A stretch of DNA of 64,000 bases from positions 672,001-736,000 of the forward strand of contig CAWEYL010000001.1 in the NCBI GenBank assembly GCA_963813335.1, read 5' to 3'. Every line of letters begins with the position of its first letter. Within the stretch, counting starts at the first letter, position 1. Source of the DNA: an uncultured Chloroflexia bacterium (GTDB lineage Bacteria; Chloroflexota; Limnocylindria; Limnocylindrales; CSP1-4). This document shows positions 1 to 64,000 of the stretch, piece after piece. The position numbers were made by a program, and so were the translations under genes. Below the pieces are notes generated by a model that worked only from the letters and a program-made list of their open reading frames with translations, was not told the DNA's origin and made no database searches.

Positions 1-1455
1 TCGGCCGCGCTGGCTGCGATGCAGGGCACCGCCGACGCGTCCGGTTCCGCCGCGGACGGTGGCGCCGCTCCGACCGAGGCGGCGATCAGCGCGATCGAGG
101 CGTGGGAGGCCCGCGCCGCCGAGATGCGGGCGCGCCGGGACCGCCTGGCCGAGCAGGCCGCGACCGCCGACGCCGCCCGCCGCGAGGCGGAAGCGCGACG
201 GACGCGTGCCGAGACCGGCATCGCCCTGGCTGAGGAGCGGATGGCTCGGGCCGACCGCGAGCTCGAGGGTCTCGACCTTCGCGCTCGCGACCTCGCCGCC
301 GAACGCGATCGTCTGCGCACGGACCTCGCGACCGCCGTCGTGGCCGAGGCGGCCGCCAGGCAGGCGCTCGCCGAGCTGCACGCCGCGGATGCCGCGGACC
401 GGGAGCGGCTGGCGACCGCGGAGCAGGGCGCGTCCTCGGCCCGGGAGCGGCTCCGTGCCGCCGACGACCGGTTGCGCACCGCCGATCGGGCGGAGCTGGA
501 GGCCCGGCTGGGGCTCGATGCCCTGCGCGAGAGCGTGCTCGTCGACCTCGCCGGCCTCGGGGCGCCAGGACTGCTGCATCTCGCCGCGGTGACCGGCATG
601 GCCGTGCCGGCAGCTCCGGTCGCCGGTGCCGCATCGGACGCCGACGCCGATCCGGAGGCCGAGGTCGAGGTCGAGATCGACGGCGGCGGCGACACCGCCG
701 CCTTCGAGGCCGCGCTCGACGCGGCCGCCGAGCGCTGGGCTGCCGCCGCGCCGACCGGGATCGCGCCCGGACCGGCCCGCCTGGGCCAGCTCCGCCGCCG
801 GTTCCACGAGCTCGGCGCCGTCAACCCGTACGCGGTCGACGAGTACGCAGAATTGAAGACCCGGCTCGAGACGCTCGAGACGCAGGCGAGCGACCTGCGG
901 ACCGCGATCGTCCGGACGCGCGAGCTCATCGCCGAGCTCGAGACCATGATCGCCGACCAGTTCCAGACGACGTTCCGCGCCCTCGAGGTCGCCTTCGCAT
1001 CGCGCTTCGAGCAGCTCTTCGGCGGCGGCTTCGCGCGCATCTCGCTGACCGATCCGTCGGACCTCGGCTCGACCGGCGTCGAGATCGTCGCGCGCCCGCC
1101 CGGCAAGAAGGCCCAGGCGCTCGCCATGCTGTCGGGCGGCGAGCGCGCACTGACGGCCGTCGCGCTGCTGTTCGCGATGCTCGAGGTCCGTCCCGTCCCG
1201 TTCTGCGTGCTCGACGAGGTGGATGCCGCGCTCGACGAGGCCAACGTGGGCCGCTTCGCCGACGCGCTGCGCAGTCTCGCCCACCAGACGCAGTTCGTGG
1301 TCATCACCCACAACCGGGGCACGATCGAGGCGGCCGATGCGCTGTACGGCGTCACCGTCGGCGACGACTCGGTCAGCCGCGTGATCAGCCTCCGGCTCGA
1401 CGAGGCCCAGGCGCTCGCCGACCAGGGTCGCGGCGAGCTCGCGCCGGCCCGCTGA
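1..1455 (+). CDS. smc: Chromosome segregation protein SMC, C-terminal part (5' truncated by window edge)
   Basis: Coiled coil followed by the LSGGE signature, Walker B PFCVLDEVDAALDEAN and the QFVVITH motif; adjacent to ftsY. Confidence 0.95.
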   Translation, partial: SAALAAMQGTADASGSAADGGAAPTEAAISAIEAWEARAAEMRARRDRLAEQAATADAARREAEARRTRAETGIALAEERMARADRELEGLDLRARDLAAERDRLRTDLATAVVAEAAARQALAELHAADAADRERLATAEQGASSARERLRAADDRLRTADRAELEARLGLDALRESVLVDLAGLGAPGLLHLAAVTGMAVPAAPVAGAASDADADPEAEVEVEIDGGGDTAAFEAALDAAAERWAAAAPTGIAPGPARLGQLRRRFHELGAVNPYAVDEYAELKTRLETLETQASDLRTAIVRTRELIAELETMIADQFQTTFRALEVAFASRFEQLFGGGFARISLTDPSDLGSTGVEIVARPPGKKAQALAMLSGGERALTAVALLFAMLEVRPVPFCVLDEVDAALDEANVGRFADALRSLAHQTQFVVITHNRGTIEAADALYGVTVGDDSVSRVISLRLDEAQALADQGRGELAPAR

Positions 1456-2747
1456 TGCCGTTCTGGCGCCGGAAGAGCGAGGAGGCCGAGCCGGCCGAGT
1501 CCGAAGCCGAGGAGGCGCTGCCGAGCCCGGAGGACGTCGAGCCCGGCTGGGAGCCCGATCCCGCCGACTTCGATGACCCGGCCTCGGCGGGCGGACCGAC
1601 CGGCCCGGAACCGGAGTTCGCACCGACCGCCGAGACGGCGTGGTCGATCGTGCAGCCCGGGCTCGTCGTCCCGGAACCGGTTCATGAGCCCGAGACGGGG
1701 AGCGCGGCGTCCGCGCCCGAGCCGATCCCGCCGTCGGCGGAGCCGCCGGCGCCAGAGCCCCGGGCCGTCTGGATCGCGATCCCCGAACCCGTCTACCCGT
1801 CCCCATCCCAGCCGGTCGTGCCCGCCACGGGACCCGAACCGGCGCACGAGGCGCCGCACGAAGGCTCGCTCGATGCGGGCCTCGAGCGGACTCGTGGCGG
1901 GTTCATGTCGCGCCTGCGCGGCTTCCTCGCCGGCGGCCCCGAAGGCCCGTCGTGGGACGACGTCGAGGAGACGCTGATCGCCGGTGACGTCGGGGCGGCG
2001 CTCGCGATGGACGTGGTCGAGCGCGCCCGCCGCCGGCGCGATCCGGCCGGTGCCGAAGCGGCGGTCCGTGCCGAGCTCGCCGCCCTCCTCGTCCCGCGCG
2101 ACCCGGCCTGGGCGCCGCGGCCCTCGGTCGAGGGCGGGCCCGCCGTGATCCTGGTCGTGGGCGTCAACGGGACCGGCAAGACCACCAGCATCGGCAAGCT
2201 CGCCAGTCGCTACGCCGGGGAGGGCCACCGGGTGATCCTCGCCGCGGCCGACACGTTCCGGGCCGCGGCCATCGACCAGCTCCGCATCTGGGCCGAGCGG
2301 GCCGGGACCGAGATGGTCGCCCACGCCCCGGGCGCGGACCCCGGTGCGGTCGTCTACGACGCCCTGGACGCCGCGGTCGCCCGCGGCGCGGACCTGGTGA
2401 TCGCGGACACGGCCGGCCGGCTCCACACGAAGTCGAACCTGATGGACGAGCTTTCCAAGATCCGCCGCATCATCGACAAGCGCCTGCCGGGCGCCGCCCC
2501 GGAGACGTTCTTCGTGCTCGACGCCACCACCGGCCAGAACGGCCTGGCCCAGGCGAAGGCGTTCCACGAGGCGGTCGGCCTGACCGGGATCATCCTGACC
2601 AAGCTCAATTCGACGGCCAAGGGCGGCATCGTCTTCGCGATCGAGGACGGGCTGCACATCCCGGTCCGCTTCGTCGGCGTGGGCGAGCAGGCCGGCGACC
2701 TGATCGCGTTCGAGCCGGACGCCTTCGTCGCGGCGCTCTTCGCCTAG
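1455..2747 (+). CDS. ftsY: SRP receptor FtsY with acidic Pro/Glu-rich N-terminus
   Basis: [28 protein letters not shown]; G4 motif reads TKLN (see findings). Confidence 0.95.
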
Positions 2748-4054
2748 CCGCCGATCGGGCGGTCGCGCTCGATCTCCTCGACGGCGCCGACCGTCCCGGC
2801 GTCGAGCACCACCGGCAGCTGCCGGAGCTGGCGGACGGGCGAGAACCACAGGATCAGCACCCCGATCGCGCCGAAGAACGGGGTGATCCACATCGTCGCG
2901 CGAAGGCCGATCGCCACGGCCAGCACGCCGGCCAGCAGCGTCGTGATCAGCTGGGCGATCCCCGAGGCGACCACGAACGTCGACGAGACCCGGCCCAGCG
3001 CCCGGTCCTCGACCAGCGTCTGGCGCACGACGACCTCGGAGATGTCGTAGACCTGCAGCGAGGAATCGCCGAGGAGCTGCGCGAGGACCAGGAACGTGAT
3101 CGCGACGAGCGGTGCCCCCACCGGCGCCAGCGGCACGAACAGGTTGCTGATCGTCGAGAGGACGAGCGCCGCGATGACCACCGGCCCGACGCCCCAGCGC
3201 CGGGTGACCGGCCCCGTGATGAGCGCGCCCACGAGCGACGAGACCCCGCCCACGGCGGCGACCACGCCGAGCGCCCCGGGCCCGAGGCCCAGCTCGTCCA
3301 CGGTGAAGAGCCACCAGGTCGTGCCGAAGATGCCCCAGATCATGGAGATCGCCACCTGCGAGCCCGCGAACGCCCGCAGGATCGGGTCGTGCCGGACGAG
3401 CCGGATGCCATCCCGGATCTCGTCGATCACCGGGGACCGGTCGGCGCGCGGTGGCGAGGGTGGCTCCTCCTTGTGGATCGTCCCGAGCAGCACGGCGGAG
3501 ACGAGGAAGGTCACCGCGTCGATGGCGATCGTGACTGGCGCGGTCAGCACCTGGACCAGGACGCCGCCGAGTCCGAAGGCGAGGACCTCCGAGGCGGAGC
3601 CGCTCGCCGACAATGCCGCATTCGCATCGGTCAGCTGCTCGCGCTCGACGACGGTCGGCAGGTACGCGTTGTCGGCCGAGTCGAAGAAGACGGTCAGCAC
3701 GGCCGCGATGCCGGTCACGACCAGCAGGTGCGGGAACGTCAGCACCCCGAGCGCGAACGCGACCGGGATCGAGCCCAAGAGCACGGCCCGCCCGAGATCG
3801 GCCCAGATCAGGACCGGGCGGCGGCGCAGCCGGTCCACCCAGGCGCCCGCGACCAGCCCGAACACGAGGGCCGCGATCAGGTCGAGGCTGCGCAGGATCG
3901 ACATCTCGACCGGCCCGGCGCCGAGGACGAGGATGGCGACGAGCGGCAGCGCGATCCTGGTGACCAGCGAGCCGAAGACCGAGACGGTCGACGCGGCCCA
4001 GACACGGCGGAACGCGCTGTTGCGCCAGAGCACGGATTCGAAGGGGTTGCGCAC
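2744..4054 (-). CDS. MFS transporter (DHA3/EntS-like)
   Basis: About 12 hydrophobic segments and the GAWVDRLRRR motif A; GTG at 4054 chosen because a TATGCT -10 box lies 8 nt upstream. Confidence 0.85.
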   Translation of the reverse strand: MRNPFESVLWRNSAFRRVWAASTVSVFGSLVTRIALPLVAILVLGAGPVEMSILRSLDLIAALVFGLVAGAWVDRLRRRPVLIWADLGRAVLLGSIPVAFALGVLTFPHLLVVTGIAAVLTVFFDSADNAYLPTVVEREQLTDANAALSASGSASEVLAFGLGGVLVQVLTAPVTIAIDAVTFLVSAVLLGTIHKEEPPSPPRADRSPVIDEIRDGIRLVRHDPILRAFAGSQVAISMIWGIFGTTWWLFTVDELGLGPGALGVVAAVGGVSSLVGALITGPVTRRWGVGPVVIAALVLSTISNLFVPLAPVGAPLVAITFLVLAQLLGDSSLQVYDISEVVVRQTLVEDRALGRVSSTFVVASGIAQLITTLLAGVLAVAIGLRATMWITPFFGAIGVLILWFSPVRQLRQLPVVLDAGTVGAVEEIERDRPIGG

Positions 4055-4229
4055 GACGGCGGAGCATAGTCGGTGCGCGACCCGGACCATCGTCCCAACG
4101 GCGGGCGCGCGGAGGCTGCGCTACACTTCGGCACGCCTCGGTGCGTCAGAACCCGCGCACCACCCGGTCCGTCCGCGAGCGATCGTCGACCGGCCGGTCG
4201 AACCACCTGCTGGAGTCCCCACCCGGACC

Positions 4230-5564
4230 ATGTTCGACACCCTCAGCGAACGGCTTCGCAAGACCCTCGGCACCCTGACCGGCCGCGGTCGGATCAGCGA
4301 GGCCGACGTCGATGCCGCCATGCGCGAGGTGCGTTTGGCGCTGCTCGAGGCCGACGTCAATTTCAAGGTCGTCAAGGACTTCGTGGCCCGGGTCCGCGAG
4401 AAGGCGGTCGGCGCCGACGTCCTCGAAAGCCTCACCGCCGGCCAGCAGGTCGTGAAGATCGTCAACGACGAGCTCGTCGAGCTGCTCTCGGCGGGCGACC
4501 GGACCTTCCACCTCTCGGGCAACCCGGCGGTGGTCGCGATGGTCGGCCTGCAGGGCTCCGGCAAGACGACATCCACCGCGAAGCTCGCCCGCCACATCGT
4601 CAAGCTGGGCCGACGCCCGATGCTGGTCGCCGCGGACCCGTACCGCCCGGCGGCCGCGGACCAGCTCGAGACGCTCGGCAAGAGCCTCGACATCCCGGTC
4701 TTCCGCGCCCCGCCCGGCACGAGCGTCCCGGACATCGCCCGCCTCGGCGTCGAGGCCGCGAAGCGCCAGGTCCGCGACGTGGTCATCCTCGACACCGCCG
4801 GCCGGCTCACGATCGACGAGGCCCTGATGGCCGAGATCGCCGCCGTCAACGCCGCCGTCAGGCCGGTCGAGACGCTGCTGGTGGTCGATGCCATGACCGG
4901 CCAGGAGGCCGTCGCGGTCGCGCAGGCGTTCGTCGCCGCCGTCCCGGTGACCGGCCTGATCCTGACCAAGATCGACGGCGACGCCCGCGGCGGCGCCGCG
5001 CTCTCGATCTCGGCGGTCACCGGCGTCCCGGTCAAGTTCCTCGGGACCAGCGAGAAGACCGACGGCCTGGAGGTCTTCTACCCGGACCGCCTCGCCGGGC
5101 GGATCCTCGGGATGGGCGACATCCTGACGCTCGTCGAGCGAGCCCAGGAGACCTTCGACACCAACCAGGCGGCCAAGCTCGAGGAGAAGCTGCGCAAGAA
5201 CAGCTTCACGCTCGAGGACATGCTCGAGCAGCTCCAGCAGGTCCAGAAGATGGGCCCGCTCGGGCAGATCATGTCGATGATCCCCGGGATGGGCAGCATG
5301 GCCGGCGAGGCGCAGGCCGCCGTGGACCGGGGCGACCTCAAGCGGACCGAAGCGATCATCCGGGCGATGACGCCCGTCGAGCGGCGCGATCCGACCGTCC
5401 TCAACGCCTCCCGGCGACGCCGCATCGCGGCGGGCTCCGGGACCACCCTTCCCGACGTCAATCGTCTCGTGAAGCAATTCGCCGAGATGCAGAAGGTCAT
5501 GAAGCAACTTTCCGGGGCTGGCGGTCGGCGGGCCGCCATGAGCGCCCTGTCCGGCCGCCGATGA
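4230..5564 (+). CDS. ffh: Signal recognition particle protein Ffh
   Basis: Starts MFDTLSERL; GLQGSGKTT, DTAGR, TKIDGDARGG; Met-rich M domain with RIAAGSG. Confidence 0.97.
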   Translation: MFDTLSERLRKTLGTLTGRGRISEADVDAAMREVRLALLEADVNFKVVKDFVARVREKAVGADVLESLTAGQQVVKIVNDELVELLSAGDRTFHLSGNPAVVAMVGLQGSGKTTSTAKLARHIVKLGRRPMLVAADPYRPAAADQLETLGKSLDIPVFRAPPGTSVPDIARLGVEAAKRQVRDVVILDTAGRLTIDEALMAEIAAVNAAVRPVETLLVVDAMTGQEAVAVAQAFVAAVPVTGLILTKIDGDARGGAALSISAVTGVPVKFLGTSEKTDGLEVFYPDRLAGRILGMGDILTLVERAQETFDTNQAAKLEEKLRKNSFTLEDMLEQLQQVQKMGPLGQIMSMIPGMGSMAGEAQAAVDRGDLKRTEAIIRAMTPVERRDPTVLNASRRRRIAAGSGTTLPDVNRLVKQFAEMQKVMKQLSGAGGRRAAMSALSGRR

Positions 5565-5592
5565 CCAGGCTCGAAGCAGAGGGGACAGACCG

Positions 5593-7479
5593 ATGACCGA
5601 CCAGCCCAACGACCCGGGGGACCCGACGACCGTCGTCCCGACACCCGCGGTCCCGACGCCCGACGCGGCGCCGCAGCACGAGTTCGTGCCCGCCGAGCCG
5701 GCGACCAGCGCCGCGCCGCTGACCGCCGTCGACGCACCCGCAGGCCCCAGCCGTCGCCGCTGGGGCGTCGCCCTCGCGGCGATCGCGGTGGTCGTCGCCA
5801 TCAGTGCCGCGGCCGTCTACGCGCTCACCGGTGCCGCACCGAACGCGACCGTCCTCGGCTACGTCCCGTCCGGCAGCGTCATGTACGGCGAGTTCCGGAT
5901 GGACCTCCCGGGCGGGCAGGACCGCAAGGTCGCGGAGTTCCTCTCGCACTTCCCAGGCTTCGCCGACCAGTCGTCGATCCAGACGAAGGTCAACGAGACG
6001 CTCGACCAGATCGTCGGCAAGGCCTCGGACGGCAAGCAGACCTACGCGAAGGACGTCGAGCCGTGGTTCAGCGGCCAGATCGCCTTCAGCGTCGGTGAGC
6101 TGCCCGATCCCAAGACCGTCGCCGGCGGCAGCGCCGGCTCCGAGACCCACGCCCTGCTGCTGCTCTCGGTGAAGGACGCCGCCCTGGCGCAGGCCTGGTT
6201 CGACCAGCTCTTCGCCGACGGCAAGACCGCGGTCACCACCTCTGACTACTCGGGCACGACCATCACCGCGCCGACGACGCAGGGGACGCCGCCGGCCGGC
6301 ATGGCCATCATCAACGGCAAGGTCGCCGTGATCGGCGACCTTGCGTCGGTCAAGTCCGCGATCGACACCAACGGGGCCGGCGCCTTCGCCAACGAGCCCG
6401 GACCCAAGGCGGCCTTCGCGGCCAGCGACAGCGCCCACCTGGGCCTCGTGTACATGGCGCTCGGCCCGCTCTACGACTGGTCTGCCTCCATGCAGTCCGC
6501 GATGACGAGTGCGCTCCCGAGCGCCGCGCCGACCATCCCGGGCTGCCAGCCATCCGACCTGAACGCGATGGTCGCCGACCTGCTACCCGACTGGGCGAGC
6601 TTCACGGTGAAGGCCGACTCGGACGCCCTGGTCTTCGAGACCGTGTCGCCGCCGCCGGCCAAGGCCATCGGCCCGACCGCGGATCGCACCTCGGACCTCG
6701 TCAAGCACATCCCGGCCAGCGCGATCGCGCTCGCCGTCGTCAACGACTACGGCGCGACCCTCCAGCAGGGCATCGACCTCTACAAGGCGCAGCCGTGCTT
6801 CAAGGACGCCATCACCCAGCTCGAGAAGTCGGCCGACCTGGCCGGCGGCCTCGACGCCATCCTCGGCTGGATCGGCGACACCGCCATCGTCGTCAACGGC
6901 ACGGATCCGCTGCCCGAGGCGGGCATCGTGGTCAAGCCGACCGGCAAGGATGATCCGGCCAAGCTGCTGACCAGCCTCAAGGGCCTCGTGTCGCTCGGTG
7001 GCGGCCAGCAGGGCCTCACCGTCCGGGAAGAGGACCACAACGGGGTCAAGATCACGATCATCGATGCCGGCCCCATCGACAAGCTCACCGGGTCCTCGAT
7101 GACGGCCGCCCCCGGCGTCAAGCTGCCGAGCGGCGACGTCGAGCTGGCCTGGGCGGTCAAGGACGACCTCGTCGTCATCGGCAGCGGCCCGGACTTCGTC
7201 AAGCACGTGCTCGACACCACCGATTCCACGTCGCTCGCGAATGACAGCCGCTACAAGTCCCTGGCGGGACGCGTCGGCGACGGCACCGGGATCACCTTCG
7301 TCGACCTCACGGAGATCCGTGAGCGGACCGAGGCCCTGATCTCGTCGGTCCAGCCGGCCGCCCTCAAGACCTACGAGACCGATGTCAAGCCGTACCTCGT
7401 CCCGTTCGACGCCTTCGTCGCATCAGGCTCGGTCGCGGGCGACATCGACCACTCGAAGGCCATCATCGTCGTCAAGTAG
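5593..7479 (+). CDS. Membrane-anchored extracytoplasmic protein (DUF3352-like)
   Basis: Single N-terminal TM after RRRW, large soluble region with two similar halves, strong coding-type codon usage; family assigned by resemblance only. Confidence 0.6.
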
Positions 7480-7485
7480 CGAAGA

Positions 7486-7508
7486 CCGGGGTGCCCCCAG
7501 CACCCCGG
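7486..7508 (+). terminator. GC-rich hairpin between the DUF3352-like gene and rpsP
   Basis: CCGGGGTGC-CCCCA-GCACCCCGG inverted repeat; no strong U-tract. Confidence 0.4.
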
Positions 7509-7541
7509 CTTCGGAATGCAACTGGAGGAGATGCACCGATC

Positions 7542-7796
7542 ATGGCAGTCCGCATCCGGCTGACGCGCGTGGGCGCGAAGAAGCAGCCGACCTATCGCGT
7601 CGTCGTCGCCGACGGTCGCAGTGCCCGCGACGGCCGCGCCATCGAGACGCTCGGTCACTACAACCCGCGCTCCGAGCCGGTCGAGTTCCAGGTGGACGAG
7701 GACAAGGCCAAGGCCTGGCTCGCCAAGGGAGCCCAGCCGTCCGAGACGGTCAGCCGACTCTTCCGTCAGGCGGGCATCCTGCCCGCCGCCAAGTAG
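7542..7796 (+). CDS. rpsP: 30S ribosomal protein S16
   Basis: [32 protein letters not shown]; GGAGG upstream. Confidence 0.97.
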
Positions 7797-7805
7797 GGGA
7801 CCGAG

Positions 7806-8039
7806 ATGGCCGCCAAGGACCTGGTCGAATACGTCGCCAAGGCGCTCGTCGACGATCCCGACGCCGTGACCGTCGAGCTCGTGCGCGAGGAAGGCGCCAC
7901 GGTCATCGAGCTGCATGTCGCCGAGGACGACATGGGCAAGGTCATCGGGCGCAACGGCAGCGTCGCGAAGGCGCTGCGCACCCTGCTCAAGGTCACGGCC
8001 GCCCGTGACGGCGAGCCGGTCCAGCTCGAGATCCTCTGA
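7806..8039 (+). CDS. khpA: KH-domain RNA-binding protein KhpA (YlqC)
   Basis: DMGKVIGRNG KH motif; conserved position between rpsP and rimM. Confidence 0.93.
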   Translation: MAAKDLVEYVAKALVDDPDAVTVELVREEGATVIELHVAEDDMGKVIGRNGSVAKALRTLLKVTAARDGEPVQLEIL

Positions 8040-8728
8040 GCGTCGACGAACGGCTCGTGGTCGCCCTCGTCCGAGGGGTCCACGGGCTGCACGGCGCCGT
8101 CCGGGTGGAGGTCCTGACCGACCATCCGGAGACCCGCTTCGTGCCGGGGACCGTGCTCCATCGTGAGGGGCGCGACGAGCCGCTGACGATCGCCTCCGCC
8201 GAGGCGATCGCCGATGGCCCCGGCTGGCGCGTGCGCTTCCGCGAGGTCGGCTCACGCGATGCCGCCGACACCTTGCGTGGCGCCTACCTCGAGGCCGTGG
8301 TCGTGCCCGAGCTGGAGCTCGGGCGGGGCGAGTACTACTGGCACGAGGTCGTCGGCGTGGCCGTGCGCGGCGTCGACGGCGCCGAGCTCGGCACGGTCCG
8401 CGACATCTACCGCGTCGGCGAGAACGACGTCCTGGTCGTCGATGGCGGCACGGTCGCGCCGTTCGACCTGCCCGCGGTGCGGGCGTTCATCCGGGTCTTC
8501 GCGCCTCGCCGCGGCGAGATCGTGGTCGACGCCGAGTCGCTCGACCTGCGCCCGGCCAAGTCGAAGACGCCCGACCCGGACCGCCCGAAGGCGCCGCGGC
8601 GGCGCAGCCGGAAGCCGGCCACGACGGCCCCGCCGGCGACCCCGCCCGGCGACGCCGCGACGGCCACGACGGAGTCGGCCGCGACGGAGCCGGCCGCGGC
8701 CGAGCGGCCCGCACCGTCTCGGCCATGA
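8036..8728 (+). CDS. rimM: 16S rRNA processing protein RimM with low-complexity C-terminal tail
   Basis: VHGLHGAV and EYYWHEVVG motifs; start uncertain (CTG 8036 overlapping the khpA stop, or GTG 8057). Confidence 0.9.
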
Positions 8729-9420
8729 CCCTCGAGATCGATGTCCTGACGCTGTTCCCGGCGATGTTCGCAGGGCCGCTCGGCGACAGCATCCCGGGCC
8801 GGATCCAGGAGCGGGGCCTGGCCACGATCCGGATCCGCGACCTGCGCGAGTGGGGCCTCGGCAAGCACCGCTCCGTGGATGACGCCCCGTACGGTGGCGG
8901 CGCCGGCATGGTGCTCCGGCCGGAGCCGGTCGCGGCCGCGCTCGACGACCTGCGCCGGCCCGACTCGACCACGATCCTCATGGACCCCGCCGGGGAGGTC
9001 TTCCGCCACGCCCGTGCCGCGGACCTCGCGACGCGCAGCCACTGCATCTTCGTGTGCCCGCGCTACGAGGGCGTCGACGAGCGCATCCGCTCGCTCGTGG
9101 ACCTCGAGCTCTCGATCGGCGACTACGTCCTCTCGGGCGGGGAGCTGCCGGCGCTCGTCGTGATCGACGCGGTGCTGCGCCTGCTCCCCGGGGCCATCGA
9201 CGACGCCTCCACGGCCGAGGAGTCGTTCAGCGCGGGCATCCTCGAGTACCCGCAGTACACGCGCCCGGCCACCTTCCGCGGCATGGACGTGCCGGCGATC
9301 CTGTCATCCGGCGACCACGCGGCCGTCCGTCGCTGGCGCGACGAGCAGGCACTCGCCCGCACCCGGGAACGGCGGCCCGACCTGCTCGAGCCGCCGGCCG
9401 CCGACGCCGACGCCGACTGA
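8725..9420 (+). CDS. trmD: tRNA (guanine37-N1)-methyltransferase
   Basis: [39 protein letters not shown]. Confidence 0.97.
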
Positions 9421-9457
9421 CGACGGAGGCGCCGACTGAGCGCCTAGACTCCGCGGC

Positions 9458-9931
9458 ATGCCGGGTGAGCCGCTCCTGCTCGAGATCGCCGCGCTTGCCG
9501 TCGTGGTCGCCGGGTTCACCGCCGTGACCGCCGTGCTGGTGCCGACGGGCGGATCGTGGCACCCGGCCATGCGGATCCGGCAGCGGGCCGTCGTCTCGAC
9601 GAGCTTCAACGTCATGTTCGAGGCACTCGCGCCGTCGATCGCGTTCGCCTGGCTGGGCGACGCGCATGCCGCGCTCGTCGTGGCCAGCGCTGGCGTGGCC
9701 GTGTATGCGACGGGGATCGTGATCTGGCGCGCACGCCAGTTCCTGCGAGCGGGTGGCCCCTGGACGCGAACGACGGTCGTGCTCTTCAGCCTCGGCCCGA
9801 TCGCGGTGCTGCTCTTCTGGGCGAACGCGCTCGTGTTCGCCTCGGTGGCCGTCTACGCGCTCGCGCTGTGCATCCAGCTCTCGGTCGCGGCGGTGAGCTT
9901 CTACTCGCTCGTCTCGGCCTCCCAGAGCTGA
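9458..9931 (+). CDS. Hypothetical integral membrane protein
   Basis: About 5 hydrophobic helices; TAGACT box 7 nt before the ATG. Confidence 0.7.
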   Translation: MPGEPLLLEIAALAVVVAGFTAVTAVLVPTGGSWHPAMRIRQRAVVSTSFNVMFEALAPSIAFAWLGDAHAALVVASAGVAVYATGIVIWRARQFLRAGGPWTRTTVVLFSLGPIAVLLFWANALVFASVAVYALALCIQLSVAAVSFYSLVSASQS

Positions 9932-9978
9932 CCGTGCGCTGAACGCCTGACGACGCTCCCGGACCCGCCCGGGGAGCG

Positions 9979-9987
9979 TGCTATACT
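9979..9987 (+). promoter_or_regulatory. Extended -10 promoter of rplS
   Basis: TG-C-TATACT about 80 nt upstream of the rplS start. Confidence 0.65.
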
Positions 9988-10067
9988 CCGCGTCCGGTCG
10001 CTCCAGGCGACCATCCCGACGCCCATCCCCGCAGCCACGGCTGCCCACCAGACCAAGGAAGCGCCGC

Positions 10068-10415
10068 GTGAACGTGCTCGACGAGATCGTGAAGGACCAG
10101 CTCCGGTCCGACCTGCCCGAGCTTGCCTCGGGTGACACCGTCAAGGTGTCGGCCAAGGTCGTCGAGGGCAACCGCGAGCGCATCCAGGTCTTCGAAGGCA
10201 CCGTCATGCGCCTGCGCGGCGGCGGGATCACCCGCTCCATCACCGTCCGGCGCATCGCATCCGGCGTCGGTGTCGAGCGGACGTTCAAGATCCACAGCCC
10301 GCGCATCGAGAAGATCGAGGTGGTCCGCCACGGCGTCGCGCGCCGGGCACAGCTCTACTTCCTGCGCGACCGCGTCGGCAAGGCGGCCACCCTCCGCGAG
10401 CGCCGCCAGGGCTAG
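10068..10415 (+). CDS. rplS: 50S ribosomal protein L19
   Basis: GDTVKV...[12 protein letters not shown]...GVGVERTF...RRAQLYFLR; GTG start after AAGGAAG. Confidence 0.97.
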
Positions 10416-10444
10416 TCCGGGCCTGTTCGACCGCCAGACACCCA

Positions 10445-10475
10445 CGACCCCGCCGACCGGCGGGGTCGCTTCGTG
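10445..10475 (+). terminator. Probable terminator after rplS
   Basis: CGACCCCGCC-GACC-GGCGGGGTCG hairpin followed by CTTCGT. Confidence 0.6.
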
Positions 10476-10499
10476 TCCGGGGCGCTACGCTAGACCCCG

Positions 10500-11279
10500 A
10501 TGGCCGTGATCGTCCCCACCCTCCGCTACGAGCGCCGCTTCTGGAACGAGGGGCTCGTCCGGGTGGTCGGCGTCGACGAGGTCGGCGTCGCCCCGACCTG
10601 CGGCGCGGTGGTCGCGGCGGCCGTGATCATGCGCCCCGGCTGCCACCGCATCCCGGGCGTGCGCGACTCCAAGACCCTCTCGGCGGCCCAGCGCGAACGA
10701 CTCGCGCCGCTGATCCGGGATCGTGCCGTCGCGGTCGGCGTCGGAGCCGCGTCGGTCCGCGAGATCGACCAGCTCAACATCTACCACGCCACGCACCTCG
10801 CGATGCGCCGGGCGATCGCCCGGGTCGGCGGGCACGAGCACGTCCTCGTGGACGGCAACCGGATCGCCGGCTTCGAGGCGCAGGTCGGTCCTTACACCAA
10901 CATCGTCGACGGCGACGCGAAGGTCTACTCGATCGCCTGCGCGTCGGTCGTCGCCAAGGTCGTCCGCGACCGGATGATGGAGCGGCTCGCGTTGCGCTAT
11001 CCGGGCTATGGCTGGGAGCACAACCAGGGCTACGCGACGCGCGACCACCGCGACGCGATCCGGGCGATGGGCCTCACGCCGTTCCACCGGCGCTCGTTCC
11101 TCGCCCTCCAGCGGACGCTCGCCGGCGATCAGCTCGAGCTCGACCTGCTCGCGGACCCGGCCGCGTCGCCCGAGACCCACGACCTGCTGGAGCGCGAGCT
11201 GGTCCCGGTCATGGCCGACGACGCGGCGCTCGACGCCCTCGACCTCGCCGTCCTCGAGCGTTCGCCCGCGGGAGCCTGA
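10500..11279 (+). CDS. rnhB: Ribonuclease HII (divergent)
   Basis: GVDEVG, RDSKTL, VDGN, DGDAK..SIACASVVAKVVRD, HRRSF; follows rplS. Confidence 0.9.
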   Translation: MAVIVPTLRYERRFWNEGLVRVVGVDEVGVAPTCGAVVAAAVIMRPGCHRIPGVRDSKTLSAAQRERLAPLIRDRAVAVGVGAASVREIDQLNIYHATHLAMRRAIARVGGHEHVLVDGNRIAGFEAQVGPYTNIVDGDAKVYSIACASVVAKVVRDRMMERLALRYPGYGWEHNQGYATRDHRDAIRAMGLTPFHRRSFLALQRTLAGDQLELDLLADPAASPETHDLLERELVPVMADDAALDALDLAVLERSPAGA

Positions 11280-11285
11280 GCCGGG

Positions 11286-11708
11286 TCAGAACGCCGCGCG
11301 GTGATGGCGGATCCGCGGGCCGGCCGTGCCGCTCCCGGGTTCCACGACCACCAGGTCGAAGCGCAGCGGGAGACGGGGGAGCGATGCCCCGTCGGCGAGC
11401 TCGCCCCGCTCGAGCAGCCCGTACGCGGCCGCCCGGACGCGCCGCCGCTTGCGATGGTCGACGGTCTCCTCGGGCAGGCCGAAGTCCCGGCTGACGCGCC
11501 AGCGGACCTCGACGATCACGAGGGCTGACGGCGGTCCCGGGTCGATCGCGACCAGGTCGATCTCGTGTCGTCCGACGTGGACGTTGCGGGCCAGGATGGT
11601 CCAGCCAGCCGAGGTCAGCCGCGCTGCGACGAGTCCTTCGGCCGCGTCGCCGGCGCGCTGCGCCGGCGTCCGACGAGGGTCGCCCGGAGGACCGTCCATC
11701 GGTCGCAT
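11286..11708 (-). CDS. YraN family (UPF0102) putative nuclease
   Basis: G..AE, ILARN, EIDLVA, VEVR, RFDLV motifs. Confidence 0.88.
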
Positions 11709-11737
11709 CCTGACGAGCGCCCCTTATCCGACGCGTA

Positions 11738-12388
11738 TCAGGCCATCGCGGGCGACCCCTCAGCATCCTCCCGCCACGCGGTCAGACCGAGCGCGACGAA
11801 TCCGCCGAAGAGCAAGAGCCCGCCCGCGAGCGCGATGAGCGCCCCGACGGTGCTCGTGAGGTGGTCATCGGGCGACACCCCGGCGATGAGCGCGCCGACC
11901 GGGAAGCCGAGCATCCCGGCCAGCACCAGCGAACCGATCGACCGCGGACCTCCCGGTCGTCGCACGAGGGACAGCGCGGTCAGTAGCAGGCCAACGAGCG
12001 TCCCGATCGCGCCGATCAGGAGCCCGAAGATGATCGGCAGGCTCTGGGCGGTGTTCGTGCCCTCGGGGATGGGCAGGTTCGTGGCGAAGACATACGAGGC
12101 GAGGCCAAGCCCGAGGGTCGCCAGACCCACCCGGACCCCGCGGCGCTCGGCCGGAGGCGCGCCGGCGATGGCCAGCAGGATCGTGCCGATCCCGAGGACG
12201 GCGAGCGTGGCCGGCCCGATCAGGTGCTCCACACCCGTTGCGCCGCCGGACTGTCGGTCGCAGCCGGACCACTGCCAGCAGGCCTCCGCCCAGCGGACCT
12301 GGCCACCGAAGGCGGCGATGGCGACGGCCAGGATCCCGAGCAGGCCGCCGACGGCAACGAGTGCTCCACCGACGCGGCCGATCGACAT
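11738..12388 (-). CDS. Hypothetical membrane protein
   Basis: About 6 hydrophobic segments; GGAG upstream of the ATG. Confidence 0.7.
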
Positions 12389-12468
12389 GCGAGATCTCCA
12401 GGGACGGGGCGGTCGATGCTACCCCCGACGCGTCGCGGGCCCGTTCGTTACGACGGATCGCGACCTCG

Positions 12469-12641
12469 TGCTACACTCCGCCGGCTTCGACGGTCGAAGC
12501 ATGCCTGCACCACGACGGTGCGGAGCCCACACGCGGACCATTCCGACCGGGATGGTGCCGGCATCCGAGCCCGATGCGGCGAGGACCGGTTCCCGGCGAC
12601 GAGATCCGCGGAGGAACGAACCGAACAGGAGGTCGCTCACC
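12469..12641 (+). promoter_or_regulatory. rpsB promoter and structured 5' leader (probable S2 autoregulatory leader)
   Basis: TG-C-TACACT at 12469-12477, then about 160 nt untranslated with hairpins, a CACACGC motif and AGGAGG. Confidence 0.55.
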
Positions 12642-13625
12642 GTGCCGTCCGTTTCGATGCGGCAGCTGCTCGAGGCCGGAGTCCACTTCGGTCATCAGAC
12701 CCGCCGCTGGAACCCCAAGATGCGCCCGTTCATCTTCGCGGAGCGCAACGGGATCCACATCATCGACCTGGCCCAGACCGTGCAGCGGCTGGACGTCGCC
12801 CTGGAGGCCGTCCGCGAGACCGTCGCCCGCGGCGAGCTGGTCCTCTTCGTCGGGACCAAGAAGCAGGCCCAGGAGCCGATCGCCCAGGAGGCGACGCGCG
12901 CCGGGATGCCCTACGTCAACAAGCGCTGGCTCGGCGGCATGCTGACCAACTTCGTGACGATCAAGAAGCGCATGGGCCTCCTCGAGCAGCTCGAGGCCCG
13001 CCAGGCGGCCGGTGACTTCGAGCGGATGACCAAGAAGGAAGCCGCGAAGCTGACCGAGGAGATGACCAAGCTCCAGGGCACGCTCGGCGGCATGCGCAAG
13101 ATGAAGCGAGCGCCGGGTGCGATCTTCATCGTCGACCCGCATCGTGAGCGGATCGCCGTGACCGAGGCCAACAAGCTCGAGATCCCGGTCATCGGCACGG
13201 GCGACACCAACGTCGACCCCGACGAGCTCGACTACATCATCCCGGCCAATGACGACGCGATCCGCGCGATCCGCCTCCTGTGCGCGCTCGTCGCGGACGC
13301 CGCGATCGAGGGTGCCCGTGAGCGCACGGCGCGCGCCGCGAGCGAGCCCGAGGCCGTCGAGGCCGTGGCGATGCCCGAGGCCGAGGACGAGGAGTCCGGC
13401 GCGTCCGACGAACTCGTGGCGGCCCTCGCCGGCGGTGCGGCGCTCACCTTCGAGCCGGACATCGACGAGGACGAGGACCTGCTGCCGGGCGACCGGGCGG
13501 CCCGCGTGCCCGAGGTCGCGGTCGAAGCCCCTGCGGAGGCCTCCCCGGAGGACATCGCGGCCGAGCTCGCCCGCGAGGCGGCCGAGAAGGCCGACGACGA
13601 GAACGCGGGCGGCGTCCCCGCCTGA
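12642..13625 (+). CDS. rpsB: 30S ribosomal protein S2 with acidic C-terminal extension
   Basis: [39 protein letters not shown]. Confidence 0.97.
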
Positions 13626-13726
13626 TGCCCGAGCGGGCCGGGTCACCCACCCGGTCCCGATCGATCGACGATCAACCACGCGGCGTGCGGCGACGCATGC
13701 CGACACCACAGGAGCGATAGACACCG

Positions 13727-14326
13727 ATGGCGGACATCTCGGCCGAGCTGGTCAAGGAACTGCGCGAGCGGACCGGGGCCGGGTTCATGGACTGCAAGAA
13801 GGCCCTCGCCGAATCCGGCGGGGACCTCGAGAAGGCGACCGCCCTGCTGCGCGAGCGCGGCGTCGCCCAGGCGGCCAAGAAGGCCGGCCGCGACGCCCGC
13901 GAGGGCCTGATCGGCAGCTACATCCACACGGGCGGCCGGTTCGGCGCGCTCGTCGAGGTCAACTGCGAGACCGACTTCGTCGCCCGCAACGAGCAGTTCC
14001 AGCAGCTCGTCAAGGACCTGGCCATCCAGGTCGTGGCCCTGCGCCCCGACTACCCGACGATCGAGGCCATCCCGGCCGACGTGCTCGCCGCGAAGAAGGC
14101 CGAGCTGCTCGCCGATGAGTCGGTCCAGAAGAAGCCCGAGAATATCCGCGAGCAGATCGTCGACGGCCAGCTCCGGAAGTGGTATCAGCAGGTCGTGCTG
14201 ACCGAGCAGCCCTTCCGCGACACGGACCAGACGGTCGGCCAGCTGATCACGGGCGCCATCGCGACCATCGGGGAGAACATCCGCGTGCGGCGCTTCGTGC
14301 GGTTCGAGGTCGGGGAGGAACTGTGA
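13727..14326 (+). CDS. tsf: Elongation factor Ts (short form, 199 aa)
   Basis: [38 protein letters not shown]. Confidence 0.97.
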
Positions 14327-15117
14327 CCGACGACGCGACGACCGCCAGGCCCGGAGCGTCCGGCTCGCCGCTGCGCTACCGCCGCATCCTGCTCAAGCTC
14401 TCCGGCGAGGCGCTGCTCGGCGACCGCGCGTATGGCGTCGACCCCGCCGTCTGCGCGTTCATCGCCCGCCAGGTGGCGGTCATCCACGGCCTCGGCGTCC
14501 AGATCGGCATCGTCGTCGGCGGCGGCAACATCTTCCGCGGGCTGGCAGCCTCCGCGCGGGGGATGGACCGGGCCACCGGCGACTACATCGGCATGCTGGC
14601 GACGGTCATGAACGGCCTGGCCCTGCAGGATGCCCTCGAGCGCGCCGGCGTCCCGACGCGGGTCATGACGGCCATCGCGATGAACGAGATCGCCGAGCCC
14701 TACATCCGCCGCCGGGCCATCCGCCACCTCGAGAAGGGCCGCGTGACGGTGTTCGTCGCGGGGACCGGCAATCCGTACTTCACGACCGATACCGCCGCCG
14801 CCCTGCGTGCGGTCGAGATCAACGCCGAGGTGCTCCTCAAGGCGACCAAGGTCGACGGCGTCTACGACAAGGACCCGGTCACCAACCCCGATGCGCAGCG
14901 CTACGCGACGCTCGGCTACGCGGACCTGCTGCGCGACCAGCTCAAGGTGCTCGACGCGACCGCGGTGAGCCTGTGCATGGAGAACGACCTGCCCATCGTC
15001 GTGTTCGACCTCAACCAGCCCGACAACATCACGCGAGTGGCTGCCGGGGAGTCCGTCGGGACGCTCATCTCGGGCGCGACGGCCGCCTCGGGGACCGCCG
15101 GAGGTGCCAGCGCATGA
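14323..15117 (+). CDS. pyrH: UMP kinase
   Basis: [27 protein letters not shown]; GTGA overlap with tsf. Confidence 0.97.
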
Positions 15118-15671
15118 CCGCCCAGATCATCGCCGACGCCGACCAGAAGATGGCCCGTGCCATCGAGGCCATGGAGCGCGACTTCCAGGGGATCCGGACC
15201 GGCCGCGCCTCGACCGCGCTCGTCGAGCGGATCCACGTCGAGTACTACGGCACGTCGACGCCGCTCAACCAGCTCGCCGGGATCAGCGTCCCCGAGCAGC
15301 ACCAGATCGTGATCCAGCCCTGGGACCGCGGCGTCCTCGGGGCGATCGAGAAGGCCATCACCAAGAGCGACCTCGGCCTGATGCCGAACGTCGATGGGAC
15401 CGTGGTCCGCCTCAATATCCCGCCGCTGACCGAGGACCGTCGCAAGGACCTCGTGCGGGTCGTCCACAAACGGATGGAAGAGGCCCGGGTCGAGGTCCGC
15501 AACACCCGGCGGGACGCCGCGGACCTGCTCAAGAAAGAGGAGCGCGACGGCACGGCCGGGGCCGACGAGGTCCACCGCCAGCTGGAGTCGCTCCAGAAGA
15601 CGACCGACCGGCACATCGCCGAGGTCGATCGCCTGGGTCTCGCGAAGGAACAGGAGATCCTGGAGGTCTAG
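15114..15671 (+). CDS. frr: Ribosome recycling factor
   Basis: [24 protein letters not shown]. Confidence 0.97.
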
Positions 15672-16459
15672 TGGCTCGCGCACACCTCGACCCGCACGTC
15701 GCCGACCGGCCCACCGTGGCCGCGCGCGGCGCGTCCGAGGCGGATGCCGGCGCCGACGGGTTCGATATCGCCGAGGCCGACCTGCCGCGCCACGTCGCGA
15801 TCATCATGGACGGCAACCGGCGCTGGGCCCGTGAGGCCGGCAAGGACGAGGCCGAGGGCCACGCCGCCGGTGTCGAGGCCATCCGGCCGATCGTCCGCCA
15901 CGCGGTCCGGCGGCGGATCCGCGCCCTCTCGCTCTTCGCGTTCAGCAGCGAGAACTGGTCGCGCTCGCCCGAGGAGGTCGGCGTGCTCCTGGGTCTGCTC
16001 GAGATGGCCATCCGCGACGAGACCCCGGAGCTGCGCGAGCAGGGCGTCCAGATCCGCCTGCTCGGCCGGATGGACGAGCTCCCGACAGCCACCCGGGAGT
16101 CGATCGAATTGGCGCTCGCCGAGACCGCGGACGGCGACCAGCTGATGCTCAACGTCGCGTTCAACTACTCCGGCCGTCACGAGATCGTGGATGCCGCCCG
16201 ACGCTGCGTGACCGACGGGCTGACCGCCGACGAGATCGACGAGGAGGCCATCGATTCGCGGCTCTATACCACCGGCCTGCCGCCGCTCGACTTGCTCATC
16301 CGGACCGGGCGAGAGCACCGCATCAGCAACTTCCTGATCTGGCAGGCGCAGTACGCGGAGCTCTACTTCACGGACCTGCTCTGGCCGGATTTCGGGCCGG
16401 CCGCCCTGGACGCCGCGCTCGTCGAGTTCGCCACGCGCCACCGCCGGTTCGGGCGCTAG
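15671..16459 (+). CDS. uppS: Undecaprenyl/polyprenyl diphosphate synthase
   Basis: HVAIIMDGNRRWA, FSSENWSR, RISNFLIWQ, RRFG. Confidence 0.95.
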   Translation: MARAHLDPHVADRPTVAARGASEADAGADGFDIAEADLPRHVAIIMDGNRRWAREAGKDEAEGHAAGVEAIRPIVRHAVRRRIRALSLFAFSSENWSRSPEEVGVLLGLLEMAIRDETPELREQGVQIRLLGRMDELPTATRESIELALAETADGDQLMLNVAFNYSGRHEIVDAARRCVTDGLTADEIDEEAIDSRLYTTGLPPLDLLIRTGREHRISNFLIWQAQYAELYFTDLLWPDFGPAALDAALVEFATRHRRFGR

Positions 16460-16479
16460 GGACGCGGGCGGGACAGCCG

Positions 16480-17307
16480 ATGCGTCAGCGCGCGATCACG
16501 GCCGCCATCCTCGTCCCCGTCCTGCTCGTGGTCCTCGCGATCGGCGGGCCGCTGCTCGCCGCCGGCGTCGCGGTCGTCACCGCCCTGGCCGCGCTGGAGG
16601 TCTTCCGCCTCCTGCGCAGCGCGGGCTACCCGACCTTCGCCCTGCTCGGGACGGCGCTGGCGCTCGTCGTCGTCCTCGAAGCCGCGTTCCCGACCATCCT
16701 CGATGGGAGCGGGCTCCTCTTCGTCGCGGTCGGGATCGTTCTCGTAGCGGTCGCCGCCTTCAGCCGCACCGATCCCCGTGAGGGGCTCTCGACGTGGATG
16801 GCGACCGTCTACGGCGCGCTCTACGTCTCGCTGCTCTCGTTCGTGCTGCGGCTCGGCGATGCCGTCCCGGCCCTGCCCGGCAGCTCGCCGATCGCCGGTC
16901 TCGGCCCGGAGCGGGCGTGGATCCTGCTGCTGATCCTGTCGGTCTGGGCCTACGACACCGGCGCCTACCTCGTCGGCAAGCGGTTCGGGCGGGCCAAGTT
17001 CCTGACCCACATCTCGCCGTCGAAGACCTATGCCGGGCTCGTCGGCGGCATCGTCGCCACGACCGTCGTCGTCGCCCTCGGCCTGTGGGCGGTCGGCGTG
17101 ACCCCGCTCCACGCTCTCGTGCTCGGGCCGCTGACCGCGCTGTCCGCGCAGGCCGGCGACCTCGCCGAATCCGTGCTCAAGCGCGCCGCCGGGGCCAAGG
17201 ACTCCGGGACGCTCATCCCGGGGCACGGCGGGATGCTCGACCGCGTCGACTCGTTCCTCTTCGCGGCGCCCGTCGTCACCCTCTATGTCGTCGCCTTCAT
17301 CGCCTGA
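16480..17307 (+). CDS. cdsA: Phosphatidate cytidylyltransferase
   Basis: DTGAY, SPSKT, GDLAESVLKR, KDSG..IPGHGGMLDRVDS. Confidence 0.95.
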   Translation: MRQRAITAAILVPVLLVVLAIGGPLLAAGVAVVTALAALEVFRLLRSAGYPTFALLGTALALVVVLEAAFPTILDGSGLLFVAVGIVLVAVAAFSRTDPREGLSTWMATVYGALYVSLLSFVLRLGDAVPALPGSSPIAGLGPERAWILLLILSVWAYDTGAYLVGKRFGRAKFLTHISPSKTYAGLVGGIVATTVVVALGLWAVGVTPLHALVLGPLTALSAQAGDLAESVLKRAAGAKDSGTLIPGHGGMLDRVDSFLFAAPVVTLYVVAFIA

Positions 17308-18535
17308 TCGCGGGGCCGACCCGCAGGCGCCCCTTCGCGTCGCCCTCATCGGCTCGACCGGCTCGATCGGCCGGCAGACGGTCGACGTCCTCGCCGGGCA
17401 CCCTGAGGCGTTCGAGGTGGTCGCCCTGGCGGCCGGGACGGACGCCGCGACGCTCGCCGAGCAGGCCGCACGGCTGCAGCCGCGGGCGGTGACCCTGGCC
17501 GACCACGCGGCCCTGGCCGCCATGGACCTGCCCGGCGGCACCGAGCGCGTGGCGGGCGAGGATGCCCTCGAGATGCTCGCGGTCCGCGACGACGTGGACA
17601 TGGTCGTCGTGGGGACGAGCGGGGTCGTGAGCCTGCGGCCGGTCCTCGCCGCGCTGCACGCCCGCAAGGTGGTCGCGACGGCGAACAAGGAGACGCTCGT
17701 GGCGGGCGGCCACCTCGTGATGCCGCTGGCCCGGGCCCACGCGACGGCCGTCGCGGCGATGGCGCCGCTCGACCCGTTCGCGAGCCCGCTGGCCTGGCTG
17801 CGGCCGATCGATTCCGAGCACTCCGCGATCTGGCAGAGCCTCGTCGGCGAATCGATGGCCGACGTGGCTGCGCTGATCCTCACCGCCTCGGGCGGGCCGT
17901 TCCTCGACGCGAGCGTCGAGACGCTCGCGGCGGTCACGCCGCAACAGGCCCTCCGACACCCGACGTGGGCGATGGGCGCCAAGATCACGATCGACTCGGC
18001 GACGCTCGCGAACAAGGGCCTGGAGGTCATCGAGGCACACTGGCTGTACGATGTCGGCTACGACGCCATCGAGGTCGTCATCCACCCGCAGAGCGTCGTC
18101 CACTCCGCCGTGCGGTTCCGCGACGGCTCCCTGAAGGCCCAGCTGGGTACCCCTGACATGCGACTCCCCATCCAGTACGCGCTGACGTACCCGCGCCGCC
18201 TGCCGTCGCCGGCGGCGGCCCCGGACCTCCCGGCCATCGGTCGGCTCGAGTTCCGCGCCCCCGACGAGGACCGGTTCCCGGCACTCCGCATCGCCCGCGA
18301 GGCGGGACGCCGCGGACCGCGCGCCTCTGCCGCGCTCATCGCGGCGGACGAGGTCGCCGTCTCGAGGTTCCTCGACGGCACCCTGTCGTTCACGGGCATC
18401 CCGGCGTTACTCGAGGCCGCGGTGTCGCGCTTCGGCGACGACGGCGATGCCGAGCCTGATGTCGAGGCCCTCGTCGAGCTCGATCTCGCCGTCCGGGCGG
18501 CCTTCGCGAGCGGCCCGGTGGGAGCCGGCGCATGA
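17285..18535 (+). CDS. dxr: 1-deoxy-D-xylulose-5-phosphate reductoisomerase
   Basis: GSTGSIG, ANKE, PIDSEHSA, LTASGGPF, HPTWAMGAKITIDSAT. Confidence 0.96.
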   Translation: MSSPSSPDRGADPQAPLRVALIGSTGSIGRQTVDVLAGHPEAFEVVALAAGTDAATLAEQAARLQPRAVTLADHAALAAMDLPGGTERVAGEDALEMLAVRDDVDMVVVGTSGVVSLRPVLAALHARKVVATANKETLVAGGHLVMPLARAHATAVAAMAPLDPFASPLAWLRPIDSEHSAIWQSLVGESMADVAALILTASGGPFLDASVETLAAVTPQQALRHPTWAMGAKITIDSATLANKGLEVIEAHWLYDVGYDAIEVVIHPQSVVHSAVRFRDGSLKAQLGTPDMRLPIQYALTYPRRLPSPAAAPDLPAIGRLEFRAPDEDRFPALRIAREAGRRGPRASAALIAADEVAVSRFLDGTLSFTGIPALLEAAVSRFGDDGDAEPDVEALVELDLAVRAAFASGPVGAGA

Positions 18536-19632
18536 CCGGGTTCGTCCAGTCGGTCATCACGATCGTCCTGTTCGTCCTCATCCTCGGGGTGCTCGTGGTC
18601 ATCCATGAGCTCGGCCACTTCGTGACCGCGCGCCTCGCCAACGTGCGCGTCCTGGAGTTCGGGATCGGCTTCCCGCCGCGGGCCAGGGTCCTGCGCTCGA
18701 AGGGGGAGACCCTCTACACGCTCAACTACCTGCCGCTGGGCGGGTTCGTCAAGCTCGACGGCGAGGACGGCGACGCCGTCACCGACCCGCGCTCGTTCTC
18801 CTCGAAGTCGTTGCCGGTCCGGCTCTGGATCCTGGTCGCGGGCGTGCTGATGAACGTGCTGCTGGCCTTCGTCATCTTCACGGCGCTGGCTTTCCACGGC
18901 GATCCCACCTTCGGTCTCCAGGTCGGCACGGTCCAGCCGGACTCGCCCGCGCAGGCAGCCGGCGTCCAGAGCGGCGACGTGGTCGTCTCGGTCAACGGGG
19001 CGCCGTTCGGCGCGTTCGACACGGCCGGCCCGAGCGAATCGCTCGCGGCGCACGCGGGCGAGACGGTGGCCGTCGGGTTCGAGCGGCCGGGCGCCGCGGA
19101 CTTCACGCTCGACGTCACCCTGCGCACCCCGGCGGAGATCGTCGCCCACCCGGGCGCCCTCGGCGTCAGCGACTCGAAGGTGGTCCTGACCGAGAACGTG
19201 ATCTCCTACACGCCCGTCGAGGCCATCCAGGTCGGCGCCCAGCGGACGGTCGCCGCGCTCGGCCTGATCATCGGTGGGCTCGGCGCGCTGGTCCACTCGG
19301 TCGCGACGAACCCCACCGGAGCGCCGCCCGTCTCCGGTCCCGTCGGGATCGCCACGCAGATCGGTGACGTCTTCTGGCAGCTCGGCCCGCTCTTCACGCT
19401 CTATGTCGCCGCCGTGCTGTCCGCGAATCTCGCGGTCGTCAACGTGCTGCCGTTCCCGCCGCTCGATGGCGGCCGGATGCTCATGATCACGCTCAAGCGC
19501 TTCTTCGGCGCACGGATCAGCCTCCGCGCCGAGCAGATGACCTACGTCGTCGGGTTCGTGTTCCTGTTCGGGTTCATCATCTGGGTCACCGGGTTCGACA
19601 TCGCCAGGATCGTGACCGGCGGCCGGACATGA
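18532..19632 (+). CDS. rseP: RIP metalloprotease RseP (M50 family, PDZ domain)
   Basis: HELGH, PLGGFV, PDZ domain, NVLPFPPLDGG. Confidence 0.93.
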   Translation: MTGFVQSVITIVLFVLILGVLVVIHELGHFVTARLANVRVLEFGIGFPPRARVLRSKGETLYTLNYLPLGGFVKLDGEDGDAVTDPRSFSSKSLPVRLWILVAGVLMNVLLAFVIFTALAFHGDPTFGLQVGTVQPDSPAQAAGVQSGDVVVSVNGAPFGAFDTAGPSESLAAHAGETVAVGFERPGAADFTLDVTLRTPAEIVAHPGALGVSDSKVVLTENVISYTPVEAIQVGAQRTVAALGLIIGGLGALVHSVATNPTGAPPVSGPVGIATQIGDVFWQLGPLFTLYVAAVLSANLAVVNVLPFPPLDGGRMLMITLKRFFGARISLRAEQMTYVVGFVFLFGFIIWVTGFDIARIVTGGRT

Positions 19633-19713
19633 CCTCGCCCGACCAGCTGCGTCCTCGGCGCCAATCCTCCGACCGATGCGCTCCACCGAGCGCGCTCGGA
19701 CGTCGGAGCGGCC

Positions 19714-20946
19714 GTGGTCGGTAAGCCGATCCGTCGGAGTTCCGTCAGCGTCGACGTCGGCGGGGTGCTGGTCGGCAGTGCGCACCCGGTCGTCGTCCAG
19801 TCGATGACCAACACCGACACCGCCGACGCGGACGGGACCGCGCTCCAGGTCGCCCGGCTGGCCCACGCCGGCTCGCAGCTCGTCCGCGTGACGGTCAACA
19901 CGGAGGAGGCGGCCGCAGCGGTCCCCGAGATGGTCCGCAAGGTCCGCGGCCTCGGCGTGGACGTGCCGATCGTCGGCGACTTCCACTACAACGGCCACCA
20001 GCTGCTGGTGGCGTATCCGGAGACGGCCCGCCTGCTGGCGAAGTACCGGATCAACCCCGGCAACGTCGGCGGGAAGCGCCACGACGAGCACTTCGCGACG
20101 ATCGTCAAGGTCGCCATCGACAACGACAAGCCGGTCCGCATCGGGGTGAACTGGGGCTCGCTCGACCAGGCCGTCCTGACCGAACTCATGGACGCCAACG
20201 CGACCGCCCCCGAGCCGCGCGACGCCCGCGACGTGATGATCGACGCCATGCTCGAGTCCGCGATGCGCTCGGCCGAGCTCGCCGAGGCGACCGGCATGCG
20301 CCACGACCGCATCATCCTCTCGGCGAAGGTGAGCGGCGTCCGCGACCTGGTCGATACGTACCGCCGGCTGGCCGCGCGCTCCGACTACCCGCTCCACCTC
20401 GGGCTGACCGAGGCCGGGATGGGCGACAAGGGCGTCATCGCCTCGACCGCGGGGCTGTCGATCCTGCTCAACGAGGGGATCGGCGACACGATCCGCGTCT
20501 CGCTCACGCCGGAGCCCGGCGCGCCGCGCGAGCGCGAGGTCGAGATCGCCCAGCAGGTGCTCCAGTCCATGGGGCTGCGCTCATTCCTGCCCCAGGTCAG
20601 CGCCTGCCCGGGCTGCGGCCGCACTACCAGCACGTTCTTCCAGGAGATGGCGCAGCAGATCCAGGGCTACCTCAAGGACCGGATGCCCGTCTGGCGCGAG
20701 ACCCATCCCGGCGCCGAGGACCTGCGCGTGGCGGTCATGGGCTGTGTGGTCAACGGCCCGGGCGAATCGAAGCACGCGGACATCGGGATCTCCCTGCCGG
20801 GCACCTTCGAGGAACCGGTCGCGCCGGTCTTCATCGACGGCCGGCTCGACCGGACGCTGCGCGGCGACGGGCTGGTCGACGAGTTCATCGGGATCCTGGA
20901 GGCGTACGTCGCCGAGCGGTTCCCGACCCCGGTCACGACCCACTGA
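19714..20946 (+). CDS. ispG: 4-hydroxy-3-methylbut-2-enyl diphosphate synthase
   Basis: [45 protein letters not shown]; start uncertain (see findings). Confidence 0.95.
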
Positions 20947-20954
20947 CGCGGCTC

Positions 20955-22496
20955 GTGTCCGCGACGTCCCGACGCCGCGACCGCGCGTGGCCGTGGCTCG
21001 CCCTCGCGCTGATCGTGCTGGTCGGCGTCGGCCTGCGGGCGATCCCGCTCCTCCGCTCCGGCGGGCTCTTCTCCGGCATCCAGTACGACGACGGTGTCCA
21101 CCTCTGGGGTGCCGCCCTGCTCGCCGGCGGGCACCTGCCGTACGCCGATTTCACCTTCCTGCACCCGCCCGGCATCATGCTCGCCATGGCGCCGTTCGGG
21201 GCGCTCGTCGACGGCGGGGATCCGCGCACGGCGCTGGTCCTCAGCCGCTGGCTCGTGGTGCTCGTCGCGGCCCTGAACATCCTCCTGATCGCGGACCTCG
21301 GGCGCCGCTGGCGCGGCTGGCCGACCGGCCTCCTCGCCGCGAGCCTGTATGCCGTGAGCCTGGGGGCGCTGATCGCCGATGCGACGATCCTCCTCGAGCC
21401 CTTCCTGAGCCTCGCCTGCCTTGCCGCGCTCGACGTCTGGCTCGCCGGCGAGCGCAGTCGCCAGACGGCGCTCCGCTGCGTGGTCGTCGGCGCGCTGCTG
21501 GCGATCGGGCTCGCCTTCAAGCTGTGGGCCGCGGCCTACATCGTCGTCATCGGCGGGGTCTTCCTGCTGCGCGGCTCGTGGCGCGAACTCGCATGGACGG
21601 CCGTCGGTGGCGTCGTGGCCGGGGCCGTGCTGATCCTGCCATTCGTGGCGGCGGCCCCGGCTGCCTTCGTCCAGCAGGTCCTCGCGGTGCAGGCTGCCCG
21701 GTCCGCCGACGGCATCGACGTCCCCGCGGACCGGCTGACCGCGATGTTCGCCTTCGGGCCGGTCGGGGTCGGCGGGCAGGCGGTGGTCGGCGTGGCCGCG
21801 GCGGTCCTCGTGCTCGCGCTGGCCGGCGTCGTCGCCTGGCGCGGCGGGATGTTCGGCGCGGTCCTGGCGGCGCTCCTGGCGCTCATGACCGCGATGTTCA
21901 TCCTGTCGCCGAGCTTCTACGACCACTACCCGGCGTTCCTCGTGCCGATCGCCGCGCTCGTGATCGCGGGCGCGACGACCCTTGCGCTGGAGGCGCTCGG
22001 CCGGCGCGCACCGCGGCCGGCGACGACCGCTGCCGCCCTGCTCGTCGTCGCCGTGCTGGTCGGGGTCGGCGGGGTCCGGGCCATCCGCCAGACCATGCTC
22101 GGTCCCGGCCCGGAGGACCTCGGCGCGCAGATCGCGCGACTCGTCCCGGCCGATGCCTGCATCACCGCGGATGACCCCACCTGGCTGCTCGTCGCCGGGA
22201 GGTCACCACGTCCCGCTGCCGGCCAGCGACCGGTCGCCGACCTCTTCGGGGAGCGGGTCTTCCGCGCGACCGCCGGTGGCACGATCCGGTTCCCGACGAC
22301 CGGCGAGCTGCTGCTGGACGATGCCAGCCAGGATGCCCTTGCGAGCTACCTCGAGAGCTGCCCGTACGTGGTGCTCGGGGACGTCAAGGACGACACGTGG
22401 GCGGAGGACCGCTGGGCGGCCTTCACGGCCAGTCATCGCCTGATCGCGGACTGGACGGCCACCGGCGGGCCGCAGGTCTGGCAGGCCGCGTCCTGA
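20955..22496 (+). CDS. Polytopic membrane glycosyltransferase, GT-C fold (ArnT/PMT-like)
   Basis: YDDGV acidic motif in the first loop, LPYADF...HPPG, many TMs, C-terminal soluble domain. Confidence 0.7.
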   Translation: MSATSRRRDRAWPWLALALIVLVGVGLRAIPLLRSGGLFSGIQYDDGVHLWGAALLAGGHLPYADFTFLHPPGIMLAMAPFGALVDGGDPRTALVLSRWLVVLVAALNILLIADLGRRWRGWPTGLLAASLYAVSLGALIADATILLEPFLSLACLAALDVWLAGERSRQTALRCVVVGALLAIGLAFKLWAAAYIVVIGGVFLLRGSWRELAWTAVGGVVAGAVLILPFVAAAPAAFVQQVLAVQAARSADGIDVPADRLTAMFAFGPVGVGGQAVVGVAAAVLVLALAGVVAWRGGMFGAVLAALLALMTAMFILSPSFYDHYPAFLVPIAALVIAGATTLALEALGRRAPRPATTAAALLVVAVLVGVGGVRAIRQTMLGPGPEDLGAQIARLVPADACITADDPTWLLVAGRSPRPAAGQRPVADLFGERVFRATAGGTIRFPTTGELLLDDASQDALASYLESCPYVVLGDVKDDTWAEDRWAAFTASHRLIADWTATGGPQVWQAAS

Positions 22497-22521
22497 CGCG
22501 GTCCCGGGACCGGTCTCCCGA

Positions 22522-22550
22522 TTGAGCGTCCACCCATCCGGGTGTATACT
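22522..22550 (+). promoter_or_regulatory. Sigma70-type promoter of the nusA operon
   Basis: TTGAGC-17 nt-TATACT. Confidence 0.7.
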
Positions 22551-22578
22551 CCACGTCCAACTGAACGGCCGCTCCGTG

Positions 22579-22606
22579 ACGTGGGTGACCCCCACGTTTT
22601 GTTTTG
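22579..22606 (+). terminator. Leader hairpin/attenuator upstream of nusA
   Basis: ACGTGGG-TGACC-CCCACGT followed by TTTGTTTTT; resembles the conserved GTGGG/CCCAC leader of rimP-nusA operons. Confidence 0.7.
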
Positions 22607-22647
22607 AGCGGCGCGCGAATACCGACTACAGCGAAACGGAGGCCATC

Positions 22648-24030
22648 GTGAGTCGAGACTTCGTCGGTGCCCTCCTGCAACTCAACGCCGAAAAGCAGAT
22701 CTCCCGCGAACAGCTGATCGGCGCCGTCGAGGACGGCATCCAGTCCGCCTATCGCCGCGTCGCCGGTGACGAGGACATCCACGTCCGGATCGATGCCGAG
22801 ACCGGCAAGATCCGGGTCTACCGCGCCCGCCGCGTCGTCGAGGAGATCGAGGACGAGTTCACGGAGATGACCGTCGACCAGGCGCAGGCCTTCGACAAGA
22901 CCGCCAGCGTCGGCGATCTCGTCGAGACCGAGCAGCTCGACGGCGACGTCTTCGGCCGGATCGGCGCCCAGACCGCCAAGCAGATCGTCCTGCAGCGCAT
23001 CCGCGAGGTCGAGCGCGACCAGGTCTTCGACCAGTTCGCGAACCGCGAGGGCGAGCTGATCACCGGTACCGTCAACCGTGTCGAGCCGCGCGGCCTGATC
23101 CTCGACGTCGGCAAGGGCGTCGAAGCGGTGCTGCGACCGTCCGAGCAGAGCGCCCTCGAGCATTACCGCATCGGGCAGAACGTCAAGGCGTTCGTCCTCG
23201 AGGTCCGCCGTGCGACGCGCGGCCCCGAGATCCTCGTGAGCCGTACCCACAAGGGCTTCCTCAAGCGCCTGTTCGAGCTCGAGGTCCCGGAGATCCACAG
23301 CGGCACGGTCGAGATCAAGGCGATCGCCCGCGAGGCGGGCAGCCGCTCGAAGGTCGCCGTCGCGTCCCGGCAGGACGGCCTCGACCCGGTCGGGGCGACG
23401 GTCGGCCAGCGCGGCGCGCGCGTCCAGGCCGTGGTCGCCGAGCTGTCGGGCGAGAAGATCGACGTGATCCCCTGGAACGACGACGCCGGCGTCTTCGTCG
23501 CCAACGCCCTGAGCCCGGCGCAGGTGATCTCCGTCGACATCGACGAGGAGCACCGCATCGCGAGCGTCACGGTCCCGGAGCGGATGCTGTCGCTGGCCAT
23601 CGGCCGGGAGGGCCAGAACGCCCGGCTCGCGGCGCGGCTGACCGGCTGGCGCATCGATATCCGCAGCGACGTGTCCGTCGCCGAAGCCCGCGCGGCCGCT
23701 GACGCGGCCCCGGTCGTCGTGGACGAGGTTCCGGCCGTCGCGCCCGCCCCCGATGCCGTCGAGGCGCCGGCCAAGCCGAAGCGGGCCACCAGGAAGGTCG
23801 CCGTCGCGGCGGATGCCGCCGACGCTGCCCCGGCGGAGACGACCGTCGATGCGCCCGTGGCGCCCGAGACGCCAGCGGCACCCGCCAAGCCGAAGCGCGC
23901 CACCAAGAAGGCCGCCGAGACGACCGAAGCGGTCGCCGAGATCGCGGTCGCCGAGACCCCGGCCGCGGCACCCGCCAAGCCGAAGCGCACCACCAAGAAG
24001 GCGGCCGCAGCGGACGAGGTGACGTCGTAG
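22648..24030 (+). CDS. nusA: Transcription termination factor NusA with repetitive C-terminal tail
   Basis: FGRIGAQTAKQ, S1 and KH domains, AREAGSRSK, AIGREGQNARLAARLTGW; GGAGG before the GTG. Confidence 0.96.
   Translation: MSRDFVGALLQLNAEKQISREQLIGAVEDGIQSAYRRVAGDEDIHVRIDAETGKIRVYRARRVVEEIEDEFTEMTVDQAQAFDKTASVGDLVETEQLDGDVFGRIGAQTAKQIVLQRIREVERDQVFDQFANREGELITGTVNRVEPRGLILDVGKGVEAVLRPSEQSALEHYRIGQNVKAFVLEVRRATRGPEILVSRTHKGFLKRLFELEVPEIHSGTVEIKAIAREAGSRSKVAVASRQDGLDPVGATVGQRGARVQAVVAELSGEKIDVIPWNDDAGVFVANALSPAQVISVDIDEEHRIASVTVPERMLSLAIGREGQNARLAARLTGWRIDIRSDVSVAEARAAADAAPVVVDEVPAVAPAPDAVEAPAKPKRATRKVAVAADAADAAPAETTVDAPVAPETPAAPAKPKRATKKAAETTEAVAEIAVAETPAAAPAKPKRTTKKAAAADEVTS
23767..24006 (+). 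repeat. Three coding repeats PAKPKR(A/T)T(R/K)K in the NusA tail
   Basis: CC(G/C)GCCAAGCCGAAGCG at 23767, 23881 and 23971. Confidence 0.85.
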
Positions 24031-24344
24031 GCGCGGCCGCCCGCGCGTCGGCTCCCCGGCGCGTCCCGAACCGCTCCTGCGTCGTCTGTCGGACGGTCTA
24101 CCCGAAACGGGAGCTGTTGCGTATCGTTCGGACGCCGGACGGCTCGGTCGTGGCCGACCCGACCGGCCGACTGGCCGGGCGCGGCGCCTATGTCTGCCAC
24201 CAGGAAGCCTGCCGTTCGCAGGCGATCAGCAAGGGTGCCCTGAGCCGGGCACTCCACACCGCCGTCCCGAGCGACGTCAAGGCGACGCTCGAGGCAGCCA
24301 TCATCACCGACACCACCGAAGGAGGAGCCCGTGGCCAGGAGTAG
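24027..24344 (+). CDS. ylxR: YlxR/RnpM family RNA-binding protein
   Basis: PNRSCVVCR...KRELLRIVR...GRGAYVC; homology begins upstream of the first canonical start (TTG 24117). Confidence 0.88.
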
Positions 24345-26236
24345 GAGCGGCACGCGCGGCCGGCGCGGGCCCCGCAAGCCACCGCGTCGAGACGGCGCAT
24401 TCAATGGCGGGAACGTCCAGGTCGCCGATCCGCGCGAGCGCGGCGCGATCGAGCTGCCGGGCACCATCACCGTCAAGGAGCTTGCCGAGCTCCTGTCGGT
24501 CAACCCGGCGGACGTCATCCGCGAGCTGATCAAGAGCGGCATCTTCGCGACCATCAACCAGCTGATCGACCGCGACACCGCGTCGCTGGTCGCCGGCGAG
24601 CTCGGCTACGAAGTGGCCGAGACCGTCGCGGCGACCGCCGGCGTGGCCGACGCCGACGGCGAGGCCAAGGTGGACGCCGCGACCAAGGAGGTCCTCTTCG
24701 AGGAGGACGATCCCTCGGAGCTCCAGCCGCGAGCCCCGATCGTGACCGTCATGGGCCACGTCGACCACGGCAAGACCAGCCTGCTCGACGCGCTCCGCTC
24801 GACCGAGGTCGCCGCCGGCGAGCGTGGTGGCATCACCCAGCACATCGGGGCGAGCGAGGTCACCCACGACGGCAAGCGCGTGGTCTTCCTCGACACGCCG
24901 GGTCACGAGGCGTTCACGGCCATGCGCGCCCGCGGCGCGAAGGTCACCGACATCGCGATCGTCGTGGTCGCCGCGGACGACGGGGTCATGCCCCAGACGC
25001 TCGAGGCCATCAGCCACGCCAAGGCGGCCAAGGTGCCGATCATCATCGCGCTCAACAAGATCGACAAGCCGGATTCGAACCCGGACCGTGTGAAGACCGA
25101 GCTCACCGAGGCCGGCATCGTGGTCGAGGAGTACGGCGGCGACGTGCCGCTCGTGCCGGTCTCGGCCAAGAGCCGCCAGGGCCTCGACGAGCTGATCGAG
25201 ATGGTCCTGCTGGTCGCCGACCTCCAGGAGCTCAAGGCGAACCCGAAGCGGAGCGCGGTCGGCACCATCGTGGAGGCGGAACTCGACAAGGGCCGCGGCC
25301 CCGTCGCGACCGCCCTCATCCAGACCGGCACGCTCAAGGTCGGCGACATCATCGTCGTCGGCGAGACCTTCGGCCGCGTCCGGGCGCTCGAGAACGACAA
25401 GGGCAAGCGCGTCACCAAGGCCGGACCCGCCTCGGCGGTGGTCGTCCTCGGCCTCGCCGACGTACCCCAGGCCGGCGACATCCTGCGCGTCGCCTCTGAC
25501 GAGAAGGAAGCCCGCACGCTCGTCGAGAGCCGCAAGGCCGAAATCGGCGGCGCGGGCCGGCGACGGCAGCGGGCGCGCGACCCTCGAGGACCTCTACCGC
25601 CAGATCCAGGCCGGCCAGGCCAAGGAGCTGCGGATCATCCTCAAGGCCGACGTGTCCGGCTCGCTGGGTGCCATCACCCACGCGCTCGAGCAGCTCGACC
25701 AGGACGAGATCCGGGTCAACGTCCTGCTCGAGGGCGCCGGCGACATCACCGACAACGACATCATGCTGGCGACCGCGTCGGACGCGATCGTGGTCGGCTT
25801 CAACACCAAGATCACCGAAACGGCCCGCCGTTCCGCCGAGGCGGAGGGCGTCGACGTCCGGCTCTACGACATCATCTACAAGCTGACCGACGACATCGGG
25901 GCGGCCCTGAAGGGCCTGCTCGAGCCCGTCGTCGTCGAGGTGGTCGAGGGCCGCGCGGAGGTCCGCCAGATCTTCCGGGTCGGCAAGAGCACGGTCATCG
26001 CCGGCTGCTACGTCACCGACGGGCGGATCGTCCGCGGCGGCGCGCGCGTCTGGCGCGGCGGCAAGATCGTGGCGACCGACAAGATCGAGTCCCTGCGCCG
26101 CTTCCGCGACGACGTCCGCGAGGTGCTCGCCAACTACGAGTGCGGCATCGGCCTCGCCGATTACCACGACCTCGAGGAAGGCGACATCATCGAGTGTTTC
26201 ACCTCTCAGACCGTTAGCCGGGCTGTGACCGGCTAA
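24331..26236 (+). CDS. infB: Translation initiation factor IF-2 (one +1 frameshift near 25541, probably a sequence error)
   Basis: [21 protein letters not shown] in the first frame; LKADVSGS...[16 protein letters not shown] continues in the shifted frame to the stop at 26236. Confidence 0.95.
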
Positions 26237-26240
26237 CGGG

Positions 26241-26358
26241 GTCGCCGCCCCGAACGCCCACGCGTGCGTTGCCATCTGCGCTCCTCGCTCACGCACCTTG
26301 GGGTGCGCTCGCTCTGGTGCTCGATGGCGCCTTCGTGTGGACGCCCGGCATCGGCGAC
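26241..26358. repeat. Long imperfect palindromic intergenic element
   Basis: Nested stems GTCGCCG/CGGCGAC, CCACGCG/CGTGTGG, GCCATC/GATGGC and CGCACC-TTGG-GGTGCG. Confidence 0.65.
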
Positions 26359-26377
26359 GGCTAGGTAAGGACCGTCG

Positions 26378-26866
26378 ATGACGCAACGCACGAACAAACT
26401 GGATCAGCTCCTGCGGGAAGAGATCGGGTCGATCGTGAGCCGCGATGTCGCGGATCCGCGCGTCGGGTTCGTCACCATCACTAGCGTCGAGACGACGCCG
26501 GACCTGCGGCATGCCAAGGTCTGGGTGAGCGTGATCGGGCAACCGGCGGAGCGGACCGCGGCCATCGCCGCGCTCGGTCGGGCCATGCCGTTCGTCCGCC
26601 GCGAGCTGGGCGTCCGGCTGCGCCTCAAGCGCATCCCGGACCTGCACGTCCACGAGGACGACACGGCGGAGCGGGGGACCCGCGTGCTGCAGCTGCTCAA
26701 CGACCTCGAGCGCGGCGAGGAGCCCGCCGTCGACCTCGCGACCGGCGAATCGCTGCCGACCCCCGTCGCCCGCCTGCCGCACGACGGCGACCTCGGCGAG
26801 GAGCCGCCCTCGGCGGTGCGCCCGCCGGTCCGCCGGAAGCGGTCGACCTCGAAGGCGCGCCGGTGA
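26378..26866 (+). CDS. rbfA: Ribosome-binding factor A
   Basis: DPRVGFVTITSV..TPDLRHAKVWVS, RIPDL; follows infB. Confidence 0.95.
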   Translation: MTQRTNKLDQLLREEIGSIVSRDVADPRVGFVTITSVETTPDLRHAKVWVSVIGQPAERTAAIAALGRAMPFVRRELGVRLRLKRIPDLHVHEDDTAERGTRVLQLLNDLERGEEPAVDLATGESLPTPVARLPHDGDLGEEPPSAVRPPVRRKRSTSKARR

Positions 26867-27882
26867 CCGTCGATCTCTCGCCATATCTGGACGCGGTCCC
26901 GGACATCGTCGTCGAGCGGCTGCGCGCCGCGCGGCGCGTGCTGGCCGTGGGCCACGAGAACCCGGACGCCGACACGCTCGGGGCCAGCCTCGCGATCGTC
27001 CATCTCGTGGAGGCGCTCGGCGGCGCCGCCGACCCGGTCACGTCCGACCCGCCGCCCCCGCTGTACGACTTCCTGACCGGCGTGGACCGCGTCCGCCGTG
27101 ACCCGGACCCGGCCGCCGACTACGACCTCGTCGTGATCTCGGACTGCGGCTCGCTCGAGCGGGTCGGGTCGGTCGGGGTCCGCCATGCGGACCTGTTCGC
27201 GCGGGTGCCGCGCATCGTCATCGACCACCACGCGTCGAACCAGGTCGAGGGAGACGCCGACTGGGTGGACCCCGACGCCGCCGCGACCTGCGAGATGGTG
27301 ACGCTGCTCGCGGTCCGTCTCGGCATCCCGCTCGACATCGACGGCGGGGCCATGGCGACCGCCTTGATGGGTGGCATCGTGATGGATACCGCGACCTTCG
27401 CCCACCCGAACGCCACCCCGCGCACCCTGGCCGTCTCGGCGGCCCTGGTGGCGGCCGGCGCCCCGCTCTCGGACATCTCGAGGCGCCTCTATCGGACCAA
27501 GCCGGACACCCAGCTCCGCCTGTTCGGGCTCGTGCTGGGACGCATGCAGAGCGTGGACGGCGGGCGGATCGTCTGGTCGACCCTCGAGGACGGGGACCTC
27601 GTCGAGACCGGCACCCAGCCGCCGCACTCCGAGGGCATCATCGACCTGCTCGCCCAGGCCGAGGACGCCGAGGTGGCCATCCTGTTCAAGGAGGACGCTC
27701 GCGGCACGCGGCTGAGCGTCCGGACCCGGCCCGGCGGCGTGGACGCGACCGTGCTCACCGGGACGTTCGGCGGGGGAGGGCACGCCCGCGCGGCGGGAGC
27801 CACGCTCGCGATGCCGATCGCCGAGGCGCAGCCGGTCGTCCTGGCCGAGGCGAAGCGGCTCGTGGCCGACGTCCGGCGCTGA
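26863..27882 (+). CDS. nrnA: DHH/DHHA1 nanoRNase / pAp phosphatase
   Basis: HENPDAD, IDHH, DT, GGGGHARAAG. Confidence 0.9.
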   Translation: MTVDLSPYLDAVPDIVVERLRAARRVLAVGHENPDADTLGASLAIVHLVEALGGAADPVTSDPPPPLYDFLTGVDRVRRDPDPAADYDLVVISDCGSLERVGSVGVRHADLFARVPRIVIDHHASNQVEGDADWVDPDAAATCEMVTLLAVRLGIPLDIDGGAMATALMGGIVMDTATFAHPNATPRTLAVSAALVAAGAPLSDISRRLYRTKPDTQLRLFGLVLGRMQSVDGGRIVWSTLEDGDLVETGTQPPHSEGIIDLLAQAEDAEVAILFKEDARGTRLSVRTRPGGVDATVLTGTFGGGGHARAAGATLAMPIAEAQPVVLAEAKRLVADVRR

Positions 27883-27884
27883 CG

Positions 27885-28838
27885 ATGGCCCACCGATCGC
27901 TCGGCCCGGGGCTCGACGGCATCCTCGTGATCGCCAAGCCTGGCGGACCCACCTCGCACGACGTGGTGGCCCTGGTGCGCCGTCTCGCCGCCACCAGGCG
28001 GGTCGGCCACGGCGGGACCCTCGACCCCTTCGCGTCGGGGGTGCTGCCGGTCTTCCTCGGCCACGGGACGCGGGTCGTGGAATACCACTCGGGCGACCGG
28101 AAAGGCTACCGCGCGACCGTCTGCTTCGGGGCCTCGTCGTCCACCGACGACCTCGAGGGCGAGCTCGTGCCATCGAGTGGGCCGGCGCCGACGCGCGAGA
28201 CGGTCCAGGCGGCCCTGGCCGCGTTCACCGGCGCGATCTCGCAGCGCCCACCGGCGTTCAGTGCCATCAAGGTCGGCGGGCGCCGCGCCTACGCGCTGGC
28301 TCGCGCGGGCGAGACCGTCGTGCTCGCCGAGCGCGAGGTCACCATCCACGAGCTGACGATGCTCGAGTGGGACGGCAGCGACCCCGATCGCCCGATCGCG
28401 ATCCTCGACGTCAGCTGCTCCGCGGGCACGTACATCCGGGCGCTCGCGCGCGACCTCGGCGATCGGCTGGGGACGGCCGCCTACCTGGGCTCGCTCGTGC
28501 GGACGGCATCGGGGCCGTTCCGGCTGGATGCCGCCATCCCGCTCGACGCCGTGCGCGACGCGGCTGCGGGCGGTCCGGCGGGCCTCGTGCCGCTGCTCCA
28601 GCCGATCGACACCGGCCTCGAGGCCTTCCCCGAGGTCGCATTGACCGCCGAGGAGACCCGCAGCGTCGCCCGCGGCCAGTTCGTCTCGCCTGCGGCGGGC
28701 CTGCCCGGCCCGTCCGACCACTACCGGCTGCGCGGCCCGGACGGCGCGCTCGTCGCGATCGCGAGCTCGTCCGGCGGCCGCCTCGCCCCGGACAAGGTCT
28801 TCGCGAGCCCGGCGCCGGTCGTGGCCGCACGGGCCTGA
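27885..28838 (+). CDS. truB: tRNA pseudouridine(55) synthase
   Basis: KPGGPTSHDVV, GHGGTLDPFASGVL, CSAGTYIRAL. Confidence 0.96.
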   Translation: MAHRSLGPGLDGILVIAKPGGPTSHDVVALVRRLAATRRVGHGGTLDPFASGVLPVFLGHGTRVVEYHSGDRKGYRATVCFGASSSTDDLEGELVPSSGPAPTRETVQAALAAFTGAISQRPPAFSAIKVGGRRAYALARAGETVVLAEREVTIHELTMLEWDGSDPDRPIAILDVSCSAGTYIRALARDLGDRLGTAAYLGSLVRTASGPFRLDAAIPLDAVRDAAAGGPAGLVPLLQPIDTGLEAFPEVALTAEETRSVARGQFVSPAAGLPGPSDHYRLRGPDGALVAIASSSGGRLAPDKVFASPAPVVAARA

Positions 28839-28846
28839 CGAGCGAC

Positions 28847-29593
28847 ATGCGGGTCGTCAACGGCGTCGATGCGCTGCCGGCCGAGGTCAGTCCCGTCTTC
28901 GTCGTCGTCGGCGTCTTCGACGGGCTCCATCTCGGCCATCGCTACCTGCTCGAGCACCTCGTCGCCGAGGCCGCCCGCCGCGACGCCACTCCGACCGTCA
29001 TCACCTTCGACCACCACCCCGACGAGGTCCTGACCGGAAGCGCGCCGCCACTCCTGATCGACCCCGATGAGCGCCTCCAGCGGCTCGATGCGGCCGGGAT
29101 CGCGGTGACTGTCGTCCAGCACTTCGACGACGCCCTGCGGCACACCCCGTACGACGCGTTCGTCGAGCGCATCCGGGCCCGCGTCGCCCTGAGCGGGTTC
29201 CTGATGACGCCCGACGCGGCGTTCGGCTTCGAGCGACGCGGCACGCCGCAGGCGCTCGCCGAGCTGGGCGCGCGCGACGGCTTCGATGTCGTCGTCGTGC
29301 CGCCGTTCACGCTCGAGGGCCGGCCCGTCCGCAGCACCGATGTCCGCGCCGCGATCGCCGGGGGTGATCTCGACACGGCCGGACGCCTCCTGGGGCGGCC
29401 CGTGAGCCTGACCGGGGCTGTCGATGGGGCGGGTCACCTCCGGTTCGAGCTGCCGATAGCGCTCCCGCCCGACGGCACGTACCAGGCGGTCCTCGGCGGC
29501 GCGACAGCCACGATCGACATCCGAGACGGCGCCGTGCGCCTTGGCGATTTCATCACCGCCCCACGCGTCACCCTCGAGCTGCGCGAGCGCTAG
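28847..29593 (+). CDS. ribF: FAD synthetase (RibF N-terminal domain) with a degenerate riboflavin-kinase remnant
   Basis: GVFDGLHLGH, TFDHHP, FGFERRG, RSTDVR..GRLLGRP; C-terminus short and lacks GFPTAN. Confidence 0.85.
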   Translation: MRVVNGVDALPAEVSPVFVVVGVFDGLHLGHRYLLEHLVAEAARRDATPTVITFDHHPDEVLTGSAPPLLIDPDERLQRLDAAGIAVTVVQHFDDALRHTPYDAFVERIRARVALSGFLMTPDAAFGFERRGTPQALAELGARDGFDVVVVPPFTLEGRPVRSTDVRAAIAGGDLDTAGRLLGRPVSLTGAVDGAGHLRFELPIALPPDGTYQAVLGGATATIDIRDGAVRLGDFITAPRVTLELRER

Positions 29594-29616
29594 GCGCGAG
29601 TCGGTATCCTCTGGTC

Positions 29617-30135
29617 ATGGCTCGATCGATGGAACTCGCCCAGCTCAACGTCGGCCGCATGCTCGCCCCGCTGGACGCCCCGGAGATCGCGGGGTTCGTG
29701 GCGGAGCTCGAGCCCGTCAACCGACTCGCGGACGCAAGCCCCGGCTTCGTGTGGCGACTCCAGACCGATCAGGGGAACGCGACGGCGATGCGCCCGACCG
29801 ATGACGCCCTGTTCCTCATCAACTTGAGCGTCTGGGCTTCGATCGAGGCCTTGCGCGCCTTCACGTATGACACGGCCCATATGCAGGTCCTGCGGCGGCG
29901 GCGCGAATGGTTCGAGCGGCTCGCGACGGCCCATCTCGTGTTGTGGTGGGTGCCCGTCGGTCACCGGCCGACGATCGAGGAGGCGCTTGCCCGCCTGGAC
30001 CTCTTGCGGCGAGACGGCCCGACCCCGGCGGCGTTCACGTTCCGCACGCCGTTCGAGCCCGATGCGCTGGGGCCCGGCGATCCGCTCGTCGACGCGGAGT
30101 TCTGCTGGCCCGAGTTGGCGACGACCCCGGTCTAG
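29617..30135 (+). CDS. DUF3291 family protein
   Basis: LAQLN...[15 protein letters not shown]...NLSVW...RRREWF...LWWV...GPTPAAFTF. Confidence 0.85.
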
Positions 30136-30695
30136 CCGCCCGGCCGCCAGAGTGGTTCGGCGACGCCGCGCTCGTGGTTCTCGTAGCGCGCCATGACGAA
30201 GAGCGCGTCCGAGAGCCGGTTGAGGTACGCGAGCACGTGCTCGCCGATCGCCTCGTCGCGGCCCAGCCTGACGGCCTCGCGCTCGGCGCGTCGGCAGATG
30301 GTGCGCGCGACGTGCAGGTGCGCGGCGCCCGGCGCGCCGCCCGGCAGGATGAAGTTGGTGAGCGGCCCCACGACCTCGTTGAACTCGTCGATGAGGCGTT
30401 CGAGCTTCTCGACGTGTCGCGGTTCGACGGTCGGGATCCGCGCGCGTCGAGGATCGTCAGATGGCCAGCACAGGTCCGAGCCCAGGTCGAACAGCTCGTT
30501 CTGGATCAACGTCAGCTCGATCGTCAGCCGCTCGCACAGACCAACGGCGATCGTCACGCCGATTTGCGAGTTGAGCTCGTCGACGGTGCCGTACGTGACG
30601 ACCCGCCGGGCGTCCTTGGCGACCCGCTGGCCACCGCCGAGCCCGGTCATCCCCTCGTCGCCGGTCTTCGTGTAGATGCGATCCAGGTTGGGCAT
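30132..30695 (-). CDS. PduO-type cob(I)alamin adenosyltransferase
   Basis: [44 protein letters not shown]. Confidence 0.93.
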
Positions 30696-30757
30696 CGTCG
30701 CGCTCCGTGTGGTGGCAGGCACGACGTAGCGTACCGGTCCGAGGAGGACCTCCGCGC

Positions 30758-31330
30758 TCACGGCATGGCGGCGAGCACCGCCTTGGCCACCGCGACGGCG
30801 TCGTCGGTGCGGTCCGGACTCGACGGGTCGACGATCTCTACGTAGAGCGAGCCTTCGTCGGGCGTCAGCAGGACCGTCAGGTAGACCTCGCCGGGGTCGC
30901 CGCTGTTGAGGTGCTCGGCGTACGCGCCGGCGTCGAACCCTGACACCGTCGGCGCCCCGGTCGGGCGGCCCGTATCGTAGGCCCCGAGCGTGACTTCGAG
31001 CACCTGCGTGCCGTTGCTGATCGTGCAGCGGAACGGCGGGAAGGTCTGGGCCTGTGGTGCTGAGGCGTTCGGGACGATCGCGGCGGCGAGACCCGCCGGG
31101 ATCAGCGGGCAGACCTCGGTGATGGCCTGCGCGGCTGCCAGCACGTCGCCTCCGCCGGCCGCACTGGAGGCGGCCCCGCTGGAGCCGGCCGCGCTGGAGC
31201 CGGCCGCGCTGGAGGCGACGCCATCGGTCGACCCGCCGGCCCCGGTCGCTTCGGGCGCGGTCGACGCTCCGCCGGCGGAACACGCTACGAGTGCGGTCAC
31301 GACGGCCGCCATGCAGACCACCCGCTTCAT
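30758..31330 (-). CDS. Putative lipoprotein
   Basis: MKRVV...LVAC lipobox, Ser/Ala/Gly repeat linker, two Cys in the mature domain. Confidence 0.75.
31155..31216 (-). repeat. 15-nt tandem coding repeat (SSAAG-like, about 4 copies)
   Basis: GGCCGCGCTGGAGCC-like units. Confidence 0.7.
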
Positions 31331-31383
31331 CTCTCCAGCCTCCCATCCACCGAACTTGCTGGGCACCCCAGCTTGCCGAGTCC

Positions 31384-31677
31384 TTACGCCGTGTCGAGGT
31401 CCGCGTCGGGCAGCCAGGACGCGATCACGAGGTCGAGCTCGACGATCCGGTCCAACGGGAACCCGGCGTCGGCGTTGGCGACCGCGACCGCCGCCGGATC
31501 GGCAGCCTCGAACACCGACAGGCACGTCTCCTCGTCGGCGACGAGGATCGTGACGAGGTGGCGGGCGGGCACATCGACTGGCCCCACGAGACGTCGAGCA
31601 GCCGATGCCACCGACATCGAGCTGATCGACGGAATGTAGCGCTCCACGAGGAAGAACCGCCGCCGACCCACCTGCAT
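31384..31677 (-). CDS. Small DUF4242/SCO4226-like protein
   Basis: FLVERY...[11 protein letters not shown]...V..AN..AG.P.DRIVE pattern; TACGGT 6 nt before the ATG. Confidence 0.7.
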
Positions 31678-31712
31678 CGCCCGACCGTAGGAGGAGCGCC
31701 ATCCGGCGGCAT

Positions 31713-31726
31713 CCGTGGAACCACGG
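31713..31726. promoter_or_regulatory. Palindromic operator candidate
   Basis: CCGTGG-AA-CCACGG between the LuxR gene and its downstream gene. Confidence 0.55.
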
Positions 31727-31762
31727 GACTTTGCCCGAGGATTCGAAGTGCCGAGCTCGAGA

Positions 31763-34657
31763 TCAGCCGATGGACGGTTCGCTGGCGGCCGCCAGGGCGT
31801 CACGCAGCTGCGATCGCGAACGGATATCGAGCTTCCGGTAGACGGCCGACAGCTGGCTCTCGACGGTCCGGACGGAGACCACGAGTTCCGCTGCGATCTC
31901 GCGATTCGCGTGACCGGCGGCGGCGAGCTCCGCCACGGCGCGCTCGGACGCGGTCAGGCGGATGCCGTCGGAGGTCCGACCGCCGATCCGGCCAAGCTCG
32001 CGGGTCGCCCGGGCGGCCCAGGCGCGTGCGCCGAGCCCATCGAAGGTCGCCAGCGACGCACCGACGTCCGTGCGCGCCGCCCGGCGGTGTCCGGCCCGCC
32101 GCTGGACGGCGCCACGAGCCAGCGATATCCGCGCTCGTTCGAAGGGCATCGGCAGTTCGGCGTCGAACACGCTGAGCGCGTCGCCGAATGACGCCACCGC
32201 ACCGGCGAGATCTCCCCGAGCGGCCAGGAGGAAGCCGCGGCCGCGGGCCGCCATCGCGCGCACCCACGGCAGCGGCAGTCGGGCGCCCGGCTCCTCAAGG
32301 TCCTCGCGCAGCACCCGCTCGGCGAGATCGAGTTCGCCGGCGAGCACCGCCGCCTCGACCAGGTCCCCGAGGAACCGGAACTGCGTCGGCAGGACGACGT
32401 GCATGGCCTCGGCGTGTTCCTGGGCCTGGCGGAGGTAGGCGAGTGCGGCTCCTGGATCGGGGACCGAGAGCTCGATGAATCCGAGCAGTGCGCAGAAGAT
32501 CGCGCTTTCCCAGCGATCGCCCGCGGCTTCCTCGCGGCGGAGCCCGTCGACGGCGATCGCCCGCGCGGCATCGAGGTCGCCTGAATATGCCAGGATCCGG
32601 GCCCTCGCCGTGAGCGCCCGCTGTCGCCACGTCTCCTCGCCCTGTTCGACGAGCTCCAGGCATTCGGCGGCATACCGGCGAGCGGCGTCCCAATCGCCGC
32701 TCATCAGGCAAAGGACGGAGAGCGACTGGTCGAGGGGCGGCAGGAGCCCGACCTGACCCAGCTCGGTGAGTCGGCGATGGTCCGCCTCGTCGAAGGCGAT
32801 GGCCTCCGGCAGCCGGCCGAGATGGAACAGGCACCGCTCGGCCAGCTCCTGGGCGCGCCGAGCGCCGAACGAGGTGCCACCGCCACGCATGAGGGCGATG
32901 CCCCGATCGATGTCGTCCCCCGCCACGCGGTCGCCGGCGAGGAGCCAATGGAACGCTCGGTCGAGCAGGGCGCAGGCGAGCTGGTCGGTGTCGGCTTCCA
33001 AGACCGCCCCTTCGAGGAGGTCGACCGCGGCCATGGCGCTGCGGTAGCCGGTCGGCGGGTCCATGTCGGCCATGCTCGTGATGTGGGCGTGGACGAGGGC
33101 CTCGAAGATCGGATCGCCGTCGGTGTGCTCGAGCGCCTCGAGGAGCTGCGGCAACGCGTCGTTGGGCCGCTCCACGTAGGTGATCTCACCAAGGGCCAGC
33201 AGGGCCTCCCCACGGCGCCGCCCGGCCGGCACGGTCGCGAGCACGGCATGCAGGCCGGCCTCACCGCGTCCCGGGTCGCCGGCGGCCACGGCCGCCTCGG
33301 CCGCCTCGACGAGGAAGCCGCTCCGGTCCGGCTCCACAGCCAGGCTCGCGGCTCGCTCGAGAAGGTCCGCGGCCACGCCGGGCGCGCCGCGGGCACCGGC
33401 GATCCGCGCCGCGCCGGCGAGGGCGGCGGCGACGCCAGCGTCGGGTCGCTCGACGGTCGCCGCGAGGTGGATGGCGCGCTCGACCGGGTCGTCGGCGGCG
33501 GTGGCGAGCGCGCCGCGCAGGGCTCGACGTTCGCCCGGTGGCGCATCTGCGTAGGCCGTCGAGCTGAAGAGCGGATGGGTCGGCCGGATCCGTGACCCGT
33601 CGAGGGTGAGGACGCCGCGCTCGAAGGCCTCGTCGAGTGCCCGGTCGCCGGGCGCGCCGAGCACGCTGCGGATCAGGCTCGGGCTGGGCTCCCCGGACAT
33701 CGCCACGATGACGACGGCACGGCGCGCGTCGCGGCTCAGCGTCGCGAGGTGGTCGCGCACGAGCGGACCCGCTTCGGGAGGCACGGGGAACGGTTCGCCC
33801 GGCGCGGGATCGAGACCCCGCCCCTTGAGCGAGCGGCTGATCTCGAGGCCGAGGAACGGGTTGCCCGAACACGCTTCGTGGAGCCGGGCGAGCAGCGGCC
33901 TGGGATGGGCCACGTCGAGGCGTTCGTGGATGAGCCGGCCGAGGGCGCCCACCGACAACGGGCCGACGACGATCCGCGTCCGGTGCTCGACGGCGGTATC
34001 CAGTGAGGCGATCGGCGCGAGGGTCGCGGACAGGTCTCGTCGGTCCGGCGGCCGTTCCGGCGACGCGTAGTCACCGGGTGTCGTCTCGTCCTGGTCGGCC
34101 TGGACCGGTCCGGTGCGTCGCGCGAGGACGACCGCGACCGGCTCGGACCTGAGCCGCCGTACCGCGAAGGCGAGCGCGTCCTGGCTGGCCCGATCGGCCC
34201 ACTGGATGTCGTCGATCGCCAGGACGAGTGGGCGATCGCGAGCGAGGTCCCGCAGGACGTCGGCGACGGCGAGGCCCACGAGCGACGGGTCCGAGTGGGT
34301 GCCGAGCGACGCACCTCGGCCCATGGCCGCCGAGATGGCCGCCCGCCGGGGGCTGTTCAGCAGCTCGATCGCGGCCTCGGCGGCAGGGTCGTCGAGGAGG
34401 GCGGTAAGGGTGGCGAACGCCAGGTCGCGCTCGGCGATGCTGGCGCGCCAGGCGAGGACGCGGTCCGCGCGCGTCCGGGCGACGGCGACGGCATGGAACC
34501 AGAGAGTGGTCTTGCCGATGCCGGCTTCGCCTTCGATGAGCAGGCAGGACGGCCGCGCCTCCTCGAGCCATCGCGCGATCGCCGATCGCTCCGCTTCCCG
34601 CCCGACGACGATCGTCCCCGGCATCACGACGTTCGCCAGATCCGGTGCATCGACCAC
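31763..34657 (-). CDS. Large AAA-ATPase/LuxR-HTH transcriptional regulator (MalT/LAL-like)
   Basis: VVGREAE, Walker [22 protein letters not shown]-terminal LTASE...[15 protein letters not shown]; start uncertain (34657 or 34625). Confidence 0.9.
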
Positions 34658-34763
34658 GCCTCCGCGCCGATGGTACCGAAGCCGCGTCAGTATCTTTCGG
34701 TGGTCGCACGGATGCGATGACCCGACGGTTTCGGGCGACGCACGATCGTCGAGCGGCCCGCGT

Positions 34764-34792
34764 TTGCCGCAACCGGCCGAGCCTGCTACCAT
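34764..34792 (+). promoter_or_regulatory. Sigma70-type promoter of rpsO-pnp
   Basis: TTGCCG-17 nt-TACCAT with an extended TG. Confidence 0.65.
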
Positions 34793-34845
34793 CCGCCGGT
34801 CATAGATCGGAAAGAAACAGCACATCGCCGTGTTCGGAGGAACGA

Positions 34846-35115
34846 GTGCCGCTCGCGCGGGAATTGAAGCAAGAGATCATCACCGGGTATGCCACCACTG
34901 AAGGTGACACCGGTTCGCCGGAAGTCCAGATCGCGCTCCTGACCGAGCGGATCAAGGACCTGACCGGGCATCTCCGAAGCTTTCCCAAGGACAATCATTC
35001 GCGCCGCGGCCTCCTCAAGCTCGTCGGCCAGCGCCGCCGCCTTCTCGCGTACCTGATGAAGAAGGACAGCGCGCGCTACCGCGTCGTCATCGGACGACTC
35101 GGACTCCGCCGCTAG
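34846..35115 (+). CDS. rpsO: 30S ribosomal protein S15
   Basis: [33 protein letters not shown]; GGAGG before the GTG. Confidence 0.97.
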
Positions 35116-35128
35116 CGACGCCGCTCCC

Positions 35129-35151
35129 GGACCCCGGTCATGCCGGGGTCC
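35129..35151 (+). terminator. Hairpin between rpsO and pnp
   Basis: GGACCCCGG-TCATG-CCGGGGTCC followed by TCTC. Confidence 0.5.
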
Positions 35152-35235
35152 TCTCGCGTTCGACGCCAGATGGCCGAGTCGGCCGACCTGCCGCAGGTCG
35201 CCAGCCTCCTCCACGGTCAAGGAGGATCGATTCCC

Positions 35236-37818
35236 TTGTCTCACACGTTCGAGACGCAGATCGGTGGTCGCACGCTGACCATCGAGACCGGCAAGCTCGC
35301 GCGCCTCGCCGGCGGCGCCGTCACCGTCCGCTACGGTGACACCCTGGTGCTCGGCACCGCCAACCGCTCGGATCCCCGCCCGGGCCTCGACTTCTTCCCG
35401 CTCACGGTCGAGTTCGAGGAGCGCATGTACGCCGCGGGCAAGATCCCGGGCGGCTTCATCAAGCGCGAGGCGCGCGCGTCGGAGGCGGCCACCCTGGCCG
35501 CCCGCCTGACCGACCGCCCCATCCGCCCGCTCTTCCCCGAGGGCTACAAGGACGACATCCAGCTCGTCATCACCGTGCTCTCGACCGACCAGGAGAACGA
35601 GCCCGACGTGCTCGGCACGACGGCCGCCTCGGCCGCGCTGAGCATCAGCGAGATCCCGTTCGCGGGACCTGTCGGCGCCGTCCGCGTCGGCCGCATCAAC
35701 GGCGAGTTCGTGGTCAACCCCACCTACAGCGAGCTCGCCGAGTCGGAGCTGGACCTGATCGTCTCCGGTACCCGCGACGCGATCATGATGGTCGAGGCGG
35801 GCGCCAAGCTCCTGCCCGAGGACGTGATGGCCGAGGCCATCCTGTTCGGCCATCGCGCGCTGCAGCCGCTCATCGATATCCAGGAAGAGCTCCGCGCGGC
35901 CGTCGGCAAGGCGAAGAGCACCCCGTACCTCGAGCCGGGCACCGGCTCGGTGCTCGACTACACGAAGGCCGTCGCCGCGGGCGATACGTTCGTCGTGGTC
36001 GACGTCGAGACCACCGGCACGGACCCGAAGATGGCCGACCTCGTCGAGATCGCCGCGGTGAAGGTCCAGGGCGGCAAGATCGTCGACCGCTGGTCGACGC
36101 TCGTGAACCCGGGCCGGCCGATCCTCGGCCACCAGATGCACGGCATCACCGACGCGGACGTCAAGAAGGCCCCCAAGCCGGCCGACGCCGCGAAGGACGC
36201 CCTCAAGTTCATCGGCGACTCGCTGGTCGTGGGGCACTCGGTCGGGTTCGACCTCGGCTTCATCGAGGCCGCGCTCGGCGACGGGACGCACTTCGAGCAG
36301 GGCCGCTACCTCGACACCCTGGTCCTCGCCCGCGAGGGCTACCCGGACCTCGAGAACTACAAGCTCGGGACGCTGTCGAACTTCTTCGGTATCGAGCTCG
36401 CCCAGTCGCACCGGGCCGGCCCCGACGCCGAGGCGACCGCCAACCTGCTGATCTGGTTCGGGAACGACCTGCCGGGCCGCATCGCGGCCCTCAAGGCGGG
36501 GATCGCGGATTCGGTCCGGGCCAACCGGACCGGCGGCGACCCGAAGGCGATCCTCGAGGCCGCCCGCCGCGAGGCCCGCGTCTCGAAGGGCCTCTACAAC
36601 CTGCTCTTCAAGAAGACCTGCCGCGAGCTGGCCCTCGACGAGGGCATCCGGATGGACGGCCGCGGCCTGACGGAGCTCCGCCAGATCTCGGTCGAGGTGG
36701 GCCTCCTCCCGCGGGCGCACGGCTCCGGCCTCTTCACCCGCGGCGAGACCCAGGTCATGACGATCGCGACGCTCGGCGCGTCCTCGGACGTGCAGCGCAT
36801 CGACACGATCAGCCCCAAGACCGAGAAGCGCTACATCCACCACTACAACTTCCCGCCCTATTCGACGGGTGAGAACAAGCCGATGCGCGGCCCCAGCCGG
36901 CGCGACATCGGGCACGGCAACCTCGCCGAGCGGGCGCTCGTCCCGGTCCTCCCGGACCACGACGAGTTCCCGTACGTCATCCGCCTCGTGTCGGAGTGCA
37001 TGTCGTCCAACGGCAGCACCTCGATGGCCTCGACCTGCGGCTCCACCCTCGCCCTCATGGACGCGGGCGTGCCGATCAAGGCACCGGTCGCCGGTGCGGC
37101 GATGGGCCTCATCAGCGAGCCGGACGGCCGCTTCGTCGTCCTGACCGACATCCTCGGCAAGGAGGACTCGGTGGGTGACATGGACTTCAAGGTGACCGGC
37201 ACGCGGGACGGCATCACCGCCCTGCAGATGGACATCAAGGTCCAGGGCATCAACGAGGCGATCATCCGCAACGGCCTCAAGCAGGCCCTCGCGGCGCGCC
37301 TCGAGATCCTCGACAAGATGACCTCGGTCATGCCCGAGGCCCGTGTGGAGATGAGCGACTTCGCGCCGCGCATCATCACCATCAAGATCAACCCGGAGAA
37401 GATCCGCGAGATCATCGGCAAGGGCGGATCGATGATCCGCAAGATCCAGGAAGAGACCCAGACCGAGATCAACGTCGAGGACGACGGCACCGTGGAGATC
37501 GCGGCCGTCTCCGGCGAGAACTCGCGCAAGGCGATCGACTGGATCAACAGCCTGACCCGTGAGGTCGAGGTGGGCGCGCTCTACATGGGCAAGGTCACCC
37601 GCATCATGGGCTTCGGCGCCTTCGTCGAGATCATGCCCGGCAAGGAAGGCCTGGTCCGCATCGGCGAGCTCGCCGACTACCACGTTCCCACCGTCGAGGA
37701 CGTCGTGTCCGTCGGCGACGAGATCATGGTCGTCGTGATGGAGATCGACCGCCAGGGCCGCGTCAACCTCTCCCGCCGCGCCGCGATGCAGCGCCACCTG
37801 GCGAAGGATCCCGCCTAG
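35236..37818 (+). CDS. pnp: Polynucleotide phosphorylase with an in-frame inserted DEDDh exonuclease domain
   Basis: PH1 (DFFPLTV, GKIPGGF.KRE, DRPIRPLF), DEDDh insert, PH2 (RGETQ, HYNFPP, SNGSTSMAS, GDMDFK), KH (IIGKGG) and S1; TTG start after AAGGAGG. Confidence 0.96.
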   Translation: MSHTFETQIGGRTLTIETGKLARLAGGAVTVRYGDTLVLGTANRSDPRPGLDFFPLTVEFEERMYAAGKIPGGFIKREARASEAATLAARLTDRPIRPLFPEGYKDDIQLVITVLSTDQENEPDVLGTTAASAALSISEIPFAGPVGAVRVGRINGEFVVNPTYSELAESELDLIVSGTRDAIMMVEAGAKLLPEDVMAEAILFGHRALQPLIDIQEELRAAVGKAKSTPYLEPGTGSVLDYTKAVAAGDTFVVVDVETTGTDPKMADLVEIAAVKVQGGKIVDRWSTLVNPGRPILGHQMHGITDADVKKAPKPADAAKDALKFIGDSLVVGHSVGFDLGFIEAALGDGTHFEQGRYLDTLVLAREGYPDLENYKLGTLSNFFGIELAQSHRAGPDAEATANLLIWFGNDLPGRIAALKAGIADSVRANRTGGDPKAILEAARREARVSKGLYNLLFKKTCRELALDEGIRMDGRGLTELRQISVEVGLLPRAHGSGLFTRGETQVMTIATLGASSDVQRIDTISPKTEKRYIHHYNFPPYSTGENKPMRGPSRRDIGHGNLAERALVPVLPDHDEFPYVIRLVSECMSSNGSTSMASTCGSTLALMDAGVPIKAPVAGAAMGLISEPDGRFVVLTDILGKEDSVGDMDFKVTGTRDGITALQMDIKVQGINEAIIRNGLKQALAARLEILDKMTSVMPEARVEMSDFAPRIITIKINPEKIREIIGKGGSMIRKIQEETQTEINVEDDGTVEIAAVSGENSRKAIDWINSLTREVEVGALYMGKVTRIMGFGAFVEIMPGKEGLVRIGELADYHVPTVEDVVSVGDEIMVVVMEIDRQGRVNLSRRAAMQRHLAKDPA

Positions 37819-37846
37819 CCAGCAGGGCTCGGCTCCGGATCGCATC

Positions 37847-37872
37847 GAAGGGCCGTCCACGGACGGCCCTTC
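37847..37872 (+). terminator. Hairpin terminator after pnp
   Basis: GAAGGGCCGTCC-AC-GGACGGCCCTTC perfect 12-bp inverted repeat. Confidence 0.7.
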
Positions 37873-37934
37873 ACCATGTCCGGACACGATCGACCCCCGG
37901 GTCGAGGCCCTGACGCGCGCGCTATCCTCCGCTG

Positions 37935-40889
37935 GTGCTCCCCCGGCTCCGGGCGGACCATCCGCGGGGTGACCGAGTGACCGAGCGATCACGCGGGATC
38001 GTGAGTTCGCGTCTCAGTCCGGTCATGGTCGGGCGAGACGCATTCGTCGACCAGGCCGAGCACCTCCTCGGGAGTGTCCTCGCCGGTGACGGCCGCTTCC
38101 TGCTCCTCGCGGGCGAGGCTGGCATCGGCAAGACACGCCTGGTCGATGCGATCGAGCGGCAGGCTGCCGCGATGGGCTTCCGCCACATCCGCGGCCAGTC
38201 GTTCCTGGAGGATCGGGAGGTACCGGGGGCGCCGTTCCTCGACCTGGCCGGTGCGATGTCCCGCGACGCGGGATTCGCCGGCACGGGCGCTGACCTGGCG
38301 GCCCACCTCCGGCTGATCGAGGCGGACGAGGACCTCACCGGCCCGCGTCGTCGTCGTCAGCTCGTCCTCGACGTCGTCGACGTGCTCGTGTCGGTCGCAC
38401 CGCCGCCTACCGTGATCGCCATCGAGAACCTGACGGACGCCGATGAGCTGAGTCTTGAGATCCTCGCCCGCCTCGCGCGGCAACTCCCCGGTCGCCCGCT
38501 CCTGGTCGTCGGCACCTATCGAAGCGACGAACTCTATCCGCGCGTCCCGCTGCGCGATTGGCGGGCGAGGCTCCTCACTGGTCGTCTCGTCGAGGAGATC
38601 CAACTCGGGCGGCTGTCGCGCGCGGAGACCGCCCAGATGACCAGCGTGATCCTCGACCAGGCTGCGGCCCCCTCGAGCGACATGCTCGACGCGGTGTACG
38701 AGCGGACCGACGGCATCCCGTTACACGTGGAGGAGTTGCTCGGGGTCATCCTCGAACAGCATCGTGCCGACCACGATGCCGTCCTGGCCGCAGACGTCCC
38801 GGACACGCTCGACGAGGTCGCACGACAGCGCATCGACGCCCTGTCGGTCGACGCCCAGCGCCTCGTCCGGGCCGCGTCCGTCATCGGGCACGACTTCGAC
38901 CTCGATCTCCTGGCCGCGCTGGTACGGTCGACGGTCGACGAGGTCTGGCCAGCCGTCGCCGAGCTGCTCGACCAATTCATCCTCATCTCGGCCGGCGCGC
39001 AGGACCGCTATGGGTTCCGCCACGCATTGATCCGGGACGCCATCTACCAGGAGGTTCCCGTCCCGGACAAGGTGCGGCTCCATCGCCTCGTCGCAGAGCT
39101 GCTCGACGAACGAGGCGATGCGTCCGATGCCTTCCTGTCACATCACTACGAACAGGCTGGCGTGCGCGAGGAGGCATTCCACGCCGCCATGCGCGGAGCC
39201 AGGGCCGCCGCGGCGATCTCGTCCCACCGTGCGGCGTTCGCGCTCTATCAACGTGCCCGTCGTCAGCTGCCGAATGACCTGCCGCTGCCAGAACAGGCGG
39301 CGATCCACGCCGCCCTCGCCGCCGAGGCGGCGGCGAGCGATGACAACGCGGTGTCGTCGGAGGCCTATGCCGCGGCGCGCGAGCGATACGTCGACGCGGG
39401 CGCGATCCTCGAAGCGGCGAGCTTGATCAGCCCGATGGTCGCGGTCCGACACCTCCTCGGCGACAGCCTCGATGTTCGGCTCGAGATGCTCCGCCAGGCG
39501 ATCGCCGACGTGGAAGAGCTGCCGTCCGACGTCGAGACGACGCGCGTCCGGGGGCGTCTGCTCGCCAGTCTGGCCAACACCCACATGTACGACCTCCGCG
39601 TCGTGGAGGCTCGGCGGTACGCGGAGGAAGCTCGGGCGCTTGCGGATGGGGCCGCTGACGCCGCGACCGGCCTCGATGCGCGAATCACCATCGCGAATGC
39701 GCTGTTGTTCGAAGGGCGGGTCGGCGAAGGAACGGAGTTGGGATGGTCCACCATCCGTGACGCTCGTTCGGCCCAGCTCGAGGTCGAGGCCTCGCGCTGC
39801 TATCGGATGCTTGGCTCGTCATCCTCGGAGGTCGTCGAATACGAGCGCGGCGAGCGGCTCTTCCGTGAGGGGATCGAATACGCGGAACGAGTCGAGCGCT
39901 GGAACGACCGCCACTACATGGCTGCCCACCTCGGACTCATCCTGTGGGCGACCGGTCGCTGGCGCGAGGGCTGGGACCTCGCCGAGCGGGCCCTCGTCGA
40001 TGGACGGCCGGGCATCACCACGCGGATCACGGCGTCGTATGTCCTCGGGTACATCGCCATGGGGCGGGGCGACTGGGAGCGGGCCAGGCAGCTGCTGCAG
40101 GGATCGCTGGAACTCGGCGAGCCGATGGGCGAGATCCTGCGGACCTCGCTGGCACGCTGGGGTCTCGCAGAGACCGCGCTGCTGACCGGCGATGCACGAG
40201 CGGCCCTCGAGCTCGCACGACGAGGCCGCGCGGCGTCAGAGGCCGTCGGGGATGCCGCGCTCCTGTTTCCGTTCCTCGTGACCGGGACACGGGCTCACCT
40301 TGCCGTCGCGGATCCGGCCGGTGCCGAACGATGGGTCGATGAGCTTGAGAGCGAACTCCGTCGGACAGCCATCTCGGGCACGCTCCCGGCGATCGACCAT
40401 GCCCGAGGGCTGGTCCTGGCGGCGGCGGGCGCGACGACCCTGGCGCGAGAGGCGCTCGAGGTCGCGGTTCGCGGATGGGACACGGCAGGTCGCGTCTGGG
40501 AGGGGACCTGGGTCAAGCTCGACCTCGCGTCCGTCCTGTTCCGGATCAACCGGGTCGCCGCCGCGGTCGCATTGGTGGAGGATGTCCGCTCCATCGGTGA
40601 CCGCCTGGGCAGCCGCCCGCTGGTCGAGCGGGCGTCGGAGTTGCTGCGCGCGACCCGAGCGCGCCGGGGCGCCGAGGAGCCGTGGCGTCCCCTGACGGCT
40701 CGGGAGTTCGAGGTCGCCAAGCTGATCGTCGCGGGGCGGACGAACGCCGAGATCGCCGTCGAGCTGGACATCTCCCCGAGAACGGCGAGCTCCCACGTCG
40801 AGCACATCCTCACCAAGCTCGGCGTCGCGCGCCGTACCGAGATCGCGGTCTGGGCGTCGGCCGTGTTGCGGCAGGACGGAGGACCGTGA
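37935..40889 (+). CDS. Large AAA-ATPase/TPR-like/LuxR-HTH transcriptional regulator
   Basis: [40 protein letters not shown]-terminal LTAREFEVA...HVEHILTKLG; TATCCT 6 nt before the GTG. Confidence 0.9.
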   Translation: MLPRLRADHPRGDRVTERSRGIVSSRLSPVMVGRDAFVDQAEHLLGSVLAGDGRFLLLAGEAGIGKTRLVDAIERQAAAMGFRHIRGQSFLEDREVPGAPFLDLAGAMSRDAGFAGTGADLAAHLRLIEADEDLTGPRRRRQLVLDVVDVLVSVAPPPTVIAIENLTDADELSLEILARLARQLPGRPLLVVGTYRSDELYPRVPLRDWRARLLTGRLVEEIQLGRLSRAETAQMTSVILDQAAAPSSDMLDAVYERTDGIPLHVEELLGVILEQHRADHDAVLAADVPDTLDEVARQRIDALSVDAQRLVRAASVIGHDFDLDLLAALVRSTVDEVWPAVAELLDQFILISAGAQDRYGFRHALIRDAIYQEVPVPDKVRLHRLVAELLDERGDASDAFLSHHYEQAGVREEAFHAAMRGARAAAAISSHRAAFALYQRARRQLPNDLPLPEQAAIHAALAAEAAASDDNAVSSEAYAAARERYVDAGAILEAASLISPMVAVRHLLGDSLDVRLEMLRQAIADVEELPSDVETTRVRGRLLASLANTHMYDLRVVEARRYAEEARALADGAADAATGLDARITIANALLFEGRVGEGTELGWSTIRDARSAQLEVEASRCYRMLGSSSSEVVEYERGERLFREGIEYAERVERWNDRHYMAAHLGLILWATGRWREGWDLAERALVDGRPGITTRITASYVLGYIAMGRGDWERARQLLQGSLELGEPMGEILRTSLARWGLAETALLTGDARAALELARRGRAASEAVGDAALLFPFLVTGTRAHLAVADPAGAERWVDELESELRRTAISGTLPAIDHARGLVLAAAGATTLAREALEVAVRGWDTAGRVWEGTWVKLDLASVLFRINRVAAAVALVEDVRSIGDRLGSRPLVERASELLRATRARRGAEEPWRPLTAREFEVAKLIVAGRTNAEIAVELDISPRTASSHVEHILTKLGVARRTEIAVWASAVLRQDGGP

Positions 40890-41053
40890 GCCGGCCCACG
40901 GTCTTCGGTGCGGGGCAGGGGACGACGCGCCTTGGCGTTCGTGGTGACCGCTTGCACCGGTACGTCGACGCGCTTGCATGACCGGGCCGGCCGGAAAAGG
41001 CCCGCTGGTATACTTCCCCCGTGCCCTGACCGAATGACCGTCCCTGCGGAGCC

Positions 41054-42163
41054 ATGTCCTCGATGAACCCGAACGCCCTCACCGTCGCCGTCGTCGGCGC
41101 CACCGGCGTCGTCGGCCGGACGATGATCACCGTCCTCGGCGAGCGCGAGTTTCCCGTCGGGGAGCTGCGCCTCCTCGCGTCGGGCCGCTCGGCCGGACGC
41201 ACCGTGTCGGTCGACGGCCGGACCATCGAGATCGGCGAGGCCGTGCCCGACGCCTTCGACGGCGTCGACATCGCGCTCTTCTCGGCCGGCGCCGACGTCT
41301 CGCGCGAGCTCGCGCCGGCCGCCGCCGCACGAGGCGCCACCGTCATCGACAACTCGTCGGCATGGCGCATGGACCCATCGATCCCGCTGGTCGTCTCGCA
41401 GGTGAACCCCGACGACCTCGAGGGGCACCAGGGCATCATCGCCAACCCCAACTGCTCGACGATGCAGCTCGCGCCGGTGCTCATGGCCCTGCGCGACAGC
41501 GTCGGGCTGGAGCGGGTCGTCGTCGACACCTACCAGTCGGTCTCCGGCACCGGCGCGGAGGCCATCGCCGAGCTGGAATCCCAGATCCGCGCCCATGTGA
41601 CCGGGGAGCCGCTCCGGGCCGAGGTCTACCCGCACCCGATCGCCTTCAACGCGCTGCCCGAGATCGACGTCTTCCTCCCCAACGGCTACACGAAGGAGGA
41701 GTGGAAGGTCGTCAGCGAGGACCGCAAGATCCTGGGACTGCCGGACCTGCGGATCTCGTGCACGGCGGTGCGCATCCCCGTATTCGTGAGCCACTCCGAG
41801 GCGGTCCACGTCGAGACGCGCGACCCGATCTCCCCGGAGCGCGCCCGCGCGCTGTTCGCCGCCGTCCCGGGCGTGGTGGTCCAGGACGAGCCGGCCACCC
41901 ACGACTACCCGCTCGCGACGGGCGCCGCGGGGCGCGACGAGATCTTCGTCGGGCGCGTCCGCCGCGACCCCTCGATCCCGCACGACCGCGGGCTCGCGCT
42001 GTGGATCGTCTCCGACAACCTGCGCAAGGGCGCGGCCACGAACGCGGTCGAGATCGCCGAGATCCTGGTCGCGCGGCACTGGGTCGAGCACGCGTCGGCA
42101 CGAGGCGCCCGTCCGTACCGGGCGCTCGAGCCGGTGGGGGTCTCCGGGGGGAGCGGAGGGTGA
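41054..42163 (+). CDS. asd: Aspartate-semialdehyde dehydrogenase
   Basis: VGATGVVG, IDNSSAWRM, IIANPNCST, DNLRKGAATN. Confidence 0.96.
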   Translation: MSSMNPNALTVAVVGATGVVGRTMITVLGEREFPVGELRLLASGRSAGRTVSVDGRTIEIGEAVPDAFDGVDIALFSAGADVSRELAPAAAARGATVIDNSSAWRMDPSIPLVVSQVNPDDLEGHQGIIANPNCSTMQLAPVLMALRDSVGLERVVVDTYQSVSGTGAEAIAELESQIRAHVTGEPLRAEVYPHPIAFNALPEIDVFLPNGYTKEEWKVVSEDRKILGLPDLRISCTAVRIPVFVSHSEAVHVETRDPISPERARALFAAVPGVVVQDEPATHDYPLATGAAGRDEIFVGRVRRDPSIPHDRGLALWIVSDNLRKGAATNAVEIAEILVARHWVEHASARGARPYRALEPVGVSGGSGG

Positions 42164-42901
42164 CCGACGCCGAGCGCCAGGCGGCGCTCGAGGCCATCGC
42201 GGCCGAGGTCCGCGACTGCACGCGCTGCCGGCTCCATGTCGGCCGGACGCGGTCCGTGCCAGGGGAGGGGAACCCCTCCACGGAGGTCGTGTTCGTCGGC
42301 GAGGGCCCGGGCTTCAACGAGGACCGCCAGGGCCGGCCCTTCGTCGGGCGGGCCGGCGACCTGCTGGTCAAGCTCCTCGGCTCGATCGGCTGGCGTCGCG
42401 AGGACGTCTTCATCACCAACATCGTCAAGTGCCGCCCGCCCGACAACCGCGACCCGGAGCCCGACGAGATCGCGGCCTGCGCGCCGTACCTGGTCCGCCA
42501 GCTGGAGATCCTCGATCCGGCGATGGTCGTGACCCTGGGCCGCCACTCGATGGGCCGGTTCATGCCCGGCGCGCGCATCTCGCAGGCGCACGGGACGGTC
42601 CGACCGGCCGATCCCGGGACCGGCGCCCGGGACGCGCTGGTCGTTGCGATGTACCACCCGGCGGCGGCGCTCCGGACCCCGGCCATCGAGCGCGACGAGC
42701 TACGCCGACGCCGCCACGATCCCGGCCGTCCTGCTGGACGCGCGGGCGCGCAGGGCGGACCATGCGAGAAACGCCCGTCAGGAGCCCATCACCGAGCCGG
42801 TGCCGACCGGCCCGCTCGACGAGACGACCACGGTCGTCGCCCCGCCGCCGCCCGATCCCGCGACCGCGACCGCCGACGCCGACCAGTTGACCTTGTTCTA
42901 A
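42160..42901 (+). CDS. Family-4 uracil-DNA glycosylase (+1 frameshift near 42696, probably an error)
   Basis: CTRCRL, VGEGPG, GRPFVGRAG, NIVKCRPP.NRDP, YHPAA; the shifted frame ends QLTLF*. Confidence 0.88.
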
Positions 42902-42918
42902 CCCGCTACAGGAACCGA

Positions 42919-44591
42919 ATGCCACCACCACCGACGAGAATCCGCTCCGCATCATCCCGCTCGGCGGGGTGGGCGAGATCGGCAAGAACATGTACGTGTT
43001 CGAGTACCGCGACGAGATCGTGGTCATCGACTGCGGCCTGATGTTCCCCGACGAGGAGATGTTCGGCATCGACCTCGTCATCCCCGATATCAGCTACCTC
43101 AAGGAACGCCGCCACATGGTCAAGGCGTTCCTCATCACCCACGCCCACGAGGACCACGTCGGCGGCCTGCCGTACGTGCTCCCCGAGTTCCCGGGCGTGC
43201 CGGTCTACGCCTCGACGCTCGCCCGCGGCCTGCTCGGCAACAAGATCAAGGAGCACAAGCTCCACAACAACCCGGTCCTCGCCCTCGACCCCGGCGAGGA
43301 GCTGGACATCGGCGCGTTCCACGTGATCCCGTTCCGGGTCGGCCATTCCATCCCGGACGCGATGGGCATCGCCCTGCGCACGCCGGTCGGGACCATCGTC
43401 CACACCGGGGACTTCAAGTTCGACCACACCCCCGTCGACGGCAAGCTGTCGGACTTCGCGATCCTGGCCCGGCTGGGGCAGGAGGGGGTCATCTGCCTCC
43501 TGTCGGACTCGACCCGTGCCGAGAACCCGGGCTACACGCCGTCCGAGCGGACGGTCGGCGACGCGTTCCGCGAGATCATGGAGCCGCTCGAGGGGCGCGT
43601 GATCGTCGCCACGTTCGCGAGCAACATCGCCCGCGTCCAGCAGGTCCTCGACGCCGCCAGCGACATGGGCCGGAGCGTCTCGGTCATCGGCCGCTCGATG
43701 GAGCAGAACTTCAAGATCGCGACGGACCTGGGCTACCTCAAGTACGACGCGTCGATGATCGTCTCGAAGGACAAGATCAAGGACCACCCCGACGCCCAGC
43801 TCGTGATCGCCACGACCGGCGCCCAGGGCGAGCCGATGGCCGGCCTGGCGCGGATGGCCAACCGCGACCACCGCTTCGTGGAGATCCAGCCCGGCGACAC
43901 CGTCATCGTCAGCGCGAGCCCGATCCCCGGCAACGAGGAGTACGTCTCGCGGACCATCGACAACCTGTTCAAGGCCGGGGCGAACGTCTACTACCACACG
44001 ATCAAGCGCGCGCACGTCTCCGGGCACGCCAGCCAGGAGGAGCTCAAGCTGATGCTCGGGCTGACCAAGCCCAAGCACTTCATCCCCATGCACGGCGAAT
44101 TCCGGATGCAGGTCCAGCACGGGCGCCTGGCGATCGAGACCGGGGTCAAGCCGGAGGACGTGTTCATCATCGAGAACGGGACGCCGATCGAGCTCTTCGC
44201 CGACGGGTCCGCCCGGCGCGGGAGCCCGGTCACGGCCGGGTACGTCTTCGTCGACGGCCTCTCGGTCGGCGAGGTCGGCGAGATCGTCCTGCGCGACCGC
44301 CGGTCGCTCGCGAACGACGGGATGTTCATGATCGTGGTGACCGTCGACAAGCAGACGGGCTCGGTCGTCGGGCGGCCCGAGATCGTGACCCGCGGCTTCG
44401 TCCACCTCAACGAGAAGGACCCGATCATGGCCGAGGCCGTCGAACGCGTGATGAGCGCCATCGACACGCCCGGCGACCACATCAGTGAGATCGCCCTGCT
44501 CAAGACCCAGGTCAAGGACGCCGTCTCGCGCTACCTGTACGAGCAGACCAAGCGGCGGCCGATGGTCTTCCCCGTCGTGGTGGAGGTCTAG
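42919..44591 (+). CDS. rnj: Ribonuclease J (ATG at 42919 is one base out of frame; probable indel)
   Basis: LRIIPLGGVGEIGKN, THAHEDHVGG, HSIPD, HVSGH, PMHGE. Confidence 0.95.
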
Positions 44592-44594
44592 GCG

Positions 44595-46907
44595 TTGGCC
44601 ACGCGCAAGCGCGCCCCCAGCCGCAACACGACCGGCTCGCGCAGCCGTCGCCGCAGCGGCGGCGGGCTCGGGAAGCAATTCACGCCCGACGTCGTCCGCT
44701 CGATCATCGGGATCACGTTGCTGGTGCTGGGGGCGATGACGCTGATCGCACTGCTGCTGCCCGGCAAGGGCGCGCTCACGAGCTGGTGGACGGGCGTGTT
44801 CGCCCCGTGGTTCGGGGCGATGCGCTGGCTGCTGCCGTTCCTCCTGCTGGCGGCCGGCGGCTACCTCGAGTGGCGCCGTCCGAAGGGCTGGGGCCTCACC
44901 CTGCTCGGGATCGCGATCATGTACGCCGGGCTGCTGGGCATCGTCCAGGTCGTCTTCGCCAGCCCCACCTTCGCCGGCGGCGGCCGGGTCGGCCGGTTCC
45001 TGGCCAACATCCTCGAGCCGCTCCTGACCGCGCCGGGCGCCATCGTCGTCCTGCTCGCGATGGTCGTCATCGGGTTGATGCTCGCCTTCGGCCTGCACCT
45101 CGACGAGATCTTCCGCCCGTTCGTCTCGGCCGGGAAGTGGTCGAAGACGACCGTGGCCGCGTCGCTCGCGCGCCCGCCGGCGACCGGGGCCGCAGCCAGG
45201 CCGGCAGCGGCCAAGGCCGGGGCGAAGTCGCCGGTCGCGGTCCCGATCCAGCCCGGCTCGGGCGACCCGGCCGTGCCGAGCATCCTCGACGGGCCGCCCG
45301 CGCCCGCCACCAGCCAGGCGCCGATCAGCCGGACGGTGTGGACCGGCGAGGGCGCCGCGCCCATGCCGGCCGCGAGCGCCGCCGTCGCCGTCGCCGCCCG
45401 CGCCGCCGTCGCCGTGGAGGAGGCGGACGGGCTCGAGTCGATCGCCTGGACGCTGCCCTCGATCGACCTGCTCCAGGCGCCCGTCCCGACTCGCGATGCC
45501 GGCCAGATCGACCACGCCGCGAACATCCGCCGGATCGAGGAGAAGCTCCAGCACTTCGCGATCCCGGCCAAGGTCGTCCACTACAACACCGGGCCGGTCG
45601 TCACGCAGTACGAGGTCCGGCCGGCTAACGGCGTCAAGCTGTCGCGCATCGAGGCGCTCAGCGACGACCTCGCGATGGCCCTCGCCGCCCGCTCGATCCG
45701 CATCGAGGCGCCGATCCCCGGCAAGGACCTCGTCGGCATCGAGATCCCCAACACGGTGGGCGAGGTGGTCGCGTTCCGGCCACTCGTCGAGGACAGCAAC
45801 ATGCTCGGCGCCACGAGCCCGCTGACCTTCGCCCTCGGGCGCGACGTGTCGGGCAAGGCGTGGGCGGTCGACCTCGCCAAGATGCCGCACCTGCTGATCG
45901 CGGGCGCCACCGGCTCGGGCAAGAGCGTCTGCGTCAATGCGGTCATCACGAGCCTGCTGATGCGGGCCAAGCCGGACGAGGTCCGCCTGATCCTGGTCGA
46001 CCTCAAGCGGGTCGAGCTGGCGCCCTACGACAAGCTGCCGCACCTGCTCCAGCACGTGATCGTCGAGGCCAACGAGGCGAAGGCGATCCTCAACTGGGCG
46101 GTCCACGAGATGGAGGACCGCTACAAGGCCCTCGCCTCGCGGACCGTGCGCAACATCGAGGGCTTCAACGCCCTGCCCGAGGAGGTCCGCGGGGAGCGGC
46201 TGCCGTACATCGTGCTGATCATCGACGAGCTGGCCGACCTGATCATGCGCGAGGGCCGCAAGGTCGAGGACCCGGTCGTCAAGATCGCCCAGAAGGCCCG
46301 CGCGGTCGGGATCCACCTGGTCCTCGCCACGCAGCGGCCGTCGGTGAACGTCGTCACGGGGCTCATCAAGGCCAACGTGCCGTCGCGCATCGCGTTCGCG
46401 ATGGCCTCGATGGTCGACTCGCGGACCGTCCTCGATTCACCAGGCGCGGAGGACCTCATCGGCCGCGGCGACATGCTCTACCAGCCGGTCGACCTGCCGC
46501 GCCCGGCCCGCCTGCAGGGCGTGTTCGTCAGTGACGCCGAGGTCAACGCCGTCACCCACCACTGGCTCGCCCAGGCCGAGGGCCGGACCTTCTACGAGGA
46601 GGCCATCCTCGAGTTCAGCGACGGCGAGGGGAACGGCAATGGCGAGTTCGCCTGGCTGGCCGCGCTCGACGTCGACGAGATGACCCCGCACGCGGCGGAG
46701 CTCGTGATGCGCGAGCAGAAGGCGAGCACCTCGCGCCTGCAGACGAAGCTCAAGCTCGGCTTCTCGCGGGCGAGTCGGGTGATGGACGAGCTGGAGCGTT
46801 ACGGCATCGTCGGTCCACAGGACCCGCGCAACCCGGCGACCCCGCGGATCATCTACGGGCCTGACAACTGGCTGCGCTCGACAGACGACGTCGACCGGGA
46901 CGATTGA
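44595..46907 (+). CDS. ftsK: DNA translocase FtsK/SpoIIIE
   Basis: N-terminal TMs, MPHLLIAGATGSGKS, IDELADL, ATQRPS, C-terminal gamma domain. Confidence 0.95.
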   Translation: MATRKRAPSRNTTGSRSRRRSGGGLGKQFTPDVVRSIIGITLLVLGAMTLIALLLPGKGALTSWWTGVFAPWFGAMRWLLPFLLLAAGGYLEWRRPKGWGLTLLGIAIMYAGLLGIVQVVFASPTFAGGGRVGRFLANILEPLLTAPGAIVVLLAMVVIGLMLAFGLHLDEIFRPFVSAGKWSKTTVAASLARPPATGAAARPAAAKAGAKSPVAVPIQPGSGDPAVPSILDGPPAPATSQAPISRTVWTGEGAAPMPAASAAVAVAARAAVAVEEADGLESIAWTLPSIDLLQAPVPTRDAGQIDHAANIRRIEEKLQHFAIPAKVVHYNTGPVVTQYEVRPANGVKLSRIEALSDDLAMALAARSIRIEAPIPGKDLVGIEIPNTVGEVVAFRPLVEDSNMLGATSPLTFALGRDVSGKAWAVDLAKMPHLLIAGATGSGKSVCVNAVITSLLMRAKPDEVRLILVDLKRVELAPYDKLPHLLQHVIVEANEAKAILNWAVHEMEDRYKALASRTVRNIEGFNALPEEVRGERLPYIVLIIDELADLIMREGRKVEDPVVKIAQKARAVGIHLVLATQRPSVNVVTGLIKANVPSRIAFAMASMVDSRTVLDSPGAEDLIGRGDMLYQPVDLPRPARLQGVFVSDAEVNAVTHHWLAQAEGRTFYEEAILEFSDGEGNGNGEFAWLAALDVDEMTPHAAELVMREQKASTSRLQTKLKLGFSRASRVMDELERYGIVGPQDPRNPATPRIIYGPDNWLRSTDDVDRDD

Positions 46908-47013
46908 GGGTGTCCGCTCGCCGTCGGCCGGCCGTTCGGGACGCGTGGGGTATGCTGACCGGCCTGAGGCGAACCCGGATGGCCGCCTCGCGATCGACGC
47001 CGACGGACCACCG

Positions 47014-48381
47014 ATGACGACACAGGACCGAACGAGGCGGACGACGTCGGGAGACCGCCCCGACGCGCCCAAGCCGGCCCCGGACGCCGCCACGAGCCTG
47101 CCGGAGCGCCTCTACGAGGCGCGCGAGCGCAAGGGCGTCGACCTGTACCGCGCCGAGCGCGACACGAAGATCCGGGCGCGCTACCTCGACGCCCTGGAGC
47201 GGGGTGACTACAAGGAGCTCCCCGGCGCGGTGTACACGAAGGGGTTCCTGCGCAACTACGCGCTCTACCTCGGCCTCGACGCCGACGAGATCCTCGAGCA
47301 GTGGCGGCGCGAGCGCGGTGAGCCCAAGGATGCGCCGGCGGTCATCTCGGTGCCGCGCCCCCTGGCCGCCCCGCGCCAGGGCCTGACCTTCTCGCCGTTC
47401 ATCGTCGTCCTCGCCCTCATGACCATCGGCGTGCTGGCGTTCGGGGCCTACCTGGGCGTCCAGCTCCTGCGCTTCGCGAAACCGCCGACGATCTCGGTCA
47501 CGGACCCGGCGACGGCGGTGGTCCAGGTCGACGACACCGCCACGTCGTACACGCTGCGCGGCGTGACCCTGCCGAACGCGACCGTCAACATCGACGACGG
47601 GACGCCCGGTCGCGACCCCTACCAGGTGACCGCCGAGGCGACCGGGCTGTGGTCGGCGAGCGTCGACCTGCGCCGCGGTCGCAACCAGTTCGATATCAGC
47701 GCCATCGACCCGGACACCGGCAAGCACTCCGAGGACACCATCCCGATCTACATCACCGTGCCGTTCCCGACGGTCGAGGCCCCGACGCTCACCGTCGACC
47801 AGCCGGCGGAGGGAGCCACGTACGAGAACGGGGCGATCCCGGTCCAGGGGATGACCACGAACGCGACCTCCGTGGTGATCACGGCGGCCTACACCGGTCC
47901 GGTCCAGCCGACCGGGGCAGGGAAGCCCACGCCGCCGCCGCAGAAGGCGCCGGCCCCGCAACCGGCGACGATCGCGGACGACGGGACCTTCGCCTCACCG
48001 CTCGAGCTGACGGGCGGTCACTGGGCGATCACCATCACCGCGTCGAGCGCGGAGGGCAAGAAGACCGCCCTGACGCGGAACGTGACCGTCGCCTACCAGG
48101 GCGTGAACGTCGTGGTGTCGATCCAGAACGGGCGCGCCTGGGTCAAGGTCTGGGTCGACGGCAAGGTGTCCGACGTCACCGGGTCGGCGGGTCGCGTCTT
48201 CGCCCCGGGCAAGGTCCTGACCTTCAACGCCGAGCAGTCGGTGGAGGTCCGGACCGGCAAGTCCAACGCCACGTACTTCACGGTCAACGGGATCGACCTG
48301 GGCCATATGTCCGCCTTGGGCAACCCCGAGACCTGGCTGTTCGCGCCGCCCGACGACCCGAAGCAGACCGACCGGCGCTGA
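47014..48381 (+). CDS. RodZ-like protein (HTH, TM, Ig-like repeats, DUF4115-like C-terminus)
   Basis: TKIRARYLDALE.G...YTKGFLRNYA.YLGLD HTH, a single TM, beta-rich extracellular part; follows ftsK. Confidence 0.85.
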   Translation: MTTQDRTRRTTSGDRPDAPKPAPDAATSLPERLYEARERKGVDLYRAERDTKIRARYLDALERGDYKELPGAVYTKGFLRNYALYLGLDADEILEQWRRERGEPKDAPAVISVPRPLAAPRQGLTFSPFIVVLALMTIGVLAFGAYLGVQLLRFAKPPTISVTDPATAVVQVDDTATSYTLRGVTLPNATVNIDDGTPGRDPYQVTAEATGLWSASVDLRRGRNQFDISAIDPDTGKHSEDTIPIYITVPFPTVEAPTLTVDQPAEGATYENGAIPVQGMTTNATSVVITAAYTGPVQPTGAGKPTPPPQKAPAPQPATIADDGTFASPLELTGGHWAITITASSAEGKKTALTRNVTVAYQGVNVVVSIQNGRAWVKVWVDGKVSDVTGSAGRVFAPGKVLTFNAEQSVEVRTGKSNATYFTVNGIDLGHMSALGNPETWLFAPPDDPKQTDRR

Positions 48382-48388
48382 CCGGTCG

Positions 48389-48913
48389 ATGGATACGCCG
48401 CCCACCTCGCACGCGGACCTCACGGACCTCGCCAGCCGGCTCCAGGCGGCGTGCCTTGCCCACGGCCAGACCGTCGCGACCGCCGAATCGTGCACCGGCG
48501 GCCTGGTCGCCCACGCCATCACCGCGATCCCCGGCGCGTCCGGTTACTTCCTCGGCTCGGTGGTCAGCTACAGCGACGCGGTCAAGCGGGACCTGCTGGA
48601 CGTGCCCGCCGAGCTGATCCGCACCCACGGGGCGGTCAGCGCGCAGGTCGCGCTCGCGATGGCCGCCGGCGCCCGGTCCCGCGTGGGGTCCGACCTCGGG
48701 GTCGGCATCACCGGCGTCGCGGGACCCGACGGCGGCACGGACGAGAAGCCGGTCGGGCTCGTCTACGTGGCGGTCGCCGACGCGGAGGGCGCCGAGGTCC
48801 GGCGCTACCTGTGGACCCGGGACCGGACGGGCAACATCGTGGAGAGTGCGGCGGCGGCGCTGCGGGCGCTCGTCGAACGGGCCGAACGACCCAGCGAGGT
48901 CGCCAGCCGGTGA
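48389..48913 (+). CDS. CinA C-terminal domain / NMN deamidase PncC
   Basis: AESCTGG, GAVS, ITGVAGP.GG..EKPVGLV. Confidence 0.92.
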   Translation: MDTPPTSHADLTDLASRLQAACLAHGQTVATAESCTGGLVAHAITAIPGASGYFLGSVVSYSDAVKRDLLDVPAELIRTHGAVSAQVALAMAAGARSRVGSDLGVGITGVAGPDGGTDEKPVGLVYVAVADAEGAEVRRYLWTRDRTGNIVESAAAALRALVERAERPSEVASR

Positions 48914-50454
48914 CGCGCACCTCCGAGGAGATCGGACGCGGTCTGGCGGCGCCGCGGCCGGGTCGGCCCATCGTGCCCGGCACCAGGATCCATGTGGTCG
49001 GCGTCGGGGGCGCGGCGTCGTCGGGGGCGGCCCTCCACGCCGCCGCGGCGGGAGCGGTCGTCAGCGCGTGCGACACGGGCGGGCCGGACCCGCTGACCGC
49101 GGCCGTGACCGCGGCCGGGATCCCGATCGCCTGGGAGCACGACGCAGCCCACGTCCGCGCGCCCGACGGCTCGCGGCTGGTCGACCGCGTCGCGGTCACG
49201 AAAGCCATCACGTCGGTCGATCCCGACCACCCTGAGCTGGTCGCCGCACGCGAGCTCGGGATCGAGCCCGAGAGCGTCCAGCAGGTGATCGCCGATGCCG
49301 CCGCGACCGGAGGTCGACGCCTGGTGGCCGTCACCGGCACCCACGGCAAGTCGACGACCTCCGGCTGGATCCTGGACATCCTCGCCGAGGCGGGCGCGGA
49401 CCCCTCGGGCTTCGTCGGGGCGATGCTGCCGGCCGCGATCGCCGGCCCGCAGCGCGGCGCGGCGCGGATCGGGGCCGGCCGCGACTTCGTCGTCGAGGCG
49501 GACGAGTACGCCGGGAACTTCGACCCGTACCGCCCCGACATCACGGTCCTGATCTCCGCGGAGTGGGATCACCCCGACGTCTTCGCGGACGAGGCGGCCG
49601 TGGTCTCGGCCTTCGCCGCCTGGATCGGCCGGGCCGGACCGGCGACGGGTGGGACGCCCACGCTCGTCGCCAACGTCGGCGATCGCGGCGTGCGCGCGGT
49701 GCTCGCCGCGCTGGAGGACTGGCCGGGCCGGCGCATCGGCGTCCAGCTCGTCGCCGATGCCGGCGAGGTCGCGCCCGGCGCCGCGATCGTCGGGACGATC
49801 GTCGGCGAGGACGGCGACGGAACGGACCTCTCGGTGACCGGCCTGCGCGGCCCGGGAGCGGCACCCGACCGCGTCCGCCTGCGGCTCATCGGCCGGCACA
49901 TGGCGATCGACGGCCTGATGGCCGCCGGCGGCGCGTACGCGACCGGCCTCGATGCCGACGCGATCCTGGCTGGCCTGGCGTCGTTCGAGGGCGTGGGCCG
50001 CCGCTTCGAGCTGAAGGGTGAGATCGGCGGCGTCACGGTCCTCGACGACTACGCGCACCACCCGACCGCGATGCGCATGACCTTCGCCGCCGCGCGGCGG
50101 CGCTACCCCGGCCGCCGGCTGTGGGCGGTCTACGAGCCGCTGACGTACCACCGCACCGCGGCGATGCTGGACGAGTTCGCGGCAGTCCTCGCCGAGGCCG
50201 ACCGGGCGGCCGTCATCGATATCTGGGCCGTGCGCGACCCCGACCTGACGATCACCTCGGCCGCGGCGCTCGCCGCGGCCACCAGCGCGCGCAGCGCGGT
50301 CCCGGTCGAGGCGATCGGCAGCCCCGAAGCCGCGGCGGCCTGGCTGGCCGATGCCGTGGTACCTGGTGACGTGGTGCTGATCATGGGCGGCGGCCGGTCG
50401 TACGTGGCCGCCGAGCAGCTGGTCGAGCGACTGCGCGCCCGCGCCGGCGCCTAG
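48910..50454 (+). CDS. MurC/Mpl-like Mur ligase (divergent)
   Basis: GVGGAA, GTHGKSTT, VEADEY, DHPD, GVGRRFE, DDYAHHPT. Confidence 0.85.
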   Translation: MTRTSEEIGRGLAAPRPGRPIVPGTRIHVVGVGGAASSGAALHAAAAGAVVSACDTGGPDPLTAAVTAAGIPIAWEHDAAHVRAPDGSRLVDRVAVTKAITSVDPDHPELVAARELGIEPESVQQVIADAAATGGRRLVAVTGTHGKSTTSGWILDILAEAGADPSGFVGAMLPAAIAGPQRGAARIGAGRDFVVEADEYAGNFDPYRPDITVLISAEWDHPDVFADEAAVVSAFAAWIGRAGPATGGTPTLVANVGDRGVRAVLAALEDWPGRRIGVQLVADAGEVAPGAAIVGTIVGEDGDGTDLSVTGLRGPGAAPDRVRLRLIGRHMAIDGLMAAGGAYATGLDADAILAGLASFEGVGRRFELKGEIGGVTVLDDYAHHPTAMRMTFAAARRRYPGRRLWAVYEPLTYHRTAAMLDEFAAVLAEADRAAVIDIWAVRDPDLTITSAAALAAATSARSAVPVEAIGSPEAAAAWLADAVVPGDVVLIMGGGRSYVAAEQLVERLRARAGA

Positions 50455-52028
50455 CCGGCCGCGGTCGCCGCCTCCCCCTCCGCGGCACGGTCTGCGTCCT
50501 CGGCGCGGGCGCCGACCGGGCGCGCGTAGAGCGGGTGCCCGTCCGAGGTGATGCAGGCGCCGGTCGCGAGCTCCCATTGCCAGCCGTGCAGCGCGCAGGT
50601 CATCACGCCGTCCTCCTCGGACGCGAACCGGGTCAGGTCGGCCTTCATGTGGGGGCAGCGCCGCTGGACGTCGTAGCCGGCGAACTCGAAGGTGCCCTGG
50701 GTCGGCCCGTGCTCGGCGTAGAAGCCCTCCGCGTACTGCAGGCGCTCGACGTTGAGGCACTTGAACCAGGTGTAGACGTAGTCGTTGTACGGGCCGCGCC
50801 GGCGCGCCCGGAAGCGCATCGAGAGGAACAGCTCGTTGACCCAGTCCTCGACGTGCTCGCGGACGAGGTGGTCGACGAGCTCGCGCTCGATGAAGAACTG
50901 GTAGCGCGGGTCCTCGTCCTCGAGCGGCCGGCGGACCTCCCGGGTCGCGAAATCGATCACGAGCCGCTCGTCGCCGACGTCGAGGAGGACCGGCTGGTCG
51001 ATGCCGGCGCAGATCATGTCGGCCTGCTCGAGGAGCGGGTCCCACCACGCCTTCAGCTCCGGCAGCAGGTCGACCCGCGCACCCTTCCACGCGGCGCGCT
51101 CCGCCGCGATGACGGGTGCCTTGCGCGCCTGGTAGGCCTCGAGGTAGGCGCGCTTGTCGGCGAAGATCGCGGCCGGATCCACCGGGTGGGTGACATCGAA
51201 CCGGCCCTTGCCGACGTCCGCGACGCTGCCCGGCAGCATCAGCCGGCCGCCGTGCCGGCCGTGCTCGGCCAGGTAGTCGAGGAAGGTCGGCTGGTCCGGG
51301 AACGTGTTCCACTCGTTGCCGTGGAGGTCGTTGAACTCGAACAGGTCCGGGTCGAGGAAGCATGGTGGCCCCGCGGACGGGACCACGAACGCCGGGTCGA
51401 GCACCTCGACATAGCGGAGCGCCCGCGCCGACTGGGCGACGCGCTTCTTGTGACCGAGCACCTGCTGCGCGTTGTCGGGGTAGTCGTAGACCATCGGATA
51501 CCAGATCGCGCCCGAGAACTGGAGGAACGCGGCGTCCAGGGGCCCGCCCGCCAGCAGCAGGTCCGGCTCGGGCGGCCGCGAGTCGTTCATGTTCAGGACG
51601 CGGACCTCGCCGTCGTCGATGAGCAGCGCGGAATCGCCGATCGGGCCGTCGGTCGGGGCCACCAGCGCGTGGATCGTCAGGGTCAGCGGCCCGGCCTCGA
51701 ACGGCTCCAGGTCCACGCTCTCGATGAAGCGCTCGAAGCCCAGACCGCGGAGCGCCTTCTTGAGGTCGTCGAGCGGGTAGGCGGGCAGCAGCACGGTCGT
51801 GCCCTTGTCGACATGGTCGCGCAGGAAGCGCGGGTCGAAGTGGTCGTGGTGCAGGTGCGAGACGTACAGGAACGTCGGATGGCCGATCTGCTCGGGATCG
51901 ATGCCGTCATTGGCCGGGAACGGGTACCACGACCCGAAGAACGAGGGGTTGAACCACGGGTCGCACAGGATGCTGACGCCCCTGGTCTCGACGAACAACC
52001 CGGCCTGGCCGAGGAAGGTGATCTGCAC
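50451..52028 (-). CDS. Metallo-beta-lactamase-fold protein with a C-terminal Rieske [2Fe-2S] domain
   Basis: FLGQAG, DPW, SHLHHDHFD; C-terminal CPH...CALHGW. Confidence 0.88.
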   Translation of the reverse strand: MQITFLGQAGLFVETRGVSILCDPWFNPSFFGSWYPFPANDGIDPEQIGHPTFLYVSHLHHDHFDPRFLRDHVDKGTTVLLPAYPLDDLKKALRGLGFERFIESVDLEPFEAGPLTLTIHALVAPTDGPIGDSALLIDDGEVRVLNMNDSRPPEPDLLLAGGPLDAAFLQFSGAIWYPMVYDYPDNAQQVLGHKKRVAQSARALRYVEVLDPAFVVPSAGPPCFLDPDLFEFNDLHGNEWNTFPDQPTFLDYLAEHGRHGGRLMLPGSVADVGKGRFDVTHPVDPAAIFADKRAYLEAYQARKAPVIAAERAAWKGARVDLLPELKAWWDPLLEQADMICAGIDQPVLLDVGDERLVIDFATREVRRPLEDEDPRYQFFIERELVDHLVREHVEDWVNELFLSMRFRARRRGPYNDYVYTWFKCLNVERLQYAEGFYAEHGPTQGTFEFAGYDVQRRCPHMKADLTRFASEEDGVMTCALHGWQWELATGACITSDGHPLYARPVGARAEDADRAAEGEAATAAG

Positions 52029-52129
52029 GGGGGAAGGATACCGGCGGGGGAGGCCCGGCCGCCGACGGGCGCCCCGCGGGATGGTGGCCTACCATTGGTG
52101 GACCGCAGCACGAGGAGCACGGCTCGCCC

Positions 52130-52549
52130 ATGTCCGTCGACTACGCCACCGCCGGGACGATGCTCGAGACCTTCGGTCGCGCGTGGGCGACCTTCGATGG
52201 CGACCTGATCGTCTCGATGTTCACCGACGATGCCGAGTATCACGCCGACCTCTTCGCGCCGCCGATGGTCGGGCACAACGCGATCCGGGCGTACTGGCTC
52301 GACGGCTCGACCACGACCGGGGATGTCGAGTTCGTCCCGGAGCGGCACTGGGTCGCGGGCGACACCGTCCTGACCGCGTGGCATGCGAGCTACCAGGAGC
52401 TGGCCACCAGGGCGCGCGTGCACCTCGTGGGCTTCATGACCTGGGAGCTGGCGCCGGACGGACGCATCGCGAAGCTGCGCGAATGGACGCTCCAGGCCCC
52501 GTCGGGCGGCGCCGCTGGCCTGGGCAGAGGAGGATCGGATGGCCGGTGA
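52130..52549 (+). CDS. SnoaL/NTF2-like protein
   Basis: FTDDAEY, GHNAIRAYW, GRIAKLREW. Confidence 0.8.
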   Translation: MSVDYATAGTMLETFGRAWATFDGDLIVSMFTDDAEYHADLFAPPMVGHNAIRAYWLDGSTTTGDVEFVPERHWVAGDTVLTAWHASYQELATRARVHLVGFMTWELAPDGRIAKLREWTLQAPSGGAAGLGRGGSDGR

Positions 52550-53030
52550 AGTCTCATTCGACGTCGTGAGCGATTTCGACGAGCAGGAGCTGCGCAACGC
52601 GCTCGACCAGGTGCGCCGCGAGGTCCAGCAGCGCTACGACTTCAAGGGCGTGACGGTGGACCTGACGCAGGCCAAGGACGAGCTCGTCCTGGTGACCGAC
52701 GACGAGTACCGAGCCGCCGCGGTGAAGGACCTGATCGAGTCGAAGGCGATCCGGCGCAACCTGTCCCTGAAGATCTTCGACTGGGGGACCGTCGAGCCCG
52801 CCGGCGGGAACAAGGTCCGCCAGGCGATCAAGCTCCGGCGCGGCCTCGGCGAGGTCGTCGCCAAGCGGATCACGAAGCTGATCCGCGACGAGTTCCCGAA
52901 GGTCAAGTCGCAGATCCAGGGCGATGCCGTGCGCGTATCGGCCAAGAGCAAGGACGACCTCCAACGGGTCATCGCGCGCCTCCGCGAGCTCGACGAGCCG
53001 GTCCCGCTCCAGTTCGAGAACTACCGGTAG
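52539..53030 (+). CDS. yajQ: YajQ family nucleotide/c-di-GMP-binding protein
   Basis: SFDVVS, RYDFKG, QIQGDAVRV..KSKDDLQ, LQFENYR. Confidence 0.93.
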   Translation: MAGEVSFDVVSDFDEQELRNALDQVRREVQQRYDFKGVTVDLTQAKDELVLVTDDEYRAAAVKDLIESKAIRRNLSLKIFDWGTVEPAGGNKVRQAIKLRRGLGEVVAKRITKLIRDEFPKVKSQIQGDAVRVSAKSKDDLQRVIARLRELDEPVPLQFENYR

Positions 53031-53037
53031 GTCCGGG

Positions 53038-53139
53038 ATGCCAGGAACGCGCCTCGCCCAGGCGGTGATGCTCCTCGTGGCGCTCGTGATGGTGCTGGGG
53101 CTGGTGCTCTCCGCCATCGCCGTCCCGCTGGCATACTGA
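53038..53139 (+). CDS. 33-aa single-TM small protein
   Basis: MPGTRLAQAVMLLVALVMVLGLVLSAIAVPLAY fills the gap after yajQ and has GC-rich third positions. Confidence 0.5.
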   Translation: MPGTRLAQAVMLLVALVMVLGLVLSAIAVPLAY

Positions 53140-53165
53140 CCCGCCGCACGAAAGACGACCCGACC

Positions 53166-55063
53166 ATGACCGAGCCCGATCCCGTCCTGCCGCTCGACGC
53201 CGAGCCGGCCGGCGATACCGCGGCGGTGGACGCCCCCACGGCAGCGCCGGCTGAGGCACCCACGCCCGGCCCGAGCCCGAGCCCGCGCCCGAGTCCGCGC
53301 CGGAGCCGGACGCTCCGGAGCCCGCCCCCGAGCCGGAGCCCGCGGAGTCCGCACCCGAGCCGGAGCCCGCACCCGAGCCGGAGCCCGCGCCCGAGGAACC
53401 GGCAGGACCGCGCACGGTCGGGCGGTTCATCGCGGACAGCCTGCGCGCGGCCGGCGTGCGCTACGCGTTCACCGTGCCCGGGGAGTCGTTCCTCGGGCTC
53501 CTCGACGCGTTCGCCGACGCCGGGATCCGGGTCGTCGCCACCCGCCACGAGGGCGGCGCCGCGTTCATGGCCGAGGCGCACGGGCAGCTGACCGGCCGCC
53601 CCGCCGCCAGCCTCGGGACCCGCGCGGTCGGCAGCGCGAACCTGGCGATCGGCATCCACACCGCCCGCCAGGACTCGAGTCCGATGTTCGCCCTGGTCGG
53701 CCAGGTCGAGCGCGCGTTCCAGGGCCGTGAGGCATTCCAGGAGATCGACCAGGTGGCCACCATCGGCGGCCTCGCCAAGTGGGCGGCCGAGCCGCGCCAG
53801 GCCGCCGATGTGCCGGGCGTGATGGCACAGGCGGTCCGCGAGGCGCTGTCCGGGCGGCCCGGGCCGGTGCTCCTCTCGCTCCCCGAAGACCTGCTCGACG
53901 AGGTCGTCCTCCTCGAGCGGGCCGAGGCGGACCGTCCGGGGGTGCCCCGACCCACGCCGGAGGAGCTGCGGACCGTCATCGACCTGCTGGCCAGCTCCCG
54001 CCGTCCGGTCATCCTCGCCGGCGGCGGCGTCCTGCGGGCCCGGACCTCGACCGAGCTGCTCCGGTTCGCCGAGCTGCTCCACGTGCCGGTCATCGCCGCG
54101 TGGCGCCGCGCCGACGTGATCTCCAACGACCACCCGCTGTACCTCGGCATGGCCGGGCTCGGGGCACCGCAGGCCGTGCGTCGGCGGCTCGACACGGCCG
54201 ACGCCATCCTCGTCATCGGCTCGCGGCTCAATGAGGCGACCAGCTACGGCTACACCGTGCCCGCCGAGGGGATCCCGTGGGCGTACGTGGACATCGAGCC
54301 GGGGCACGTCGCCGGGCCGGCACCCGCGACGGTGCGCGTGGTCTCGGATGCCCGGTCGTTCCTGAAGGCCGCCAACGAGCGGCTCCTCGCCGGCGCGGTG
54401 CTCGACGCCGAGCGGGTCGCGACCCGGGACGCGAACAACGCGGAGGACCGCGCCGCGTGGGAAGCCGCGACGATCGTGGACGCCACGCCGTGGGACGGCC
54501 CGGGCGTCCACCCGGGCCGCGTCATCACCACGCTCCGGCGGGTCCTCGCCGACGACGCCATCCTGACCACCGATGCCGGCAACTTCGGCGGCTGGGTGGC
54601 CCGCGGGTTCCGCTTCCGCCGGCCCGGGACCTTCCTCGGGCCGACGTCGGGGGCGATGGGCTACGGGCTGCCGGCCGCGATCACCGCGGCGCTCGTCCAT
54701 CGGGACCGCCAGGTCGTCGCGATGGTCGGCGACGGCGGACTGGCGATGACGATGGGCGAGCTCGAGACCGCGGTCCGCGAGGGCGCGCGGGTCGTCGTGG
54801 TCTGCTTCGACAACGAGCGCTACGGCACGATCCGCATGTGGCAGGAGCGGCGCGGCACGGGCCAGGGCGTCGCCACCGAGCTCGGGCCGTTCGATTTCGC
54901 GGCAGTCGCCCGGGCGGCCGGCGCGCGTGGGGTCCGGGTCGATGCGGACGCGGAGTTCGAAGGGGCGCTGCGGACGGCGCTGGCCGCCGATCGACCGACG
55001 GTCATCCAGCTCGCGCTCGACCGTCGTTGGGTGTCGGTGGACGACCCCGCGACGCCCGAGTGA
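53166..55063 (+). CDS. ThDP-dependent enzyme (acetolactate synthase-like) with Pro/Glu-repeat N-terminus; frameshift near 53265
   Basis: TVGRFIADSL, VPGESFL, RHEGGAAFMAEA, GAMGYG, GDGG...DN ThDP motif. Confidence 0.88.
53271..53396 (+). repeat. Imperfect tandem coding repeat (EPEPAP)n
   Basis: CCCGAGCCGGAGCCCGC(A/G) units repeated. Confidence 0.75.
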
Positions 55064-55419
55064 CCCGCCGGACGTTCCACCTTGCCCCGGTCGAGGCCTG
55101 GACGGCTGCGGTCGCCGGGTTCGCCGACGGCCGGGGCTACGAGGCGGCATCCCTTGCGACCGAGGGATTCATCCACTGCACCGATGGCGTCGAGGCGCTC
55201 GGGGCGACCTTCGACCGCTACTACGCCGTCGATCCGCGCGCGTTCGTCGCCTTGACCGTCGACCTCGACGCGCTCGACGTCCCGTGGCGCTACGACGTCG
55301 CGGATTCGCCGTACCCGCACATCTACGGCCCGATCCCGGTCGGCGCGGTCCTGCGCGTCCAGGCCGTCGAGCGAGCCGCCGACGGGCGGTTCGACGGCCT
55401 CGGGGAGACCGTCGCCTAG
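55060..55419 (+). CDS. DUF952 family protein
   Basis: YEAASLATEGFIHCT, YPHIYGPI. Confidence 0.88.
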   Translation: MTRRTFHLAPVEAWTAAVAGFADGRGYEAASLATEGFIHCTDGVEALGATFDRYYAVDPRAFVALTVDLDALDVPWRYDVADSPYPHIYGPIPVGAVLRVQAVERAADGRFDGLGETVA

Positions 55420-55430
55420 CGACGACGCCG

Positions 55431-55772
55431 TCAGCGGCTGACGGGCAGGTCCGTCTTCTCGCGCAGGTGGAACGACACCCCGTACACCTGGCCGGTCTCG
55501 GGATCGACGCGCGGGGCCGCGGTCATCCGCCACGCCTCGTCGTCGCGGTCGATCCAGCGCGCCAGCGGCTTGCCGCCGACGAAGACCGCGTCCAGCAGCT
55601 CGAACGCCGCCGCCGGGAGGCCCAGGATGCCCTCGCGGGCCGGCAGGCCGACGGAGACGTCCCCGAACGCCGCGCGCAGCGCCGGGTTGCCGTACACCAC
55701 CATGTGACCAGCGCCGACGCACATGCCGGCCGGTCGCTGCGGCTCGGACGCGCCGCGGCGGGCCCCCGTCAC
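55431..55772 (-). CDS. Small hypothetical protein, possibly PAS-like
   Basis: GTGA-coupled to the methyltransferase; VVYGNPA...VGLPARE pattern. Confidence 0.5.
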   Translation of the reverse strand: MTGARRGASEPQRPAGMCVGAGHMVVYGNPALRAAFGDVSVGLPAREGILGLPAAAFELLDAVFVGGKPLARWIDRDDEAWRMTAAPRVDPETGQVYGVSFHLREKTDLPVSR

Positions 55773-56632
55773 CGCTCGCCCCTGGTCGCGACGACCGAGA
55801 ACGAGAGGGGGATGCGGCCGCGATCCTCGTCGCGGACGTCGCCGTGGCCGCCCCACCAGTCGACGGGATGCTCGGCGACCGCCTCCAGGCGCAGTCCGGC
55901 ACGCAGCATCGCCGTGATGACCTCGCCGAGCGTCCAGGCCCGGGCGAACTTCCAGCTCTGGTCGTCATCGTCGATCGAGAGGTGGTCGATGTAGCCGGGT
56001 GCCCAGCCCTTGGACGCCTCGGGCCCGGCGAAGTAGTCGTAGTCGGTGGCGATCCAGCGCCCCTCGTCGTCGACGTCGAACAGCCACTCGGCCGGGTGTC
56101 CCTCGAACAGCACGAGACGGCCCGCCGGGGCGAGCAGCCGGACCAGCACCGCCGCCCACGCGTCGAGGTCCTGGAGCCAGATCAGCGAGCCACGCCCCGT
56201 GTAGAGCAGGTCGGCCGTGCCGTCCAGCTCGTGCGGGGTGTGCAGGACGTCCGCCTCGAGCCAGCGCGCCGGCGCGCCGACCGCGCTCGACAGCCGCGTC
56301 GCGAGCTCGAGCATCCTGGGGCTGATGTCGACGCCGACGACCTCCTCGGCACCGAGGTTCCAGAGCGAGAGGCTGTCGCGCCCGCCGGCGCACTGGAGGT
56401 GGATCGCCCGGCGGCAGCGGCCGTGCAGGTCGCCGATGAGCTCCTCCTCGACCGGGAACAGGTTCGAGCCGCCCGAGCGGATCAGCTCGATCGCCTCGGG
56501 CAGCCAGCCCTCGTAGCGTTCGGCTGCCTCGTCCCACGCCGCGCGGTTGGCGGCGTGCATCAGCGCGACATCGGCCCGCTCCTCGGGCGTCGCTGGACGG
56601 ACATGGTCGTGCTCGCGGTCGTCGGCGGTCAT
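55769..56632 (-). CDS. Class I SAM-dependent methyltransferase
   Basis: HLQCAGG.D, VVGVDIS, W..DL..W, L.P.GRL...EGHP. Confidence 0.88.
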   Translation of the reverse strand: MTADDREHDHVRPATPEERADVALMHAANRAAWDEAAERYEGWLPEAIELIRSGGSNLFPVEEELIGDLHGRCRRAIHLQCAGGRDSLSLWNLGAEEVVGVDISPRMLELATRLSSAVGAPARWLEADVLHTPHELDGTADLLYTGRGSLIWLQDLDAWAAVLVRLLAPAGRLVLFEGHPAEWLFDVDDEGRWIATDYDYFAGPEASKGWAPGYIDHLSIDDDDQSWKFARAWTLGEVITAMLRAGLRLEAVAEHPVDWWGGHGDVRDEDRGRIPLSFSVVATRGER

Positions 56633-56685
56633 GCCCCGGCATCCTAGCCGGTCGGCGCGGGGTGCCGGATGCTATCGTCGAGGCG

Positions 56686-57918
56686 ATGGCCATCGAGATC
56701 CGCCGGGTCCGCCCGGACGAGCTGGGCGAGAGCGTCGAGGCGCTGACGGCGGCCTTCCTCGAGCGCCCGCGCATCGACGACGTCGTCGCGGAGCTGAGCC
56801 CCCACTGGGACCTCGACCGCGTCTGGATCGCCCGCGACGAGACGCGCGTGTGCGGCACGTTCCGCTCCTGGGCGACCGAGATCACCGTCCCCGGCGGTGC
56901 GCGCCTGCCGGCGGCGGCCGTCTCCGGCGTGACGGTGCTCCCGACCCACCGACGACGCGGGATCCTGCGCTCGATGGTGGCCGCGGAGCACGCTGCGATC
57001 CGCGAGCGCGGCGAGGTGATGGGCTTGCTCCACGCGGCCGAGTACCCCATCTACGGCCGCTTCGGCTACGGCCCCGGCACGCTCGAGGCGACGTGGACGC
57101 TCGACACGCGGACCGCGACGGTCGTCCGCCCGGCGACGGGGCGGGTGGCGTACGTGAAGCCCGGGCCGGAGAGCCTGGCGGCGATCCGCGACGTCTACGA
57201 GCGATACCGCGAGGGGCAGCCCGGCGAGATCCGCCGGCTCGACTACCGCTGGGAGGGCGAGCTCGGGCTGACGCCGGCCGTCTGGGGACCGACGTGGAAC
57301 GGGTTCCTGGTCCTCCATCACGACGAGGCCGACGCGGTCGACGGCTACGCCCGGTTCACCCGGAGCGAGGACCGCTGGGACGGGAACCGTCCGAACAACG
57401 TCCTCACCCTCGACGAGCTGCACGCGCTCACGACCGACGCCTACGCCACGCTCTGGCGGTTCCTCGCCGAGATGGACTGGGTCGGCAGCGTGAAGGCGCC
57501 GCGCCGGGCGCGTGAGGAGCGGCTGCCATGGCTGCTGGGGGACGCGCGCGACGCCCAGCTGACCGACCTGACCGACGGGATGTGGGTGCGCCTCTTCGAC
57601 GTCGCGGCGGCGCTCGGTGCGCGGACGTATGCGCATGAAGGACGCCTGGTCATCGAGGTCGTCGACGCGGAGCGTGCGGCGGGGCGCTACCGCGTCCGCC
57701 TGGATGCCGGCCCGGACGGCGCCACCTGCGTCGAGACGACCGAGGCAGCCGACCTGACCGTCCCGATCGAGGCGCTCGGGGCCGCGTACCTCGGCGGCGC
57801 GAGCCTTCGCAGCGCGGTCCTCGCCGGCGGCGCCGACGAGCACCGCTCGGGCGCGCTCGCGTCGCTCGATCGTCTCCTGCGCACGCTCGACGAACCGTGG
57901 AGCTCGACCTTCTTCTAG
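56686..57918 (+). CDS. Eis-like GNAT acetyltransferase with SCP2-like C-terminus
   Basis: VTVLPTHRRRGIL, E.PIYGRFGYG, LGAAYLGG, C-terminal PW...FF. Confidence 0.9.
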   Translation: MAIEIRRVRPDELGESVEALTAAFLERPRIDDVVAELSPHWDLDRVWIARDETRVCGTFRSWATEITVPGGARLPAAAVSGVTVLPTHRRRGILRSMVAAEHAAIRERGEVMGLLHAAEYPIYGRFGYGPGTLEATWTLDTRTATVVRPATGRVAYVKPGPESLAAIRDVYERYREGQPGEIRRLDYRWEGELGLTPAVWGPTWNGFLVLHHDEADAVDGYARFTRSEDRWDGNRPNNVLTLDELHALTTDAYATLWRFLAEMDWVGSVKAPRRAREERLPWLLGDARDAQLTDLTDGMWVRLFDVAAALGARTYAHEGRLVIEVVDAERAAGRYRVRLDAGPDGATCVETTEAADLTVPIEALGAAYLGGASLRSAVLAGGADEHRSGALASLDRLLRTLDEPWSSTFF

Positions 57919-57969
57919 GAGCCGCGGTTCATGCCACGTTCCGACCGGACCGCGCGCGATGATGGCCGC

Positions 57970-58404
57970 ATGGACACGATCCCACCTGAGGCGCTGCTCG
58001 CCTTCTATCCGGCCCCGATCCGCTTGGTCGCCGAGACGCTGCGCACGGTCGTCCGCCGCGCCCTGCCCGATTCCATCGAGGCGGTCCGGCCCGGTTGGCG
58101 GCTGATCGGATACGACATCCCGTCCGGGCGCAAGACCGCGTTCTGCGCGTTCGTGTGGGCGGAGCAGGAGCACGTCCACCTCGGCTTCCAGTACGGCGTC
58201 TTCATGCACGACCCGGACCGCGACCTCGAAGGGGAGGGCATCACCCAGCGTGCCCGCTGGCTCACCTTCGAGCCCGGCGACCCGATCGACGAGCTGCGGA
58301 TCGCGACCCTGGTCCGCGAGGCGGCCCGCATCACGCGCCTGTCCCGCGAGCAGCGATTCGCGGCACTCCTCGACCAGCCGGACCCGATAGCATCGGGCGG
58401 GTGA
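57970..58404 (+). CDS. DUF1801/YdhG-like protein
   Basis: LR.VV..ALP...E.V..GW..IGY, HVHLGF.YG..DP...LEG.G. Confidence 0.75.
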   Translation: MDTIPPEALLAFYPAPIRLVAETLRTVVRRALPDSIEAVRPGWRLIGYDIPSGRKTAFCAFVWAEQEHVHLGFQYGVFMHDPDRDLEGEGITQRARWLTFEPGDPIDELRIATLVREAARITRLSREQRFAALLDQPDPIASGG

Positions 58405-59606
58405 CCGACTCACCTCGTCGATGGCCGCCCGCGGCCGGTTTCCTCGGTGCCGCGTCGTACCTGCTCATCGGCTGGAGCGGCCTGCTGATCCCGTCGCTGA
58501 TCCGCTCGGTGAAGGAGGGCTTCGACCAGTCCGACGCGGGGATCGGCCTCTTCTACTTCGTCTACGCCCTGGTCTACGCCGCGGGCGCGCTCGGCGGCGG
58601 GCTGCTCACCGAGCGCGTCGGACGGCGGACCGTGCTGTCGCTCGGAGCCGTCCTCCACGGGGTCGGGCTGATCGCGCTGGGCGTCGCTCCGTCTTGGGCC
58701 GTCTTCCTGCTGGCTGCGCTGCCCGCGGGCCTCGGGGTCGGCGTGCTCGACGGCGGCGGCAATGGCCTGTTCCTCGACCTGTTCAGGACCGAGCGCGGCC
58801 GCGCCCTGAACCTCCTCCACCTGTGCTTCAGCCTCGGGGCCCTGACGGCACCCCTCGTGGTCGGCAGACTCATCGAGGGCGGCGCGGCGTGGCAGGCCAT
58901 CCTCGTCGGGACTGGCGTGGCGGCGATCGCCGTGGGGGTCTTGTTCGCGATCGTGTCGATGCCGTCCGGGCGCCGCAGCGCGGGAGCGGGAGCCACGGCT
59001 GTCGACGCGGATGGCGCCCCGCTGGCACAGGGGCGCCGCCGCGTGCCGACGCCGCTGCTCCTGCTCGGGGTCGCGATCGCCTGCTACGTGGCCTCGGAGG
59101 TCGGCGTCTCCAACTGGCTGGTCCGGTTCCTCGAGCCAGCGCCGCTGACGCAGGCTACGACGGCGCTCGCGCTCTTCTGGGGCGGGCTCGCGCTCGGACG
59201 GCTGACCGCGGCGCGCTTGGCCGACCGCTACGACCACACCCGGTTCGCGATCGCCTCGGCCGCCGCGACCGGGGTCGTGCTCATCGGCGCGATCCTCATC
59301 CCGTCGCTGTCGGTCTCGATCGCCCTCTTCGCGCTCGCCGGGTTCGTGACCGGGCCGGTGTTCCCGATGATCATCGTCATCGGCGGCGACCGCTACCCGC
59401 AGCGCTCGTCGGCCGTGTCCGGCTTCCTCGGCGGGTCCGCGGTGGTGGGCTCGATCGTCTACCCCCCGGTCATGGGCTTCCTGTCGGTGGCCGTGGGCCT
59501 CACAGCGGCGATGCTCGGCACCGTCGTCCTCGCGTTCGCCTGCGCCGGCGCCCTGCTGCTGGTGAGCCGGCAACCGGCCGACGAGCCGGTACCCGCGGGC
59601 GGGTAG
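58401..59606 (+). CDS. MFS transporter (FucP/TsgA-like)
   Basis: About 12 TMs, LTERVGRR, NLLH..FSLG, EVGVSNW, FWGG..LGR. Confidence 0.85.
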   Translation: MTDSPRRWPPAAGFLGAASYLLIGWSGLLIPSLIRSVKEGFDQSDAGIGLFYFVYALVYAAGALGGGLLTERVGRRTVLSLGAVLHGVGLIALGVAPSWAVFLLAALPAGLGVGVLDGGGNGLFLDLFRTERGRALNLLHLCFSLGALTAPLVVGRLIEGGAAWQAILVGTGVAAIAVGVLFAIVSMPSGRRSAGAGATAVDADGAPLAQGRRRVPTPLLLLGVAIACYVASEVGVSNWLVRFLEPAPLTQATTALALFWGGLALGRLTAARLADRYDHTRFAIASAAATGVVLIGAILIPSLSVSIALFALAGFVTGPVFPMIIVIGGDRYPQRSSAVSGFLGGSAVVGSIVYPPVMGFLSVAVGLTAAMLGTVVLAFACAGALLLVSRQPADEPVPAGG

Positions 59607-59616
59607 ACTCGGCGCG

Positions 59617-60066
59617 ATGCGGTTTCGAACGACGATCCTGGGCACCGGCAAGAACGCCGCCGGCATCGAGATCCCGGACGAGGTCGTCGTCGCGCTCGGC
59701 AAGGGCAAGCGGCCCCCGGTCCGGATCACCATCAACGGCTACAGCTACCGCAACACGGTCGCGGTGATGGGCGGCGTCTTCATGGTCGGCGTGAGCGCCG
59801 AGCATCGCGCCGCAGCAGGCCTGGCCGCCGGCGACGAGGTCGACGTGGACATCGAGCTCGACACCGCGCCCCGCGAGCTCGCCGTGCCCGAGGACTTCGC
59901 CATGGCGCTCGACGCGGACCCCGAGGCCAGGCGCACCTTCGATGCCTTGTCATACAGCAATCGCTCCTGGCACGTCCTCTCGATCGAGGGTGCCAAGACC
60001 GCGGAGACCCGCCAGCGGCGGATCGAGAAGTCCATCGCCACCCTGCACGAGGGACGACCCCGATGA
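59617..60066 (+). CDS. DUF1905 + YdeI/OmdA C-terminal domain protein
   Basis: RPPV..TING, VPEDF..AL, FDALSYS, AKTAETRQRRI. Confidence 0.88.
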   Translation: MRFRTTILGTGKNAAGIEIPDEVVVALGKGKRPPVRITINGYSYRNTVAVMGGVFMVGVSAEHRAAAGLAAGDEVDVDIELDTAPRELAVPEDFAMALDADPEARRTFDALSYSNRSWHVLSIEGAKTAETRQRRIEKSIATLHEGRPR

Positions 60067-61424
60067 TCACGACCGATGAGGCCCGGGCCGCCTTCCCGGG
60101 TGGCTGGATCCTGCCCGGCGACGCCGACTACGACGAGGCGCGCTCCACCTTCAACGGCACGATCGACCGGCGCCCGGCGGTCGTGATCCGCCCGACCACC
60201 ACCGAGGAGGTGTCCGCGGCGGTCCGCTGGGCCCGGAGCGAGGAGCTTGCCATCGCGATACGCGGCGGCGGCCACAACGTCGCGGGTCACGCCACCGCGG
60301 ACGACGCGGCCGTGATCGACCTGCGCCACATGCGGGAGGTCGTCGTGGACCCGGAGCGCCGTCGCGCGCGGGTGGGCGGGGGCGCGATCTGGAACGACGT
60401 GGACGCGGCCACGGTGCCCCACGGGCTCGCGATGACCGGCGGCACCTTCGGCGACACCGGTGTCGGAGGGCTGGCCCTTAACGGCGGCCTGGGGTTCCTG
60501 ATGGGCACGAACGGGTTCACCTGCGACCACCTGATGCGCGCCGAGGTGGTGACGGCCGATGGATCGATCGTCATCGCCGGCGAGGGTGGCGATCCGGACC
60601 TGCTCTGGGCGCTCCGTGGCGGTGGCGGCAACTTCGGGATCGTGACGACGTTCGAGTTCGCCCTGCATCCCGTCGGCCTGCTCCACTCCGGGTACCTGAC
60701 CTATCCGATCGAGGCGGCACGCGACGTCCTGGAAGGCGTGGCCGCGCTGGCCGCGGTGATGCCGCGCGAGATGGTCCTGTTCGTGACGGGCCCGCACCTG
60801 CCGGACGACGACCCCACGCCCGGCGGTCCGCTGACCATGAGCGTCACGGTCGTCTTCCAGGGATCGGCGGAGGACGGCGACGCGCTGTGCGCGCCGTTGC
60901 GCGCCATCGGACCCGTCGAGGACGACATCGGCCCGAAGAGCTATCTCGACGTCCAGGCCGCCAGCGGCCAGCTGCCGTTCGGCCTGCGGCACTACTGGAA
61001 GGGCCACTTCGTCCGCGGGCTGGACGCCGAGGTGATCGATGCGACGCTCGACGCGATGGCGTCGCGGCCGGGCGTGGTCTCCTTCGTGCTCATCGAGGCC
61101 ATCAGCGGCCGGGCACACGACGAGCCGCCAGGTGGCGCGGCGTTCGGCCAGCGCGCGGCGGGCTGGAACATCAGCGGGATCGCGATCTGGGAGGACCCGG
61201 CCGAGGACGCCGAGCAGATCGCCTGGACGCGGCGCTACGCGGACGCCCTGCTGCCGGCGTCGTTCAGCGGGGCGGGCTACGCGAACTACGCCCCCGTGGA
61301 CGAGACACCCGACCGGGTGCGCGCGGCCTTCGGTGACGAGCGCTACCGCCGGCTCGAGGCGATCAAGCGCCGCTACGACCCGGACAACGTCTTCCGCTAC
61401 AACCTGAACATCAAGCCGGGCTAG
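60063..61424 (+). CDS. FAD-linked oxidoreductase (BBE/6-HDNO-like)
   Basis: IRGGGHN, GGGLG, DLLWALRGGGGNFGIVT, YANY, KRRYDPDNVF. Confidence 0.92.
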   Translation: MITTDEARAAFPGGWILPGDADYDEARSTFNGTIDRRPAVVIRPTTTEEVSAAVRWARSEELAIAIRGGGHNVAGHATADDAAVIDLRHMREVVVDPERRRARVGGGAIWNDVDAATVPHGLAMTGGTFGDTGVGGLALNGGLGFLMGTNGFTCDHLMRAEVVTADGSIVIAGEGGDPDLLWALRGGGGNFGIVTTFEFALHPVGLLHSGYLTYPIEAARDVLEGVAALAAVMPREMVLFVTGPHLPDDDPTPGGPLTMSVTVVFQGSAEDGDALCAPLRAIGPVEDDIGPKSYLDVQAASGQLPFGLRHYWKGHFVRGLDAEVIDATLDAMASRPGVVSFVLIEAISGRAHDEPPGGAAFGQRAAGWNISGIAIWEDPAEDAEQIAWTRRYADALLPASFSGAGYANYAPVDETPDRVRAAFGDERYRRLEAIKRRYDPDNVFRYNLNIKPG

Positions 61425-61852
61425 CCGGCGTCCGGGGTCCTCGTCTCCGGCTTCCTCGCGTCGGTCCCCGGGATGCCGCGCTCGGTCAGGGCCGCGCCGA
61501 GGCCCTCGAGGTCGTCGACGGTGACGTACAGCGCCGGGATCCGGAAGGGTCCGAAATGGACCTGCTCCCGGAAGTCCAGTCGCACGCCGCCATGCGGCGA
61601 TCCGCCGAAGGTCACGTCGCCGTGGCGGATGCTGCGGCGCACGCCGATGGCCGTGACCCACCGCCACGGACCCTCGATCCGCCACGAGGAGATGTTGGTG
61701 ATCGAGGTCCGGATGGACGAGGCGCCGAACCGCGCGTCCAGCACGCCGCCGTCGATGTCGACATAGGCCGTCTCCGGGCCGGTGACCCCGAACAGCCGCA
61801 GGAGCGGCTTCGAGCGGGCGCCGAGCCGGATCGGGAACGTCTGAGGGGTCAC
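61421..61852 (-). CDS. Hypothetical protein
   Basis: Clean ORF filling the gap; TAGGCT 6 nt before the GTG. Confidence 0.7.
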   Translation of the reverse strand: MTPQTFPIRLGARSKPLLRLFGVTGPETAYVDIDGGVLDARFGASSIRTSITNISSWRIEGPWRWVTAIGVRRSIRHGDVTFGGSPHGGVRLDFREQVHFGPFRIPALYVTVDDLEGLGAALTERGIPGTDARKPETRTPDAG

Positions 61853-61910
61853 CCGCGGAGCCTAGCGCGGCCGGCTTGGCGGCGTCGGGGAGGTACGATG
61901 GCCCGACCCC

Positions 61911-62300
61911 ATGTTCGAGCAGCTGGACTACGTGTACATGCCGAGCCGCGACGTCGCTGCCGACGTCGCCTGGTTCACCGAGGTCCTGGGCGGGCGGCTG
62001 GTCTTCGCGATCGACGGGATGGGGACCCGGGTCGCGATGCTCGAGCTCAGCGATGGCCCGCCGCAGCTCTTGCTGGCCGGCCATCTCGAGGGCGACGTGC
62101 CGGTCCTCGTCTATCGCGTGGGCGACCTCGATGCCGCCGCCCGCGACCTCGCCTCGCGCGGCTGGGCAGAGGATCACGCCCTCGAGATCCCGCAGGGACC
62201 CGTGCGCGCGTTCGTCGGGCCCGGCGGCCATCGCCTCGCGATCTACCAGCTCACCCGGCCGGGCGTCGTCGAGACGTTCGCCGGGCGCCGCGACTTCTGA
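61911..62300 (+). CDS. VOC/glyoxalase family protein
   Basis: DV....WF.EVLG, YRV.DLDAA...L, EIPQG...F.GPGG. Confidence 0.8.
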   Translation: MFEQLDYVYMPSRDVAADVAWFTEVLGGRLVFAIDGMGTRVAMLELSDGPPQLLLAGHLEGDVPVLVYRVGDLDAAARDLASRGWAEDHALEIPQGPVRAFVGPGGHRLAIYQLTRPGVVETFAGRRDF

Positions 62301-62314
62301 GCACGGACCGCCCT

Positions 62315-63607
62315 ATGAGCGCGGCGCACGGCGGCGGCACGGCCACCGGCCTGACCAACTGGGCGGGCAACCACGCCTACGTCGCGCGGGCGCTCCACGA
62401 GCCGGGCTCGGTGGACGAGCTCCGCGAGATCGTGCGCCGCGGACGCTCGCTTCGGGTGCTGGGCTCGCGACATTCGTTCAACGACATCGCCGACACGACG
62501 GGCGAGCTGATCTCGCTCGCCCATCTCCCGCGGGTGTTCGAGCTCGACCGGGCGGCGAGCACGGTCACGGTCGATGGCGGCGTGCGCTACGGCGAGCTGT
62601 GCGGACCGCTGCACGCCGCCGGCTTCGCGCTCCACAACCTCGCCTCGCTCCCGCACATCTCGGTCGCCGGCGCCTGTGCGACGGCGACCCACGGATCGGG
62701 CGACCGGAACGGCAATCTCGCCACCGCGGTCACGGCCCTCGAGCTCGTGACCGCCGACGGGGGACTGGTGGCCGTGTCGCGGGCCGGCGACCCGGACACG
62801 TTCGCGGGGACCGTCGTGGGGCTGGGGTCCCTCGGGGCCGTGACGCGAGTGACCCTCCGGCTCCAGCCGACGTTCCAGGTCCGCCAGGACCTGTATGAGG
62901 ACCTGCCGCTGAGCGCGGTCGCCGACCACTTCGACGAGATCACCGCGCTGGCCGACAGCGTCAGCCTGTTCACCGAGTGGAAAGGCCCGGTCTTCGAGGA
63001 GGTCTGGCTCAAGCGCCGCGTCGAGCCGGGCGACGCCGTCGAGACGCCGCCGACGCGGTACGGGGCGAGGCGCGCGACCGTCCCGATCCACCCCATCCGG
63101 CGCATGGCGGCGGACGCCTGCACGGAGCAGCTCGGCGTCCCCGGGCCGTGGCACGAGCGCCTCCCGCACTTCCGGATGGACCACACGCCGAGCGCCGGCG
63201 CGGAGCTCCAGACCGAGTACCTCATGCCCAGGGGCTCCGCCGTCGACGCGCTGATCGCCGTCGACGGCCTGCGCGACCGGATCGCCCCGCTCCTGCAGGT
63301 CTCCGAGGTCCGCACCGTCGCCGCCGACGACCTGTGGATGAGCACGGCGGTCGGGCGCGAGTCGGTCGCCCTGCACTTCACCTGGCAGCCGGACTGGGCG
63401 GGCGTGCGCGAGCTCCTGCCGGCGCTCGAGGCCGCCCTCGCGCCGTTCGAGCCACGGCCGCACTGGGGCAAGCTCTTCACGATGGCCCCGGACGCGGTCC
63501 GGGCCACGTACTCGAGACTGCCGACCTTCGTCGCGCTGGTCGACCAGTTCGATCCCGGGGGCACGTTCCAGAACGACTATCTGCGCCGGGTGGTGCTCGG
63601 GCGATGA
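62315..63607 (+). CDS. Alditol/xylitol oxidase-like FAD oxidase (ALO family)
   Basis: TNWAGN, LGSRHSFN, NLASLPHISVAGA..T.THGSG, RPHWGK. Confidence 0.9.
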   Translation: MSAAHGGGTATGLTNWAGNHAYVARALHEPGSVDELREIVRRGRSLRVLGSRHSFNDIADTTGELISLAHLPRVFELDRAASTVTVDGGVRYGELCGPLHAAGFALHNLASLPHISVAGACATATHGSGDRNGNLATAVTALELVTADGGLVAVSRAGDPDTFAGTVVGLGSLGAVTRVTLRLQPTFQVRQDLYEDLPLSAVADHFDEITALADSVSLFTEWKGPVFEEVWLKRRVEPGDAVETPPTRYGARRATVPIHPIRRMAADACTEQLGVPGPWHERLPHFRMDHTPSAGAELQTEYLMPRGSAVDALIAVDGLRDRIAPLLQVSEVRTVAADDLWMSTAVGRESVALHFTWQPDWAGVRELLPALEAALAPFEPRPHWGKLFTMAPDAVRATYSRLPTFVALVDQFDPGGTFQNDYLRRVVLGR

Positions 63608-64000
63608 GCGCGCCGGCGGACCTCCGCATCCGACGGCTGTCGACCGCGGACGTCGGCCGCGCGGACCTGCTCGCCGCCCGCAACCTCCTCGTCTCGGCGT
63701 TCGGGCCGGGTCTGGAGGAGCGCTTCACGACAACGGATTGGGACCACTCGCTCGGCGGGATGCACTTCCTGGCCGACATGGGCGGGTCGATCGTGGCGCA
63801 CGCCTCGGTCGTCGAACGCTCGATCGAGATCGGCGAGCTGCCGCTCCGCACCGGCTATGTCGAGGCGGTCGCGGTCGCGCCCGATCGCCAGGGCCAGGGG
63901 ATCGGGTCCAGGCTGATGGAGGAGGTCGGCGCGTTCATCGACGAGCGGTTCGAGTTCGGTGTCCTGGGGACCGGCCGGCACGCGTTCTACGAGCGACTCG
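63604..64000 (+). CDS. AAC(2')-I-like GNAT acetyltransferase (3' truncated by window edge)
   Basis: My translation: FTTTDWDHSLGGMHF...AHASVVER...LRTGYVEAVAV..DRQGQGIG; absent from the ORF track because it has no stop in the window. Confidence 0.8.
   Translation, partial: MSAPADLRIRRLSTADVGRADLLAARNLLVSAFGPGLEERFTTTDWDHSLGGMHFLADMGGSIVAHASVVERSIEIGELPLRTGYVEAVAVAPDRQGQGIGSRLMEEVGAFIDERFEFGVLGTGRHAFYERL

What the first reader, a model, noticed from the sequence alone, without database searches (positions are those of the whole stretch)
35983..36456. PNPase with a built-in DEDDh (DnaQ-like) exonuclease domain: candidate dual phosphorolytic/hydrolytic nuclease
Seen: between RNase PH1 and PH2, where PNPase normally has only an alpha-helical domain, there is an in-frame insert of about 155 aa. 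It carries ExoI VVDVETTG (D 36001, E 36007), LVEIAAV, HGIT, ExoII GHSVGFD (D 36250), LDTL and ExoIII SHRAGPDA (H 36409, D 36424). All four acidic residues and the His are present. The PNPase motifs (SNGSTSMAS, EDSVGDMDFK), KH and S1 are also intact. Codon style matches the rest of the gene, and the gene is in the canonical rpsO-pnp position. Known: PNPase is a trimeric phosphorolytic 3'-5' RNase with a very conserved PH1-helical-PH2-KH-S1 layout, with the helical domain on the face opposite KH/S1. DEDDh domains (Pol III epsilon, RNase T, Orn) are hydrolytic 3'-5' nucleases. Inference: three DEDDh heads may sit on the exit face to finish short oligos, trim structured ends or act on ssDNA, loosely like Rrp6/Rrp44 on the eukaryotic exosome core. 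I know of no description of this fusion.
Basis: partly seen in the sequence, partly recalled or inferred. Interest (0 to 1): 0.9.

Follow-up and report, generated by a model that had tools for sequence, protein, structure and literature searches.

The report
PNPase with built-in DEDDh exonuclease
The only polynucleotide phosphorylase of this uncultured Chloroflexota bacterium carries a complete, conserved DnaQ-type 3'-5' exonuclease domain inside its helical linker, an apparently undescribed two-active-site form of a normally invariant RNA-decay enzyme.

Summary
The pnp gene (35236..37818, downstream of rpsO) encodes an 860-aa PNPase. A full-length DEDDh domain (PF00929, 35992..36450) replaces about the first two-thirds of the helical domain between PH1 and PH2.

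It is not an artefact. The same architecture occurs in three families of one Chloroflexota class, labelled mostly Candidatus Limnocylindria (f1 91/91, f2 12/12, f4 99/103 genomes). Contigs from independent DNA and RNA-library runs bridge both junctions. It is the sole PNPase in 6 of 6 genomes checked.

D-E-D-H-D and the PH2 catalytic motifs are invariant in 57 of 57 sequences. The insert and core trees agree on one ancient insertion.

The domain is of the DinG/PolC/GIY-YIG-linked proofreader type, not Orn or RNase T. Sister families f3/f5 have an ordinary PNPase and carry their DEDDh on an exo-DinG helicase (PF13307 22/22). Fusion families have almost none (4/178).

My reading is a dual phosphorolytic/hydrolytic 3'-5' exonuclease in which PNPase replaced DinG as carrier of the nuclease head. 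Activity and substrate are inferred, not shown. Eight literature searches found no description. Interest is high.

The parts
34846..35115 (+). rpsO (ribosomal protein S15), directly upstream of pnp
   Evidence: Pfam Ribosomal_S15, E 2.4e-34; sequence read
35219..35225 (+). Shine-Dalgarno AAGGAGG, 10 nt before the TTG start
   Evidence: Sequence read directly
35236..37818 (+). pnp CDS, 860 aa plus stop (the ORF runs from 35140, but the start is TTG 35236)
   Evidence: Homologues are 860 aa and begin at the aligned L/M-S-H/Q-T-F-E. TIGR03591 936.5 bits, cut-off 525
35266..35859 (+). First RNase PH module (RNase_PH + RNase_PH_C)
   Evidence: PF01138 at G000:C1:707266-707658 = window 35266-35658; RNase_PH_C at ORF residues 176-240
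35860..35991 (+). First helix of the helical domain plus a new linker (ORF residues 241-284)
   Evidence: Alignment with ordinary PNPases; helices 210-223 and 237-248 in the model
35992..36450 (+). DEDDh (DnaQ-type) 3'-5' exonuclease domain, ORF residues 285-437
   Evidence: PF00929 1-164/164, E 6.5e-26; TIGR00573 above its cut-off; PDB 2p1j E 7.7e-25; pLDDT block means 86-97
36001..36009 (+). ExoI motif D288-x-E290
   Evidence: Both residues invariant in 57/57
36250..36252 (+). ExoII aspartate D371
   Evidence: Invariant in 57/57
36409..36426 (+). ExoIII motif H424-x4-D429
   Evidence: Both residues invariant in 57/57
36451..36672 (+). Post-domain helices: the extension of the ExoIII helix, two more helices, and the retained last helix of the PNPase helical domain (ORF residues 438-511)
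   Evidence: Model helices 394-432, 436-447 and 451-469 in 860-aa numbering. PF03726 positions 56/57-81 matched weakly in fusion homologues
36673..37329 (+). Second RNase PH module, carrying the phosphorolytic active site
   Evidence: PF01138 at ORF residues 512-645
37006..37032 (+). Motif S623-NGSTSMAS-S631, which I recall as the PH2 phosphate-binding motif
   Evidence: N624 to S631 invariant in 57/57; S623 in 54/57. The functional label is recalled, not from a call
37165..37191 (+). Motif D676...D680-M-D682-F-K684, which I recall as the PH2 metal-binding motif
   Evidence: D676, D680, D682 and K684 invariant in 57/57. The functional label is recalled, not from a call
37375..37548 (+). KH domain
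   Evidence: PF00013 at ORF residues 746-803
37564..37779 (+). S1 domain
   Evidence: PF00575 at ORF residues 809-880

Best explanation
This is the cell's only PNPase. It has been rebuilt into an enzyme with two kinds of 3'-5' exonuclease centre.

Shown:
- A complete DnaQ-type DEDDh domain replaces about the first two-thirds of the helical linker between PH1 and PH2.
- It was acquired once, in the common ancestor of three families of a Chloroflexota class (Limnocylindria-like), and has since diverged together with the host gene.
- Its five catalytic residues and the PH2 phosphorolytic motifs are invariant.

Inferred:
- The protein still forms the PNPase trimer. KH/S1 capture single-stranded 3' ends on one face, and the PH2 sites degrade them with phosphate to NDPs.
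- Three Mg2+-dependent DEDDh heads on the opposite face hydrolyse 3' ends to NMPs without phosphate.

Most likely role (inferred, about 45%): the head is the same kind of dual RNase/DNase nuclease that other Chloroflexota, including the sister families, carry on a DinG helicase. In this lineage PNPase replaced the helicase as its carrier. On this reading the enzyme trims 3' ends that phosphorolysis handles poorly: unprocessed or structured rRNA, the RNA strand of R-loops, and ssDNA tails.

My sub-odds: real clade-wide fusion above 0.97; catalytically active head about 0.8; take-over of the exo-DinG job about 0.45.
For: Architecture:
- (TIGR03591 936.5 bits; PF00929 over the full profile; TIGR00573 85.1 bits, cut-off 71.5).

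Not an artefact or a paralogue:
- All 120 listed homologues carry PF00929 + PF01138.
- Class scan: f1 91/91, f2 12/12, f4 99/103.
- Contigs of 2 DNA and 2 RNA-library runs bridge both junctions, with no joint that skips the insert.
- There are exactly three RNase_PH matches (two in pnp, one RNase PH) in 6 of 6 genomes.

Selection:
- D288, E290, D371, H424 and D429 are 57/57, while the domain is only 39-46% identical between families.
- dN/dS of the domain is 0.41 / 0.09 / 0.195 in f1 / f2 / f4.

Single origin:
- Inserts form one clade (96/90*), split f4 | f1+f2.
- The PNPase-core tree without the insert columns needs one change. The fusion clade has SH-aLRT 98, and f3+f5 lie outside.

Kind of head:
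- Best NCBIfam matches are the DEDD-exonuclease family PRK07883, DinG and PolC.
- Best PDB matches are PolC exonuclease 2p1j and 9qpc, then DinG 8zef.
- The nearest outside relatives I checked are RNase_T+DEAD_2+Helicase_C_2 and RNase_T+GIY-YIG(+UVR).

Swap with DinG:
- f3/f5 have an ordinary PNPase and a DEDDh in a DinG-length frame in 5 of 5. It was their only PF00929 match.
- PF13307: f3 21/21, f5 1/1, against f1 2/117, f2 0/9, f4 2/52.
- Exactly one PF00929 match in f1 88/117, f4 47/52, f3 16/21, f5 1/1 (my count of the rows).

Literature (passages or abstract read):
- Listeria DinG is a dual 3'-5' RNase/DNase that removes unprocessed rRNA (PMC12774634).
- B. subtilis PNPase degrades R-loop RNA (PMC13251995, abstract).

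Geometry:
- The helical domain lies opposite S1/KH and lines a pore to the active site (PMC2723993).
- The model has pLDDT 81.3 and pTM 0.75, with head block means of 86-97.
Against: - There are no biochemical data of any kind. Activity, metal and substrate are inferred.
- The DinG/PNPase complementarity rests on what is probably one gain and one loss on the same branch. Related genomes are not independent, so it is suggestive and not statistical.
- The donor is unresolved. The backbone of the DEDDh tree is a polytomy, and the AU tests reject neither a clade with the f3/f5 DinG heads (p 0.161) nor one with the GIY-YIG-linked heads (p 0.185).
- To the window's insert, the f3/f5 DinG heads are weaker matches (45-71 bits) than DinG or GIY-YIG heads from other classes (82-109 bits).
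- Exceptions: G086 (f1) has a long frame with a sub-threshold partial RNase_T match ahead of a Helicase_C_2. By my count of the rows, 6 of 9 f2 and 29 of 117 f1 genomes have further PF00929 matches.
- B. subtilis DinG does not cut linear ssRNA with Mg2+ (PMC12525004), so RNase activity of such a head is not guaranteed.
- RNB is missing from the whole class, f3/f5 included (1/201), so loss of RNase R does not explain the fusion.
- In f1 the head evolves faster than the core (dN/dS 0.41 vs 0.16-0.20).
- The position of the heads relative to the channel could not be measured.
Confidence: 0.6

Rival explanations
1. Oligo finisher. The heads act like oligoribonuclease and hydrolyse the 2-5-nt limit products that PNPase releases, so decay goes to mononucleotides on one machine.
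For: - The heads lie next to the pore through which the helical domain is thought to control traffic to the PH2 site (PMC2723993).
- No Orn or RNase T-type protein and no PF01612 domain were found in the window's genome.
- The insert is the only PF00929 match in most f1 and f4 genomes.
Against: - The domain is of the DinG/PolC/GIY-YIG-linked type. No Orn or RNase T is among the 11 PDB matches or the best 25 NCBIfam matches.
- An NrnA-like DHH+DHHA1 protein sits in the same nusA-infB-truB-rpsO-pnp cluster, and a second DHH protein exists elsewhere.
- Sister families manage without the insert while also lacking Orn-type proteins.
Confidence: 0.13
2. Exosome-like threading. RNA captured by KH/S1 passes through the PH ring. 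When phosphate is scarce or the RNA is structured, its 3' end reaches the hydrolytic heads on the exit face, as in Exo9-Rrp44.
For: - The heads are on the face opposite KH/S1.
- The isolated head segment is predicted to self-associate head-to-tail. ipSAE was 0.71 against a best of 3 controls of 0.02. That mark was reached by 20 of 30 proteins solved as pairs of one chain and by 1 of 23 solved as single chains. The runs agree in at least 85% of contacts, and partner pLDDT is at least 85.
- The class lacks RNase R/II.
Against: - The PH2 sites are intact (57/57), so a 3' end would meet them first.
- The published view is that the side pore is unlikely to conduct RNA (PMC2723993).
- The complex job used three copies and my own alignment, unlike the tool's calibration. 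It lacked the PH ring, and in the best run it did not close the ring: copy 1 shows only surface A and copy 2 only surface B.
- Interface residues are barely more conserved than the rest of the head (0.69 vs 0.63).
Confidence: 0.12
3. DNA-only role. The head works on ssDNA 3' ends in repair or recombination and uses PNPase only as a DNA-end-binding platform. RNA decay by the enzyme is unchanged.
For: - The closest relatives of the head sit on DNA-repair proteins: DinG helicase, GIY-YIG/UVR, PolC.
- B. subtilis PNPase acts on ssDNA ends in repair (PMC2709576 and PMC3241651, seen only in the search listing).
- B. subtilis DinG prefers ssDNA (PMC12525004).
Against: [quoted passage not shown]
- The gene remains in the rpsO-pnp translation and RNA cluster.
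- Nothing here separates DNA from RNA substrates.
Confidence: 0.1
4. Non-catalytic module. The DEDDh fold serves only as a structural replacement of the helical domain, or as a binding or regulatory module.
For: - The domain and its linkers evolve faster than the PNPase core in f1.
- The helical domain it replaces is itself thought to be regulatory.
Against: All five catalytic residues are invariant in 57/57 sequences at 39-46% overall domain identity, as are H334, H366 and D392. That pattern is not expected of a dead domain.
Confidence: 0.04
5. Assembly or binning artefact that joins a dnaQ-like gene to pnp.
For: None found. All sources are metagenome-assembled genomes.
Against: - The same in-frame architecture occurs in hundreds of independent assemblies.
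- Short contigs of four independent runs bridge both junctions.
- The insert tree and the core tree are congruent.
Confidence: 0.01

Closest known systems
Canonical bacterial PNPase (for example E. coli 7ogl/3gcm, C. crescentus 4aim, S. antibioticus 1e3h)
   Same: - PH1, PH2, KH and S1 in the same order, and the rpsO-pnp locus.
- PH2 catalytic motifs intact.
- TIGR03591 scores far above its cut-off, and the best Foldseek matches are all PNPases (E 1.7e-72 and below).
   Different: - About 125 aa longer.
- About the first two-thirds of the helical domain (PF03726) is replaced by a linker, a complete DEDDh nuclease and new helices.
- None of the listed solved PNPase chains is longer than 730 residues.
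Exo-DinG (N-terminal DEDDh + DinG/XPD helicase) of Bacillota and Chloroflexota (S. aureus 8zef; B. subtilis; Listeria)
   Same: - The same subtype of DEDDh head: NF005981 134.6 bits, 8zef E 2.6e-18.
- A nuclease head mounted on a protein that binds single-stranded nucleic acid.
- Published substrates (rRNA precursors, R-loop RNA, ssDNA) overlap with those of PNPase.
- Mutually exclusive with the fusion across the class, with few exceptions.
   Different: - No helicase domain here: PF13307 was not found in the window's genome or in 5 other fusion genomes.
- The carrier is a phosphorolytic trimeric ring, and the head is internal rather than N-terminal.
- Descent of the insert from a DinG head is not shown.
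PolC exonuclease domain (T. maritima 2p1j; 9qpc)
   Same: - Best sequence match among solved structures (E 7.7e-25).
- Also a DEDDh domain inserted inside another domain of a larger enzyme (that it sits within the PHP domain is recalled, not from a call).
   Different: The host is a templated DNA polymerase and the role is proofreading. PNPase has no template, so proofreading is not a sensible role.
Eukaryotic RNA exosome (Exo9 with Rrp44 and the DEDD nuclease Rrp6)
   Same: A PH-domain ring with an S1/KH cap, combined with hydrolytic nucleases. This is a resemblance in how it may work (recalled knowledge; PMC2807030 seen only in the listing).
   Different: - In the exosome the PH sites are dead and the nucleases are separate subunits.
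- Here the PH2 sites are intact and the nuclease is covalently built in, three per ring.
- There is no homology of arrangement; it is convergent at most.
Caulobacter degradosome, which recruits PNPase and the DEDD nuclease RNase D to RNase E
   Same: A phosphorolytic and a DEDD hydrolytic 3'-5' exonuclease brought together in one assembly (PMC4245959, seen only as title and start of abstract).
   Different: The association is non-covalent, through RNase E. RNase D is of the DEDDy/PF01612 type, which was not found in the window's genome.
Other DEDDh fusions: DEDDh-GIY-YIG(-UVR) (PRK07883, Cho-like) and Cas2-DEDDh (8fy9)
   Same: The same head subtype: NF005906 is the best NCBIfam match (153.3 bits) and 8fy9 scores E 3.5e-11. 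This shows that the head is a mobile module reused on different carriers.
   Different: Different partners. None is an RNA-decay enzyme.

Membership tests
PNPase (TIGR03591 / PRK11824) | Whole-protein score above the curated equivalog cut-off | tested here: met
   TIGR03591 936.5 bits (cut-off 525.05); NF008805 934.2 bits (cut-off 471)
PNPase (TIGR03591 / PRK11824) | Two RNase PH modules followed by KH and S1 | tested here: met
   PF01138 x2, PF03725 x2, PF00013, PF00575
PNPase (TIGR03591 / PRK11824) | Intact PH2 catalytic motifs (their phosphate- and metal-binding roles are recalled, not from a call) | tested here: met
   N624-S631, D676, D680, D682 and K684 invariant in 57/57
PNPase (TIGR03591 / PRK11824) | All-helical linker domain (PF03726) between PH1 and PH2 | tested here: not met
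   No PF03726 hit at E <= 0.01 in the window's protein. In fusion homologues only profile positions 56/57-81 match, at 19.5-21.7 bits (cut-off 24.6). Ordinary f3/f5 PNPases score 37-46 bits over the full length
PNPase (TIGR03591 / PRK11824) | Homotrimeric ring | not testable with these tools
   Three full-length copies exceed the size limit of the complex tool. Only the head segment was folded as three copies
DEDDh / DnaQ-like exonuclease (PF00929, TIGR00573) | Full-length match above the curated cut-offs | tested here: met
   PF00929 92.3 bits (cut-off 24), profile 1-164/164; TIGR00573 85.1 bits (cut-off 71.5) for the insert alone
DEDDh / DnaQ-like exonuclease (PF00929, TIGR00573) | ExoI D-x-E, ExoII D, ExoIII H-x4-D | tested here: met
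   D288, E290, D371, H424 and D429 present and invariant in 57/57
DEDDh / DnaQ-like exonuclease (PF00929, TIGR00573) | Metal-dependent 3'-5' exonuclease activity | not testable with these tools
   Needs purified protein
DNA polymerase III epsilon subunit (dnaQ proper, TIGR01406 / PRK05711) | Equivalog score above the cut-off | tested here: not met
   TIGR01406 72.3 bits (cut-off 222.7); NF004316 63.9 bits (cut-off 196)
Exo-DinG (NF005981 / TIGR01407) | DEDDh head joined to a DinG/XPD helicase (DEAD_2, Helicase_C_2) | tested here: not met
   NF005981 134.6 bits (cut-off 789). There is no helicase domain in the protein and no PF13307 in the genome
Oligoribonuclease / RNase T | Closest similarity to Orn or RNase T families or structures | tested here: not met
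   None among the 11 PDB sequences at E <= 1e-3 or the best 25 NCBIfam families

The most novel reading that the evidence does not exclude
The enzyme is a single-polypeptide bacterial counterpart of the eukaryotic exosome. An active phosphorolytic PH ring is crowned, on the face opposite KH/S1, by three hydrolytic DEDDh heads. The heads touch head-to-tail, so that a conserved basic patch of one (R476, R477) lies against the ExoI loops of the next and forms composite substrate sites. 3' ends can be handed between phosphorolysis and hydrolysis.

Its origin, by moving (or replacing) the nuclease head of DinG onto PNPase, would be a natural 'Rosetta stone'. It would say that exo-DinG and PNPase work in one pathway: quality control of rRNA precursors and removal of R-loop RNA.
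Probability: 0.2. Interest if true: 0.9.

Novelty: new variant of a known kind. Interest (0 to 1): 0.78.

Why it matters
PNPase has one of the most conserved domain layouts among RNA-decay enzymes, from bacteria to plastids and mitochondria. A natural form with a second, hydrolytic active site built into the ring would be unexpected. It is fixed as the only PNPase in a widespread class of soil, wetland and freshwater bacteria.

- **A natural experiment.** It shows what a phosphate-independent nuclease adds to a phosphorolytic machine, in cells that lack RNase R/II.
- **A link between two proteins.** The near-perfect either/or pattern with exo-DinG ties together two proteins that recent work, on separate lines, places on the same substrates (unprocessed rRNA and R-loop RNA). 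That turns the open question of what the DinG nuclease head is for into something testable by complementation and mutant assays.
- **A compact dual-mode enzyme.** It may be of practical use as a single-protein 3'-5' exonuclease.

Tried and rejected
- **Assembly artefact or chimera:** rejected.
- **Paralogue beside a normal pnp:** rejected. There are only three RNase_PH matches per genome, two of them in the fusion, in 6 of 6 genomes.
- **The fusion compensates for loss of RNase R/II:** rejected as a specific cause. RNB is missing from the whole class, including families without the fusion (1/201).
- **A His-to-Ser/Ala change beside the PH2 metal site goes with the fusion:** rejected. f5 and one outgroup also have Ala.
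- **Decaying inserts in some lineages.** The low-identity junction-spanning representatives (P0154, P0157, P0196, P0200, P0130, P0133) are frameshifted gene calls, with in-frame stretches alternating with Arg/Pro-rich ones. They are not degenerate domains.
- **Similarity of exo-DinG P0231 beyond the DEDDh domain** (an FKKT-R...DxR stretch): weak, and it falls in a segment that ordinary PNPases also have, so I treat it as chance.
- **Independent fusions elsewhere.** None was seen among the best 150 of 31,230 hits of the exhaustive search, nor in 5 of 5 outside genomes checked. The other 49 outside genomes with E between 1.9e-31 and 1e-25 were not checked one by one.
- **Donor of the insert:** unresolved.
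- **Geometry of the heads.** No coordinates are given to scripts, so distances between active sites could not be measured.
- **Expression.** RNA-library contigs cover the gene. The tool warns that DNA can be present in such libraries, so I do not count this as proof of transcription.
- **dN/dS.** The values come from a simple Nei-Gojobori script on high-GC genes with large dS. Only the comparison between regions should be used.
- **Rows dropped.**
  - DEDDh tree: 22 of the 57 fusion sequences were used, chosen for spread. small_L040 was dropped (partial weak match). L041 gave no match at E <= 1e-3.
  - Core tree: L191 and L022 gave no qualifying frame.
  - L020-L023: only 4 of the 5 ordinary f3/f5 PNPases entered the first alignment.
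- **Exceptions in the class scan.**
  - One f3 genome (G259, 79% complete, 6% contamination) has a strong match on a contig on which the match ends at base 892, probably foreign.
  - Two f4 genomes (G162, G240) have only weak matches, and 4 of 103 have none.
  - Of the four fusion-family genomes with PF13307, three were examined. G677 and G279 have no exonuclease head. G086 has a sub-threshold partial one. G036, a 107-aa frame at a contig edge, was not examined.
- **Unpublished genomes.** G087, G096, G249, G296, G159, G123, G106, G091, G112, G067 and G151 enter only the tallies. No sequence was taken from them.
- **Supplements.** Supplementary files of papers were not consulted, so a mention of this architecture in a supplementary table cannot be excluded.

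Full report
**Observation.**
Pfam finds, in order:
- RNase_PH and RNase_PH_C;
- RNase_T/PF00929 at ORF residues 285-437, covering the whole profile (1-164/164, E 6.5e-26);
- a second RNase_PH and RNase_PH_C;
- KH and S1.

The real start is the TTG at 35236, ten bases behind AAGGAGG. This gives the 860 aa seen in homologues. S15 (rpsO) ends at 35115. GC content in the insert (0.69-0.70) is like the rest of the gene. Residue numbers below are ORF numbers from 35140; subtract 32 for the 860-aa protein.

**Anatomy.**
Ordinary PNPases of the sister families are 734-737 aa from the aligned start, so the net gain is about 125 aa.
- The alignment and the model show that the first helix of the helical domain is kept.
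- A short new linker follows, then the DEDDh domain.
- The ExoIII helix of the domain runs on as a 39-residue helix (860-numbering 394-432) into two more helices and PH2.
- PF03726, the PNPase helical-domain family, matches over its full length in ordinary f3/f5 PNPases (37-46 bits). In 2 of the 3 further fusion proteins scanned it matches only at its last ~25 positions and below the cut-off. In the third (f2) and in the window's protein it was not found.

So the module replaced about the first two-thirds of the helical domain.

**Not an artefact and not a paralogue.**
- A word-indexed search found 1974 proteins at E <= 1e-3 among 8000 candidates. All 120 listed carry PF00929 and PF01138, and most are 860-863 aa.
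- In a sample of 301 genomes of the window's class, the insert query matched f1 91/91, f2 12/12 and f4 99/103, in PNPase-length frames.
- Families f3 (87/92) and f5 (2/2) gave only weak matches, with one probable contaminant.
- In 401 genomes of the phylum, f1 23/23, f2 4/4 and f4 16/16 scored E <= 1.1e-38. Nothing outside the class was better than 1.9e-31.
- Five of those outside genomes have an ordinary PNPase, with the DEDDh match on another contig.
- An exhaustive HMMER search of 1.84 billion representatives gave 31,230 hits at E <= 1e-3, 77 of them at E <= 1e-30. Among the best 150, the hits that span both junctions all belong to this family. The low-identity ones are frameshifted gene calls.
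- Short contigs from two DNA and two RNA-library runs bridge both junctions, and no joint skips the insert.
- The fusion is the only PNPase: there are three RNase_PH matches per genome, two of them in the fusion frame, in 6 of 6 genomes.
- All 80 named relatives are metagenome-assembled genomes. Most are labelled Chloroflexota, 'uncultured Chloroflexia', or Candidatus Limnocylindrales/Limnocylindria, and a few carry other labels. No cultured organism appears among the 80.

**Selection.**
I took 56 further full-length genes from f1, f2 and f4. Together with the window's gene they give 57 distinct sequences.
- D288, E290, D371, H424 and D429 are invariant in 57/57. So are H334, H366 and D392.
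- The PH2 motifs are also invariant in 57/57: N624-S631, D676, D680, D682 and K684.
- The DEDDh domain as a whole is only 39-46% identical between f4 and f1 or f2, against 73-76% for PH2.
- A simple Nei-Gojobori estimate gives dN/dS for the domain of 0.41 (f1), 0.09 (f2) and 0.195 (f4). The core regions give 0.16-0.20, 0.02-0.05 and 0.15-0.17.

The domain is under purifying selection, looser than the core in f1 and f2.

**History.**
- A tree of 48 DEDDh domains puts all 22 PNPase inserts in one clade (96/90*), split into f4 (100/100) and f1+f2 (98/93).
- A tree of the PNPase core with the helical and insert columns removed (65 rows) needs a single change of state. The 57 fusion PNPases form a clade (SH-aLRT 98), again split into f4 (99) and f1+f2 (100). 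f3+f5 (98) and four outgroups lie outside.

There was one insertion, in the ancestor of f1+f2+f4, followed by vertical descent.

**What kind of head.**
- The insert passes the DnaQ-family domain model (TIGR00573, 85.1 bits, cut-off 71.5). It fails every full-length equivalog.
- Its best NCBIfam matches are the DEDD-exonuclease family PRK07883 (153.3 bits), DinG (134.6 bits) and PolC (131.3 bits).
- The best solved relatives are the PolC exonuclease domains 2p1j and 9qpc, then DinG 8zef. Cas2-DEDDh, ExoX and epsilon follow. Orn and RNase T do not appear.
- Four of the nearest outside relatives were fetched whole. Two are RNase_T+DEAD_2+Helicase_C_2 (exo-DinG) and two are RNase_T+GIY-YIG, one of them with UVR.
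- The donor is not resolved. The backbone of the tree is a polytomy, and AU tests reject neither a clade with the f3/f5 DinG heads (p 0.161) nor one with the GIY-YIG-linked heads (p 0.185).

**The swap with DinG.**
- In five f3/f5 genomes PNPase is ordinary, and the single PF00929 match lies in an 890-1041-aa frame. That frame also holds Helicase_C_2 (coordinates; sequence).
- Among 201 genomes (all but G000 at least 90% complete), PF13307 is found in f3 21/21 and f5 1/1, but in only f1 2/117, f2 0/9 and f4 2/52.
- Three of those four exceptions were examined. Two have no nuclease head, and one (G086) has a sub-threshold partial one.
- By my count of the rows, exactly one PF00929 match is present in f1 88/117, f4 47/52, f3 16/21, f5 1/1 and f2 3/9.

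So most genomes of the class hold one DEDDh domain. It sits either on DinG or inside PNPase. This is one evolutionary event, not many, so the link is suggestive only.

Other nucleases:
- RNB is missing throughout the class (1/201).
- The window's genome has no PF01612.
- It does have two DHH proteins. One is an NrnA-like DHH+DHHA1 gene at 26863..27882, in the nusA-infB-truB-rpsO-pnp cluster.

**Structure.**
- AlphaFold2 on a 41-row alignment gives mean pLDDT 81.3 and pTM 0.75, with ten-residue block means of 86-97 in the head.
- Foldseek finds only ordinary PNPases. None of those listed is longer than 730 residues.
- Published structures place the helical domain on the face of the torus opposite S1/KH. 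There it lines a pore thought to pass phosphate and NDPs, not RNA (PMC2723993, passages read).

The head segment (860-numbering 209-472) was folded as three copies and passed the tool's mark:
- ipSAE was 0.71 and the best of 3 controls was 0.02.
- The mark was reached by 20 of 30 proteins solved as pairs of one chain and by 1 of 23 solved as single chains.
- The runs agree in at least 85% of contacts, and partner pLDDT is at least 85.
- The job used my own alignment and three copies, unlike the calibration.
- The contact is head-to-tail. ORF residues 401-405, 414-417 and 476-480 of one copy lie against 292-299 and 326-333 of the next, beside the ExoI motif.
- The ring was not closed in the best run, and the PH ring was absent from the job.
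- The interface is hardly more conserved than the rest of the head (0.69 vs 0.63), though P402, Q332, R476 and R477 are nearly invariant.

**Mechanism.**
I commit to a dual-mode 3'-5' exonuclease.
- *Shown:* two intact, selected catalytic centres of different chemistry in the cell's only PNPase.
- *Inferred from established knowledge of the two families:* phosphorolysis to NDPs in PH2, and metal-dependent hydrolysis to NMPs in the heads.
- *Inferred from the swap and from recent papers:* PNPase became the carrier of a DinG-type dual RNase/DNase head, and the combined enzyme deals with 3' ends that phosphorolysis handles badly.

The papers behind the last point:
- Listeria DinG removes unprocessed rRNA and is compared by its authors to RNase R (PMC12774634, passages).
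- B. subtilis DinG degrades ssDNA and the RNA of hybrids (PMC12525004, passages).
- B. subtilis PNPase degrades R-loop RNA (PMC13251995, abstract).

The rivals (oligo finishing, exosome-like threading, a DNA-only role, a dead structural domain) are weighed in their own sections.

**Novelty.**
Eight full-text searches found no paper that describes this architecture:
- PNPase with DEDD and fusion;
- with 'exonuclease domain' and Chloroflexi;
- with DnaQ;
- with Limnocylindria;
- with 'domain architecture', RNase T and insertion;
- with DinG;
- with 'helical domain', inserted and 'nuclease domain'.

Source annotations call these proteins by turns 'polyribonucleotide nucleotidyltransferase', 'DNA polymerase III epsilon subunit family exonuclease' or 'exonuclease domain-containing protein'. 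The sequences are public, but the fusion seems unremarked. Subscription journals and supplements were not searchable. I file it as a new variant of a known kind.

**Limits.**
- All evidence is computational.
- The genomes are metagenome bins; the window's own is 81% complete.
- Family tallies include eleven unpublished genomes, from which no sequence was taken.

Noticed in passing
window 31763..34825 (-) and 37935..40889 (+): Two large (1020 and 984 aa) AAA_16 + GerE/LuxR-type regulators flank the rpsO-pnp pair in divergent orientation. They interrupt the otherwise canonical nusA-infB-nrnA-truB ... rpsO-pnp cluster.
   Followed up: no
window 26863..27882 (+): An NrnA-like DHH + DHHA1 protein (339 aa) lies between infB and truB. 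It is a candidate nanoRNase and bears on the oligo-finishing idea.
   Followed up: partly
whole class (genome search): The class as sampled has no RNB (RNase R/II) domain (1 of 201 genomes). Most genomes have a single DEDDh domain and no free-standing DnaQ. If so, replicative proofreading must rest on something else, for example the PHP domain of DnaE (not tested).
   Followed up: partly
L193 (G086:C10:17000-25500), frame 2166-8288 (+): A 2041-aa stop-to-stop frame in one f1 genome holds, in order: a sub-threshold partial RNase_T match, ResIII/AAA, Helicase_C_2, then DEAD + Helicase_C (Cas3-like C-terminus). It may be a divergent exo-DinG-like gene, or two fused helicase genes, and it coexists with the PNPase fusion.
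   Followed up: partly
P0159 (1045 aa): A protein with three tandem RNase_T (DEDDh) domains followed by GIY-YIG and UVR. It is another unusual elaboration of the same head subtype.
   Followed up: no
window 29907..30845 (+): A 312-aa ORF between truB and the upstream regulator has no Pfam match at E <= 1e-5. It may not be a real gene in this high-GC sequence.
   Followed up: no
P0231 residues 205-240 against window ORF residues ~487-520: An exo-DinG protein shows a short FKKT-R...D-x-R resemblance to the last helix and PH2 entry of the fusion, just after its DEDDh domain. I judge it to be chance, because ordinary PNPases have that segment too.
   Followed up: partly
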